In this document: piece after piece, positions 1 to 64,000 of the stretch
Position numbering within the stretch: position 1 is the first letter of the stretch
How the letters are laid out: every line of letters starts with the position of its first letter
Source: Octopus vulgaris
Taxonomy: Eukaryota
DNA: 64,000 nt
Direction of reading: 5' to 3'
Assembly (NCBI GenBank): GCA_951406725.2
Contig: OX597815.1
Coordinates: 196,726,001 to 196,790,000, forward strand
The notes under the pieces: model-generated
Databases searched by the model: none
What the model saw: only the letters and a program-made list of their open reading frames with translations
What the model was told of the DNA's origin: nothing
Position numbers and translations under genes: made by a program

Positions 1-599
1 CCAATTAAGTAGAGGAAAAGAAATGAAGTGGAAAATGAAAATTCACAGAGCATAAATTAGAATTAATTAGAATTTAAGTATATATTAAGATATAGGAATG
101 CACCTGACCGGTTTCACATTAGATTTTCAAAAGTGTACGGAGTAGTGTCGAGAATTATGACTATTTGGGCTGTTATTCTTACAATAGTTTGTTTATAAAG
201 TAGAGATGTAGCTCAGGACGCTATCGGCTAACGTACAAAATGATTGGTCAACGTTAATGTATTACGCACATGTGACAGTCATGCGAAAAGGTCACATAAA
301 AGCTTTTCTCTACTGAATATGCCATATGACGTTAGGAAAGAGTGGTATGAATAAGTATTAAAATACTTGATTACAGAAGAATAATTTTATCAGTTAGCGC
401 TTGTTCCCGCCCTTTGAAAATGATGCAATACATTCTTTCTTTGTTAACAAGCATGGGGTAAGTAAGATAACGAAGTGTTGAGTAAATAAGATAGATGACA
501 GCTGCTACATGAATTTTGATTTTCTACAGAACGAACCCAATTAGACATTTTACAATAATTTCTTCATAAGTAAAGGAAAACCATGCATTACTTGTACCT

Positions 600-1170
600 T
601 TATTACGTGTTCAGCAGTGGCTTGTACATAGATTAAGAAACTTCGCTTATTATATCTTGTTTGGTCTGGTGTATTGTGTGTAAATTTACAGAGACAAGAA
701 ATTTGGGATACTTGGTATCGCGCATGTGTCCAGATGTTCATTAAGTGGAATCTGTCTTGTTTTTGGATCACGTATTTGTTGACGATCAATATATAATCTC
801 ATTATTAAACTGAGTTTAATTTGTTCCATGTAGCCTTCCTTGCTTTCATTGCATTTGATGACACAAAAACAATTAAAATGTTTTGTTTTTTTACAGTAAA
901 ATCTTTTCCTGATTTAAATTTATACGTTGTGTCCTCATGAATGGTCTAACAAGTTCCACAGCTGGACAAGTCACACCTCTTAAATGCTGGAGTTGAGTAC
1001 ATAGTTGTTAGTTTCACATGGTGGGTAGCTTTTTTAGAGATTTTGTTTCCGTTTTGCATTTGATTATTTTGCGCCTTTTTCTCATTCGTGCCTTTTCCCA
1101 TTCGTTGGTGATCACTCAAAATGGCATATTCTGATGCATAAAGCTGAAATTTTAAGAGAGGTTTTAACAT
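600..1170 (-). pseudogene. Decayed Penelope-like element 3' region (Cys-rich linker and GIY-YIG endonuclease remnant)
   Basis: Reading through stops and frameshifts gives KRCDLSSCGTC*TIHEDTTYKFKSGKDFTVK...VIKCNESKEGYMEQ...RQQIRDPKTRQIPLNEHLDTC, matching the CxxC-linker / IxC..C...YIGxT / HRxxI pattern of PLE GIY-YIG domains. Confidence 0.55.
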
Positions 1171-1620
1171 AATGTATATTCGTTGTTACTTGGACACAAG
1201 GAAGTGTAAATTAAAATTTACATACTATTCAAGAAATTATACGTTATTATCGATCAACGTGTGCCTGTGCATGTGTGTGTATAGTAGATACTTTGGTAGG
1301 TAGGTAGGTAGGTAGGTAGTTAATTTCCTTGGCACGATGTAAATTTTACGCTTGTCTTCCCAGTGAACAAATAACCATAATCATGAAAAATTAATTTCTA
1401 TTTAGAACTTCCGGCTAAATAAACTTCACATAGTATGAGTATAATTCACTGAAATGAGGCAATAATCATCATTTACAAAACAACTACATCTTAATTAAAA
1501 ACGAAGATTTAAACACACATTGTTGCTTCAACAACGCTTTCAATAATCTATAAATGCATGAACACACAAACGCGCAAATATACACACACATGCACGCGCG
1601 CATGCACACACACATACACA

Positions 1621-1674
<54 letters not shown>

Positions 1675-1836
1675 TAATCGTAAGACTGGTTGATTTCGAT
1701 ATTTTCCCTTCTTTTTGCCTATGTGAGTTACGAGTAATGCGGTCTGTGGAGTTAAATTGTAGTTAAAAGAATTGGCGGTTTTTGACTGCTATTTCTAAAT
1801 TTTCGGTATGTGATGAAGCAACTTTTTGCTAAGCCC

Positions 1837-1895
<59 letters not shown>

Positions 1896-1979
1896 GTTGC
1901 AAAGTTATTAACCATTTCTTTTGTTTTTCTCAGTTATTTCACGTCTTAGTTGAAATGTCCAAGATGACATGTAAAATAA

Positions 1980-2330
1980 TTGAGCAAGGAACGACTCCAA
2001 AATTCAAGAATGGGAAGGAACCAGAAATGTATGCAAAGATGGATTGCCAAATAACAATTCTCATCCCCTACAACACACCGCAATGCACTGAAATCTACAC
2101 TGGAGAAAGCCAACCAGTCATATAAGCTTGCATAAACAAGAAATCAAAGATTTATCTCTTAGAAATGTTTCGTGTAGTAAGCATCAAGACATTTGTGCAA
2201 ATGGAAAATTTATATTATTCCCGTTTTACAAAACAGAAGATGAAAAATGATCACCTAAGAAGGACAAAAGAAGTATATTTTATAAGAAAGTTTTGTTTTT
2301 TTTTCAAAAGTAAAGCGAAACTCGAAGGAG
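1980..2330 (+). pseudogene. Second decayed Penelope GIY-YIG endonuclease remnant, oriented opposite to 600-1170
   Basis: Frame-broken peptides TPKFKNGKE...MDCQ...CTEIYTGE...FYIIPFYK...RRTKEVYFIRKF resemble the PLE endonuclease C-terminus. Confidence 0.45.
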
Positions 2331-2571
2331 ATAATGCTGTAAACGATAGTGTGTTAATGGGTTAAAAACCCCTTCAGATAGAAAACCTCAAAGGCTGCGC
2401 GTTGAATTCGTACTTACAACTTACAGACGTCAACAACATACAATTTTCGCTGGTGAGAATAAAGTTTCTAAAATGGCAAGCAAAATTCGAACGATAGATT
2501 TGTTTCACTGTTAGGACGTCTACTTGGTGAAGTTATTGATTACTTCTTAATTAATTAACTTTACCCTTTCT

Positions 2572-2630
<59 letters not shown>

Positions 2631-3128
2631 ATAGAAATATTGAAATTACTAAGTCTCTCTAAAAGAGATTACGACAGCGTTACTGGAAATTAATTGTTAT
2701 CGCCATATTAATATGGCAATCTTATAGATATAAGACTAAAAGCTGTCGCTGATTAGCTCCATGAGGCCATCGCCTTAAGATAGCTATATGACACACAAAC
2801 TTAGTGATTTTAATATTTCTATTATTGAAAACAAGTGGATGTATTCCACCGAAAATAGGTAAATAGAACCTTCGAACAGAGACGATCAGTGGCGACACCT
2901 GCTGAGTCGACTACGCTACATTGACAAGGGGCAAATACCCTGAAACGCGTCTGTAGCTGTCTGACTAGCAGTGTGAAGCGGCTGACCTCCCTTGTTCAAA
3001 GGTTCTAATGGACACAGTTTGTGTGTCATATAGCTATCTTAAGGCGATGGCCTCATGGAGCTAACCAGCGACAGCTTTTAGTCTTATATCTCTAAGATTG
3101 CCATATTAATATGGCGATAACAATTAAT
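2631..3128 (+). mobile_element. Foldback mini-element with 113-bp inverted repeats and a hammerhead motif, in a (TA)n tract
   Basis: 2689-2801 is the reverse complement of 3016-3128 with 2 mismatches; flanked by TA repeats. Confidence 0.75.
2915..2957 (+). ncRNA. Type I hammerhead ribozyme motif with degenerate core
   Basis: Stem I GCTACA/TGTAGC, core TTGACAA (from CTGAYGA), stem II GGGG/CCCT, GAAA, palindromic stem III ACGCGT, GUC cleavage triplet. Confidence 0.65.
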
Positions 3129-3142
3129 ATATATACATATAT

Positions 3143-3542
3143 ATTGATAAAAATGGTAAGACAACAAAAGAAAAAAGAGACCTCGATATTATGTAAATAG
3201 AGGAATTTATCTGTATATGTAATATGTGACATTTATTCGGTAGCCATGACAAAACTCCGAGTTTCGGATGCCGTGGTATGAACAGGCACGCTTACGCAAA
3301 TACTATGAACTTATTACCCCCTTACTTTACTCCCTCTCCTTACTTAGCGGTCATTCGAATATCTCTTTTGTCTTCATAACAGTCAATCACACAGTAATTT
3401 CCCTTTGTATAACGGTTATTTTTCATAGCATTTTTTCCGATGGCCGGATAACTGATGAGATGCCGGCGTGGTTTTCCACCTCGGCATCCGAAACTCGGCG
3501 TTTTATCATGGCTACCGAATAATTGTCACATATTACATTTAC

Positions 3543-3550
<8 letters not shown>
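3143..3550 (+). mobile_element. Hammerhead-bearing mini-element with inverted partial terminal repeat; related copy at 55636-56030
   Basis: About 3215-3272 is inverted relative to about 3482-3540; embedded in (TA)n; homologous to 55636-56030. Confidence 0.7.
3443..3512 (+). ncRNA. Type I hammerhead ribozyme motif
   Basis: Stem I GATAA/TTATC plus GCC/GGC, intact CTGATGA core, stem II GATGCCG/CGGCATC with inner GTGG/CCAC, GAAAC, GUU triplet. Confidence 0.7.
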
Positions 3551-3588
<38 letters not shown>

Positions 3589-4849
3589 CATAGTTAATAG
3601 TTAAATATATAGTAACTCATAGATTAACGAACAAAGCAAACAGTATACATAGTCAAAGAAAATCATAACAATAGTCACATGCTTCACACATTACCTCTTT
3701 ACAGCATTTCACTTAAGTCTGAGACCTTCTATAAATGTAACAAATCGATACTACATGTTAGGTCTTAGAGATTCTCTAGTCATTTATTTATACAGAGAAG
3801 AAATGTCGGCCTTCTCCTTCAAAATTAAATATTGCGGCAGAAAGTTCTAGGTTACTCGCTCTTTGACTCACATATAAAACTTGTTATTATTGAAAATAGA
3901 AACACCTCGGATGAGAAATGAAGAATGGCATGGAATATATCTAATAGAAGAAATATTAAAACAGAAAATATCGAAGTGAGGGAAATTAAGTTGATACCAG
4001 AGTAGGAGGATAAACGTTTTAATCATTAATGTCGCGTTCGGTGACCATTGATGAACTTGCCAACAGTAAGGATGTTAAAGATAAATTGGTGTCAGCAAAC
4101 TCGTCAGTCTATTTAATCTATTGCCTACGGTAGAATATTACATTTACATTTTGTAAGTGAAGTGAAAAAGCTAAATCTATTATAGAAATATCTTACACAA
4201 TCTTGGTTCAGCAGAAGCTTATAACCATCTTAGGTCACTCGCTTTCATAAAAATGCGCATATTAATAAACAACTGTCAAAATCGAAACACAGGTAGCTGT
4301 GCCCATTGCGCTTGCGCATAGACATTGCGTGAAGCAAACATACACAAGCACACACTCGTGCACATATATGTACACACTCACATACACCGATACGCACGTA
4401 TGCTTGCATATGTACGTATATATGTGCGAGTGTACACTGTATGAATATATTTTGCCGGAAACAGCTGAGAGAATAAACTAGCGAGTGTGTAATGAATAGG
4501 AAGAATTTGTGTTACATCAATACGGAGGGGGAGTCTAATATCCTTAACGACCCCAGAAGAGTAAATCCTTCTAACATGTGGGGAATAGACATTATATGTG
4601 TATTCCTGGTGAAATTAATCGTAAAATTATTACTACGTCGAGGTTACACATTGGAACTGCAGCCCCATTGAAATTAGGTTGTGCTGTATCATTGAGACAG
4701 AAAGCTGCTGGCAAATCCATTCTTCTTTCTATCAGAGGTTGCGCTTTATTCATTTATATATCCGATGACATCGAGAAGTAATTTACAAAGATCTGTAACT
4801 TCAATTATACACTAAGCCAAGAAGTCCAGTTCTATATTTAAGTGAAGAG

Positions 4850-5118
4850 GAATTATATACATTATTTACATTATTCACATTCGACGATATTTGTCTTCAT
4901 CTTGTTTGTTGTTGACACAACGTTTCAGCAGATATACTTTCCAGCCTTCTTCGGGCGTCTTGGGGAAATTTCGAACCCGGGTTCTCATTCCTAAGGTATT
5001 CTTCGATGCTATCATTATTATTATTATTATAATTATTGTTAAGGTAACTACTTGGAGTCGAACGCAGAATCTTGGGGTTAGTAGCCCGCGCTCTTAACCA
5101 CTACGCCATACGCCCGTG
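4850..5118 (-). mobile_element. tRNA-headed SINE with internal (TAA)n and a hammerhead-containing 3' tail
   Basis: Reverse complement has A-box TGGCGTAGTGG and B-box GTTCGACTCC; hammerhead motif at 4914-4959. Confidence 0.7.
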
Positions 5119-5217
5119 GAAGAGAGAAAGAGAGAGAGAGAGGAAAGAGGGAGATATGAGATAGAGAGCTACTGTACAATATCTCAAGTTTAGACAAGGA
5201 GGAAGGTTTGTCTATTT

Positions 5218-5279
5218 CACGGACATATGTCGTAGTGGTTAAGAGCGCGGGCTACTAACCCCAAGATTCCAAGCAGTGA

Positions 5280-5350
<71 letters not shown>

Positions 5351-5505
5351 TAATCGAAGAATACCTTATGAATGAGAACCTAGGTTCGAAATTTCCCCAA
5401 GACACCTGAAGAAGGCTGGAGGGTATATCAGCCAAAAACATTGTGTTAACAACAAACAAGATGAGGGCAAATATCCGTCGAATATAAATAATGTAAATAA
5501 TGTAA
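5218..5505 (+). mobile_element. Second copy of the tRNA-headed hammerhead SINE, divergent from 4850-5118
   Basis: Homologous to the reverse complement of 4850-5118; expanded (TAA)n; GACAC-CTGAAGA-AGGCTG..CAGCC motif at 5401-5447. Confidence 0.7.
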
Positions 5506-6131
5506 GCCAATAAATCGATGGTTATATTATATGTATATCAAGATGGTGACAAAGAGTGGAGAGAGAGAGGGGAAAAGAAAGAGAAAGTGAAAGATAGGAG
5601 AGAGAGGAGATGTGAAGAGAGAAAGAGGGAGAAAGGAAAGAGAGGGATAGGAGATAGAGAACTACTGTACAATATCTCAAGTTTTGACAAGGAGGAAGGT
5701 TTGGCTATTTCACGTAGTATGGGCAATCAGGCATCGTAGAGATTCGAAGACAACTTTGTTATTTATTCACTGTGTGCCGACGATATAGCTATTACAATCA
5801 AATCAATGGTAGCAAAGTTCAGACAAGTAACAACTATCATTGCAGGCATGTGAAGAGAGAGATTTTTATATCTGTGTGTTTGTTTGCATCTGTGTATGAG
5901 TGTATGTATGTATGCATTGATGTATGTATGTCTGCAATCATGTATCTTTCAATATCAGTAACGACCCTCTTCTCCGACCAGCTGTACCTTGGTAGCTGCT
6001 GCTCGCAAAGTTACTCTTCAAGTTATACTTTGATATAGCAATTTTAGCTAGAGCATCACTCTATCACTCTCTCTCCCACGTCCTCCACCCCTCCTCCTCC
6101 TACTACTACTACTAATACTACTACCACCACC

Positions 6132-6167
<36 letters not shown>

Positions 6168-6459
6168 TGCCCAAGATCACTTTGTTTCGAGAATGATGAA
6201 AACGTTTTGAAAACTTTGCATAGATCTCTAAGCAGGTATCGCCAAGTTTTTGGCAAAATTTGATGCAGATTCTCTACTCAAATTTCTTTGTCATGTTCAA
6301 TGCGACGATCACACTCTCCGCACGTTCCTTCCAAGCACTGCTGTAAACAGCGGAGATGAGCTAAAACGTTAAAACTTAGTGCTCATGCACAGCGGAGTTT
6401 AGGATCAGTTTGTGCTTAGCAGCCTCCTATGTGACCCTTCCGTCCGGCATTCGCCATGT

Positions 6460-6640
6460 TAGATCTCTAGCCACTACACATTCTTTATTTTCTCTCCTTG
6501 TTTCTTACTGCGTTCCTTTCTGTGGAAGGGCGTAGGCTCGAAGCGGTAAAGACTTTTTCACTTCCCGAGCGTTATACTAATATATCTATTTGTTGTCTAC
6601 ACCACCTATATTCGTCTCTTGTTTTTTTTTAATTCTCCCT
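6460..6640 (+). mobile_element. About 200-bp hammerhead mini-element, degenerate copy (family also at 11415-11600, 36725-36915, 63480-63685)
   Basis: Shared core CTGTNGAAGAGCGTAGGCTCGAAACGTAAAAGA and shared downstream sequence among four copies. Confidence 0.65.
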
Positions 6641-6661
6641 ATATATATATATATATATATA

Positions 6662-7104
6662 AGAAATATTGAATTTCTAAATCTCTCGTAGAGACATGTA
6701 CGGTGGTGGGGCGATAGAATGGTTGTATACTGCCAATCTAACAAGAACGTGACAGTAGGGGGTACACCACCGCTGTATAGCCCTAGGAAGCATCGAACGC
6801 CTCCTGATAGCTTTGACACATTTTTTCCCTGTGTCCTTATATACATATACGAAGGGGAGACAAACACCCCCGGCTGCCGGAACTGCATCTAGGGACACCG
6901 TGTTTCAGGATCGTTGTCCTTCATCGGCCTAGAGTAGCAGACACCGGTCAGCTGGTGATATTTGCCTCGACTTCGTAATTGTATATATCTATATTCAGTG
7001 AAGTTTATTCACTGATTATCAAAATTAGAAATATTGAATTTCTAAATCTCTCGTAGAGACATGTACGGTGGTGGGGCGATAGAATGGTTGTATACTGTCA
7101 ATCT

Positions 7105-7109
<5 letters not shown>
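6662..7109 (-). mobile_element. 365-bp unit with 83-bp direct terminal repeat and one hammerhead (retrozyme or PLE pseudo-LTR-like)
   Basis: 6662-6744 repeats at 7027-7109 with 1 mismatch; both ends abut (TA)n. Confidence 0.7.
6888..6933 (-). ncRNA. Type I hammerhead ribozyme motif
   Basis: Reverse complement reads TCTAGG CCGATGA AGGA-CAACGA-TCCT GAAA CACGGTG TC CCTAGA: perfect stems I and II, near-palindromic stem III, GUC triplet. Confidence 0.75.
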
Positions 7110-7171
<62 letters not shown>

Positions 7172-7499
7172 CACCACCATTATACATTTTCTTTATGCTT
7201 GATATGAGCACAAATCTGGGACTTCACAGATTTTTGACGCTAAACTTGCTCCATAAAGTTGTAAATTCATAAGTTCATCCATTGATGCTTTCCTGAGAAT
7301 TACATGACGACATGAATATGTGCTCTGCATACATATAAATATATATATTCATATGTATAATTTCATGGGAGTATATGTCTTTTATGCATAATGTCGAGAA
7401 AATGCATAATGTATTTATAATCGATATCCAAACGTATCAACTTTCGCTGATGGTGAATTGGATGGCATGTCGTGACAGAAATTTTGAAGTATGAAAAGT

Positions 7500-8500
7500 T
7501 TCTTTGAAGTATGAAAAGTTGCCTTCTTCTATAATATTGAAGAAATTCACTGTTGCTGCTATGATATTTAGTTATTTGGTAATGCAGAACCTGCTTGTGA
7601 TGCTCTATCCCCGTATTTTCTTGTCTTAGCTACGCTGCTCCAGCTTATAATGGGTCGTTGATTTTCCCCTCTAAAGGTATCCGTACCATACTAGAGAAAG
7701 ATGTGCTTCTTTTGCTTTTGTCTCTGAACGAATCTAAATGCTGTGTATATCTTTCTTTGAAGGTGTTTCCCGTCATTTTGTTGTTTCGTTTAAAAGAGCA
7801 ATGCTGGCCTCATAAACTAATTCTTTCTCCATGACTCTATCGTTCAGCGGGCAGTTGTCCGGTGATCTAAAATTACAGGAACTTCAACTGTGGGGTCCTA
7901 ATATTCGTATTTTTTCTGGTTAAAAATGATCGATGCTATGTTGGGAAGGCAGCTATAGCTAACTTTGATTGTATTGCTATTGAAGGTCTACAGGTATTTA
8001 TGTGTGCGAGGCAAGTAGTTATCTATGAGTTCCAGGAGTTTTCTAGCAATGCTCATGGCCACATTCATGCTATATAGAGGACTGTGCCATCATATTTTCT
8101 TTTGTCAAAGCATGTTGGTCTATCTACATTTGATTCAATATTAGTTATGCTATTCTGAAAATTAGATCTTTCTAATGCGGCGTTGTAGTATGAGAGTGCC
8201 TTTCTGAATGTAGCCTTAATAGCGGATAGGTTTGAATCACACCTACTAATGTTCTTATCTAATTCTTTGATTATTAGTGATGGGTCGCTATAACATTCAT
8301 TTGGATTATAGTAGGGCTTGCATTTATCTGTCCTCAGATTCATATTAATTAAAGTTAGTTTTAATTGTAGTTTTTAGATTCACTTGGTAAAATATCTTGC
8401 ATAATGTTTCCCTTATCATATCCATATCGCTTCCTTTTCTGTTCTTTACTATTCCAAAACCGTCGTCCCTATATAGATCTATGTCGGCTTCTTTTATCTC
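7500..8500 (-). pseudogene. Penelope-like retrotransposon RT and GIY-YIG remnant
   Basis: Minus strand gives IDLYRDDGFGI (RT catalytic DD motif) near 8480, YYNAALERSNF, and SCNFRSPDNCPLN...LVYEASI...TGNTFKERYTQH typical of PLE ORFs. Confidence 0.75.
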
Positions 8501-8849
8501 ATTCTAAGTATATATAGGAGGAGAATTCACAAAAACGAAAGATGTATGTATATGTATGTATGTATGTATGTATGTATGCATGTATGTATGTGTGTATGTA
8601 TGTATGTATATATATATGTTGTATATATATATACATATACATATATATATATTTATGTATATATACATATATATACAGAAATATACATATATATACATAT
8701 ATATATACATATATATACATATATATATATATATATAACAAATTAACGTTGTGGGTTTGAAAATATAAGAAAAGGAATCTGAAAAAACAGGAGTATTTTA
8801 AAAGCATTTATTTACTTAAACGGTTTTATTTATTTCAAAAGATTTTCAC

Positions 8850-9280
8850 AAGTGAAGTGTGAGGCTTTGTGTACCACCTGTGGTGTTAAAGATTAGTTTA
8901 TATAAAGGTATTCAAATCAAGTGATAGAGTCTTCGACAATGATAAGATATGAGGCCTTCTGTGTACTCTGTGCAACGTCAAAAAATAGTTTACATAGAAC
9001 CATTCCGATCATTTTTATTTTCACAATGATAAAATAAAAATGTGTTTACATGAATATATTCCGATGAAGTAATAGAGTCTTTGACAAAAAAGATAAGACG
9101 TGTCTAGTTTGTCATGTGTATCCTCTGTGATGAATCAAAGAATAGTTTATATAAAAATACATTCAGATCAGGTAATATAATTTTTTTTTCATAATGATAA
9201 GATAAAAATTAGTTTACATAAGTATATTCAAATCAAGGTATACAGACTTTGACAAGATAAAACGTGTCTGGTTTGTCAAT
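8850..9280. repeat. Degenerate tandem repeat with units of about 50-120 bp
   Basis: Recurring TAGTTTA(T/C)ATA..TATTC..ATCAAG..ATAGAGTCTT.GACAA..GATAAGA blocks. Confidence 0.5.
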
Positions 9281-9649
9281 CAGTGGGCGCTAAACTTTTT
9301 AGTTTCACAATGAGCAGAAACCATAACTGTTTTCAGTATCTTCAATTGAAAATGAAATGTGTGCAGACCATTTATAGTTCTCGGATTTGGCTTCAAGGGT
9401 TTCGCGTCTGGATGGAATTTGGCGGTTATTACAAATTTAAATATTTCGCAGTAACTTAATGGTATTTTTTTTTACATAAACAGAGTTTCAAATATGTTTA
9501 AAATCTTCAATTTCTCCAAAACTTATAAATATTTATGATATATCCCTTAAATGCCAATGTCATCCTGTATTCGTTTTCAGATGTAAAAGCAGTGTGGTTG
9601 GTTGATGGTAGTCACATGACCAAAACTTAGACGACGAATGATAAAAATT

Positions 9650-9908
9650 AAATAAATAAATGCGCCCTTTTTAAAGCCTAGCCAGGCTCATGGGCCCGGT
9701 TTCCCGGTTTCTATGGCGTATGTGTTCTCCAGCTGGACTGGAAGCCAGTCCATCGCAGCGGTACTCATTATTTTTGCTAGCTGAGTGGACTGGAGCAACG
9801 AGAAATGATGCGCTTTGCTCAAGAACACAACGCATCGCCTGGTCCAGGAATCGAAACCACAATCTTACGATCTTACGACACCCTAACCACTAAGCCACGC
9901 ACCTCCAC
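9650..9908 (-). mobile_element. tRNA-derived SINE with V-SINE-like central motif
   Basis: Reverse complement has A-box TGGCTTAGTGG, B-box GTTTCGATTCC, GCGATGGACTGGC motif and a (TTTA)n tail. Confidence 0.65.
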
Positions 9909-9977
9909 GATAAAAATTAAACGCACTCAAAACCTTAATCACAGTATCTTACAGCAGAAACGGTATACAATAATACA

Positions 9978-10382
9978 AGGCGGCGAGCTGGCAGAAATGT
10001 TAGCACGCCGGGCGAAATGCTTAGCGGTATTTCGTCTGCCGCTACGTTCTGAGTTCAAATTCCGCAGAGGTCGACTTTGCCATTCATCCTTTCGGGGTCG
10101 ATTAAATAAGTACCAGTTACGCACTGGGGTCGATATAATCGATTTAATCCGTTTGTCTGTCCTTGTTTGTCCTCTCTGTGTTTAGCCCCTTGTGGCTAGT
10201 AAAGAAATAGGTATTTCGTCTGCCGCTACTTTTAGAATTCAAATTCCGCCGAGGTCGACTTTGCCTTTCATTCTTTTGGGGATCGATAAAATAAGTACCA
10301 GTTCAACACTGGGGTCGATGCAATCGACTCATTCTCACCTCCTCCAAACTGCCCTTGTAGCAAAAATTTGGAATAATTATTA
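9978..10382 (+). mobile_element. Meta-domain SINE dimer: a Tx1-tailed unit followed at the internal target site by the rest of a SINE with a different tail
   Basis: Head GGCGGCGAGCTGGCAGAA, core GTCGACTTTGCCTTTCATCCTTTCGGGGTCGAT..AAGTACCAG, junction AAAGAAATA|GGTATTTCGTCTGCCG near 10210. Confidence 0.85.
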
Positions 10383-11154
10383 AACTGCCTAATAACGGTA
10401 AGCAAGCCCAAACACCGAAATCCCTATCAAATGTTCATATTTAAATAATTCTATTAAAAAATTATATATCAGTATATTGCATGAAACATTAAATGTCTTA
10501 AAATATATATATGAAGAGAGGACAAATTTATAAGTCAACGGCTTATAGGAATTTCACTTTTAGGTAGGTGCAGATGATAGCACTCATTCTTTTCATGAAT
10601 TTATCTCTATGGTAAACGTATACCACTTTGTTTAATCTTCCATGAAAGACACATTAGCTAATTGTGTGAGATTCTTTAATCTTTGATTAGGGAAAATGAA
10701 TGCTTTCAATAAAAATGATATAATAATAAGTAATTTTGGGATGGTCCTTTTTTTCATTGCTAAATAAAGACACGCACTATATATTTGTTTTTCCTTCGTC
10801 TATTACTGTTCTTATTTTATCTATTTTAACTCATGTCCATTGTCCGAAAATTTTTCGTCACACATCTGTGACCTCTTCAGTAACACTTTTCCTTTTCGTG
10901 TGCGCCCTTGTTCCACTTACTCCATTCTGTTCTTCTAAGATGTTTATCTTTATGTGTGCATGCGTTTGCGTACATGTTTGAGTGAGTGTGTGTGTGCATG
11001 TGTGTATATGTGTGTATGTATATTTTTGTGTGTGTGTCCTTCTTCTTAGCTGCACTATGGCCTTCCTGTCAGCCGCATCCTCTCACCCCTTTGTGCTGCT
11101 ACTGTCCTAAGATCCAAACATTTGGTACAGTTTAGAATCAAAAAATATATTTTA

Positions 11155-12175
11155 CCTTTTACTCGTTTCAGTCCTTGGACAGCGTCCATACATGGCAGCC
11201 TTGAAATGCTTACTAGAATAAATCGGACCCTGTACTTATTTTTGAAGTCTAATACTTACTCTGTTGGTCCTTTTCCTGGACCGCTAAGTTATGGAGACGC
11301 AAACAAGCCAAAACCGCATGTCAAGCGGCGGAGATGGGAACAAATACTAACACACACACACTCACACACACACACACATACACACACACACGTTTACATA
11401 CACACATGCACATAGTTCAGATTTACAGAAAAATAAAAGACGAAGACAGGTGCATGAACAACAAGTAGGTGTATGAGCTCGGGAAAGTGAAGAGGTCTTT
11501 TTACGTTTCGAGTCTACGCTCTTCAACAGAAAGGAATAAGAGAAAATAAACATAGAGAGAATAAAAAGAACCTTGTGGATTTAGCGGTGAAGCATGGAAA
11601 ATAGTTCGAAATGCAGAGTAGATCAAAACAGTGGGCAACTAAGTTCGTTTTCCATATTTTCGTATTTCATGTTCTCGTTTCTCATGTTGTTTACGATTTT
11701 TTACGTCCTGTACCCATATATGCATGTGTATATACATATATATATTTCTTTACAACCCACAAGGGCCTAAACACAGTGGAGACAAACAAGGACAGACAAA
11801 CGGATTAAGTCGATTACATCGACCCCAGTGCGTAACTGGTACTTAATTTATATGAAAGGCAAAGTCGACCTCGGCGGAATTTGAACTCGGAACGTAACGG
11901 CAGACGAAATACGGCAACGCATTTCGCCCGGCGTGCTAACGTTTCTGCCAGCTCGCCGCCTTCATATACATATATATGTATGTACATGTGTGTATATATG
12001 CATATATGTATATATATATATACGACAAGCACCGTTCAGTTTTTGTTTACCAAATCCTTTCATAAGTCGTTGGTCAGCCGAAGACTTCACTTGAAGACAC
12101 TTGCCCAAGGTGCCACGTACTGAGACTGAATCCGGAACCCTGTAATTAGAAAGAATACTTCTTATCACACAGCAA
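11155..12175 (-). mobile_element. Microsatellite-containing SINE interrupted by a hammerhead mini-element (11415-11600) and a Meta-domain SINE (11743-11962)
   Basis: Tail half at 11155-11345 and head half at 12025-12175 match the family at 15020-15450. Confidence 0.65.
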
Positions 12176-13199
12176 CTAAATACAAATTGATTTTCATTAG
12201 GAACAATTTCTGAACATAGCAATCTACGAACGGTTTGAACATTTTGAAATCTCTAGTATTTTATTATACGCTTTGTTGAACGTATTAGAACTGGGAAACA
12301 TTGAGCAGTCATGAAAGACATGCTCGGTTCGGAATTAATGAACAAACACGAATATATGTTTGCAGTAATATTATTCGAATATGTATACATGCAAAATTTA
12401 AAGCAAGTGAGTAATGCAGGAAATGTGGTAGGAATGTGAGTGAAAGAAATTAGCAGACATATAGACAGGGAAAAAATAATACCACAGGGAAAACAGAATC
12501 CTGATTGACAGGGTGTGGTTCCATGTAAGCTTCTTTTGCGCATGAACGGATTACTTGATGCAAAATGTGAATTTGCTGAGAAGTTGGAGGTAGGTTACAC
12601 ATACGCTGAACGTTGCATTACATACAAACACATATATATAAAAACATACGTTAACATCCATACATAGTTATTACACGTAGATGTTAAAATATGCATTTAA
12701 AAACGCCCATGTATATAATTCAACACACACACACACACACACACACACTCATACACGGCCTCAGACACACATACACACACACACGCATCTAAATATATAA
12801 GCACCATGGTTGTTTCCTTAGTAATATAAAACAAATATATCTATTTCGAGAGATACGCACTCTATTTTTATAAGGCAACTTCCTATCGGTTTTATTTTCA
12901 CTATGAAGCATTCCTCAACCAACGTTCCAACCATTTTATATCTGTTGATTTTTATCATCATATTTCTCATTGTTTACTTAGTTTTATTGTTCCTATGGCA
13001 GGACAACCTATGACGTATACACCGTCTAATTATTATCTATCTATCTATCTTTCTATCTGTTCTGAGGTAAATGACTCCAGTTTCACCGTTTAACTTTTCC
13101 CGATGCCAATGAAAACTATGCACTAGAAAATGTACCGCAGTTGATTTAATTGACTACACCCTTCACTCAAAAGTAGCAATCTCTTGTTGTCTTATGACA

Positions 13200-13660
13200 A
13201 AAGAAGAAGGGGGAGGAAGAGGGGAGGAGGAGGGTGGAAGGGGGGAGGAGGGGGAGGAGGGGGGAGGAAGAGGGGAGGAGAAAAGAAGAAGACGAATAAG
13301 GAGGAGAAGAAGAAGGAGGAGAAGAAGAAGAAGAAGAAAAAGAACAAGAAGAACAAGAACAAGATCAAGAACAAGAAGAAGATGGAGAAGAAGAAGAACA
13401 AGAAAAAGAAGGAGAAGAAGAAGAAGAAGAAGAAGAAGAAAAAGAAGAAGAAGAAGAAGAAGAAGAAGAAGAAGAAGAAGAAGAAGAAGAAGAAGAAGAA
13501 GAAGAGGGAGAAGAGGAAGAAGAAGAAAAAGAAGAAGAAGAAGAAGAGGGAGAAGGGGAAGAAGAAGAAGAAGAAGAAGAAGAAGAAGAAGAAGAAGAAG
13601 AGGAAGAAAAAGAAAAAAAAAGAAGAAGAAGAAGAAGAAGAAGAAGAAGAAGAAGAAGAA
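13200..13660. repeat. (GGA)n/(GAA)n trinucleotide tract
   Basis: Direct inspection; explains the poly-K/R/S/F ORFs. Confidence 0.95.
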
Positions 13661-13847
13661 CCCTTTCTATTAAAGGCACAAGGCCTGAAATTTGTGGGGG
13701 AGGGGGCTAGTCAATTATATCGCCCCTAGGGTATAACTGGTACTTATTTCACCAACACAGAAAGGATGAAAGGCAAATATAATTATAATTATATAATTCT
13801 AATTATTGGTGCTACCTTGTTCATGGCTATTATTATTATTATTATTA

Positions 13848-14486
<639 letters not shown>

Positions 14487-14681
14487 TTTTTTACTTTTGA
14501 AATTTGTACTTGTGCAAGTTGGCTCAAAGTCTTACCCAAAGATTTCAAGAGCCAACAAGTAAGTTGTTATTGAATTATGTTTTTTGAAGAAAGTTATTCT
14601 AATTTTTGCTTGACAAATCAGTATCTTGAGAGGGTAGTAGTTAGAGGTTTCACTGCTACTGGTTGTATTTTAGTCGCGAAG

Positions 14682-14737
<56 letters not shown>

Positions 14738-15019
14738 TACAAAAACGCTATTGCTTGACAAATCAAAGCGTAGTTAGAGGTTTCACTGTTACTTGCTGTA
14801 TTTGTTGACAGAGAATATATGTACCAACCGGAGCAGCAGCAAAAGCAACGATGATCATGAAACAACATTATGTATGAAAAACAGAAATGTAACAACACCA
14901 ATTGTTAACAGCGACGTAAGTAGAAATCAGGGTACGAAAACTAACAAATAAATGTAATATGGGTTCGTTATGCTGTGCAAGAAGTAATTAGATTAAGACC
15001 TCAAGAGTTAAAGAAAAAA

Positions 15020-15184
15020 GGCACAGGAGTGGCTGTGTGGTAAGTAGCTTGCTAACCAACCACATGGTTCCGGGTTCAGTCCCACTGCGTGGCACCTTGG
15101 GCAAGTGTCTTCTGCTATAGCCCCGGGCCGACCAATCCCTTGTGAGTGGATTTGGTAGACAGACACTGAAAGAAGCCTGTCGTA

Positions 15185-15226
<42 letters not shown>

Positions 15227-15450
15227 TGTGTGTGTTTGTGTGTCTGTGTTTGTCCCCCTAGCATTGCTTGACAACCGATGCTGGTGTGTTTATGTCTCCG
15301 TTACTTAGCGGTTCGGCAAAAGAGACCGATAGAATAAGTACTGGGCTTACAAAAGAATAAATCCCGGAGGTCGAGTTGCTCGATTAAAGGCGGTGCTCCA
15401 GCATGGCCGCAGTCAAATGACTGAAACATGTAAAAGAGTAAAAGAGAGTA
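15020..15450 (+). mobile_element. tRNA-derived SINE with internal (TA)n(TG)n and AGTAAAAG tail
   Basis: Head GGCRCAGGAGTGGCTGTGTGGTAAG...GGTTCAGTCCC; many near-identical copies in the window. Confidence 0.85.
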
Positions 15451-15589
15451 TACTAAAATCCTCCTTAGGATGTCTGGCCGAAACAGAATTAAGCATTCCA
15501 AAATCTATTCGAAAAGAAACCAATCTATGAATTATAACTTATAATAAAAGGGTAGCAGTACCGTGCCGAAAAATATAACAAGATTTACT

Positions 15590-16005
15590 GCAGCATATAG
15601 CACAGGATCTCCAAATCGTACGTCGCTAGGGCAGAAATATACGAGCAGTAGAGGTGGAATTCGTGACGCAGGATGAAACCAAACAGCTCTCCACAACAAC
15701 ACTGACGAATTATGAAACTGTCTCATGTCAATCTACATTTACATTAGGATAATAACAATGATTGGCGATGAGCCTCCAAATGTAAACATCTCTTGGTTCG
15801 TGGCAGTGATCCTGGTTAAGAGAGTGAAAAAATAAAATTTGAGCCAGAGAATTGAGCTGTTGATATAAAATAAAAGAAGAAAGCATAGAATCTATCCCGA
15901 ACCGCATCAGTTTGCCTCTCAGCATAAAACATGGCCGTGGAAGGCGCAAGGTCAAGGTGTCACTTGAGTGGGGACAGAGACCATCTCAAGGTTTTATGTT
16001 CACTG
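15590..16005 (+). pseudogene. Decayed Tx1-type ORF1 remnant
   Basis: DLQIVRR*GRNIRAVEVEFVTQDE and VEGARSRCHLSGDRDHLKVLC align by eye with DVVFLRRGKKFGTVEVRFTNKE and VEGRKPRCFLCGQLGHIRRNC of the LINE ORF1 at 50329-52535. Confidence 0.55.
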
Positions 16006-16604
16006 CAAAAAATGCAAGAAGACAGAGCCACGTTTCTGTCGACACCATCAACACGACAGCAATAACACCAACCATATAAACAGTAGCAGCACCAATAGCT
16101 GAAGGCCTGCTTAACGTCTATAATGATTGCAAATGCAACACTAAAACCAGCAGCCGCGAATTAAGCAGTAACAACAACCAATAAATAAATAAATAAATAA
16201 ATATATAAATAAATAAATAAAATAATACCAACAATGCAAATAGCAGAAACAAAACAACAAAAGAATCACCGCTCCCAAAAATTAGCACATCACCAAGAAC
16301 GGAAACTGAAAGCCCACAAATGATAAATCAAGAATTTAATGATGCCCCAAGACAAACCTGTCCTCGCTTGGAAACATTCAGAAATGCTGTAGGAGGAAAG
16401 CAAGGAAGCAATGACAATAAATAACGGTCTAGGATAAAAGTAAACTAAAAAACAATCACCCTAAGACAGAAACCGGGATGAGCAAACGGACGGAAGAAAC
16501 AATTCGTAACGTCAAACCATAATCACCATGTCCAGTAACAACACAAATACTATCAACAACATCATCATTAACACTATCGCTATCAACACAGTCACAACCT
16601 ACTG

Positions 16605-16987
16605 TGGAAGCACTCCGTCGGTTCCGACGACGAGGGTTCCGGTTGATCCGATCAACGGAACAGCCTGCTCGTAAAATTAACGTGTAAGTGGCTGAGCATT
16701 CCACAGACACGTGTACCCTTAACGTAGTTCTCGGGGATATTCAGCGTGACACAGAGAGTGACAAGGCCGGCCCTTTGAAATACAGGTACAACAGAAACAG
16801 GAAGTAAGAATGAGAGAAAGTTGTGGTGAAAGAGTACAGCAGGGATCACCACCATCCCCTGCCGGAGCCTCGCTGAGCTTTAGGTGTTTTCGTTCAATAG
16901 ACACTCACAACGCCCGGTCTGGGAATCGAAACCGCGATCCTACGACCGCGAGTCCACTGCCCTAACCAATGGGCCATCGCGCCTGCA
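16605..16987 (-). mobile_element. tRNA(Arg)-like headed SINE, tail type X
   Basis: Near-identical to 26022-26409 and 35832-36213. Confidence 0.85.
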
Positions 16988-17169
16988 CTCACAACCTACT
17001 AACATAGAGACAACTGTTATTACCGACACAAAACATTACATAAGCAAACCAAGAACAACCGCCAAGGCAAATTACAGCTAAGAAATACATAAATCAGCAC
17101 GCATACATTCCTCAGAATGATTTCATAACAAAGTTAATCCAATCATGAAAGCACAAAAAAACCCCCACA

Positions 17170-17345
17170 AAAACGCGAGGACGTGGAACAAATATAGTAT
17201 TATTGGACGCTCAGGAAAGAAGGAAAGAAGGAGGGTTTAACGTTTCGAGCGGAGCTCTTCGTCGGAAACATAGGAGAAGGAAAGATCCAGAGAAGGAAAG
17301 ACAGAGGAAAATAAATCGCCAACGGTACACACGCGGTCACATTTC
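17170..17345 (-). mobile_element. Mini-element with minimal hammerhead motif (17235-17269)
   Basis: Reverse complement GTTT CCGACGA AGAGC-TCC-GCTC GAAAC GTT AAAC. Confidence 0.55.
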
Positions 17346-17489
17346 ATAACACATACATATGACATATTAACACATATACAAATTATCCGTTAAGAGCGAT
17401 ATATACACAACACCATACGAAACAAATATCTCGACGGAGTACTGAATCACAGAGGTAATATCACCACAAGAGCGACAACATCAGCAATA

Positions 17490-18005
17490 GTGGAAGCGCA
17501 ATGGACCCGCTGTACTCTTCCACTACAACTTTCTTTCACTCTTTCTTCCTACTTCTGCCACAAAGCAGAGGATTCATGTTGTAACCCACTGTGGTGTGGC
17601 AAACTTTCAGACCCTGGTCAAGATTGCGAATCTTCTGTACCCCAGGATGGTTCAGCTCTCTACCCTTTAAAAGCCACCGCTTGCGGAATGAGAATTACAT
17701 CGTAGCTTTCGTTCCCCGTGCAACCGCCAGTCTATCGCGTGTGGTGGGTGGATCTTCAAGTTTGCCACTCGCATTCTTAGTATGCTCGAATTAGAGATTA
17801 CTCTTTGTGGCTAATGGCGTGACTCCTGATTGGAAGAAGAAGAAGAAGAAGAAGAAGAAGAAGAAGAAGAAGAAGAAGAAGAAGAAGAAGAAGAAGAAGA
17901 AGAAGAAGAAGAAGAAGAAGAAGAAGAAGAAGAAGAAGAAGAAGAAAGAGAAGAAGAAGAAGAAGAAGAAGAAGAAGAAGAAGAAGAAGAAGAAGAAGAA
18001 GAAGA
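17490..18005 (+). mobile_element. SINE of the 26022 head family with tail type Y, head internally deleted, ending in long (GAA)n
   Basis: 17508-17835 is homologous to the reverse complement of 20610-20945. Confidence 0.7.
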
Positions 18006-18299
18006 CTTCAGCTGTATAAGCTACAGCAGCATCAACGGCAGGTGGCAGTAACAACATCAACAATAACAGCAGATGCAACACTAAAGCCAGCAGTGACGTG
18101 AGTAGAAATAACAGCGAGAAAATATATTTATAAAGACCTTCTGTGCAAACACACCCAGCCGACCGGTTGGATGGTACGCTAGCCCCTACATAGAAATACG
18201 CTATCACCTTTCTCCTCTTGCCCCATTAACATTTTTGGCCGTGTAACGACGAGATAAATTGTTATACTTACAAATTGGAGATCGTCAAAGTGATGTGGA

Positions 18300-18345
18300 C
18301 GTCTCTGATGAGAATCTAATAAGGTTCGAAAATTGATTAAGGGTA
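18300..18345 (+). ncRNA. Degenerate type I hammerhead motif
   Basis: CTGATGA, stem II GAATCT/AGGTTC, GAAA, short stem III; stem I weak. Confidence 0.45.
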
Positions 18346-18409
18346 TTCATTGTTTATTCATTCTGTGGAGAAATCGCTAAAATTTGCCTTGCTTATAATT
18401 GTATTTAAA

Positions 18410-18648
18410 AAGGCAGGGCGAGCTGGCAGAATCGTTAGCACGCCGGGCGAAATGCTTAGCAGTATTTATTTCGTCTGCCGTTACGTTCTGAGTTCAAATT
18501 CCGCCGAGGTCGACTTTGCCTTTCATCCTTTCGGGGTCGATTAAATAAGTACCAGTTATGCACTGGGGTCAATGTAATCGACTTAATCCGTTTGTCTGTC
18601 CTTGTTTGTCCTCTCTGTTTTTAGCCCCTTGTGGGTAGTAAGGAAATA
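18410..18648 (+). mobile_element. Meta-domain SINE monomer with Tx1-type tail
   Basis: Full match to the family consensus seen elsewhere in the window. Confidence 0.85.
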
Positions 18649-18736
18649 GCTAAATTGTTATATTTACAAATTTAGTGTGTATGCAAGGCAGTATATAAAA
18701 ACAACAATACACACACAAATGCACACTCACACACAT

Positions 18737-18771
<35 letters not shown>

Positions 18772-19494
18772 TGTACACTCTCTCTCTCACACACACACAC
18801 ACAAATGCACACACACTCTCTCTCTCTCACACACACACGCACCGTCGGATAAAATACCTGAAAGTAATTTTTTGTCTTATACAATTAATCTTGCCGAAAT
18901 CAATTTCGTGTTTCTTCGATTCGGTTTGAAAAAATAATATCCAAGACTTTATTGTTGATTTAATCGATTGCCCTCTTTTCTCAAAATCTATAACTGTGTT
19001 TCCATATCAGAAATCACTTCAGTAGTTTAGTGTCAGGTAACAGAAACGTTAGAGTGTTTTGTTAAAATCGCTTCTGACCTATTTCAACCGTTTTATTTTC
19101 ATTTTTTTGCCTTTCAGTTTCATCAAGGACAAATAGTAAACCGTTTAACTGCATTCATTAAAATTAAATAGAATTTCATAGTCTTTCACAGAAATAGAGA
19201 GCCATTAAGTAGGTAGGTAAATATTTTGAAAATACTGAAAGTACATTTACAATATAGTAAAAGCGTTTTTTTTTCTTTTCGCATACGCAGATGAAATACT
19301 ATATTCAGTTAATAAATTTAGTTTCCCTTCCGTATTTGTTGTTGTAGATAAAGGAGAACAGTTATTAGTTCAGTGTAGGATATTCATTTAAATGCCTAAC
19401 ATTATGCGCTCAACGTCCATCGAAGCTATATTTTGCGGTGAGCTGCGGCTATATTTTGCTATATATACTTACGGCTGTATTTTGCGGCTAAAAC

Positions 19495-20263
19495 GCGGCG
19501 AGCTGGCAGAATCGTTAGCACGCTGGCCGGAATGCTTAATCGACTTAATCCCTTTGTCTGTCCTTGTTTTTCCCCTCTATGTTTAGCCCCTTGTGGGCAA
19601 TAAAAAAATAAGAATCGTTAGCACGCCGGCCGGAATGCTTAGCAGTATTTCGGCTACCGTTACGTTCTGAGTTCAAATTCCACCGAGGTCGACTTTGCCT
19701 TTCATCCTTTCGGGGTCGATAAATTAAGTACCAGTTACACACCGGGGTTGATGTAATCGACTTAATCCGTTTGTCTGTCCTTGTTTGTCCCCTCTGTGTT
19801 TAGCCCCTTGAGGGTAGTAAAGAAATAGGTATTTCGTCTGCGGAGGCGGCGAGCTGGCAGAAAAGTTAGCACGTCGGGCGAAATGCGTAGCCGTATTTCG
19901 TCTGCCGTTATGTTGTGTGTTCAAATTCCGCCAAGGTCGACTTTGCCTTTCATCCTTTCGGGGTCGATAAATTAAGTGCCAGTTACACACTGGGGTTGAT
20001 GTAAACGACTTAATCCGTTTGTCTGTCCTTGTGTGTCCCCTCTGTGATTAGCCCCTTGTGGGTTGTAAAGAAATAGGTATTTCGTCTGCCGCTACGTTCC
20101 GTTCTGAGTTCAAATTCCGCCGAGGTTGACTTTGCCTTTCATCCTTTCGGGGTCGATAAATAACGTACCAGTTATGCAGTGGGTCGATGCAATCGACTTA
20201 ATCCCTTTGTCTATCCTTGTTTGTCCCCTCTATGCTTAACCCCTTGTGGGCAATAAAGAAATA
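19495..20263 (+). mobile_element. Nested array of Meta-domain SINEs
   Basis: Full-length copy 19842-20075 flanked by 14-bp GGTATTTCGTCTGC repeats; 5'-truncated copy 19539-19610 flanked by 31-bp repeats. Confidence 0.85.
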
Positions 20264-20594
20264 CATATTTTACATTTGTGCATTCTGAATATAATAATTA
20301 AATTAGACATTTATTTCGAAGGTTTTATCTACACAGCAAAGAATGCAAGAAGACAGAATCACATTTCTGTCGACACCATCAATACAACAGCAATAACACC
20401 AACAATATAAACACATCCCAACAATGAACATACTCTCTAACGGAAAATTCAGACATTATATAATGTACACGTCTTTTTTGTCAGATGACAGCCTGTAAAA
20501 AATATGCGCGAGATGTAACTACTGTGTCTCTGACGGCGAGCGACAACATAGATGTCGCTTCTTGACTTGGTCAGTAATAGCTGATGCTGTTGCT

Positions 20595-21088
20595 TCTTCA
20601 TTGTTCTTCTTCTAATCAGGACTCACACCATTAGCCACAAAGAATAATCTCTAATTCGAGCCTACTCTAAGCTACTAAGAGTGCGTGCGCAACTTGAAGA
20701 CCCACCCACCACACGCGATAGACTGGCGGCTGCACGGGCGCGAAAGCTACGTTGTTATCCTCATTCCGTAAACGGTGGCTTTTAACGGGTGGAAAGCTGA
20801 ACCATACTGGAGTGCAGAGGATTCGCAATCTAGACTAGGGTCTGAAAGTTTACCCCACTATAGTGGGTTACACCATGGTTCCTCTGCTTTGTGGCAGAAG
20901 TAGGAAGAAAATGTGAGAGAAAGATAAGGTGAAAGAGTACAGCGAGCTTCACCACCACCCCACGCTGGAGCCTCGTGGAGCTTAGGTGTTTTTGCTCAAT
21001 AAACATTCACAATGTTCGGTCTGGGAATCGAACCGCGTTCTTACGACCGCGAATCCGCTGCCTTAACCACTGGCCAATTGCGCCTCCA
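20595..21088 (-). mobile_element. SINE with tRNA(Arg)-like head, tail type Y
   Basis: Head GGAGGCGCAATTGGCCAGTGG on the minus strand; tail shared with 17508-17835. Confidence 0.75.
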
Positions 21089-21107
21089 CAGCTCATGCTG
21101 TTGCTGC

Positions 21108-21498
21108 TTGTTTGTTTGTTTGTTTGTTTGTTGAGCGAAGCGGTCTTCGTCTCATGTCTGTAGTGGGAGAAGTCCGAAACGTGGTCCTTTGCTATTCGTA
21201 AGACCCGCAGAAGAGAAAGCAGGTCAACCCCCGACACCGAGAGCATCGACGGATGGATAAATGCGCATCCAGGCTCAGCGGTTGCATAGGAAGTCGGGGA
21301 CAAGGAACAGGAAGAAAGAGTGAGAGAAAGTTGGAGCGAAAGAGTACAACAGGGGGTCGCCACCACCCCTTGCCAAAGCCTCGTGGAGCTTTAGGTGTTT
21401 TCGATCAATAAATACACTCAACGCACAGTCTGGAAATCGAAACCGCGATCCTCCGAACGTGAGTCCGCTGCCCTAACCACTGGGCCATTGCACCTCCA
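21108..21498 (-). mobile_element. SINE with tRNA(Arg)-like head, tail type Z ending in (CAAA)n
   Basis: Same head and middle as 26022-26210 but an unrelated 3' half. Confidence 0.7.
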
Positions 21499-23298
21499 CT
21501 GCTGTTGCTGCCGTAGGTAACACCAGGCCAGTCGTGATTGAGCAGGTCGATCACCATGTGAGTTTCAAGTATGTCCACTTCATCTTTTTAACCCAGTCAT
21601 AGTGTATTCTAGACACACGCTATATAACAATTCCCAGTAGATTAAAGTGTAAAGTAAAGGCTGCATAGAATTTTATTCCAAGTATACCGAGAAAGCTCGT
21701 GCCAGTTACTTTGGGTTCACATCAGAATTAGACATATCTGTGCTCACTTCAATCGATTATGCATTTCTCTAAGTAGTTTGAGGCAGTTCGCCATAAAAAC
21801 AAATTTTATTGTGTGCGTGTATATCTTCCAGATTTTATGGAATGTAATTCCCGTGTTGCCAATCTTCGCCAGAAAGCATTCTCTATTTATTTAATGTAAA
21901 TTTTCTCATAAGTTCCCTGAAAAGAAAAAAATGAAAATACATTGTAGAAATCTATTCAAAATTCATGGGAAAATCACCATCACGGTCACCGCAGTTATCA
22001 TTATCCTATCCTCGCCATCATCTTCGTAGTCATCGTTGTCATCGTGATCATTATCAACATTATTACAATCATGATTTTCTTCATAATTGCCGTTGCCGTT
22101 ATCATCATCATTATCAACAATAACAATGGATCTAAAGCAAACAGCGTAAAAGATTAGAAGACGTGTGCGATTTAAGAATTTTACTATAGCTATTAGCACT
22201 ATTGCTAAACGATTTTCCGTCTGTATCCCACCATATTTATATATATATTACGTATATACTCTAGAGCCAAGTTGTGTAAACACAGAGCTAATTCGACTTC
22301 ATCATTGTTTTTGTGTTTTGCCGTTTGATGATGCTATTGTCTTTTATTGCTTCGTTTCTTAAACATACACCGCCACCTTCGTTTTTCCATTTTTGTTATG
22401 TGAATTGCCAATTACTTCAACGTCCAGGCTTTCCAGACATTATGTACATTTTAACGCTTTTAGTTTTCTTTAAATCGTTTTCTTTCTCCTTTTCTTATGT
22501 TTGTAATGTAACAGATGTAACAAGCATAATCACCTTCCATTACATACAACAGATACTGGAGAGTGATAAACGTTGTTTGATCAACTAAGGCCAAATTGTT
22601 TGCAAATTCCCTTAAAACCACTCAGATTTGAAATGATAGAAAATTAAATATTTACATAAACAAAATACTGAAACTGAAAGAACTACTTGAAACGTTATAG
22701 TTTGAAAGAGATAGGTTTTTCTCCCATTCTTTTCAATTGTCTCATAATATTCAATGCGTCGAACGTGATTCAATTCCGAGTGATTTTGCCGACATTGAAA
22801 GCTTACGTATAGAAAAACTCTAAGATGTCTTAAATTCGGGACAAAACTTATTTTATTAATAAATAGTACTCCAGCTTTAGTGCTAGAGTACTACGATCAG
22901 ATTTAAACAAATCTAAATTATTTGACATCTGTCGGATGATATCGGATTATACCTGAATGGACCTCGAAGTAGACGTATCGAAAACATGCAGTCTCGTTTC
23001 AACGTAGAAATCATTTATTATCGGTCAACTGAGCACTGCAGAAAGCAAGAGGTTTAACTATCAGCAATTCGAAATAAGTTTTATATCAACTAACAGTAAA
23101 CAAGCATAACCAGCGAGTAATGTAAATCTCTAAAAACAATTGAAAAGACAGTATTTTTAGGTAAAAAACAAACAAACAAACCATTGTCAAGTAATTTGTC
23201 CCCTTTTATTAAATTTCACTTGCGTAGGTTTAATTATATACTCCGTCAGCTAAAGTCGAGGTCAGTTAAAATTCATATCACCTATCTTAAACATTATA

Positions 23299-23531
23299 TG
23301 TTTCTTTATTACCCACAAGGGGCTAAACATAGAAGGGACAAACAAGGACAGACAAACGGGTTAAGGCAATTACATCGACCCCAGTGCTTAACTGGTACTT
23401 AATTTATCGACCCCGAAAGGATGAAAGGCAAAGTCGACCTCGGCGGAATTTGAACACAGAAGGTAACGGCAGACGAAATACGGATACTCATTTCGCCCGG
23501 CGTGCTAACGTTTCTGTCAGCTCACCGCCTT
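23299..23531 (-). mobile_element. Meta-domain SINE monomer with TSD
   Basis: Flanked by TTAAACATTATA direct repeats. Confidence 0.85.
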
Positions 23532-24174
23532 TTAAACATTATAAATTGTCAGAACCTAAGTCAGGTGACTAAAGTCCATGAATCACTGGAACAATTCTAA
23601 TGCAGATGATTTTCTCAGAAAATTCACCGTGTATTTTTCAAGAATTCCTTTTACTGGGGTGATGCAAGTTTGCATAGATTTCCTTATCCGCACGAAGATT
23701 GATTACCCACAATGGATTTCATAGCCAAATGTCTTAACAAATAATTATTACTTTATTGACTTAAACACTTATGATACGACGAAGGTACCTCACAACGTGC
23801 TAATAATCGAGACATAAATCGATAAATGAAGTAGTTTCTTCATGGTAAAGCCAGACGTTTTACAATATACCGTTCACATAATTAGATAAACGTAGTGGAT
23901 AATGTACTTGATGCATGATAAATCTGAAAATAAACATTAAATTTAAAGGATAGTCTTTCTTGTAACGGTTTTGATCTTATATGTATTTGATCATAGATGA
24001 ATTCGATAGTATAAACAAACAACAAACGACAATGTACAACACTAAGATACAATTAAAATCATGAAATATCAAGGCAATTTCAAAGAGAAGTCGGAAACTG
24101 AACCGAAGCAGTGCTATGTTTGTGAGAGAACTACGTTTCAAAACTTCGCTACCGTCGTAGTGGAGTGATTGATA

Positions 24175-24356
24175 TTATTTCGTCTGCGTTACGTTGTGAG
24201 TTCAAATTCCGCCGAGGTCGACTTTGCCTTTCATCCTTTCGGAGTCGATAAATTAAGTACCAGTTACGCACTGGGGTCCATGTAATCGACATAATACCTA
24301 TGTGTGTCCTTGTTTGTCCCCTCTGTGTTTAGCCCTTTGTGGGTAATAAAGAAATA
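24175..24356 (+). mobile_element. 5'-truncated Meta-domain SINE
   Basis: Begins at the internal TATTTCGTCTGC site and ends AAAGAAATA. Confidence 0.8.
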
Positions 24357-24442
24357 GGTATAACGTTTAGCCCCACATCAAAACTAAGAGAGCAGATCAA
24401 TGTTTAAACGCAATCCGGAAGTAATCTCCTAACATTTATTCC

Positions 24443-24760
24443 GATGCTTAGTAGTTAGGGCATTCGGCTCACGATTGTAAGGTCGTGAGTTCGATTCCCG
24501 GCAACGCATTGTGTCCTTGAGCAAGACACTTTTATTTCATGTTGCTCCAGTCCACTCAGCTGGTAAAAATGATTTGTACGTGTATTGCAAAGGGCCGGGT
24601 CTTGTCACACTTTTGTGTCACGCTGAATCTCCCTGAGAACTACTTTAGGGGTACGCGTGTCTGTGGATTGCTCAGTCACTTGCACGTTAATTTCATGAGC
24701 AGGCTGTTCCGTTGATAGTATCAGCTGCGACCCTCGTCGTCGTAACCGATGGAGTGCTCC
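24443..24760 (+). mobile_element. tRNA-derived SINE, second head type with tail X
   Basis: Homologous to 25609-25927. Confidence 0.8.
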
Positions 24761-24778
24761 TTTATATATATACATATA

Positions 24779-25173
24779 TCTTTATATATAAAAGTGAGGT
24801 TGTGTGATGTCTGTCTCCTACGATTTAGATTCCTAACTACTCCCACATTTTGCGGTGCAGTTTAACCAAAACCGGGTATCTTATAGTCGTGATTCATATC
24901 GAGCGCTTCTGTGTATTAGCGCGCGTCTACGATGAGTCTACGATTTAAAACAAATTTACCATCAATTTTTCCCATTTTTAATGCATTTTTGGCATATATA
25001 AGGGAAGTAACTCTCTAAAAATTTATTATTAAATCTCAGAACGTAAAAAGCTACAGTAACACTCCCACTTTGTGGTTAGCCATATTGAGATGGCTATTAT
25101 ACTTTATATCTCTAAAAATGCTTATATAGTTATTTCCCTTACAAACCCGAGCAACGCCAGGCGATACTGCTAG
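24779..25173 (+). mobile_element. Non-autonomous Helitron
   Basis: 5' TC, 3' CTAG preceded by hairpin CCCGAGCAACGCCAGG, inserted between A and T with no TSD; homologous to 60861-61535. Confidence 0.8.
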
Positions 25174-25606
25174 TATATATATATATTATGCCAGCATACC
25201 TCCCAACATATAAATCACTCACACACCAACGTACCTAATACAAAATCCATGTATATTGTCTCTGTTAGTAGCTACTTACTTTTTCTTCTGTCTTACATCT
25301 GCTAATGAGCCGCGAGAATTCCTGGGCAGGCATTAATGCTAAATAGCATTCCTGGCGTGACTTCCGCGTGGAGGTATATGTTCTACAAAACCTCCAGTCG
25401 TTAACTTAAATCCTTATAATACTACTGTAAGAACTAACTTGCCTGTTTTCTTTACTCTGATTTTTAATTAAGTTTGAATTAATTAAAACTGATTTAAATT
25501 GTTTTCACTCTTGCCTATAACATTTATAATTCACTATCGTAATTCTCTCCCTCATTCCCTTTCTTTCTACCCTCATCACTCTACTCAGTTGTATCCCCGT
25601 TTGATG

Positions 25607-25927
25607 TGAGGGCGCGTGGCTTAGTGGTTAGGGCATTCGGCTCATGATCGTAAGGTTGTGAGTTCGATTCCCGGCGACGCGTTGTGTCCTTGAGCAAGAC
25701 ACTTTATTTCACGTTGCTCCAGTCCACTCAGCTGGCAAAAATGAGTTGTACTTGTATTTCAAAGGGTCAGCCTTGTCACTCTCTGTGTCACGCTGATTAT
25801 CCCCGAGAACTACGTTAAGGGTACACGTGTCTGTGGAATGCTCAGCCATTTGCACGTTAATTTCACGAGCAAGCTGTTCCGTTGATCGTATCAGCTGGGA
25901 CCCTCGTCGTCGTAACCGGCGGAGTCT
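25607..25927 (+). mobile_element. tRNA-derived SINE, second head type with tail X
   Basis: A-box TGGCTTAGTGG, B-box GTTCGATTCC; flanked by TATCCCCGTTTGAT direct repeats. Confidence 0.85.
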
Positions 25928-26021
25928 TTATCCCCGTTTGATAGACCCGTTTGATAGACCCGTTTTTCTGCATCGCTTCCAATAGCTTTTCTTTTCTTTA
26001 TGCTACTGATATTTACCAATT

Positions 26022-26409
26022 GGAGGCGCAATGGCCCAGTGGTTAGGGCGGCGGACTCGCGGTCGTAGGGTCGCGGTTTCGATTCCCAGACCGGGCGTTG
26101 TGATGTTTATTGAGCGAAAACACCTAAAAAGCTCCACGAGGCTCCGGCAGGGGATGGTAGTGGTCCCTGCTGTACTCTTTCACCACAACTTTCTCTCACT
26201 CTTTCTTCCTGTTTCTGTTGTGCCTGTATTTCAAAGGGCCGGCCTTGTCACTCTCTATTGTCACGCTGAATATCCCCGAGAACTACGTTAAGGGTACACG
26301 TGTCTGTGGAGTGCTCAGCCAGCCACTTACACGTTAATTTGACGAGCAGGCTGTTCCGTTGATCGGATCAACCGGAACCCTCATCGTCGTAACCGACGGA
26401 GTGCTTCCC
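26022..26409 (+). mobile_element. tRNA(Arg)-like headed SINE, tail type X
   Basis: GGAGGCGCAATGGCCCAGTGGTTAGG...GTTTCGATTCCC; flanked by ATTTACCAATT direct repeats. Confidence 0.88.
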
Positions 26410-26944
26410 CATTTACCAATTACCGTTATACATTATCTGCTCATGCCTTGGTTACTTCCATCCCTTATAATCTACGTTATCTAACTTTTATCTGGCTATT
26501 GTCAAACGATGTCTTCATAGCAGTAATTCTGCTTTGTTTACCCAACACCCCCTCCTCATCTTTCCCCTCTATTTCTTCTCTGGTTTCCTTTTTTTTCTTT
26601 TCCTGTAAACTTATATACTTGTGAATACTATGAAATATGCCTTTGCCAGATGAATTGGCCTTGCATAACGGATTGTCAGAAACACGTGTTATTTCCAGGC
26701 TGTGAGGAATCTTTGTTATGTGATGAATGTGGTTACGGTATAAACCATGATGCAGTCGCAACAGCTGTTGCTTTTTGTATTCCTTATTCTGTATTCAGTA
26801 TTTTATATTCCATGTCAATATACGCATTACGTCTACTTGTGCTTATCTGCCTTCCTACATTACATATATGTGTGTGTCCCTGTGTATGTATATGGATAAA
26901 TGTACCGTAAATGTGTGTGTATATACATATATATATATATACAC

Positions 26945-27460
26945 TCCTGTTTTACTTGTTTCAGTCATTTGACTGTGGCCATGCTGGAGCACCGCCTTTA
27001 GTCGAGCAAATCGACCCCAGGGCTTATTCTTTGTAAGCCTAGTACTTATTCTATCAGTCTCTTAGGCCGAACCGCTATGTTACGGGGACCTAAACACACC
27101 AGTATCGCTTGTCAAGCGATTTGGGAGGGGGAAACAAACATAGACACACAAACATATACACAGACACTTACATGCATACATACATACATACATCCATACA
27201 TACATACATACATACATACGTACATACATACATACATACATACATACACACATACATGCATACATACATACAAACATACATACATACATACATATATACG
27301 ACGGGCTTCTTTCATTTTCCGTCTACCAAATCCACTCACGAGGATTTGGTCGGCCCGAGGATATAGTAGAATGCACTTGCCCGAGGTGCCACGCAGTGGG
27401 ACTGAACCCGGAACCATGTGGTTGTTAAGCAAGCTACGTACCACACAGCCATTCCTAAGC
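26945..27460 (-). mobile_element. Microsatellite-containing SINE with expanded (TACA)n
   Basis: Family match to 15020-15450. Confidence 0.85.
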
Positions 27461-27462
27461 TA

Positions 27463-27541
<79 letters not shown>

Positions 27542-27824
27542 TGTTGACTAGCATTACTTGTTCTGACCTGGCAGAGATAAGACGTTATTATTGTTCGCTG
27601 AAATTTTTTCCTATCATGTCTGTAGTAGTTCGTGACCATCCCGTGGTACAGAAGTATTTTTTGACTTCTGTTTTTAGCGGTATAGGTGCTAATGTAGTGC
27701 CCTTGTGTATATATTTACATATCTAATATTGTATGTATATATTTATTAATTTGCCTGTACGGCTGATAATCCGCTTGCGACTCGTGACGGTATTTTAAAA
27801 ATACCATCCCTATAGATAAATATA

Positions 27825-27845
27825 TAGATAGATAGATAGATAGAT

Positions 27846-27883
<38 letters not shown>

Positions 27884-27928
27884 GTTGGTAGATAGATAGG
27901 TAGGTAGGTAGGTAGGTAGGTAGGTAGG

Positions 27929-27989
<61 letters not shown>

Positions 27990-27990
27990 G

Positions 27991-28076
<86 letters not shown>
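27825..28076. repeat. (GATA)n/(GGTA)n tetranucleotide tract
   Basis: Direct inspection. Confidence 0.95.
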
Positions 28077-28077
<1 letters not shown>

Positions 28078-28308
28078 TCATTACTGGAACAGACACTGTT
28101 ATTCTATATACCGTAGACGGGAGATTGGGCTGTTATGGCATGAACTGATCTCTATCACTTTAGAGCTCAAATAAGAGCGTAATCGCATAATGTGTCAATT
28201 CCGGCGGCCGTGACAGGCGGTTTTCATATGTCAACCACATTAAGCTGGAGATAAAAATTACCTCCTGGTATCCATTCTACTTCTGTCGCTATTAATACTG
28301 ATATTTAT

Positions 28309-28376
<68 letters not shown>

Positions 28377-28377
28377 G

Positions 28378-29700
28378 CTTAGGGATCCTGCTGTCCTTCA
28401 TTATAATAAGGTGTCCGGTCCAACGTAACCGGTTCTTGTGCACCATCACCTCAATACTCAAAATACCAGCTGTCCTCAGGACCTGTGTGTCTGGAGTTTT
28501 TAAGGTCCTGCCACCATTCAGAATGTGTCTGAGACATCTCTGATGATAGCGTTCAAGAACCTTTACATGATGTTTCTAAAGGGTTCACCTCTCACATGAT
28601 TAAAGGAACGATGTCAGTACACGTGCACGGTATACAGCAATTTTTGTTTGTCGTGTGATGCCATGCTGGGACTAGACACGAGACTGAAGAGACCGGAAGA
28701 AATCAGTTGCTCTCTGCAGCCTGAAAGATATTTCATCATCCAGGGAGCAAGAACGGCTGGGTTCGCTGCCCAGGTAGACGAACTTGACCACCACTTTCAG
28801 AATTGTTCCTTCAACGAAGATAGCTGGTTTCCACATATGAATTTCTTGGTGCTGCTAAGAACATTACAACAGTCTTGTCCAGGCTAATGTTAAATTCAAA
28901 TGCCTTGCAAGAAGCAGAAATACGATTCATAAATAGTTACGTATCATCCATTGTATGAGTGACTAAGTCACAGTCATCAGCATTAAAGAGGTCACGAATA
29001 AGAGACTGGAAAACTTTTGAATTGGCAGCAAATCTGCGCAGATTAAAGAGGCGGCCAGAAGATCGATATCTGACATATATTCCCAGAGATCTAACCTTAG
29101 CAAAAGCATGAGTAAAAGCAGCAGCAAAGTACAAAGAAAAGAGAGTTGGGGCAAGGATGTCACCCTGCTTGACACCATTCTCTACAGGGAAATTGTGAAT
29201 GGAAAGTGACCCTGGCAGAAACCAAGGCTGCAATTAAAGGACTGTGTCAAGTCCCCATTAAAGGCCTGACATATATTCCCAGAGATCTAACCTTAGCAAA
29301 AACATGAGTAAAAGCAGCAGCAAAGTACAAAGAAAAGAGAGTTGGGGCAAGTATGTCACCCTGCTTGACACCATTCTCTACAGGGAACTTGTGAATGGAA
29401 AGAGACCCCAGCAGAAACCAAGGCTGCAATTAAAGGACTGTGTCAAGTCCCCATTAAAGGCCTGTGATATGCAGGAAACTGACTGGAAAAACAATGCCTG
29501 TCATCGTCACAGATGGAGGAAGCCGGTTAAGGAGGGGGTCGTCACTTTTGAGAGAGCAGGTATTCAGCATGAAGAACTCAAGCATGCTGCTCGAAAGCTC
29601 ACGGCTGGTGTAGTGAATGGGGAAAGCTTGGTCTGCAATGTTTGCGGTCGTGTATGCTTGTCAAGAGCAAGTTTCATTAGCCACCAACGGAGCTGCAAAT
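28378..29700. pseudogene. RTE-clade LINE 3' fragment with an inverted 5' part and a 196-bp tandem duplication
   Basis: Minus strand: GVKQGDILAPTLFSLYF, LFNADDCDL, RLRWTGHLIIMKDSRIPK; plus strand: ILYRELVNGKRP...CNVCGRVCLSRASFISHQRSC, typical RTE C-terminus. Confidence 0.85.
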
Positions 29701-29710
29701 ACAAAATATA

Positions 29711-29941
29711 TGTTTCTTTATTACCCACAAGGGGCTAAACATAGAGGAGACAAACAAGGACAGACAAACGGATTAAGACGATTACATCGACCCCAGTGCT
29801 TAACTGGTACTTAATTTATCGACCCAGAAAGGATGAAAGGCAAAGTCGACATCGGCGGAATTTGAACTCAGAACGTAACGGCAGACGAAATACGGATACG
29901 CATTTCGCCCGGCGTGCTAACGCTTCTGCCAGCTCGCCGCC
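29711..29941 (-). mobile_element. Meta-domain SINE monomer with TSD
   Basis: Flanked by AATACAAAATATA direct repeats. Confidence 0.88.
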
Positions 29942-30426
29942 TAATACAAAATATAAGTTAGTCCTAGAGCGCACAATGTTCCTGAAGGTCAGCAATGGTC
30001 TTCCTCGGTCACGAGTGGCTGACATCATATATATACATATACTGGAAATGTGTGAGATCCTTGGTGCAGTTAGGTATATTTAAAAAAAGAAAAAAGAATA
30101 ACTTCAGTGCTAGTTCTAATCAGTTTAATTTATTATTTTTCAATTTATATTATTAAAATTTTAAAAATATTTAACTCAAGTGCTTAGAACTACCAGTTAA
30201 GTCATTATTTTTCTGTTTTCAAATATATATATACATGTGTGTGTGTGTGTGTGTGTGTGTATGTACATATATATATATGTTAAAGATTATTTGCCAATAT
30301 AATGTGGCAGTCCTGGTTTAGGACGAATATTATAGTTGCTTAGACCCATTGGCAAATAATATTTACTCTAGAGTACTGTTACTGAATGTCTCTAGTTGAG
30401 AGATTTACAAATAGAAATTTCCTATG

Positions 30427-30482
<56 letters not shown>

Positions 30483-30698
30483 GTATATATATATATATGT
30501 ATATATACATAGACATAAACATATACATATACAAATACATATACATATACTTCGTCACCTGATTCGGGGTCCCCCGTCCACTTGTTCAGGCAAAGGCGAT
30601 TTGATGGTGGGAATGAGCTGATGTGTAGCACGAACATTTGATCGCTATTAACAACTCATTTTTGTAGGTCGCACAATGAAAAGCTGAATAATCATGTC

Positions 30699-30800
<102 letters not shown>

Positions 30801-31584
30801 GCATACATATATATTGTGAGAGAGAGACATCTTGGCGCGCAGGGACATTCAATCCATGGCTGCAGAAGGATTGTCCGGTTACTTGTCTCTGAGTAATATA
30901 TTTCCCATGGCTACTTGAATTACTCGTGCTTCTAACAAGGTCAAGCTCGATCAAAATAGATATTACAGGTCACGTAACAGTATTGGTTGAATACTCGTGC
31001 TACACACTCCTATTCTCTGCTGATTGCTACTAATATTGCTTGAGTTTATGACTAACTGGTACTTGCATCAGTCTGTGCTGTTTTTTGCTGCATGATTCGG
31101 CATGTTAGTCAGAAAACGTCACGTTACTTTTGGCTTCAAATTCCACTACTAACTTTTTTTAAAACTAAGTTTATGGAAATATAAGTAATTATTCTGGAAG
31201 TAAATTATATGGGAGTATCAGTAAAAAGTGTCACCAGCTATTTAATCACCATTCCTCTGCTTGTCGACAGTGGGTTTACTGTAACTACTAATGTAAATGG
31301 AAGCGATGTGCTTTTCTTTATGTAGGGTAAACTGTATGTGATGAATGGGACAGCAGTCCATCACATGATTACCTCTGACTGACAGCTCGTTTCTCTTTTC
31401 GTCTGGATTCATTGAACTTGCTAAAGAGCATAACATAACAACCGTGCGCCTGTAAACGAAAGCAATATTTATGCCTGGCACTTTTACCATTATATATTAT
31501 TAGAAAATGTAAAATATTTATGAACTTCGAACGTAAGACTTTAAACGGGGATATACATTTTTTAAATGATATATACCTATATAT

Positions 31585-31805
31585 ACTCTTTTACTTATTT
31601 CAGTCATTTGACTGCAGCCATGCAGGAGCACCGCCTTTAGTCGAGCAAGTCGACCCCAGGACTTATTCTTTGTAAGCCTAGTACTTATTCTATCGGTATC
31701 TTTTGCCGAACCTCTAAGTTACGGGGACGTAAACACACCAGCATCGGCTGTCAAGCGATGTTGGGGGTCAAACACAGACACACGAACATATACACACACA
31801 AACAT

Positions 31806-31838
<33 letters not shown>

Positions 31839-32005
31839 CATACGACGGGCTTCTTTCAGTTTCCATCTACGAAATCCACTCACAAGGCTTTGGTCGGCCC
31901 GAGGTTATAGTAGAAGACACTTGCCCAAGATACCACGCAGTGGGACTGAACCCGGAACCATGTGGTTGGTAAGCAAGCTACTTACCACACAGCCACTCCT
32001 ACGCC
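31585..32005 (-). mobile_element. Microsatellite-containing SINE
   Basis: Family match to 15020-15450. Confidence 0.88.
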
Positions 32006-32126
32006 TATATATTGAGAAATTAAACGATGATGTAGTAGCCCTTTATAAGTCTATCTGAACCAAACACTTCCATGTAACTGGAACGATATATATTACGCAT
32101 ATACCAACATACACGGATACACACAT

Positions 32127-32166
<40 letters not shown>

Positions 32167-32198
32167 GTTTTGTGTGTGTATGTGTATGCATATGTATG

Positions 32199-32229
<31 letters not shown>

Positions 32230-32494
32230 ATGTGTCTGAATACTTATATATATATATATGTGTGTATATGTATATGTACACGTTAATGTTCAGTAGAACA
32301 TTTCTTGTGTATTCTTGTACCACATCATTATCTAGCTGTCAGATACAGGAAATAAGACGAAATCTAATCACCAACACTCCTGTATTTTATTTGCTCGTAA
32401 TTCCGGCACCATTTTTTAAACTGTGTTGCCAGAAAAAAAAAAACCGATTCGTGTCATTAACAGTCATTAACAGTGATAGTAAGATTCTTTCTTG

Positions 32495-32517
32495 TTGTTA
32501 TTATCATCATCATTATT

Positions 32518-32615
<98 letters not shown>

Positions 32616-32709
32616 TATTATTATTATTATTATTATTGTTATTATTATTACTATTATTATTATTATTTTGTTGTTATTATTATTATCATCATCATCATCA
32701 TCATCATCA

Positions 32710-32753
<44 letters not shown>

Positions 32754-33120
32754 GTTATTATTATTACTATTATTATTATTATTTTGTTGTTATTCGAACG
32801 GCGACGACGATGAAGTGGAGAAGGACATTTTCGACGACGACGACGACGACGACGACGATGATGATGATGATGATGATGACAACGATAATGATGATGTTGA
32901 TAACGATCATGATGAATCTGTTGAAGATGAGGATACGGGTCGTGATTGCGAATGCGAGAATTTGGCGGAGGGCAAAAAGACAGTCGAACAGAACGGTAAT
33001 CAGTTAAGTCGAAGATGGTGATGATGATGATGATGATAATGATGATGAAGATGTTGAGGGGGAGTAGGAGGAGGAGATCAGGAGGAGGAGATCAGGAGCA
33101 GGAGCAGGAGGAGCAGGGCG
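32495..33120. repeat. Compound trinucleotide tract (CAT/TAT/GAC/GAT/GGA)
   Basis: Direct inspection. Confidence 0.9.
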
Positions 33121-33340
33121 GCCGGGTGCATGTTGTTGATGGTAGTTGATCATTATATGTTGGAAGCGGAAAACAAAAACCTTGAATGGCGAATATTTTT
33201 ATAAAACAGAAAAAAAAGATCGCCTTTCTTCCTTCTTTCTTTCTTCTAATCAAAACGAAAAAGAAAGAAAAGGAAAGAAAAAAAGAACTCAATACTGATT
33301 AATTTGAAATGAGTTCAGTGAAATAGATTGTAATTGTTTA

Positions 33341-33655
33341 TATTTCATTTTATTAAACTATTTATTTTATATTATTTTTGTTATTTCATTTTATTAAACT
33401 ATTTATTTTATATTATTTTTACTATTTCATTTTATTAAACTATTTATTTTATATTATTTTTATTATTTCATTTTATTAAACTATTTATTTTATATTATTT
33501 TTATTATTTCATTTTATTAAACTATTTATTTTATATTATTTTTACTATTTCATTTTATTAAACTATTTATTTTATATTATTCTTATTATTTCATTTTATT
33601 AAACTATTTATTTTATATTATTTTTATTATTTCTTTTTATTAAACTATTTTTTTA
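33341..33655. repeat. AT-rich minisatellite, about 41-bp unit, about 8 copies
   Basis: TATTTCATTTTATTAAACTATTTATTTTATATTATTTTT recurs at 33341, 33382, 33423 and onward. Confidence 0.9.
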
Positions 33656-34059
33656 TTATTTTGCTTTTTATTTTTTCATTAGTATTTTTCTTACGTTTTT
33701 AAAGAATCCTTTTCATTTGACCATTATGTGGTTGCCTGATGGAAGCAATAAATTTTCAGACGTTTTGTTCAACTGTCGGATCTTGCTTTCAACAAATATT
33801 TTGTGCTTGATTTTTGATAACAGTTAACGACCTACAGATTCACGTAATTATTAGTAATATTGTCGTTATTGTTTTCTGTTTGTTTTTTATGTTTTAGTGT
33901 TTAGTGTTTGTTTTTTGTTATGGTTTCCGTTCTCCTCCTCATCCTCATCCTTTTCCTCCTCCTCTTTCGCTTTCTCATTATTTTGCTTCATCTTATCCAG
34001 CTTTCATTTCTCTCCACTTAAGTCCAGGCAACACAACTTTTCGTTTTCCTATATTTTTT

Positions 34060-34122
34060 CATTATCATCATCATCATCATCATCATCATCATCGTCGTCG
34101 GCATCATCAGCATCATCATCGG

Positions 34123-34159
<37 letters not shown>

Positions 34160-34480
34160 GTCGTCGTCATCATCATTATCATCATCATCATCATCGTCGT
34201 CGTCATCAGCATCATCATCACCATCATCATTTTCATCATCATCGTCATCATCATCTTCATCATCATCGTCATCATCAGTATCATTATCATCATCACACTC
34301 TTCATCATCATCATCATCATCATTGTCATCACCGTCATTCCATCACCACTATAATTTCCGCTACCACCACCACCATCATCGCCACCACCACCACCACCAC
34401 CACCACCATCGCAATCGTCATCATCATCGTCTTCGTATTCGTTACTGTTGCCGTTGTCGGTGGTGTTATTATTATTATTT
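34060..34480. repeat. (CAT)n/(CAC)n compound tract
   Basis: Direct inspection. Confidence 0.9.
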
Positions 34481-35040
34481 TGTTTGTTTGTTTGTTGTGT
34501 TGTTCTTTCTGATTTGCGTTTTTCTTCCTTTTGAAAGCTAATCAAATAATAAATCGACACGAAATGGTTATACAAGTAATCATTCATATTTCATAGCATC
34601 ATCTCCCACTCTATTATGATTCCAGCTGCTTTCTGAATATATTAAAGGAACGAACAGTCTATTTCTCGCTCATATAAAATATGAGCTAATCTAATCTCTC
34701 GTTTTCTCTTTATGTTTTTCTTTCGTTTCTTTGAAATGTTGTGATGACTTTTATTTCATATTCAAACAGTTTCTAGGTGTGATTCACTTATCACATGACG
34801 CTGGCTGCTGTTAATCATCTTCCTGTGGTTATTTCTGTTTATTTCATTTGTTGTTTTATCCCAAGGGGAGGTGACCGAAGAGAACTTTGATCAATGACAT
34901 TCTCACCTAGTGCATCTCGTCTTTTTTACATATACATACATAAATACATGCATATATACATATATGTATGTGTGTGTGTATGTATATATGTATGTATGTA
35001 TATATCTATCTATATATATATGTATGTATGTATATATATA

Positions 35041-35077
<37 letters not shown>

Positions 35078-35084
35078 GTCGTAT

Positions 35085-35120
<36 letters not shown>

Positions 35121-35272
35121 GTGTGTATATATGTGTGTATATATATTTATATATATATATATATATATATAAAATATGTGTATATAGATAGATATATACA
35201 TATATATATATATATATATATGTCTTTATGTATGTATATGTAAAGAGACGAGATGCTCTCAGCAAGAATGTG

Positions 35273-35318
<46 letters not shown>

Positions 35319-35357
35319 TTTATGTATATGTAAAAAGATGAGATGCTCTCAGCAAGA

Positions 35358-35402
<45 letters not shown>

Positions 35403-35583
35403 TATATATATATATATATATATATGCATATATATATATGCATATATATATATATGCATATATATATATATACATTTATATATATGCATACATATATATA
35501 TACCCATCATATATATAGACATACATATATATATATATTTATATATGTGTGTGTACATGTGTGTGTACATGTGTGTGTGTGTG

Positions 35584-36510
35584 TACGAGGAGACGTCAAA
35601 ATTTATCCAAACTTTCGCTATAACATATCTGTATTATTGTCACACTGTCTTCTGCACATGCGTGCTTATAGTTGGTAATATTGTGGTCACGTGATCGAAG
35701 TCTTAGCCCGATTCCACCAATTTTACTTCCTCGCTTTACAGTGTAAGCATGGCCATTCTACTAGCAATGTGAACCACAATAGAACAAAGTGTCGTGATCT
35801 GATTTCTATGTAAAAGGAGTATATGATGGATGGAAGCACTCCGTCGGTTACGACGACGAGGGTTCCGGTTGATCCGAATCAACGGAACAGCCTGCTCGTG
35901 AAATTAACGTGTAAGTGGATGAGCACTCCACAGACACGTGTACCCTTAACGTAGTTCTCGGGGATATTCAGCGTGACACAGAGAGTGACAAGGCCGGCCC
36001 CTTGAAATACAGGTACAACAGAAACAGGAAGTGAGAGTGAGAGAAAGTTGTGGTGAAAGAGTACAACAGGGATCACCACCATCCCCTGCCGGAGCATCGT
36101 GGGACTTTTAGGTGTTTTCGCTCAATAAACACTCACAACGCCCGGTCTGGAATCGAAATCGACATCCTATGACCGCGAGTCCGCTGCCCTAACCACTGGG
36201 TCATTGCGCCTCCGGTATACGATCAACAGTGCAAGATACAGTGCTTTGCTGACAAAGATACTCACGCCAGCAATTCACACAAAATGCTGAAGCTTATTGT
36301 CGAAGAAAATGTTGTTGTTGCACGACACTGCACGCCTAAATATGGTCTTTCAGACCGTTGAAACCATTAACCAACTGGATTTTGAGGTGCTGGAACACCC
36401 TGCTACAGCCCATATCTCGCCCCTTCCGACTATCATATTTTTGGACCGCTCAAAATTGGTTTACGAGTCCGTCGATTTCCTACGGATGAAGATGTGAAAT
36501 AAGGGTTAAT
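35584..36510 (+). mobile_element. Internally deleted mariner (DD34D) transposon remnant, interrupted by a SINE
   Basis: TACGAGG..TCAAAA TIR-like start; LLLHDTAR (HDNARPH), FEVLEHP and SPYLAPSDYHIFGPLK (YSPDLAPSD) motifs at 36297-36500. Confidence 0.75.
35832..36213 (-). mobile_element. tRNA(Arg)-like headed SINE, tail type X
   Basis: Near-identical to 26022-26409; GTATAYGAT flanking repeats. Confidence 0.88.
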
Positions 36511-36529
36511 TAATGGTTGCGTCTATGTT

Positions 36530-36915
36530 TGTAACCCCACCCGATGCTGGTGTGTTCATGTCCCAGAAAATTAACGGTTCGGTAAAAGAGATCGATATAG
36601 TAAATACTATGATTACAAAGAATAAGTCCTGGGGTCGATTTCGTCGACTTCAGGCGATGTCCCAGCATTTCAAATGACTGAAACATGTAAAAGAGTATAT
36701 GTGTATGTGTGTGTGTTTGTGTATACGGTTGAAATTTACAGAAAAACAAAAGACAACGACAGGTGTATGAACAACAAGCAGGTATGTTAGTTTGACGCTT
36801 GGTAAAGTGAGAGTCTTTTATGTTCCGAGCCTACGCTCTTCATCAGAACGGAATTAGAGAATATAAAAATAGAGAGAATAAAGAAAAATTTATGGACTTT
36901 GGCGATCAAGCATGT
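36530..36915. mobile_element. 3' half of the microsatellite SINE followed by a minus-strand hammerhead mini-element (36725-36915)
   Basis: Reverse complement of about 36812-36850 reads CTGATGAAGAGCGTAGGCTCGGAACATAAAAGAC. Confidence 0.65.
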
Positions 36916-37326
36916 TGTCTATATGTATATATAGGCACAACGTGGTAACTTATTTTCAATCACACCTGAATCAACCGAGAACATGGACATATTTTTCCTT
37001 CTCTTTCCCTCTCTTTCTTTTTTTTTCTTCTTCTTCTCTCTCTCTCTCTCTCTCTCGCTTTCTTCCTCCCTACATATGTGTGTTTATGCATGTGTGTGTG
37101 TGTTTATGTACAACGATGTACATCTCAGTGTTAATGTTTACGTTTCTTTATATCCCTTAAACTTGCGGAGAGATCAATGAAATACTTACAAGCTCGAATG
37201 AAAGGAGTAAAATATAATGTATCTGCTCTTGAATAATTAGCAAACCTAATTGTATCTCTGACGTAAAGCCTCTGTAGACGCTAACGTATAACATGAGGTT
37301 GATTTTGCTATTATTTTTACTAGATA

Positions 37327-37748
37327 GACGCAGGAGCGGCTGTGTGGTAAGTAGCTTGCTAACCAACCACATGGTTCCGGGTTCAGTCCCACTGCGTGGC
37401 ATCTTGGGCAAGTGTCTTCTGCTATAGCCCTGGGCCGACCAAAGCCTTGTGAGTGGATTTGGTAGACTGAAACTGAAAGAAGCCCGTCGTGTATATGTAT
37501 ATATATATATATATGTGTGTGTGTGTATATGTTTGTGTGTCTGTGTTTGTCCCCTTAGCATTGCTTGACAACCGATGCTGGTGTGTTTACGTCCCCGTCA
37601 CTTAGCGGTTCGGCAAAAGATACCGATAGAATAAGTACTGGGCTTACAAAGAATAAGTCCTGGGGTCGCGTTGCTCGACTAAAGGCGGTGCTCCAGCATG
37701 GCCGCAGTCAAATGACTGAAACAAGTAAAAGAGTAAAGAGTAAGAGTA
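37327..37748 (+). mobile_element. Microsatellite-containing SINE
   Basis: Family match to 15020-15450. Confidence 0.88.
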
Positions 37749-40700
37749 GTTCAGGCGATTACATAAAGTATTTTCTTATTGACTCGTGTACAACTTTTAT
37801 TCTCTAACTGCAATAAAAGATTTCTGAAAACGTATAACATTTTTGTCTGATTTTCTTATATTATTGATGAATCCTTGAACCAACTGCCTACGACATCAAA
37901 CAACGGAAATTCTAGAATATTTTTTGCTCTTCTAATATTTTTCTGACTAAACAAGATCCAAAGATATGATCTTTTTCTGCATTTTTTATTCGTCCATCAA
38001 CAGCAGCTCTTTCGAAAAATATTGAGACGAAAATAATACAATCTAAAACAGAAATGATGAGGAATATTCTATACTTTGAATATAATGTTGAAAAAGGCCA
38101 ACTTTTGAAATTCTCACAGATATCTGCAGGAAGTAAAATTCACTCTTCATTGTTCAGAGTTCTGTAGAATGTAATATCTTTTGTGACAAAATTAATATTT
38201 TGCATTATAAGGACCGGCAATAATTTAGATTCTTCTAATATCAACTATATCTAATGTTAGGAGAGCGCAGATGGCCAGACTGATATAGCTTCGGACAATT
38301 AATTGTATTGGCGGTTGTTCTTAAAATGCATCGTGTACAATGTTATTCTGCTTTATGTTCTAAATGTTAAATAGCCTCTGGGTGAGTGCAGTACATCTAG
38401 CTGCTTTACTGAGGTGAAATTCCGTTCGTAATCAATGAATCATACGCGTATACGTCCAACCATGTAATATATTTTTGCTGGAAAACACAATTCTTCCTAC
38501 GTAATATGCGTAAGCTTATTTCAAATCTGCATTTGCTATTCTTATTTTACGTCCAGTATTTGTGAAGTTAAATTCTAGTTACATTATGTGTCCACATTAA
38601 AATCAATACATTGTCTTGCTTTTTTACCCGGGGATATTTTCAGTTTCCATGACTTGTTGTGTGCGCACAAAAATAACTATGATGACAGTTAATTTTTACA
38701 CGACAAAGGTAGCCGTTTTCACAAACATATATTAATCAAAAACCAATTAATCAAACAGAAAACCAATTTTAAAAGACGTACCACATAACGGGGTAATTTC
38801 CGCCAACAGGTACAACAATAACATCACATACAATAGTTCCACTAAAGATTGGTCATTATGTTGTAGAAGCTGAAATACTTGTAGATTGGTCAAGTTCCTC
38901 AATACCAGAATGGAATTTTCTTCAACTAAACACCACATCTTTCTGATTCTGTCCCTCATTAGATGAATAATTCCCCATTTTACCTCAAAGAGAAATGCAT
39001 TTATTATTACTGAGTTATACCAGTACTTAGATAGAAGATGTTAGTTGAGACTGAGATCCCAAAAGTTGGAGAAATTTTATTGACTCTATTAAAGTGAGTT
39101 TTAAAACTGGATATATTGCACAATACCATTGAGAAGCCTTCAAATCTTCGAGTAGATTTTGCTTGAATTTATGAAGCACATGAAACCATCAAACTAATCG
39201 TAAGGCTCATCAAATGCAAGAATTAAATTTAGAATATCTGTGATCACCCTAAAATCTCATTGATTCCAGTTTTGCGTGCATAAATCATAAGCGCCTGTTG
39301 TATATATGGATTAGCAAGCGGGAGAGAAATCACGATGGAAAATAAACCATCCGAAACTGAATGTGTTATTGGAGAATATAAAGCACAAAACTAACTGTGG
39401 GTGACTATCTGAGAATATATAAAAGCCATCACTTCACATTAAAGCGGACCAGATAAAAACATTCGTGAAGTGTATGGATCCTCAACATAGGATTTGGATA
39501 TTGCATGAATAAATTGAATAGAGATCTCACAGATTTGTAGTTAGAAGCCGACGGTGGAACGAAATTAACATGGAAAAACTAAGTTGATAAGTATCTTTTC
39601 CTCGGAAAATATACGTTGAAATTCAAAGGAAGTGTTATGAAGAATGCCTCGGAGATTAAATTCTTAACGCCCTAATGTTGACTTCTTTCTGCCAAACTTT
39701 GGGCAGTAAAGGAAGAGCAGTTTGAGCGTCTCCCACAGAAAGTCCCATTCGAGAGAACTTAAGCCAACATATGATAGGAGATTACTGTTGATTCCTACAG
39801 AAAAAATGAACGAACTTTCGTTCAACAAGGCAAAGTGTAAAAGACTGCAAAAAAGTTTCAATTCGCAATAGGAAATGGACTTCTGTTGCAACAGCGAAAA
39901 TATTTTCTAACGAAATAAGTAAAAACTAATATTAAGCTCGTTTGATGGATGAATGGGCGTATGAGTAGTAACCCTGAACATGACACTCGACTGACTTCCC
40001 TAAGATAAGAGAAAAGAAGGACAAACCTTGTAACATTATTTCAGCATGGCTAACATAAAACATGACATAGAAACATAATACACACTCCTTATTCAACGGA
40101 AGTCGCGTTAAAAGAGGACAATGAGTTAGTCTTTGTTTACATAAAACCTGAATATGCCTGGGCAATTTTCTTATCTGATCTCAAAACTAAATTAGTGATA
40201 TAGAACACTATTGTGGTCAGAGGTGAAAAATTTTAATTTTTATCTACAGTTTAGGATCTTTAAATACAATAAAGAAAATGATATACCCAAACTACCGCAA
40301 AACACACTATTTTCACAATAAAGTGTTCAGCTTTGTACATTTAATTTCAAGACACAAATATTGCATACTCATTACACAGCTAAACCATCGGATACACTAT
40401 ACAATCACATATTAAATAACACAAATATTACGTTTATGTAACAGACACTACAAATCGCACAAGCTGTCTTGCGCATTTTCTACACACCAATAAAATATCA
40501 GAACATTTTTAACATATCAGAAACAATGAATCAAAAATCACAACAAAATGAAATTGATAATAGGTTTTAAAGAACAACAAAGCACATTCCTCAAATACAA
40601 ACATTGTACTTGGTGATGTAGCTTAATTCAACGTAGTTCTACACAGGAATGATGGGTTCTAGTTTTGGCAGTATAGCAACAACTTTAGAAAAAGTGTAAA

Positions 40701-40910
40701 TTGATTTCATCGATGCCAGAGCACGAATAGTACTTATTTTATCGAACCCCAAAATAGAAAATAGGTAGTTGACCCCAGCGAAATCTGAACAGACAATGTT
40801 GAAGGGCAGAAGATATGTCGTTAATCAGTTTCTCTTATGGTCTAACCTTTCTGTCAGCTAGCTGCCTTAATGAGGATTTTGATAACAACAACAATAATAA
40901 TAACAATAAC

Positions 40911-40954
<44 letters not shown>

Positions 40955-41074
40955 AAGTTTGGTACTTATTTATCGGTTTCTTTTGCTAAACTCACCAACA
41001 CTGGTTGTCAAGTCTTGGTGGGAGACGTAGAGACACGCTCATAAACACACACACATACACACACACATACATAC

Positions 41075-41105
<31 letters not shown>

Positions 41106-41151
41106 CATACATACATACATACATACATACATACATACATACATACATACA

Positions 41152-41182
<31 letters not shown>

Positions 41183-42915
41183 GTATACAAAAGCCTTCTT
41201 TCATTTTCCGTATACCAAATCCGCTCACCAGACTTTGGCTGGCCTGATTCCTAAAAATACAGAGTTGATCGAAGTGGACGTGAAGAAAATAAAATGTCGT
41301 AATTTATCAGTAGCACACTGACTGAAATCGTAATTGTAGAGAAGAGTGTCTTGGACAGTAGGTTTCCAGTTTTTATTGCAGGATGGACCAATCGTTACCC
41401 TGTAACTGAGAGTTAGCCGTTGAGTCAACTGGGAAGTGGGCAATTAAATATATTTATCATGTTATTATGAAAGCAATCTGGTAAATGGACATCATTGTGT
41501 GTGCGCAAGTGTTTATGGACTATGGAATGTTAGTGTAGCAAAGGAAGTGTTTCTCAGTCCTACGGATCAAAGGGTTTCTGACCATATATGGAGAAATAGT
41601 TGTCTTACTGCGTTGGAATTTGACATAATTAGGTTAAGAGCTTCCCTGAGAGATATAGATGATGTACAAGACGGAGTTGAAGGAAACAAAAATTGCATAA
41701 TGTTCATTTACCTGAACATTATCCAATTAAAGTCGCATATGGATTTGCAACGTTGTAAAGGTATCCAATAGATTAGTCGAGAAAGAAAAAGGCTGTAAAG
41801 AAAATTTCTCTATAGTATAGAAAAGAAAACGTTTGGTGCCAGAAAAGCATTTAAGGATATTGATAGAACTAAACTGGAAGAGATAGAGAAAGAAAGAAAT
41901 CGAATCGCTCACCGTATGAAAACAAGTATTAAATCTGAATTCAACAACTGATAAAAGCAGCTAATACATCTGTGAAAAACATTATTTATGCTTGTAAGAC
42001 ATCAAAAGTGGAATTGTGGAGTGAAAATCCTGATAGAAGAGAACACAAAGAGAAAATAAAATTATCGAGATCTGATGCAAATTTATTGGAAAACAAACCA
42101 TATATCAGGTGAAATCTCAAGGGAAATATGCTGATTTAGAAAGAAAATTTCATATAAGAACTGTGTAACAATTGCACCGGAAAGGTAGAAACAGATGATT
42201 TTGATAAAAACATCAGAGAGCAGAAGACAGTTGCATAGAGTAAGCCTATATAAAATAAATGTACATTTTTAGTGTGGATCAGAAACGGATACATGAAGAC
42301 GAGAATGGGAATGTACGCAAATAAAATCATACGACTTGCAGAAGAACGTACGAATTTCTAGTTAGAAATTTAAGTCAAACAAAAGATTCTTAGTGCTAAA
42401 CTTGAATAATGAAAGATAATTAGAGGTGAAGCAAAAATCAATAAGCAGGAAAATTGAACGTTACAAGCGTGGTGGGAAAATTATGACAGAAAATTTCCCA
42501 ATATTAAACCTGGCAAAATGCTTCACGGAATTTCGTCCATCTTTACGTTCTGAGTTCAAATGCTGTCAGTGTCGATTTTGCTTTTCAGCCCTTTGAGGTT
42601 AGACAAATAAGTACTATTTGAATACTATGGCTGATGTAATCAACTTACTCCCTTCCCTCCAAATCTGCTAGCCTTGTGAAAACGAAAAAAAGAATGGAAA
42701 CTAATATTTGCAAACTGAATAAGGAATTGTGAGAATACGCTGCCTCCATGACTGAGAGGAGAAAGAATTAATGGCTGTGGTAGAAAACATTTGGCATGAA
42801 AAGGTCATATGGACTAGTGTTTAACTGCCAGCAGACAAATCGATACCGAATTATGGTTTGATAAGAACTTGGCAATGGCCTGGATTGATAAAAAAAAAGA
42901 ATCACTATAATTCCG

Positions 42916-43143
42916 TGCGAGCTGGCAGAAACGTTAGCACGCCGGGCGAAATGTGTAGCCGTATTTCGTCTGCCGTTACGTTCTGAGTTCAAATTCCGCC
43001 GAGGTTGACTTTGCCTTTCATCCTTTCGGGGTCGATGAATTAAGTACCAGTTACGCACTGGGGTCGATGGAATCGACTTAATCCGTTTGTCTGTCCTTGT
43101 TTGTCCCCTCTGTGTTTAGCCCCTTGTGGGTAGTAAAGAAATA
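42916..43143 (+). mobile_element. Meta-domain SINE monomer with TSD
   Basis: Flanked by TATAATTCCGT direct repeats. Confidence 0.88.
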
Positions 43144-43699
43144 TATAATTCCGTTCCTCACTGGAGGATAATTGCAATCCCAGGTACATTATTGGATGTA
43201 GCATGAAAAACAGAAAATGTAAATTTTCATCATAAAGTGATATACAAGCTGAAGTCTAAATACAATTGTTGTTGTCGTTCTTAACCCGAAAGTTTAAAAT
43301 ATTTAATCACTTCAACACAATTCTGTTACTGAATGCGTATTCAAATGTTCATTAGTTTCTTTTTCTTTTTTGTGGTGTATTTGCGTTTTTGTCTTGTCTT
43401 TTCATTTCTATTGTCAACCGAATATGTTGTTGTTGATGGAAGTAGGCTTTTGGGGGTGGAAATTGCCACAGTTTGAACAAGTACCAAATATGAAGACTGT
43501 AAGGATAAGCTTTTCTATTTCTGTTCCCATAGATCGAGGACAGTCGTTCATAGGTTTATATACTCGTCCTTGATAATCACGTCAAACTAATAAAATATTC
43601 ATTTTGTATTGCTTCAAATTCTTGTAAAGTCTCGTCTATCAGCAACAGCAGCAGCAACAACAACAACAGCAATAACAATAAAACAATAACAATAATTGC

Positions 43700-44600
43700 C
43701 GTGATGCAGTACAAGGCATTGGCTATCCTGACTTCTGATCTTAACTGATTGGAAGTGCTATCATGTACATTGACTTTTTTTGGTGTAAAAGATGGGCTAA
43801 AGCTAATATTCTGCCCAATACCACGAATTTGCTTGTCGATTGTTTGACTTTAACCAGTTAGCGTGTCTCTTGGTGGTTGACGATATGTGCATCTCTCATC
43901 ATGAGCTAAAGTAGTAGGGGAGCATCATAGCCATGTGCTGAGAGGGATTATTTAGGATGTGAATAATTCACCTCCGTAAACATGGGTGTTTCGTTCAAGA
44001 TCCTTAAACAACCCTTATTCAGGGACCTTTTGATCGGGATGGGGTTACTCGATCAGAAGAAAATTCTAGCTTGACACAACGCGGATACAAACGATGCGGT
44101 GACAATGTGACAAGAATGATCCATTGGGAGCTCTGTGGAAACCACGGCCTACAAAGAGCAAACACGTGGTATGAACAAACCCCCAGAAAGAGTCACCGAA
44201 AATGAGAAGTGTAAAATCCTGTGGGATGTAATGATCCAGTGCGATCACTTGACCAGACATAGGAAACCGGACATTGTTGTGGTGAATAAAAAAGAAAAGA
44301 ACATGTATGATAATCGACATAGCATGCCCCGGGGACAACAGGGTCAATGTGAAAGAAGAAAAATTAAACAACTAAGAAGATTTGAAGTGGGGAAATACGA
44401 AGGTTACGGTCAATGAAGAGAGTAGATGTGATACCAATAGTAATTGGTGCACTTGAAAGCATCAGCACTCAGCTTCCGGCATGGTTGAAAAATATTGGGG
44501 CGAGTGTGACGGTAGAACACCTAGAAAAATCAGCATTGCTTGGAACTGCAAGAATTCTATGCAGGGTTCTTGAAGCATGACCACTAAACAAGTGTCACCT
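43700..44600 (+). mobile_element. Non-coding repeat fused to the 3' end of an R4/Dong-like LINE (restriction-like endonuclease remnant)
   Basis: ENEKCKILWDVMIQCDHLTRHRKPDIVVVNKK..IIDIACPGD..VIPIVIGAL..KSALLGTARIL at 44070-44580 is the RLE PD..D signature; starts right after an (AAC/AAT)n tract. Confidence 0.8.
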
Positions 44601-44833
44601 TACATTATTTACATTTGACGGATATTTGTCCTCGTCTTGTTGTCCTAATCTCTGGCCATGAGCTAAAGTAGTGAGGGAGCATCACTAACCACAGTACTTA
44701 ATTGGTACTTGTTTTATTGTCTTCGGAAGGACGGAAAAACCTAAGTGAATTCGTAGGTATTTAAAGTTAGAAGTAAAGAGACAAACGAAATTGTAGATAG
44801 ACAAGCTGTTTGCAAGCTAGCTAGCTAGCTAGC

Positions 44834-44895
<62 letters not shown>

Positions 44896-45737
44896 CGAAT
44901 CAGTCTATATGTTAATATCAATCTATATACTGCTGTTTCTAAACGAAATATATTTTTAAGTGTTATATAGATACGCCACAATAAGAAATCTGATGATAGA
45001 AAATCGATCTTACTGAAAAGTTGTTTAAATGTATCTTTGCACTCGCAAAATGTAAACTAAAATGTAAAGATTTTGCTTATATAGTTCATTCATGCATATT
45101 GACAAACGAACCTCTACAAGAAATTTTAACAATTATTTGAGGTTTAGCATAGAGATAAACCCATCCTAAACTACGCTTAACAAATGGGAACCCTTTCTAA
45201 TTATAAAACATAGTGGATGAGTGCAAGCTTGACTGATTGACTCCGTTATGCGCAAGATTAAATTAAACAATAATGACACGCTGTCTAGAAGTCACCCAGG
45301 GGCGGCGTACATTACAGCAATAGTGAAGAAGAAGAGCGTGTTTTCTAAAATAAAATGGATATAATGAAAACAAGCACCAAATATTCCTAACAGAAAAAAG
45401 AGAAACTTCAAATATTAGTATGAGGAAAACAAATTAAATTATTACAGCAATATAACTTCAAAAGAAAAATGGAAATCTATATTTCTGTATAGATTTCCCC
45501 TACAAGTTAAACAGTATCATAAATCAGCTCTCTAGAAATCATTCCTGCTTAGTTGCCACCGCCTCGACGTATCCTGATAATTATGTTTTGTTCTGTTTTG
45601 TTAATTCTCCATGATGTAACTAATATACTAATCAAGTTAACCCAAAAGGCACTTTAAATGCACCAAATAGTTTCTTTAATAATACCATATATTTTCCAAA
45701 ATTTGTACTTTTTACTGCATACACTTTTACATATCTT

Positions 45738-46657
45738 TTTCTTTATTGCCTACAAGGGGCTAAACATAGAGGGGACACACAAGGACAGACATAGGTATTA
45801 AGTCGATTATATCGACCCCAGTGCGTAACTGGTACTTAATTTATCGACCCCGAAAGGATGAAAGGCAAAATCGACCTCGGCGGAATTTGAACTCAGAACG
45901 TAGCGGCAGACGAAATACCTATTTCTTTACTACCCACAAGGGGCTAAACACAGAGAGGACAAACAAGGACAGACAAACGGATTAAGTCGATTATATCGAC
46001 CCCAGTGCGTAACTGGTTCTTAATTTATCGACCCCGAAAGGATGAAAGGCAAAGGCGACCTCGGCGGAATTTGAGCTCAGAACGTAACGGCAGACGTAAT
46101 ACCTATTTCTTTATTACCCACAAGGGGCTAAACACAGAGGGGACAAACAAGGACAGACATGGGTATTAAGTCGATTACATCGACCCCAGTGCGTAACTGG
46201 TACTTAATTTATCGACCCCGAAAGGATGAAAGGCAAAGGCGACCTCGGCGGAATTTGAACTCAGAACGTAGCGGCAGACGAAATACCTATTTTCTTTACT
46301 ACCCACAAGGGGCTAAACATAGAGGGGACAAACAAGGACAGACATAGGTATTAAGTCGATTACATCGACCCCAGTGCGTAACTGGTACTTAATTTATCGA
46401 CCCCGAAAGGATGAAAGGTGAAGTCGACCTCGGCGGAATTTGAACTCAGAACGTAGCGGCAGACGAAATACCTATTTTCTTTACTACCCACAAGGGGCTA
46501 AACATAGAAGGGACAAACAAGGACAGACATAGGTATTAAGTCGATTACATCGACCCCAGTGCGTAACTGGTACTTAATTTATCGACCCCGAAAGGATGAA
46601 AGGTGAAGTCGACCTCGGCGGAATTTGAACCCAGAACGTAACGGCAGACGAAATACG
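45738..46657 (-). repeat. Tandem array of five about 184-bp Meta-domain SINE units, each truncated at the same internal site
   Basis: Tails at about 45740, 45921, 46105, 46290 and 46475; junction CGGCAGACGAAATACC|TATTTCTTTA repeated. Confidence 0.92.
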
Positions 46658-46854
46658 AATTTCTTTATTGCCCACCGGGGGCCAAACATAGATATGGACA
46701 GTACAACTGATGGGATCAGTGAATCGATATGATTTTACATAAATGTGACATCAAAAATAAAATACAATACATAAAAATCGAATGGAATACACAGTACAAA
46801 AACAATACAAATGAAGCGATGATCAAGTTACGCTCCGATCCCACAAGCCCCGAT

Positions 46855-49800
46855 CTACCGCTGATACCTTTTTATTTTTCCTTTTTTTTTTTCTTCCCCT
46901 CGTCTATTCCCACGGTTCCTTGCACGCACAACACTCGTGCAACATACTTCCATCTCTTTTGGAACGTACACTCTGACAGACACCTCTTCTCCAGCCACAG
47001 TTTCCTTTTCAAATGAAAAGAAAAAAGGATCGTAAATTGTCACCAGAGATAAAGTTGCCTGTCTTAATTCCTTTTATCCTGGTCTTCCATACAGCCTCTT
47101 TTGCTATTGCTACAACCGTGAGAAAACAATTCTTACCTTCGTTCGTTAGAACTCCCGGTGGGTCAATTTTTATAATTGACTCAGTCGACAGCAGTACTCG
47201 TCCTTCGCCGGACAACAGATGTTCAGCATAAGCCCACATTTCAGTTATCTCCAGACACTGAACAATAGCGTGAGGGACGGTTTCCCTGTCCCCCCGCATC
47301 TTGGACAGGTCGGCGACTGACGTTTACCATGTCTTGCGAGCTTATCCCAAACGGGCAAGACACCTCTGTAGCATTGCCAGGTTAAGGACTTTTGGAAGTT
47401 GTCCAACGTTCTCAACCCGAATGTACGATGAAACAAGCTGTCCAGTTGAATAAATCCGAGACCTAGAGTCGACCCCAGGCCATCGTCGCATTCAGACTCT
47501 ACCAACCCACTATATAAAATCCGTGTGGAACCCCCACCGCTGGCGTTGCCCGAGCGCCGGAACAGCAAGAGGGCCTTACGGCACTCTTTATGCCACTCAC
47601 TCGACCTCGGTCTACGAGAACACCAGGCTTCCTGTTCACAAAAACTCTTGAACTCAGGGAACATTTGTCTGGCCAGCGGAGACCACACCCGTTCACTATC
47701 CAGGAGAATCCAGAGGTGCCTCAACCTCAACGCATGTCTGCGCATCATTAACCAAGGCATCCCTAAACCTCCATTTAAAGGCTTTTGACAGCAGACAGAG
47801 CGTTTCACAAGTGGCAACCTGCCCTTCCACAAAAAGCGAAAGAGCTGTCTCTCCAACCTGATCAACCACGAATCCGGACAGGGCACGACGGTCAGGCGGT
47901 AGGTAATGACCGATGCGATAAACACATTGGCCACTTCCGCCCTCCCTTTCAGGGATAGCCACCGCCAAGACCAGGTCTTGACTACTGCAGCCACCCTGCT
48001 CAATACCTCCGTCCAGTTCTTCTCTATCTGGAGGCCTGGTCCAAACCAGACTCCCAGAAACTTAACCGGTCCCTCCGTCCAGCGCCTAACAACACTGTCT
48101 GAAGGCATCGACTTGCCAACCCAGGTGCCGAGCTGCTAGGTATCGATGGTCAACCCTATCAAAAGCTTTAGACTTGTCCAAATGCACCAATGCCCCACCT
48201 TTGCCAGATTTATTACCAAACCTCTCTATGGTATAGCGAATAAGATGGAGGGTATCCTGAATGGTTCTGCCTGGGATGGCACATGTCTGTGCCTCCCCGA
48301 CTATACCATTTGCGACACGCGCCAACCTTTTTGCTAGAACCTTGGCCAAAATCTTCACTTCTGCGTTTAACAGAGTGATGGGCCTGAAATTCTCTAGAAC
48401 GTCCCCCTTGTCCGGGTCCTTTCTGACCAACGTCACTACTCCCCGGCGCACAGATCTGGGGATAAACCCATTCTGTTTCCAGTTCGTGTACACGTCAGTC
48501 AGTAGTTGCCCGAACAAGTCTGGCATACATTTATACAGCTCGTACGGAAGACCATCAAGTCCCGGTGACTTACCCGCTTTACAATCGGCCAAAGCCTCCA
48601 TCACCTCCTCAGGTGTGATTGGCCCTTCGCAAGACTCCGCATCCGACCCCGAGAGGCACGGCAGCCCAGTAAGAAAGTCCTCGATGGCTCTCCCACCACC
48701 AGGACCGCCGTCACCCCCGAACAGCTGGGCGAAATACTCCCGAAAGACCTCACACATTTTCTCGGGTTCGTTTATCAAGACACCATTTTGATTCGTCAAA
48801 GACCGAATAGAGGAACTATTTCCTTGCCGAGCTTCCACCACTCGGGCCCATCCAGCGGCTTTGATTCCTTCACTTCCCATTGCACGTAACTTAGCTCTGG
48901 TAATACTTCCCATGTGGTGGGCTTCAAGATGCTGGTTTAACTCCAGTCTTTTCACCCTCGCTTGGTCTGTATTACCAGTCCTCCAGGCTTCTTCTAGTTC
49001 CTTAACTAGACCATCTCCTATTTTACGTCCCTTCTTAGCTAAACTTATGCTAAACCTAATAGACTCATATTTGATGGCTCTTTTAGGGCGTACCACCATT
49101 TGTTATTAATGATGGTACCTGTTAATGCCCTCTGTATTAACATCTTGATCGGCTTTCTGTACTCCTCAATCGCCAAAAGGGACGTATTGAGTTTCCAGTA
49201 GCCAGATCCCTGTCTATGCAACTTATCTACCGTCAGTTTACAGGTAACCATCTTGTGGTCACTGTAGCTGACTAGAAAAAACTGTGGACACTCAACTATG
49301 GACTTATCTTTTTCTCTAATTAAAATCCTATCTAGATATGTTCTGGTAGACCCGTCACTATTTAACTACATCCACTGTGGAGTATTCGGGTGCTCCAACC
49401 TATATGGATCTGCTAGCTGAAATTGACTTAGCAGATCCCGAAAGCCTGGGTTACATTTTCTGTTCATGTTCGAGTTTGAGCCAACACAATCTGTGTGTGC
49501 TGCACATATTGTATTAAAGTCTCCTAACACTACTAGTGAATGCGACGTGGCTAGGAACTTTCCTAGGCCACGAAAATATTCAGTTTGCGGGCCAATAATG
49601 TTTGGTGCGTAAATAGCGACCAGCCTGATTGTCTTGCCACAACTGAATGTCAAGTCGAGAACGACCAGCCTGCCTTCTGGGTCAGAAAAAACCAACTTTT
49701 TCTCGGCTACCCGGTTTCTTTTTAGTAGGACCAACACCCCACCCCCACCTCCCGCCCGACTCGGAGAAACGTATTTCTCGTAGCCGTTTAGGAGGGGGAG

Positions 49801-49944
49801 CAGATCTCTTGGCCCCTTCACCCGGGTTTCCGTTGCAACAATTACATCCAAATTTCTCGACCTGATGTCATTCAGAAAGCGTCCTTGCTTCCAGCTTGAC
49901 AACAGGCCATGAACATTTAAACAACCAATGTGAATAGCCATCAC
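46855..49944 (-). pseudogene. ORF2 (APE endonuclease, reverse transcriptase, zinc finger), disrupted
   Basis: IGCLNVHGL, ATETR, LGDFN, YLDRIL, SDHKMV (APE); KSPGLDGLP, FRPITLLN, DKSKAFDRVDH (RT); CPRCG..ETVPHAIVQC; in-frame stop at 49366, frameshifts near 49080, 47290 and 47010, RT core missing at about 48130. Confidence 0.92.
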
Positions 49945-52535
49945 TTACCTGTTTAATTAGGATTGTCCGGTGGAGGGGGACCCTCCACCTTTTTTGATCC
50001 AGGGTCGGAGGTGGACGGTCTTGGGAAATAGATTTGTCAAAATCCCGTCTCACCACCGACACAGAATTATCAGGTGGAGGGGGAATCTCCACCTTTTCCT
50101 TTTCTCGCGGGATCGGAGCTGGTAATCCATGAAATATCGACTTGTTAAAATCTAATCTCAATGAAGATACAGTCTTTCTGTACTTATTTTGTAGAATTCT
50201 ATAAGTCTTATTTGAGACTTCATATATGTCGTAATTGATAAATTCCTCTGAAAGGTTATCAATTTTTTTTACAGTCTTTATGAGTTGAATGTCTCTCATG
50301 AGCTCAGTATCTTTAGTGTATACGGCTATTATGCCTTTTTCTTCTTTTTTTCTTCTGGCAGTCTTTTTTGGTCGTTGTTCTGTAGTAGTCGCCGCTCTCG
50401 GCTGGGTTGCTGGTTGTATTTTTCTTTTGTTTGTTGTTTTTTCTCATCTGTTTCTTCTTTATCTTCTTCCTCTTTGTCTTTTTTCTCTTCTTCCTCCTCT
50501 TCTTCATTTTCCTTGCAGTTCCTTCGAATGTGGCCTAATTGACCACATAAAAAACATCGAGGTTTTCGGCCTTCAACAAACACCACGAGGTTCTCCTCCC
50601 CTACCTCAATTGTCTCAGGAATTGTTTGAATTATTTTAGGGTCCGCTTGAATGAGAAGATTAATTGTTTGACCATCCCAGCGTGGGTTTTCCGTAGCGGT
50701 AGCCTGGAGGAGAGTAATTTTTTCTACCTCTTTGATTAGGACTGCCGCCAACAACCACATAGGTTCGACCTCTGGCGGGACCCTTGTAATTTTTATTCGC
50801 GACGTCCTCATCCCCATATAATAGGGGATTAACTCCACGTCGTTCGTTTTCAACGTTTCAACTGAGTTCTTGTGTGCTATTTCTTTATTGGTGAACCTTA
50901 CTTCCACCGTTCCGAATTTTTTTCCTCTTCTCAGAAATACTACGTCGCCCAATATTGGCTTTAAGCACTTTTTCTATTTTCTCTTCTGACATTCTTTCAA
51001 TTTTTCTTTTTTGTAGACAATATGTTTTGAAAATTATTGTTTTTTGCTTTTCTTCCTGTAATAACTTTTGCGGAGTTTCAATTTTCACACCGTTGTCAGT
51101 TATTTCCATCATTTTGCTGTATTTCATAATTTTGCTTTTATTCGTCGACAGTATCTGGGTTCCACCCCCAGCAGCCAACGCAAAACTTTTTTTTCCATTT
51201 TTTGGTTCTATCTGGATGCTAGGCACATCAATTATTCTCTTCGACACAATGCCTTTGTTCTCTGGCAAAGTCGGAAACTCTTCTGGTGAAAGTTCTGACG
51301 AGCTTTCAGACACATCTCCAAAAATATCAAATATATTATCCTCTCTGCTATTCCTTCTTGTAGCGGGGGAAACCCCTATTTCCTTGTCTGTATTTGGCTC
51401 CTCGCCGGACATGTATTTCCTCCTCTCAACAGGAGAAACAAGTATTTCTGCTCCAACGGTAGGCTCCGTGCTACCACAAGCACTAAGTGTTTCTTCTTTA
51501 TCTTCTTCCTCTTTGTCTTTTTTCTCTTCTTCCTCCTCTTCTTCATTTTCCTTGCAGTTCCTTCGAATGTGGCCTAATTGACCACATAAAAAACATCGAG
51601 GTTTTCGGCCTTCAACAAACACCACGAGGTTCTCCTCCCCTACCTCAATTGTCTCAGGAATTGTTTGAATTATTTTAGGGTCCGCTTGAATGAGAAGATT
51701 AATTGTTTGACCATCCCAGCGTGGGTTTTCCGTAGCGGTAGCCTGGAGGAGAGTAATTTTTTCTACCTCTTTGATTAGGACTGCCGCCAACAACCACATA
51801 GGTTCGACCTCTGGCGGGACCCTTGTAATTTTTATTCGCGACGTCCTCATCCCCATATAATAGGGGATTAACTCCACGTCGTTCGTTTTCAACGTTTCAA
51901 CTGAGTTCTTGTGTGCTATTTCTTTATTGGTGAACCTTACTTCCACCGTTCCGAATTTTTTTCCTCTTCTCAGAAATACTACGTCGCCCAATATTGGCTT
52001 TAAGCACTTTTTCTATTTTCTCTTCTGACATTCTTTCAATTTTTCTTTTTTGTAGACAATATGTTTTGAAAATTATTGTTTTTTGCTTTTCTTCCTGTAA
52101 TAACTTTTGCGGAGTTTCAATTTTCACACCGTTGTCAGTTATTTCCATCATTTTGCTGTATTTCATAATTTTGCTTTTATTCGTCGACAGTATCTGGGTT
52201 CCACCCCCAGCAGCCAACGCAAAACTTTTTTTTCCATTTTTTGGTTCTATCTGGATGCTAGGCACATCAATTATTCTCTTCGACACAATGCCTTTGTTCT
52301 CTGGCAAAGTCGGAAACTCTTCTGGTGAAAGTTCTGACGAGCTTTCAGACACATCTCCAAAAATATCAAATATATTATCCTCTCTGCTATTCCTTCTTGT
52401 AGCGGGGGAAACCCCTATTTCCTTGTCTGTATTTGGCTCCTCGCCGGACATGTATTTCCTCCTCTCAACAGGAGAAACAAGTATTTCTGCTCCAACGGTA
52501 GGCTCCGTGCTACCACAAGCACTAAGTGTTTTCAA
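49868..52535 (-). pseudogene. ORF1 (zinc-knuckle nucleic-acid-binding protein) with 1039-bp internal tandem duplication and frameshifts
   Basis: CFLCGQLGHIRRNC (CX2CX4HX4C) present twice; pieces 51924-52535, 50885-51991, 50329-50952 and 49868-50299. Confidence 0.88.
50449..52531. repeat. Apparently identical 1039-bp tandem duplication
   Basis: 50449-51492 equals 51488-52531; translated ORFs identical; 5-bp TGTTT microhomology at the junction. Confidence 0.93.
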
Positions 52536-52640
52536 TTGAAAACTCCAACAGTTAAGTTATTCAACAGTTTAACAAGAAACAACAGTTGTTAACAATATTA
52601 ACACCACGAAACAGCAATTCTTACTTCACGAACATATGTG

Positions 52641-52704
52641 CGGCAGACGAAATACGGCTACGCATTTCGCCCGGCGTGCTAACGTTTCTGCCAGCTCGCT
52701 GCCT
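52641..52704 (-). mobile_element. Head of the host Meta-domain SINE, displaced about 6 kb by the LINE insertion
   Basis: CGGCAGACGAAATACGGCTACGCATTTCGCCCGGCGTGCTAACGTTTCTGCCAGCTCGCTGCC continues the unit interrupted at 46657. Confidence 0.92.
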
Positions 52705-53439
52705 TCAGCACCAAATAGTTTCTTTAATCACACCATATATTCTCCAATATTTGTAGCTTTTACTGCATACGCTTTTACATATCTTAATAAAGAGAGGGCG
52801 ATTTTTGTAGTTAGTGTAAACATTGGCAGACTTAATGTTTAACAGTCATGCTAGAGGTCAAATATTGACAATGATTCACAGAAATATTAGTGGGATTAAG
52901 AAAAGAACTTTTTGGTAAGACTGAAAGCTTTACATCATTAATATATAAAAAAGTGAATGTCTTTTTTAATATCGTGAGATATTGCGAAGAATTCTCAAGA
53001 TTATTTTGTCGAATATTATATATAAACAAAACATACTTAGAAAAATTTCACTAAGTAGACTAAAACAAAAACAATCAGATGTCCCGTGGGGAATGACTAC
53101 TCGACATATTATAAAGCAAGGAAAACATTACAATAATTTTTATTTTGTCTTTTAAGAAAACAAAAGAATAGAAAAATTATATTAGAATGAGGAAAATCCC
53201 TATAGTACAGGGTATACCAAAAGCTCTTGCATTTTAGTAGCATATGATTTCTGTAGCACACTGAAGCAACCACTAATATTATCAAGCATGTTGTAAGAAG
53301 ACAACACAATTTTTTTTTTAAGATGGAAATTTAGAAATCATCTGCTCAAAGAACTATCGATTAAATAACCTACAGCATGAACGATAGATTCAACATTGTA
53401 AACGAGCATGTTTGGAAAAATTGGTAACGTTATGTTTTC

Positions 53440-54063
53440 AGTTTTTGGCACAGGACCAACAGTTTTCTAGAGGACGAGGAAGTCGATTAGATCTATCCCA
53501 GTGCTCAACTGGTACTCATTTGAACTCATATCATTTGAACTTAAGCCGGACGAAATGCTGCGCAGCGTTCTCACAATTCTTATTTTTTTATTGCCCACAA
53601 GAGGGCTAGACATAGAGGGGACAAACAAGGACAGACAAAGGGATTAAGTCGATTACATCGACCCCAGTGCGTAACTGGTACTTAATTTATCGATCCAGAA
53701 AGGATGAAAGGCAAAGTCGATCTCGGCGGAATTTGAACTCAGAACGTAGTGGCATACGAAATATCTATTTCTTTACTACCCACAAGGGGCTAAACACAGA
53801 GAGGACAAACAAGGACAGACAAACGGATTAAGTCGATAACACCGAATCCAGTGCGTAACTGGTATTTAATTTGTCGACCCCGAAAGGATGAAAGGCAAAG
53901 TCGACCTCGGCGGAATTTGAACTCAGAACAAACGGCAGACGAAATACGGCTACTCATTTCGCCCGGCGTGCTAACGTTTCTGCCAGCTTCGCCGCCTTCG
54001 ACAGACGAAATATCACTAAGCATTTCGCCCGGCGTTCTCACAATTCTGCTACCTCGTCGCCTT
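53440..54063 (-). mobile_element. Triple-nested Meta-domain SINEs
   Basis: Old copy split by GCGTTCTCACAATTCT repeats (53565-53580 and 54032-54047); inner full-length copy 53766-54000 flanked by CA(T/G)ACGAAATATC. Confidence 0.8.
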
Positions 54064-55635
54064 AAGGAAAAATTAGTAATATTATGAGAGTTAATTAAAT
54101 CTGTGTTAAAAAGTAGAATAATAAAACAAGAACACTTAAACTGGTTACTCGAAGCAGCTTAAGATAATAGATGTTACTGCTATAATAAATAGTTATGTCA
54201 GATGTACTACGGAAAGCTGCAAAATAATACTAACGTTACCAAAGTCTGTTACGATTCTCACTATGAAACTAATTGCTGCTGTATACGTATTGTTATATCT
54301 CTTGTTTTGATTAGCACCGAACTTGCTAATGAATTAGTGAAGTGCTTTGTTTACAAATACATCTGCAACAGAAAACTAATAAATTCTCTTGTGTATATGT
54401 GAGATAGAAAATTATATTTAAGAGATAGAAACCAATTAGAAATCTTATTCAAAAGAAGTCTATGGATTCAATAAAGACGTGTGCATAAACATCTGACGTT
54501 AAAAGTGCACCAAGCACATCTTAAACCTCTTAAGACGAGAAAACATTTTTAAAAAATACTTTGAGAGAGCCAAACATTTAGAAATAAAAACAAATAGAAT
54601 ATCATTTGTAAAAAAAAAAACAATTTACAAAGAAATGAATCAGACAAAACACGGCATGAACTAATTAATTTTTTTGAAAATGCTTAATTGCACAACACAG
54701 GAAATTAGGCTAGCGTTATGTACAGAACAACACGTAAATGCTAAATTAATTATCACAGAATTTGACATGGGTTAAATTATTTCAGTAATTATTGACCATT
54801 CCAGTAGTGAATTAGTGAGTTGATCATTTGATAGGTACTTGAGGCAGGGAAGTACATTTGCAACTGAATATAATAAAGAAAAATATAAAGGGTCTGGTGT
54901 AACTTAGTTAACTAGGAATGGCTAATGAGTACAAAGTTTCTAATACAACACAAAATTATAAAATTTATGTAGAAAACCAGGAACTAATTTCTAGAAAATA
55001 TTTTTTCAAAGAATTATAAAATTGCCTTTTCGAAACCAAGGGGTGTCTTACAGATTTGGGAACGAATGAAATTCGTTTCTGTGGCTAGGAATTCAGTGAT
55101 GTAATCTTTTGTTTTTACATTTTTCAGTCATTTGACTGCTGGCATGCTGGGGCTCCACTTTGACGGGTTCAAATCGAACAAAACGACCCCAGGCACACAT
55201 TTTTAGCTTGATACATATTCTATCGGTCTCTTTTATCGAACCACTAGGTTACAGAGACATAAACATCAACACCAGTTATCAAGCGGTGGTTGGGACAATC
55301 ACAAAGTGGTATGTATATATATATATTGTATATAGATTTGGTCGACGTAAACTGGAAGAAGCCTGGTGCATTCTTTTAGTCTTTTACTTGTATATGTATG
55401 TATATATATATATGCAGTCACAAATTGTGAAGCATGACTGTCACCACTACTACATGAACCTGAAGATTGCAGAATTTAATGCATGAAAGTACTAGTTCAA
55501 TCAGAATGAACATTTAACATTCTATTTTATTTTATTATATTATATTATATTATATTATATCATTATAAGATTGTAAATAAAACGTGAAAATCAGACAAGG
55601 TTGGAATTCCTTTTATTAACATATATATATATATA

Positions 55636-56025
55636 TATTGATAGAAATGGCAAGACAACAAAAGAATGAAAGAAACCTCGATATTATATAAATAGAGGAA
55701 TTTATCTGTAAATATAATAAAGCGAATTGCGTAAATCTCGCTTTATTCTTATTCTTAATGGCTTTCAACCAGTCAACGACTTCTATACTATTGGACCATT
55801 GTCCTAACCATTTTTACTCCATTACCTTTACTCCTTCCCTTTACGTAGCGGTCATTCTAATAGCTCTTTTGTCTTAATAACAGTCAACCACACAGTAATT
55901 TCCCTTTGTTTAACGGTCATTTTCATAACATTTTTTTTGATGGGCCGATAACTGAAGAGATGCTGGCGTAGGTTTCCGCCCCGACATCCGAAACTCGGAG
56001 TTTTATCATGGCTACCGAATAATTG

Positions 56026-56030
<5 letters not shown>
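55636..56030 (+). mobile_element. Hammerhead mini-element, homolog of 3143-3550
   Basis: GCCGATAA CTGAAGA GATG...CATC CGAAACTCGGAGTT TTATCATGGC at about 55944-56012. Confidence 0.7.
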
Positions 56031-56088
<58 letters not shown>

Positions 56089-56091
<3 letters not shown>

Positions 56092-56340
56092 AGAAAATTC
56101 TATATGTTGTAAGATATTTAGGAGGTAATCGATTGGTTAAAATTGCCAAAATGCTCGGATTTTCAGACGAAATATCTTACAACATATAGAATTTTCTCAA
56201 TAAAGCCAAGAAAAAATGATGTTTTATAAACACATTCTACCAATATACGAGGTTTTAAAGTGTTTAGTTAACTAGAAATTGTGTTGAAATCTGGCAATCA
56301 AAAGGAAAAGATTCAACAATGCAAATAAAAACAGTAAAAG
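56089..56340. mobile_element. Foldback mini-element in a (TA)n tract
   Basis: TTGAGAAAATTCTATATGTTGTAAGATATTT (56089-56120) is inverted at about 56170-56200. Confidence 0.55.
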
Positions 56341-56355
56341 ACAGGATACACACAC

Positions 56356-56403
<48 letters not shown>

Positions 56404-57333
56404 CAGGTTTCTCCCAGTTTCCGTCTACCAAACTCACTCACAAGCCTGTGGCCGGCTCGAAGCTCAAGTAGAAGACACTTGCCTTAAGTGACATCCTGTG
56501 GGACTGAACCCGGAGCCATGTGGTTGGAAAGCAAGCTTCCTACCGCGCAGTCACGCCTATACAAAGGTAGTCAACAAGCTGATACAGAGTCGAACCCAGT
56601 ACCTTCCGAATTATGGCTAAACGCTTTGGACCACTAAGTCAAGCGACCAGTCACATGCGTATAGCTGTTATTAATGTCAAGATATCTCGAGAAAGAACGA
56701 AAGAGCAACAGATAAGGAAGTACAATAGACTGATTTTATAACTAAAGAGATATGACAATATAAATTCCGAAAATATCGATATACAACAAGATGGTGATGA
56801 CAGATAAATGTGAAAAGAAACCCAAAATAATCCACTTATGGCAGTCAGTAAGCTGAAATATATTATTTTATTATAGCATCAAAAGGCCAGATCTCACCCA
56901 CAATAAGCTACCTCAAACATATAAGAAGGAAATCATACTATGTACTTAGTAAACTCTCAGGAAAATCTTTAGGCAAATCAGGAACGTCATTATATCATTG
57001 TGTAGATAGGTGTATTAATGGATCAGCATTCAAGGCGGACAAGAAAAAAAAATAATGACTAAATCTGTCGTTGAGAACTAATTTATAATACACTAGAATA
57101 AATACGTATGCACAACTCACTATGAAAAATGCGAATAAATACAATGTATTATAAACTAATCCCGAACAGAACAAACTTATACAAATTGTTGGGGTCATAT
57201 ACAATCCATTAAAATGGCCCGAGTAAGAATTCGTTCTTAATGAACAGAAAACTAAAAGAAAACTCCGCTCAGCACATAAGTGGATGAGACTAATAATCGG
57301 AAAACATGGGTTTCCCCTGATAAGTTGGTTTAA

Positions 57334-57400
<67 letters not shown>

Positions 57401-57402
57401 AC

Positions 57403-57895
57403 AATAATATTAAGGAATGGCCTTAATAGGCCATTCAACTCACTAAAACGAGCAGCTAAACTCAAACCGCTTGGTTGGCGCGATGACGGTAGATTTTGAA
57501 AATTTAGAGTATATATTCCTGAGGCATCGATGCTGTTGCCTCGTGGAATATTTATTCCTCCTGGCTTCTTTGCCGATGAGACGGGCCAGTGTTGAATTGA
57601 CTTGATTAAATTTAATTTAATTAGGCTGGTTTACCAAAAAGTACGTCGAAACAAGGCATTGTCCAAAGATGATTAGCATAAATGTTTTTAATTTTCTTTG
57701 ATTTCTGAATTACTACTATTTAGCGGTTTGAGTTTAGCTGCTCGTTTTAGTGAGTTGAATGGCCTATTAAGGCCATTCCTTAATATTATTATTGAACGTA
57801 TATTATATAGTCTTTTGACTATTTTTTCCTTCTCACTAGACCGCTGGTGGCGAAAAAAATTTCTTTTGAATTTGTTGCTACCCTTATATTGATTA
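57403..57895 (+). mobile_element. Foldback mini-element with perfect 69-bp inverted repeats enclosing a hammerhead
   Basis: 57403-57471 is the reverse complement of 57722-57790; bounded by (TA)n. Confidence 0.75.
57567..57669 (+). ncRNA. Type I hammerhead ribozyme motif with extended stem II
   Basis: Stem I TCTTTG/CAAAGA, CCGATGA, stem II GACG/CGTC enclosing 60 nt, GAAA, stem III ACAA-GGCA-TTGT, GUC triplet at 57661-57663. Confidence 0.75.
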
Positions 57896-57922
57896 ATATA
57901 TATATATATATATATATATATA

Positions 57923-57996
57923 CTTTATTTAAAAGCAGCAGAAATTCAACAAAACCTGTTACTGTTTTGTTGAATTTCTGCTGCTTTTAAATAAAG
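57923..57996. repeat. Near-perfect DNA hairpin
   Basis: CTTTATTTAAAAGCAGCAGAAATTCAACAAAAC, short loop, then its reverse complement. Confidence 0.85.
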
Positions 57997-58065
57997 CATA
58001 TTACTCTACCCCTGGTATTTGAGTACTCTTTTTTCCACCTTGTTTCACATTTATGTGTTTACTCC

Positions 58066-58102
<37 letters not shown>

Positions 58103-58104
58103 CT

Positions 58105-58160
<56 letters not shown>

Positions 58161-58258
58161 AAAACGAGGGTGATAAATCGAATATTAATTTAATTAGGAT
58201 CAATTTAAAACCAGTGGCCTAGCATATAGAAAAATCTGAAAATTCAGAAACATTTTAT

Positions 58259-58343
58259 TACATGCGTATAAGAAGAGATAACCACTAAGTGGACATTCAT
58301 ATTGGATGTCCACTTAGTGGTCATCCCTTCTTATACGCATGTA
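58259..58343. repeat. Near-perfect DNA hairpin
   Basis: TACATGCGTATAAGAAG..CCACTAAGTGGACAT / ATGTCCACTTAGTGG..CTTCTTATACGCATGTA. Confidence 0.85.
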
Positions 58344-58583
58344 TGTACATATATATTGGACTGGTTTGGAGTGCCTATGTTCAGTCCATTGCAGGACGAA
58401 GAAATCAAATGTTTTCTCCACCCAACCACGGTCCAATGTGGAGGCTGTCAATTTGAGCTTGAGAGCGCACTGGTTTGATGAGCCTACTCTTTCATATTAG
58501 CTCGACATAGAGGAATGCAAGGGCCGAATCAAACTGTTTTAATTAGGAGGAAGAGGAGAAGGGAAGGACGAAGAGGGTGAGAA

Positions 58584-58618
<35 letters not shown>

Positions 58619-58688
58619 AGAAGAAGAAGAAGAAGAAGAGGAGGAAGAAGAAGAAGAAGAAGAAGAAGAAGAAGAAGAAGAAGAAGAA

Positions 58689-58719
<31 letters not shown>

Positions 58720-59569
58720 AAGAAGAAAGAAAGAAAGGAGAACAACAAAAAATGAAACAACGAAGAATTGAAGACATATCGATGAGTTCAGTCTATATGA
58801 GTTCAGTATATATTTATTAAAAAAAACTGAATATATTCTGAAAATTAAAAATATAGACTCAGAGTCAAAATACATACTGAAAATAAAACGTATCAACTGA
58901 TGACGCATAAAAAGGACGGACTGCCACAGACGAATGAATGAATGAATCACAATAGAACTTAACAAATACAAAATTTATACAGAAGGAAATAATACAAAAC
59001 AGGCAATTCAATAAATACTGTAAAAATACTGCAAAAATAGCACAGAATCAACTAGGCGTTGCAGCAGATAGAAAGATATAATTTAACGAAAATTAATTAA
59101 AAGCCAAAATTATGAAGACCTTAGAAATTCCCCATGGAGACATTGGAACAAATACACAACCATAACATTCGTAACCTCACCCTCAACAACAAACAATGCA
59201 TAACACATGTCAAACAAATCAACCAGAGTGAATTTGAGGATATCCTATCGAAAAATAGACTATAGTAGTGAACATATACCTAAAACAATGGGTTCACAAG
59301 TTGCACGACCAAGTAGTTTTGCGAAGCAACGATTTAATGAAATAGAGCCATGCAAAAAGAATGCTGTTCTCTGATAGATAATATGCCATTATTGTCAAAA
59401 TGGTTGAAACTAATCGGTGGTAGTAGTCGTATTCAGAATATTAGGGCTTGATCGGTAGCGTCAGGTCATCAGCACCCATTTAAAAATTGAAAAATAAAGT
59501 AAATGTGCTAAAAAGAATGAACTATTCCAGCATGTAAAAGGAAATGAAACCATCTAATTAAAAAATATT

Positions 59570-59810
59570 CTTTTATTCTTTTATCTGTTTCAGTCATTTG
59601 TACTGCGGCCATGCTGGAGCACCGCCTTTAGTCGACCAAATCAACCCCAGGACTTATTCTTTGTAAGCCTAGTACTTATTCTATCGGTCTCTCTTGCCGA
59701 ACCGCTCAGTTACGGGGACGTAAACACACCAGCATCGGTTGTCAAGCGATGTTGGGGGGATAAACACAGACACATGAACATATACATATGCATACACACA
59801 CACACACACT

Positions 59811-59880
<70 letters not shown>

Positions 59881-60043
59881 CGACGGGCTTCTTTCAGATT
59901 CCGTCTACCAAATCTACTCACAAGGTTTTGGTCGGCCCGAGGCTATAGTAGAAGACACTTGCCCAAGGTGCCACGCAGTGGGACTGAACCCGGAGCCATG
60001 TGGTTGGTAAGCAAGCTACTTACCACACAGTCACTCCTGCGCC
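59570..60043 (-). mobile_element. Microsatellite-containing SINE
   Basis: Family match to 15020-15450. Confidence 0.88.
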
Positions 60044-60549
60044 TCTGTTTAATTTAATAAAAACCACAACCCATGTCATGAATATATTTGTAGTACCAGC
60101 TATCAATGTACGTTACTATAGCAACGGGCCCGTATCTAACAAAACTAAATTCGGCCACTGAAAGGATTAAAATCTATTAATATCACTACCTACTAAACAA
60201 TAACTCATATTCAACGATGACGGCAGCTTCCTAAAGGAGAGAGCAGTAAGGATCTACTTATGGTATTCCAGATAGTAGCATAAAAGAAGACGATTTTCTA
60301 AGTTGTCCACTCTCTTTCTAGCCTACTAGAAATCCTGCTACGTAAACTTTTTGACGATGATTCATAAACGTTTATAAATTCTCACGAGAAATTGGATAAA
60401 ACGTCGTTCAATCAGTCAAGATCTTAAACCATGCGAGCGTACAAAAAAAAACAGGTACAGTTTGTACCTAAGTCAGATATGGTAATTAAACATAGATGCA
60501 TGTCTTTAGAGGCCAAGAGTTATATTTTTTCTTTTTTCTTTTTTTTGTT

Positions 60550-61693
<1,144 letters not shown>

Positions 61694-62769
61694 AACAGGA
61701 TTCTGTTTCAGACCAAAATGTCTATTTCTAGCCTGGATGCTGTAAGGGCCAACATGAGTAACAAATGAGACGATAACGGTTGCTTTTGTAAAGCATTTTC
61801 TTAGAAAATACAGCACATTGCTGCGAGAATTTGTTCATGAGTTGAGATAAAGCATTCACACTATCGTAGAAAAGCTGTTCTACAGCTATGTCGCAGGTTC
61901 GGATGACCTCTACTACTCAACTCGACTCTGCTCTTCTACTCCGACTGCTACCCTCGACGTCTAGGCTGCTCCTTCTATATCTACGTATTGGGTTAGCGTT
62001 CTTCATCTCTTCATCGTCTGGGGACGTCCACACAACATCTACACACAACCCTCCAAAGGAATTCAACGTCTTAGTATTTCAAGCAAATCAGTTTGCAATC
62101 GTCAATAATTTCGGTTTTAGAGGGCATGCAAAACCACTGACACAGATATTACCCTGAGATCAAGGAAACAAAATAAAAATTTATGTTTCCTGGAACAAGT
62201 ATGATCCGCCAGCCGGCTTAGAAAATGAAAATATTGAAACACAATGGAGCTTTGGCATAACAAAATACCAGGAGGGAGTGTCATAATAGTCCGCAAGCCA
62301 TTCTTATTAACAAATTTATCATCAGAGTATGCATATATAAAGCAATGCCTAATTACTATATCGTTGTCCACAGGCGAATTCTAAAGCAAATTAATTACTT
62401 AGGCTGACTAATCTATCAGAATATAGAATAACATCATTATATCAATTAAATATATATCTCTTCCAGTTTCTAATTCAAACAACTTGTATAATATACGCCC
62501 ATTTCTCTCAGCACATTGACACAAATTATGGAATAAATATAGACACTATCTAGAAAATATCAAAGCCAGGTTCTGCGAAGAATGTTAGGGCATACTCGCA
62601 AAGCTGCTTTTAGCCATAAGCCATAATATAAAACGAGCACATATCTATATCATTCGTTCATATAATTTCCACATTGTTTATCGATTCGTTGGTTGAATTT
62701 ATGTTACTCTATTATCCTTAAATCAAGTTATCCTTCTTACATTCTTTCCGGCTGCTATGGAATAATCTC

Positions 62770-62860
<91 letters not shown>

Positions 62861-63479
62861 CGAGCGCGTGCCCTATTTATGTATGTGTGTATATGTTTGT
62901 GTGCGTATAAGGTTGATCGGATTGATTGTCCTTTTTTTTCGCTTCCCATGCAAGATAACATGTCCCGAGACGTAATATATCTTATTCGTGCTGGGTTTGC
63001 AAACTCTACTGGTGTTATTAGGAGAAATATGTTTCTGAACTAGGAAAGCGCCTCAGAGTATATCTTACTAGGAATTGAAATTATTTCGTGTTCGTCTAAC
63101 ACATAGAGAGCATATCGCTTCCCCACTAATGCGTGGTGAATTCACTCAGTTGCTAGCAATCAGGAGGGTGACTCGGGTTGGAGGATAACTTCATTTTACA
63201 CTCCTTCCAGCAATAATGAAAGATCATACAACTGCCTTTCCTATAATAGGTGCCTTTGTATATGTATGTGTGTGTGAGTCTGTGTGTGTGTGTGTGTGTG
63301 TGTTTCTGTCACGTGCTAATGAGTCAATTGACATTTTTGGAAGAAATTCTTAATTTATGGTGAAGAGGAAGAAGCAACTGTAACACTTGTTATGTCCTCA
63401 GAACGAAAACCTGATCTGTACTAACGGCGTCGATTGTTTTTACGGTGCTATATACCAAGCCTTGGATTAATTTTGCCAG

Positions 63480-63685
63480 CTTATGCAATTTTGACGCCAT
63501 GATAGATCGTTAGCTCCAACACGCATTTTTTCTCTCCTTGTTTTTTTCTTCGTATCTTTCTGTCGAAGAGCGTAGGCTCGAAACGTAAAAGATTTTTCTA
63601 TTCCTGAGCGCTATACTAATACATTTGTTTGTTTGTACTCCACCTGCCTTCGTCTTTTGTTTATTTTCGTAAACTTTCCCTTTAT
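63480..63685 (+). mobile_element. Hammerhead mini-element; minimal hammerhead at 63554-63593
   Basis: ATCTTT CTGTCGA A GAGC-GTAG-GCTC GAAAC GTA AAAGAT. Confidence 0.7.
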
Positions 63686-64000
63686 ATATATATATATATA
63701 AATTAAAATTAAGGGTATCTAAAAGATACCATCATGCTAGAGATAGCAGTCAAAACTCTAAAACCACATCAAAAATTCATACAGCACCAGGAGAGAAGAC
63801 TAAATATATATTATGGCTTATGGATAAATAATTATTACCTATGAGATCTTTATTCCCATGCTAGCCACTTGATATGTTCGGTATTTTAAATAACGATCTT
63901 ATCCTTATATATATATATATATACATCGATATTTCAAAATTTGGATCTCCGAACTTAATTTGAATGAACACTTACACAGGTTTTAGCACATTTCAATTTG

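What the first reader, a model, noticed from the sequence alone, without database searches (positions are those of the whole stretch)
19828..20089. Full-length SINE inserted into another copy of itself with a TSD at the LINE target site
Seen: a complete SINE (19842-20075, head included) is bracketed by GGTATTTCGTCTGC (19828-19841 and 20076-20089). The same structure recurs at 53753-54014, where both repeats carry a private variant (AAATATC instead of AAATACC/G), as expected of a true TSD. Inference: arrays grow by site-preferential retrotransposition, not only by unequal crossing-over.
Basis: partly seen in the sequence, partly recalled or inferred. Interest (0 to 1): 0.7.

Follow-up and report, generated by a model that had tools for sequence, protein, structure and literature searches.

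The report
LINE and SINE target SINE's head
In an octopus-like genome, a short jumping element and the long element that probably copies it both land at the same spot inside the short element's own front end, which seeds tandem arrays and may give the long element a self-renewing landing pad.

Summary
The 14-mer is positions 48-61 of the SINE's own tRNA-like head, and it behaves as a target-site duplication (TSD). Host-specific bases appear on both sides at 53751-54014 (GA) and around a 6-kb L1/Tx1-type LINE at 46658-52640 (CG, 16 of 16 identical) that sits at the same site. The LINE's last 34 bases match the SINE tail. Of 18 SINE tails in the window, 8 run into position 48, 2 into position 15 and 8 into unique DNA. 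Units at the finding differ by 11-22 bases, so they are not local duplicates; one pair elsewhere (2 differences) is. In two low-depth public runs the LINE-family contig also continues into this target. Best reading: the LINE endonuclease prefers this site. Insertions seed 184-bp units, mostly with seamless homology-joined 5' ends, and unequal crossing-over adds some. Preference is not strict, at least for the SINE. Tx1 elements that target other repeats, with SINEs following, are known (Kojima 2015). A LINE targeting its own partner SINE was not found in 9 searches. Empty sites, the genome-wide fraction and Tx1 membership are untested.

The parts
19494..19609 (+). SINE head (1-45) joined to a SINE 3' piece (about 158-231); read as a 5'-truncated insertion at the second site (position about 15) with about 30 bp of head duplicated
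   Evidence: the GGCCGGAATG variant is shared with 19610 onward; the event order is inferred
19610..19827 (+). SINE unit B (position about 16 to tail); its tail runs into position 48
19828..19841 (+). 5' TSD copy (SINE positions 48-61)
19842..20075 (+). Inserted full-length SINE C: GGA leader, then head from 19845. A-box-like 11-25 and B-box-like 73-85 in SINE numbering (box consensus recalled)
   Evidence: 11 differences from B and 22 from D
20076..20089 (+). 3' TSD copy (SINE positions 48-61)
20090..20263 (+). Remainder of host SINE D (GGGCAATAAAG-type tail, the type closest to the LINE tail)
54000..54061 (-). Site 2: host head ending in the 5' TSD copy GATATTTCGTCTGTC
53766..53999 (-). Site 2: inserted full-length SINE with GAA leader
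   Evidence: 16 differences from the downstream unit
53581..53765 (-). Site 2: 3' TSD copy GATATTTCGTATGCC plus host remainder; its tail runs into position 15 of an older degraded SINE (53580-53480), which repeats AGAATTGTGAGAACGC of the head at 54048-54033
52641..52703 (-). SINE head (1-63) directly upstream of the LINE; ends in the 5' TSD copy CGTATTTCGTCTGCCG (52656-52641)
46658..52640 (-). L1/Tx1-type LINE, broken copy. ORF1 has a zinc knuckle. ORF2 has an AP-type endonuclease and RT, split over several frames, with about 120 aa missing from the RT region relative to P0185. It holds an exact 1039-bp internal duplication. Its last 34 bases match the SINE tail.
   Evidence: homologues
45737..46657 (-). 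3' TSD copy (46657-46642) and five 184-185-bp SINE units (48 to tail); units 1 and 2 differ by 2 bases, the other pairs by 8-15
45660..45736 (-). Downstream copy of a 77-bp duplication flanking the whole head-LINE-array composite (upstream copy about 52708-52784); 7 of 77 bases differ
9979..10385 (+). SINE followed at position 48 by a unit with a different tail; read as a seamless insertion into a related SINE
42917..43143 (+). Solo SINE in unique DNA with an 11-bp TSD. Solos at 23529-23299, 29941-29711 and 11960-11743 have TSDs of 12, 13 and 13 bp. All four TSDs start TATA and define the SINE's own 3' end as AAAGAAAYA.

Best explanation
A tRNA-like SINE (about 231 bp) of an octopod is mobilised by an L1/Tx1-type LINE whose 3' end it mimics. 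The LINE's AP-type endonuclease prefers a site in the SINE head. It nicks the bottom strand between positions 47 and 48 and the top strand 14-16 bases further on, between the A-box-like and B-box-like elements. A LINE inserted there splits the head from the body and leaves a 16-bp TSD. A SINE inserted there shows its head if the cDNA end is joined normally (19842-20075, 53766-53999). More often the 3' overhang of the upstream DNA, which is complementary to the same sequence in the cDNA, would anneal and prime second-strand synthesis. That gives a seamless head-body and one extra 184-bp unit (48 to tail). Each new unit carries a fresh copy of the site, so arrays keep attracting insertions, and unequal crossing-over between units adds more. 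Shown: structures, TSD variants, shared tail, unit divergence, and continuation of LINE-family contigs into the target in two other runs. Inferred: nick positions, that this LINE is the partner, the annealing step, and that most LINE copies use the site.
For: TSD bases follow the host: GA/GA at site 2 and CG/CG (16 of 16) at the LINE. 8 of 18 SINE tails and the 1 LINE tail run into position 48; 2 of 18 run into position 14-15 and none into any other SINE position. Four insertion-type events at one site against about 0.008 expected under uniform insertion (rough model). Units B, C and D differ by 11, 18 and 22 bases, within the 8-22 range of all other pairs among 17 units except one. The LINE tail aligns to a SINE tail at 29 of 34 bases, score 43 against a maximum of 30 in 2000 shuffles. 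Four solo copies with 11-13-bp TSDs end at AAAGAAAYA, so the 14-mer is not the element's own end. Run X1 record 4 (1358 bp, depth 9.84) runs from the LINE body 30 bases into the target; run X7 record 18 (298 bp, depth 22.6) runs 12 bases into it. Both carry other letters where all four runs differ from the window's copy. The 77-bp outer duplication (7 of 77 different) looks older than the LINE copy (9 other letters and 5 gaps over 773 bases against X1 record 4).
Against: 8 of 18 SINE tails are followed by unique DNA, so the SINE's preference is not strict. Only 1 LINE copy is in the window. In run X8, 3 + 9 contigs have loose ends just past the LINE end, and X7 has 1 + 2. These may be SINE tails or LINE ends at other sites; 64 loose-end rows and 6978 pieces were not shown. 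No listed contig of the deep runs X2 and X8 spans the junction. Units 1 and 2 of the array (2 differences) are a local duplication, not two insertions. Unit B's own positions 48-62 differ from D's at 3 bases, so the B|D junction has no matching TSD. The LINE tail is closest to the GGGCAATAAAG tail type, while all 8 units that run into position 48 carry the other tail types; another related LINE may have moved them.
Confidence: 0.7

Rival explanations
1. Hitchhiking or read-through. One ancestral LINE landed in a SINE, and its copies carry the downstream SINE unit along as a 3' transduction. Dimer or multimer SINE RNAs are likewise copied whole, since the consensus has no run of 4 T to stop Pol III. 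Position-48 junctions would then be inherited from few events.
For: No T4 run in the reference SINE or in site 2, and one in the five-unit array. Contigs cannot tell independent insertions from inherited junctions. The copy at 24176-24356 starts near position 50 and is followed by GGTAT.
Against: TSD bases differ between sites and match each host (GG, GA, CG). The head 1-63 sits directly 5' of the LINE with an exact TSD. One downstream unit has a different tail. The outer duplication is more diverged than the LINE.
Confidence: 0.14
2. Loose preference plus homology. The endonuclease nicks any TA-rich site of the form NN-TAWDK. The SINE happens to hold one, and pairing of RNA or cDNA with the target makes insertions there complete more often. 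The LINE is then not specifically a SINE-targeting element.
For: The solo TSDs (TA-TATAT, TA-TAATG, TA-TATTT, TA-TAATT) and the self-site (GG-TATTT) share the pattern by eye. A second hot spot exists at position 15 (also an X7 loose end).
Against: The SINE holds other matches to this loose pattern that were not used (read). The LINE has no homology to the head yet uses the same base. LINE-family contigs continue into the target in two runs.
Confidence: 0.12
3. Arrays and the apparent TSDs come from DNA-level events only: one old dimer junction spread by unequal crossing-over and gene conversion.
For: Units 1 and 2 differ by 2 bases. Unequal recombination is the mechanism proposed for SINE arrays in squamates and bivalves (PMC10702118, PMC11481361).
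Against: It does not explain a LINE with a 16-bp TSD at the same base, host-specific TSD bases, intact heads behind a TSD, or 11-22 differences between neighbours.
Confidence: 0.04

Closest known systems
SINEU-3 and Tx1-Mar in crocodilians (Kojima 2015, PMC4494074; parts 2-4 of 5 and passages read)
   Same: A Tx1 LINE and a SINE share a preferred site inside another repeat. There are two hot spots in the target. Tandem SINE copies sandwich a TSD and are read as sequential insertions. SINE preference ranges from 13% to 90% of copies.
   Different: There the target is a third element, the DNA transposon Mariner-N4_AMi, and for SINEU-1 the paper reports no LINE that shares its 3' end. Here the target is the SINE's own head and the LINE shares the SINE's tail, so each insertion makes a partial-unit array and a new target.
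Target-preferring Tx1 clade: Tx1L in Tx1D, Keno in U2 snRNA genes, Kibi and Koshi in microsatellites (as summarised in PMC4494074; originals not read)
   Same: Two ORFs, AP-type endonuclease, TSD of about 15 bp, multicopy target.
   Different: None of the targets listed in the passages read is a SINE, or the LINE's own partner SINE. Clade membership was not tested by a tree.
Double insertion as a source of TE tandems (McGurk and Barbash, 10.1101/158386; abstract and section 8 read)
   Same: Insertion-site preference seeds dimers that recombination can expand.
   Different: There both copies hit one external site. Here the site lies inside the element and recurs at one fixed internal position.
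SINE-derived tandem arrays in squamates (PMC10702118) and bivalves (PMC11481361; passages read)
   Same: Arrays with one complete head, repeated partial units and one complete tail.
   Different: These are attributed mainly to unequal recombination; no LINE target site is proposed in the passages read.
Octopus tRNA-derived SINEs OR1/OR2 (Ohshima and Okada 1994; not read, cited as CORE-SINEs in PMC4824008 and PMC4758252)
   Same: tRNA-like head, abundant octopod SINE, and a shared body with alternative tails in the window.
   Different: No reference sequence could be obtained, so the identity is a lead from recall only.

Membership tests
Target-primed retrotransposition event (SINE in SINE) | Short direct repeat on both sides that carries the host's own bases | tested here: met
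   14 of 14 at the finding; 13 of 15 with shared GA at site 2; 16 of 16 at the LINE
Target-primed retrotransposition event (SINE in SINE) | Empty site in another haplotype or species | not tested
tRNA-derived SINE (SINE2) | Pol III A and B boxes in a tRNA-like head; no ORF; TSDs | tested here: inconclusive
   Box-like motifs at 11-25 and 73-85 (positions, consensus recalled); TSDs in 4 solos; ARAGORN found 0 genes and Rfam gave no tRNA match in 19400-20400
SINE-LINE partner pair | Shared 3' end | tested here: met
   29 of 34 bases, score 43 against a shuffle maximum of 30; the tail is part of the LINE-family contigs in X1 and X7
SINE-LINE partner pair | The LINE protein mobilises the SINE RNA in trans | not testable with these tools
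   Needs a retrotransposition assay
L1 group (L1/Tx1) of non-LTR retrotransposons | ORF1 plus ORF2 with AP endonuclease, RT and C-terminal zinc motif; RT closer to L1 than to R2 | tested here: met
   Pfam zf-CCHC, Exo_endo_phos and RVT_1 in the window; zf-RVT in relative P0185; relative P0001 matches human L1 ORF2p at E 2.7e-50 against 3.6e-24 for R2 (no CR1, RTE or Tx1 entry appeared among the hits)
Tx1 clade | RT groups with reference Tx1 elements in a tree | not tested
   No named Tx1 reference among the homologues; zinc-knuckle ORF1 and a weak ZCCHC3-type lead (0.89) are only consistent with it
Target-specific family (Kojima 2015 criterion) | More than 20% of flanks are one type of sequence | tested here: inconclusive
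   SINE: 10 of 18 tails in the window run into SINE sequence, some by duplication. LINE: 1 of 1 in the window plus contigs in 2 of 4 runs; fraction not measurable
OR1/OR2 or CORE-SINE | Sequence match to the published consensus or CORE domain | not testable with these tools
   Reference sequences not found in main texts or readable supplements

The most novel reading that the evidence does not exclude
This octopod LINE family is a site-specific retrotransposon whose main genomic niche is the promoter region of the SINE it mobilises. The SINE multiplies safe landing sites for its own helper. LINE insertion cuts the SINE's A box from its B box, while SINE self-insertion keeps the promoter and adds a new target. 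This would be a self-feeding loop that drives octopus SINE arrays.
Probability: 0.5. Interest if true: 0.74.

Novelty: new variant of a known kind. Interest (0 to 1): 0.58.

Why it matters
SINEs are usually treated as pure parasites of LINEs. Here the SINE may also be the LINE's target, which changes the relation to a feedback loop: more SINE copies give more harmless landing sites, and each self-insertion makes another site. It offers a concrete origin for partial-unit SINE arrays, which papers on squamates and bivalves attribute mainly to unequal recombination. It bears on octopus genomes, where SINEs are 11.6% of O. vulgaris and 13 L1-Tx1 families were counted as recently active (PMC13282606). 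It also names a candidate partner LINE for an abundant octopod SINE and a new natural target for an AP-endonuclease retrotransposon. The claim can be tested directly on existing assemblies.

Tried and rejected
Whole-genome search: no genome is held. SINE patterns in viral, metagenome and prokaryote contigs gave 0 matches. LINE relatives with flanks in the same three collections: 282, 166 and 72 pattern hits, none confirmed. No RNA holder was listed, so there is no statement on expression. ARAGORN and Rfam found no tRNA. Hairpin as the recognition signal: the nick site lies at the loop/3'-arm boundary of a stem at 32-59 in RNA folds (z -1.6 to -2.7), but as DNA the fold is not above shuffles (z -0.27 to -1.36), so it is not used as evidence. 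A conserved tail stem-loop was not supported (z 0.55 for the LINE, -1.75 for a SINE). 'The 14-mer is the element's own end' was rejected by the solo TSDs. 'Head plus LINE is a template-switch chimera' was rejected because the TSD and SINE remainder follow the LINE. The automatic TSD search found nothing for 5 of 10 outer boundaries (9979, 18417, 19494, 24176, 54061). In one search the two position-16 comparisons were offset by two and one bases and their mismatch counts are void; those duplications are read. The same holds for the 55-mismatch lines for the 77-bp repeat; the register-searched value is 7 of 77. Atlas searches added no clade name. One search was swamped by microsatellites. Earlier-findings look-ups by place and by sequence were empty.

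Full report
OBSERVATION. The repeat GGTATTTCGTCTGC stands at 19828-19841 and 20076-20089, identical at 14 of 14 bases, around a full-length SINE whose tRNA-like head begins at 19845 after GGA. The second structure is on the - strand at 54014-53751. Both repeats begin GATATT, a variant found in only those two motif hits, and they differ at 2 of 15 bases. The 14-mer is positions 48-61 of the SINE itself (numbering from the copy at 9979), so it occurs in nearly every copy. What needs explaining is why it so often follows a SINE tail. The tail-plus-motif junction occurs 8 times, against 0.00 in 100 shuffles.

ORGANISM AND ELEMENTS. The closest named homologues of the LINE proteins are from Argonauta hians, Octopus sinensis and O. 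bimaculoides, so the window is very likely octopod (inference). BLAST with the finding's SINE gave 25 pieces in the window. The SINE is about 231 bp, with A-box-like (11-25) and B-box-like (73-85) motifs; the box consensus is recalled, and ARAGORN and Rfam found no tRNA. At 52640-46658 (- strand) lies a LINE. Its ORF1 has a zinc knuckle and its ORF2 has an AP-type endonuclease and RT. The copy is broken over several frames, lacks about 120 aa of the RT region relative to P0185, and holds an exact 1039-bp duplication. A relative is far closer to human L1 ORF2p than to R2. Architecture and behaviour fit the Tx1 branch, but no tree with Tx1 references could be built.

THE LINE USES THE SAME SITE. 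Directly 5' of the LINE is a SINE head (1-63). Directly 3' is the SINE from position 48. The overlap CGTATTTCGTCTGCCG is identical at 16 of 16 bases and starts with the host's C rather than the G seen at most other junctions. The LINE's last 34 bases match a SINE tail at 29 positions (score 43; maximum 30 in 2000 shuffles), and it does not match the alternative tail at 10210-10385. Four solo SINEs have exact TSDs of 11-13 bp and end at AAAGAAAYA; one of these TSDs lies in a TA-rich stretch and is weaker. So the 14-mer is target DNA, not the element's own end.

CENSUS. Of 18 SINE tails examined, 8 are followed by position 48, 2 by position 14-15 (one scored 22, under my cut-off of 26, and is accepted from its 16-bp match to its own head), and 8 by unique DNA. 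The one LINE tail is followed by position 48. Of the 8 SINE junctions at 48, 2 show an intact second head behind a TSD. One (10210) leads into a unit with a different tail, which same-family crossing-over does not readily give. A rough uniform model expects about 0.008 such events among 20 insertions, against 4 that show signs of insertion. Real insertion is not uniform, so this is an order of magnitude only.

INSERTION VERSUS CROSSING-OVER. Over roughly 165 positions downstream of the target, the three units at the finding differ by 11, 18 and 22 bases, and the two at site 2 by 16. All pairs among 17 units differ by 8-22 except array units 1 and 2, which differ by 2 and share private variants. 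The finding's unit therefore came from elsewhere, while at least one array unit arose by local duplication. Both routes operate. Against a clean story: unit B's own 48-62 differs from D's at 3 bases, which needs a join further upstream or later mutation. Also, the LINE tail is nearest to the GGGCAATAAAG tail type found on outer units, not to the tails of the 8 units that run into position 48.

OTHER GENOMES. No genome is held, and contig collections gave nothing. Twenty listed runs from 13 studies hold part of the LINE stretch. I laid 4 of them, all contigs, on 46626-47400. In X1 one contig (1358 bp, depth 9.84) runs from the LINE body through the SINE-like tail and 30 bases into the target. 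In X7 one contig (298 bp, depth 22.6) runs 12 bases into it. At three positions all laid depth in all four runs differs from the window's copy, and at two more over 99% does, so these contigs are probably not this locus. SINE 31-mers at depth 220-600 in X1 suggest coverage far below one-fold, so the LINE contig would be built from many copies. That is an inference, and the tool warns that depth is no copy number. Short contigs that span the tail-target junction with 2-3 differences, probably SINE junctions, have depth 148 and 48 in X1 and 49.9 in X7. Against: X8 has 3 + 9 contigs and X7 1 + 2 with loose ends just past the tail. They may be SINE tails or LINE ends elsewhere; by their letters, the X7 ones lead into SINE position about 16 and into a short spacer plus another head. 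64 loose-end rows and 6978 pieces were hidden, and no listed X2 or X8 piece spans the junction. A substantial share of LINE copies thus seems to be followed by the target; the fraction is unknown, and 3' transduction is not excluded by contigs.

MECHANISM. From established target-primed reverse transcription (recalled), the TSD places the first nick on the bottom strand at 47/48 and the second 14-16 bases on. The upstream DNA then ends in a 3' overhang equal to positions 48-62. A SINE cDNA contains the complement, so annealing there would give a seamless head-body followed by TSD and host remainder, which is exactly one more 184-bp unit. A LINE cDNA has no such complement, so its junction is always visible. 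This accounts for 6 seamless against 2 visible SINE junctions, although some seamless units are duplications. Each unit renews the site. The SINE has no T4 run, so RNA from arrays could read into the next unit and pair with the nicked primer. Kojima 2015 cites co-transcription with target as strengthening specificity. These steps are inferred. Solo TSDs all begin TATA and share a loose NN-TAWDK pattern with the self-site, so the machinery also uses similar sites in unique DNA.

COMPARISON WITH WHAT IS KNOWN. Kojima 2015 (PMC4494074; parts 2-4 of 5 and passages) describes Tx1-Mar LINEs and SINEU SINEs that share hot spots in a Mariner transposon, with tandem SINEU-3 copies sandwiching a TSD. 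It lists other Tx1 targets: Tx1D, U2 genes, microsatellites, Harbinger and LTR elements. McGurk and Barbash (abstract and section 8) show that site preference seeds tandems. SINE arrays in squamates and bivalves are ascribed mainly to unequal recombination (passages). Octopus papers list L1-Tx1 and tRNA-CORE SINEs without target data in the passages seen (PMC13282606; PMC8967140; PMC9115989). Passages of PMC3747384, PMC4824008, PMC4758252, PMC3531059 and PMC5753468 were also seen. Nine searches found no report of a LINE that targets its own partner SINE. The library lacks most subscription papers. Ohshima and Okada 1994, Kojima and Fujiwara 2004, Repbase and Dfam were not seen, and one supplement file of PMC4758252 and all of SINEBase's could not be read. 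The target may already be noted there. It works like the Tx1-Mar/SINEU system; membership in Tx1 and in OR1/OR2 is untested.

VERDICT. The larger point is the LINE-SINE pair with a target in the SINE's own head. It is a new variant of a known kind, interest 0.58. The strict self-targeting reading has probability about 0.5 and interest 0.74 if true.

Noticed in passing
window 51488-52531 and 50449-51492: Exact 1044-bp match (period 1039) inside the LINE's ORF1 region; a very recent tandem duplication or an assembly artefact.
   Followed up: partly
window about 52708-52784 and 45660-45736: 77-bp duplication (7 differences) flanking the whole head-LINE-array composite, far longer than the 11-16-bp TSDs elsewhere; perhaps a distant second nick at the oldest insertion.
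   Followed up: partly
window 19609/19610 and 53581/53580: A second hot spot: tails of the GGGCAATAAAAAAATA type run into head position about 15 with host-specific duplications of about 30 and 16 bp; a loose end in run X7 shows a similar junction. It may be driven by AAGAA/CAGAA microhomology or by another LINE.
   Followed up: partly
window 24172-24362: SINE copy that starts near position 50 in unique DNA and is followed by GGTAT, with no TSD found; possibly a retrocopy of an array transcript.
   Followed up: no
window 10210-10385, 13665-13780, 42505-42690, 40660-40869: Older SINE copies with the same head or body but a different tail that does not match this LINE; possibly a sister family with another partner.
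   Followed up: partly
window 27182-27456, 31726-32000, 56284-56558, 59764-60038, 61423-61697: Another interspersed repeat family of about 275 bp, often next to microsatellites.
   Followed up: no
window 29070-29464: Two tandem copies of a 196-bp unit (96% match) in what looks like a fragment of another retroelement; a SINE copy is inserted nearby at 29941-29711.
   Followed up: no
window 19420-19493: Three degenerate repeats containing TATTTTG just upstream of the finding's outer head; they may be remnants of earlier target duplications.
   Followed up: no
proteins P0168 and P0182: A 53%-identical relative of the LINE C-terminus is filed under a Herbaspirillum MAG on a 1775-bp contig; probably animal DNA in a bacterial bin.
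   Followed up: no
proteins P0080, P0081, P0113, P0166, P0167 (Coilia grayii): Fish homologues have neighbouring locus numbers, and P0166 has two ZCCHC3-type ORF1 regions around one ORF2, which suggests tandem arrays of a site-specific element.
   Followed up: partly

Follow-up and report, generated by a model that had tools for sequence, protein, structure and literature searches.

A Tx1-like LINE family of Octopus vulgaris targets the head of a tRNA-type SINE with which it shares a 3′ tail

Our analysis of a 64,000-nucleotide stretch of Octopus vulgaris DNA (the window; C2:196726001-196790000), set within searches of the 2.8-Gb genome in 227 contigs, revealed a LINE family that is almost certainly target-specific for a single site in the head of a tRNA-type SINE. 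Copies of the SINE itself are found at the same site, and they end in a 3′ tail that is shared with the LINE and its relatives. Our preferred explanation, which we regard as likely, is that the LINE, here called family A, and the tail-bearing SINE both use one base in the SINE head by means of the family-A endonuclease and reverse transcriptase (RT). The family letters A to E and the tail letters A and B are working labels coined in this analysis.

The copy in the window is a full-length but dead member of a young subfamily of family A, a Tx1-like non-LTR retrotransposon, and is 98 to 99% identical to most other family-A copies. As originally predicted, it lies between exact 16-bp duplications within the SINE head: the 16-mers at 46642-46657 and 52641-52656 are identical and the match stops at both edges, which sets the bounds of the LINE at 46658-52640 on the minus strand. 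The 5′ duplication copy (52641-52656, minus strand) forms the end of the SINE head, while the 3′ copy (46642-46657, minus strand) lies on the other side of the element. The 5′ part of the head, 64 nt long (52642-52705, minus strand), holds an A-box-like motif and is separated by the LINE from the B box, both boxes being assigned by eye from the consensus. Within the LINE, and on the same strand, an ORF1 region with a CCHC zinc knuckle (50449-52531) contains a tandem duplication of 1039 bp found in this copy alone. ORF2 is broken into three pieces, namely, its start with the APE endonuclease and a stop at its end (49369-49941; PF03372, E value of 5e-10), a middle piece with the reverse transcriptase (48086-49102), where approximately 360 bp of other copies are absent near 48135-48139, and a C-terminal piece (47245-48135), whose zf-RVT zinc-binding region is visible in the uninterrupted copy L039. 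The dead state of this copy had not been noticed in the original prediction. The 3′ tail (46659-46705, minus strand) consists of a 4-bp hairpin followed by AATAAA and is common to SINE tail A and to the sister families.

Downstream of the LINE lie five units of SINE body plus tail A (45738-46641, minus strand) of approximately 184 bp each, four of which are joined at the target site. A further duplication of 78 bp, previously missed, brackets the whole composite of LINE and SINEs (45660-45737 for the 3′ copy and 52708-52785 for the 5′ copy, 71/78 identical). This duplication was likely produced when the first host SINE inserted and has aged since, and the LINE would accordingly be the last arrival at this locus. 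The LINE stretch is present in 20 of 24 listed sequencing runs, none of the listed holders being RNA, and contigs assembled from 4 sequencing runs end within the repeats.

The coding capacity of better preserved copies is that of an L1/Tx1-type APE non-LTR retrotransposon. ORF2 of L039 is uninterrupted over 1133 amino acids and contains APE (PF03372), RT (PF00078), and zf-RVT (PF13966) domains, its best PDB match being human L1 ORF2p (E value of 8e-64), and copy L053 has an ORF1 of 508 amino acids with a CCHC knuckle (PF00098) upstream of ORF2. Homologues of ORF2 include a protein named "transposon TX1 149 kDa" (29% identity, E value of 3e-84), and the nearest named relative is from Argonauta hians (57% identity). 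In a tree that took in 26 of 120 homologues, without curated Tx1L, Keno, or Kibi references and without an L1 outgroup, the element grouped with an Argonauta protein as a clade of its own. Three relatives in the octopus genome were compared: family B (57% identical), found by a search with a related ORF2, and families C and D, which are 60 to 78% identical in matched stretches. A supported clade unites families A, C, and D and leaves out family B, P0001, and the Argonauta protein.

For the genome-wide tabulation of junctions, 77 family-A copies were assembled from 40 scored matches to the LINE 3′ end, the best of 1103 candidates, and from 37 further places drawn from 71 exact tail matches. The claim that this LINE family targets the SINE was borne out, with the 3′ end at the exact SINE-head site in 75 of the 77 copies examined. 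This proportion, truncated copies included, exceeds the >20% of copies at one type of flank by which target-specific elements are recognized in the consulted part of PMC4494074. The two off-site copies (L209 and L227) are flanked by 16-bp duplications whose sequence is similar to the site at the position of the nick. SINE head sequence lies directly upstream in 40/40 of the best copies among the 1103 candidates; 38 of these are full length, one has a junction deletion, and one is truncated, and two of them represent one segmental duplication. Of the remaining 37 copies, 20 lie next to a head or to a tail/target junction, 2 are off target, and 15 have no head upstream. These 15 copies are truncated and mostly older; we found no explanation for them, and they count against our preferred explanation. 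Older LINE copies are also present at tail/target junctions (L204 and L213) or behind another LINE (L212 and L214), which indicates that insertion renews the site. A comparison of the L039 3′ UTR with the target yielded no complementary 7-mer in either direction.

The abundance of these junctions could have another origin if the LINE had inserted once and had since moved as a composite of head, LINE, and body, or if its tail were a leftover SINE fragment. Most young copies are indeed full length, and a T variant of the 5′ duplication clusters on the LINE tree, so that the final few bases on the 5′ side move together with the LINE. However, the flanking SINE halves are 6 to 10 times more divergent than the LINEs between them, with median pairwise distances in 36 copies of 10.9% for heads and 8.8% for bodies compared with 1.0% and 1.5% for two LINE segments (the set omits the segmental duplicate, one copy lacking the body downstream, and two lacking the 5′ end). 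Furthermore, both tail types occur among the hosts, 11 of which carry tail B, and eight young copies, differently truncated, still adjoin a SINE head. The excess of flank divergence over LINE divergence, together with the varied truncations, reveals independent insertions into pre-existing SINEs. These data, and the presence of the same tail in families that do not target the SINE, led us to reject both the composite and the leftover-tail readings, which we consider to have next to no chance of being correct.

The tail similarity between LINE and SINE is real and reaches approximately 48 nt. The match of 31/34 first reported for the terminal 34 nt applies only to a best-case older SINE tail type; against seven aligned tails of the window, we counted 25 to 29 identities of 34, and 30/34 at best. 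The CCC..GGG stem-loop that had been proposed is likewise predicted in the LINE tail, but its stability does not exceed that of shuffled sequences (z of 0.65). Its support comes from a comparison of families: the second stem pair is C-G in families A, C, and E and in the SINE, and G-C in family B (29/30) and family D (24/29), so that both partners switched together in B and in most of D, as expected of compensatory change in a hairpin. The hairpin and AATAAA are common to all families of the lineage. In family B the shared tail is present in 30/30 copies, and all 30 fetched copies end in ATT repeats; families C and D have mostly unrelated flanks, i.e., they are dispersed, and often retain a few shared bases past AATAAA without poly(A). 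The SINE is not a target of families B, C, and D, which shows that the tail is native to the LINEs rather than a remnant of a SINE.

A shared 3′ tail with a conserved hairpin, the hallmark of LINE-SINE partnership, is thus present here, and the proposal that the SINE had captured a LINE tail holds for the lineage as a whole. The SINE tail shows 43 identities and 1 to 2 mismatches to families C and D, compared with 38 identities and 8 mismatches to family A, and its loop resembles that of families B, C, and D and is unlike that of family A; both findings count against our preferred explanation. The tail was therefore borrowed from the lineage, though not demonstrably from family A.

The SINE is approximately 230 bp long, interspersed, and flanked by duplications, and its tail A, scored as a 24-mer, has 101,678 exact occurrences genome-wide. 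Neither ARAGORN nor Rfam reported a tRNA in it, and Rfam returned nothing relevant. The "Meta-domain" label given to it at first could not be upheld, as its body, inspected by eye, did not clearly match BivaMeta-SINE1 or BivaMD-SINE1, the bivalve MetaSINEs in the consulted part of the PMC4824008 supplement. According to the consulted part of PMC8967140, SINEs are a major repeat class in octopuses, and the main octopus SINEs listed there are of the tRNA-Core and tRNA-Deu types.

In 26,366 of its 101,678 exact occurrences, tail A runs directly into the target site, as scored by the nine bases with which the site begins. In comparison, a tail-B 19-mer has the site within 10 bases only 7 times genome-wide, out of a tail-B total of roughly 8,000, a figure scaled from 7 tail-B against 87 tail-A occurrences in 1.48 Mb of fetched DNA. 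The random part of the fetched DNA held 0 tail-B and 11 tail-A occurrences. In a random sample of 400 kb, consisting of 40 evenly chosen 10-kb stretches, the site was occupied by 10/21 tail-A units and by 0/21 units that had other tails (Fisher p of 5e-4; 6 units unclassified), which makes the self-insertion tail-dependent. In the window, 8/17 tail-A units are at the site, and SINE tails abut it at all eight positions that had been listed (approximately 10210, 19828, 20076, 45920, 46104, 46289, 46473, and 53766), the one at 53766 reading GATATTTCG. The SINE is hence a target and, by the same site, the same 16-bp duplication, and the re-use of junctions, also appears to be cargo, as had been suggested, the part of family A in this being our deduction. 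The loop between LINE and SINE is not closed as first envisaged, however. Approximately 74% of exact tail-A ends lack the exact site directly after them, 11/21 tail-A units in the random 400 kb lie elsewhere, and nonspecific sister LINEs with the same tail exist; with about three-quarters of exact tails ending elsewhere, the loop is open.

Insertions of whole SINEs into the site provide further detail. Full-length SINEs nested at the site gave 28 exact matches genome-wide, and their strand split of 23/5 suggests that 28 is an undercount. At 14 of 18 distinct nested loci, the whole SINE lies between two 16-bp copies, while 3 loci end otherwise and 1 could not be parsed. Such insertions are found both in heads and at earlier tail/target junctions. 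In the window, a full-length SINE (53767-53998) is nested at the same site in an older SINE (53581-54063, minus strand), and its duplication copies (53750-53765 and 53999-54014) match at 13/16 positions and have a private G>A in both. Private host variants common to both duplication copies were also seen in L134 and L195. A SINE array on the plus strand (19492-20270) contains a full-length copy at a tail/target junction (19828-20089), and a tail-A unit lies inside a SINE with a different tail at 9977-10329 (plus strand).

These nested loci bear on a reading in which the LINE is site-specific but SINE self-insertion proceeds by RNA-DNA homology, with read-through transcripts pairing with a nicked SINE and being copied by families C and D, so that the junction is inherited from the RNA. 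The SINE tail is nearest to those two families, AGGT, which is either left over from the site or mimics it, follows the tail in 10/25 dispersed tail-A copies, and the 28 nested full-length junctions are few against the 26,366 tail junctions. Moreover, where tail A joins a tail-B unit, passenger-type sequence follows in 6/25 junctions, which points to longer read-through or to recombination and counts against our preferred explanation. Set against this are the LINE-like 16-bp duplications at the 14 nested loci, the private host variants on both sides of some of them, and host-type sequence directly past the junction in 16/25 cases (3/25 being unclear). Pairing also falls short in quantity. There are 1,660 occurrences of tail A with GGTATTT and a purine directly after it, although GGTATTT-purine sites outside the SINE are as common as those within it (32 versus 24 per 400 kb), and 7-nt pairing alone is thus approximately 20-fold too weak to account for the preference. 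We consider the homology reading unlikely, while longer read-through pairing is a possible contributor to site preference.

The arrays could also have arisen from few insertions, followed by tandem duplication of DNA or by unequal exchange at the 16-bp repeats, with later spread as blocks. Near-identical neighbors do exist: units 1 and 2 of the window array (180/184), units at L100, and ten junctions at approximately 185-bp spacing (C1:4676262-4677963), and such duplication inflates the junction counts. Nevertheless, tail A runs into a unit with a different tail at 25 junctions, an arrangement that could not result from duplicating a single SINE, and other tails almost never precede the site. 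The units of the five-unit array in the window differ pairwise at 4 to 17 positions, and nested head-to-head copies exist. Duplication as the main source of the arrays is, in our judgment, quite improbable, and retrotransposition into the site very probably underlies SINE self-insertion.

A second SINE site, at head position ~17, accounts for 2,176 exact SINE junctions and is represented in the window near 19610. Family C was considered as a dedicated LINE for this site and rejected, as it was found there in only 2/29 tail-bearing copies, while family D was at neither SINE site (0/29); one further copy of each family had no tail. Conversion of the end of the head by LINE RNA was also considered; the last 20 bases of the head diverge by 1.6%, compared with 1.7% in free heads, a control that was pre-selected for matching.

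The junction bases offer a clue to the timing. The SINE junction base is G in 49/55 cases, and the LINE end base is C in 51/53 young copies and G in 19/24 copies of the older subfamilies. The young subfamily has therefore left little clear trace among SINEs, which counts against our preferred explanation, and the older subfamilies fit better. Divergence from the majority sequence is approximately 0 to 2% for young LINE tails, 3 to 4% for old ones, and 4 to 6% for SINE units, in small samples of mixed subfamilies. Together with the G ends common to old LINEs and SINEs, these figures suggest that most SINE self-insertion probably dates to older LINE subfamilies. The T variant mentioned above is found in 20/36 of the 5′ duplication copies but in 2/36 of the 3′ copies, and its distribution on the LINE tree takes 6 changes compared with 12.4 after shuffling (0/500). 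Likewise, the base right after the LINE tail can differ from that of the host (L236 and L215). Both ends of the RNA thus likely carry a few target bases, and the 16-bp "duplication" is likely borne in part by the element.

Collectively, the shared site, the shared duplication length, and the dependence on the tail suggest that family A is probably the driver of SINE self-insertion, a role deduced from sequence comparisons. In the mechanism that we propose, ORF2 would bind the hairpin and AATAAA tail, the family-A endonuclease would nick the SINE-head site, and its RT would copy LINE or SINE RNA there, no poly(A) being laid down. Target-primed copying would start approximately 9 to 11 nt past AATAAA, as suggested by the shared bases and the lack of poly(A) in copies of families C and D, and it may be aided by pairing of the target with a few bases of read-through sequence. 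The duplication would stem from a second nick, 16 bp further on. When the SINE is the cargo, the homology of its cDNA to the host head would make second-strand priming seamless, and the host would gain one headless 184-bp unit, leaving the A and B boxes intact; a rare join at the end of the cDNA would produce a full nested SINE copy. Every insertion would leave a fresh copy of the site, and the new sites may serve the LINE as a "safe harbour." The SINE itself would be a passenger with several partners, for the copies found away from the site were likely moved by dispersed sisters that carry the same tail; these sisters would place most copies at new loci and so seed targets.

A broader scenario, which we put forward tentatively and give somewhat less than an even chance, is that a LINE lineage became specialized on its own passenger, with the sisters scattering the SINE, family A adding itself and SINE units, and the site preference having tracked a change in the SINE head. 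The informative truncated young copies are in the newer head variant in 7/7 cases, a variant that makes up approximately one-third of tail-A heads.

Retroelements that make sites for their own machinery have precedents. Alu inserts into Alu A-tails by means of L1, but with a loose TTTT/AA preference, and Zepp inserts into Zepp, but as an autonomous element that targets itself. The closest published case is that of Tx1-Mar LINEs and crocodilian SINEU, in which Tx1 LINEs and a SINE share one transposon target: in the consulted part of PMC4494074, Tx1-Mar LINEs prefer a site in a Mariner DNA transposon, and SINEU shares this preference, with 90% of SINEU-3 and 13 to 23% of SINEU-1/2 at the shared site. 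Tandem SINEU insertions sandwich a duplication there, and use of the different sites is ascribed to different LINE families. SINEU elements carry poly(A) along with their snRNA heads, and no LINE in Repbase matches SINEU-1 in its 3′ half. In the octopus, by contrast, the passenger itself supplies the target in its tRNA-type head, and LINE and SINE have a tail in common. Tx1L of Xenopus, whose endonuclease is sequence-specific in vitro (consulted part of PMC1950540), resembles the Tx1-like family A as an APE-type element at one site in a nonautonomous transposon; its target Tx1D, however, is a DNA transposon that is not mobilized by Tx1L (PMC4494074 and PMC1950540, in the parts consulted). Family B, with its (ATT)n ends, recalls Kibi and Koshi, which target microsatellites, whereas Keno targets U2 snRNA; unlike these three, family A targets a mobile SINE and its sisters C and D are dispersed (PMC4494074, same part). 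The L2 and CR1 LINE-SINE pairs in the consulted part of PMC4824008 likewise have a LINE-derived tail with a conserved hairpin on the SINE, but here the donor is a Tx1-like lineage and the tail is common to at least four autonomous families.

Tx1 targeting of other repeats is thus known, and a SINE as both target and tail-bearing passenger is the new element, with no counterpart found in the literature searched. We found no SINE-targeting LINE in that literature, nor is one mentioned in the consulted parts of PMC4824008, PMC4758252, PMC5804259, PMC3531059, PMC8967140, PMC5203782, and PMC8869645, although Repbase or Dfam may hold names or target notes.

Such a system would account for the 184-bp SINE arrays, tens of thousands in number, of the octopus genome. 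The sister ORF2 proteins, 57 to 78% identical, span SINE-specific, ATT-specific, and dispersed insertion, and if the specialization scenario is true, they would be a naturally occurring series that illustrates how specificity is acquired by an APE endonuclease. Domain swaps between such close sisters with different target habits could address the long-standing question of whether APE-LINE specificity resides in the endonuclease or in RNA pairing, and site-specific non-LTR elements are of interest as insertion tools.

Besides the site targeted by family A, a Tx1-like LINE that inserts into the head of a tRNA-type SINE, a second preferred site was identified near position 17 of the SINE head (genomic loci L170 to L181; approximately 19610 and 53581 in the window). 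At this second site, we counted 2,176 exact junctions with tail A, the SINE 3′ tail resembling that of the LINE, and one locus (L175) carried a duplication of approximately 14 bp. No LINE dedicated to the second site was found, and pairing of the RNA end may underlie the preference. At the target site, the SINE head was also present alone in tandem runs with a period of 65 bp or approximately 85 bp (L182/L183, L197/L198, and L064:6537-6971).

Different families of the Tx1-like lineage adjoin or sit within one another (L208:1717-4387 and 5697-6540; L226:4726-5342), and at L226 both sites of a single SINE head are occupied, the first by a family A copy and the second by one of sister family C. 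In sister family B, which is very young, all 30 copies examined (L140 to L169, e.g., G000:C4:93.80-93.83 Mb, C47, and C50) terminate in (ATT)n; the 1145-aa ORF2 is open in many of them, and head-to-tail arrays of the copies have a period of approximately 5.87 kb. Unnamed full-length ORF2 proteins from public assemblies (P0003 to P0025) constitute a sister clade with 35 to 42% identity.

The dispersed copies of family E (L239 to L268) carry an ORF1-like zinc-knuckle frame followed directly by the 3′ tail of the Tx1-like lineage, with no ORF2 match within 1.7 kb; family E is likely a nonautonomous passenger with ORF1 only. In the window, a 196-bp tandem duplication (29070-29464; 96% identical) adjoins a 158-aa frame (29262-29738) that ends in a Cys/His motif and resembles the end of another LINE.

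Within family A, the 5′ part of the L223 copy is inverted, as expected from twin priming. Older subfamilies (L204, L205, L210, and L213; L212 and L214) share the target site but differ in their 5′ ends and ORF1, which suggests repeated 5′ replacement.
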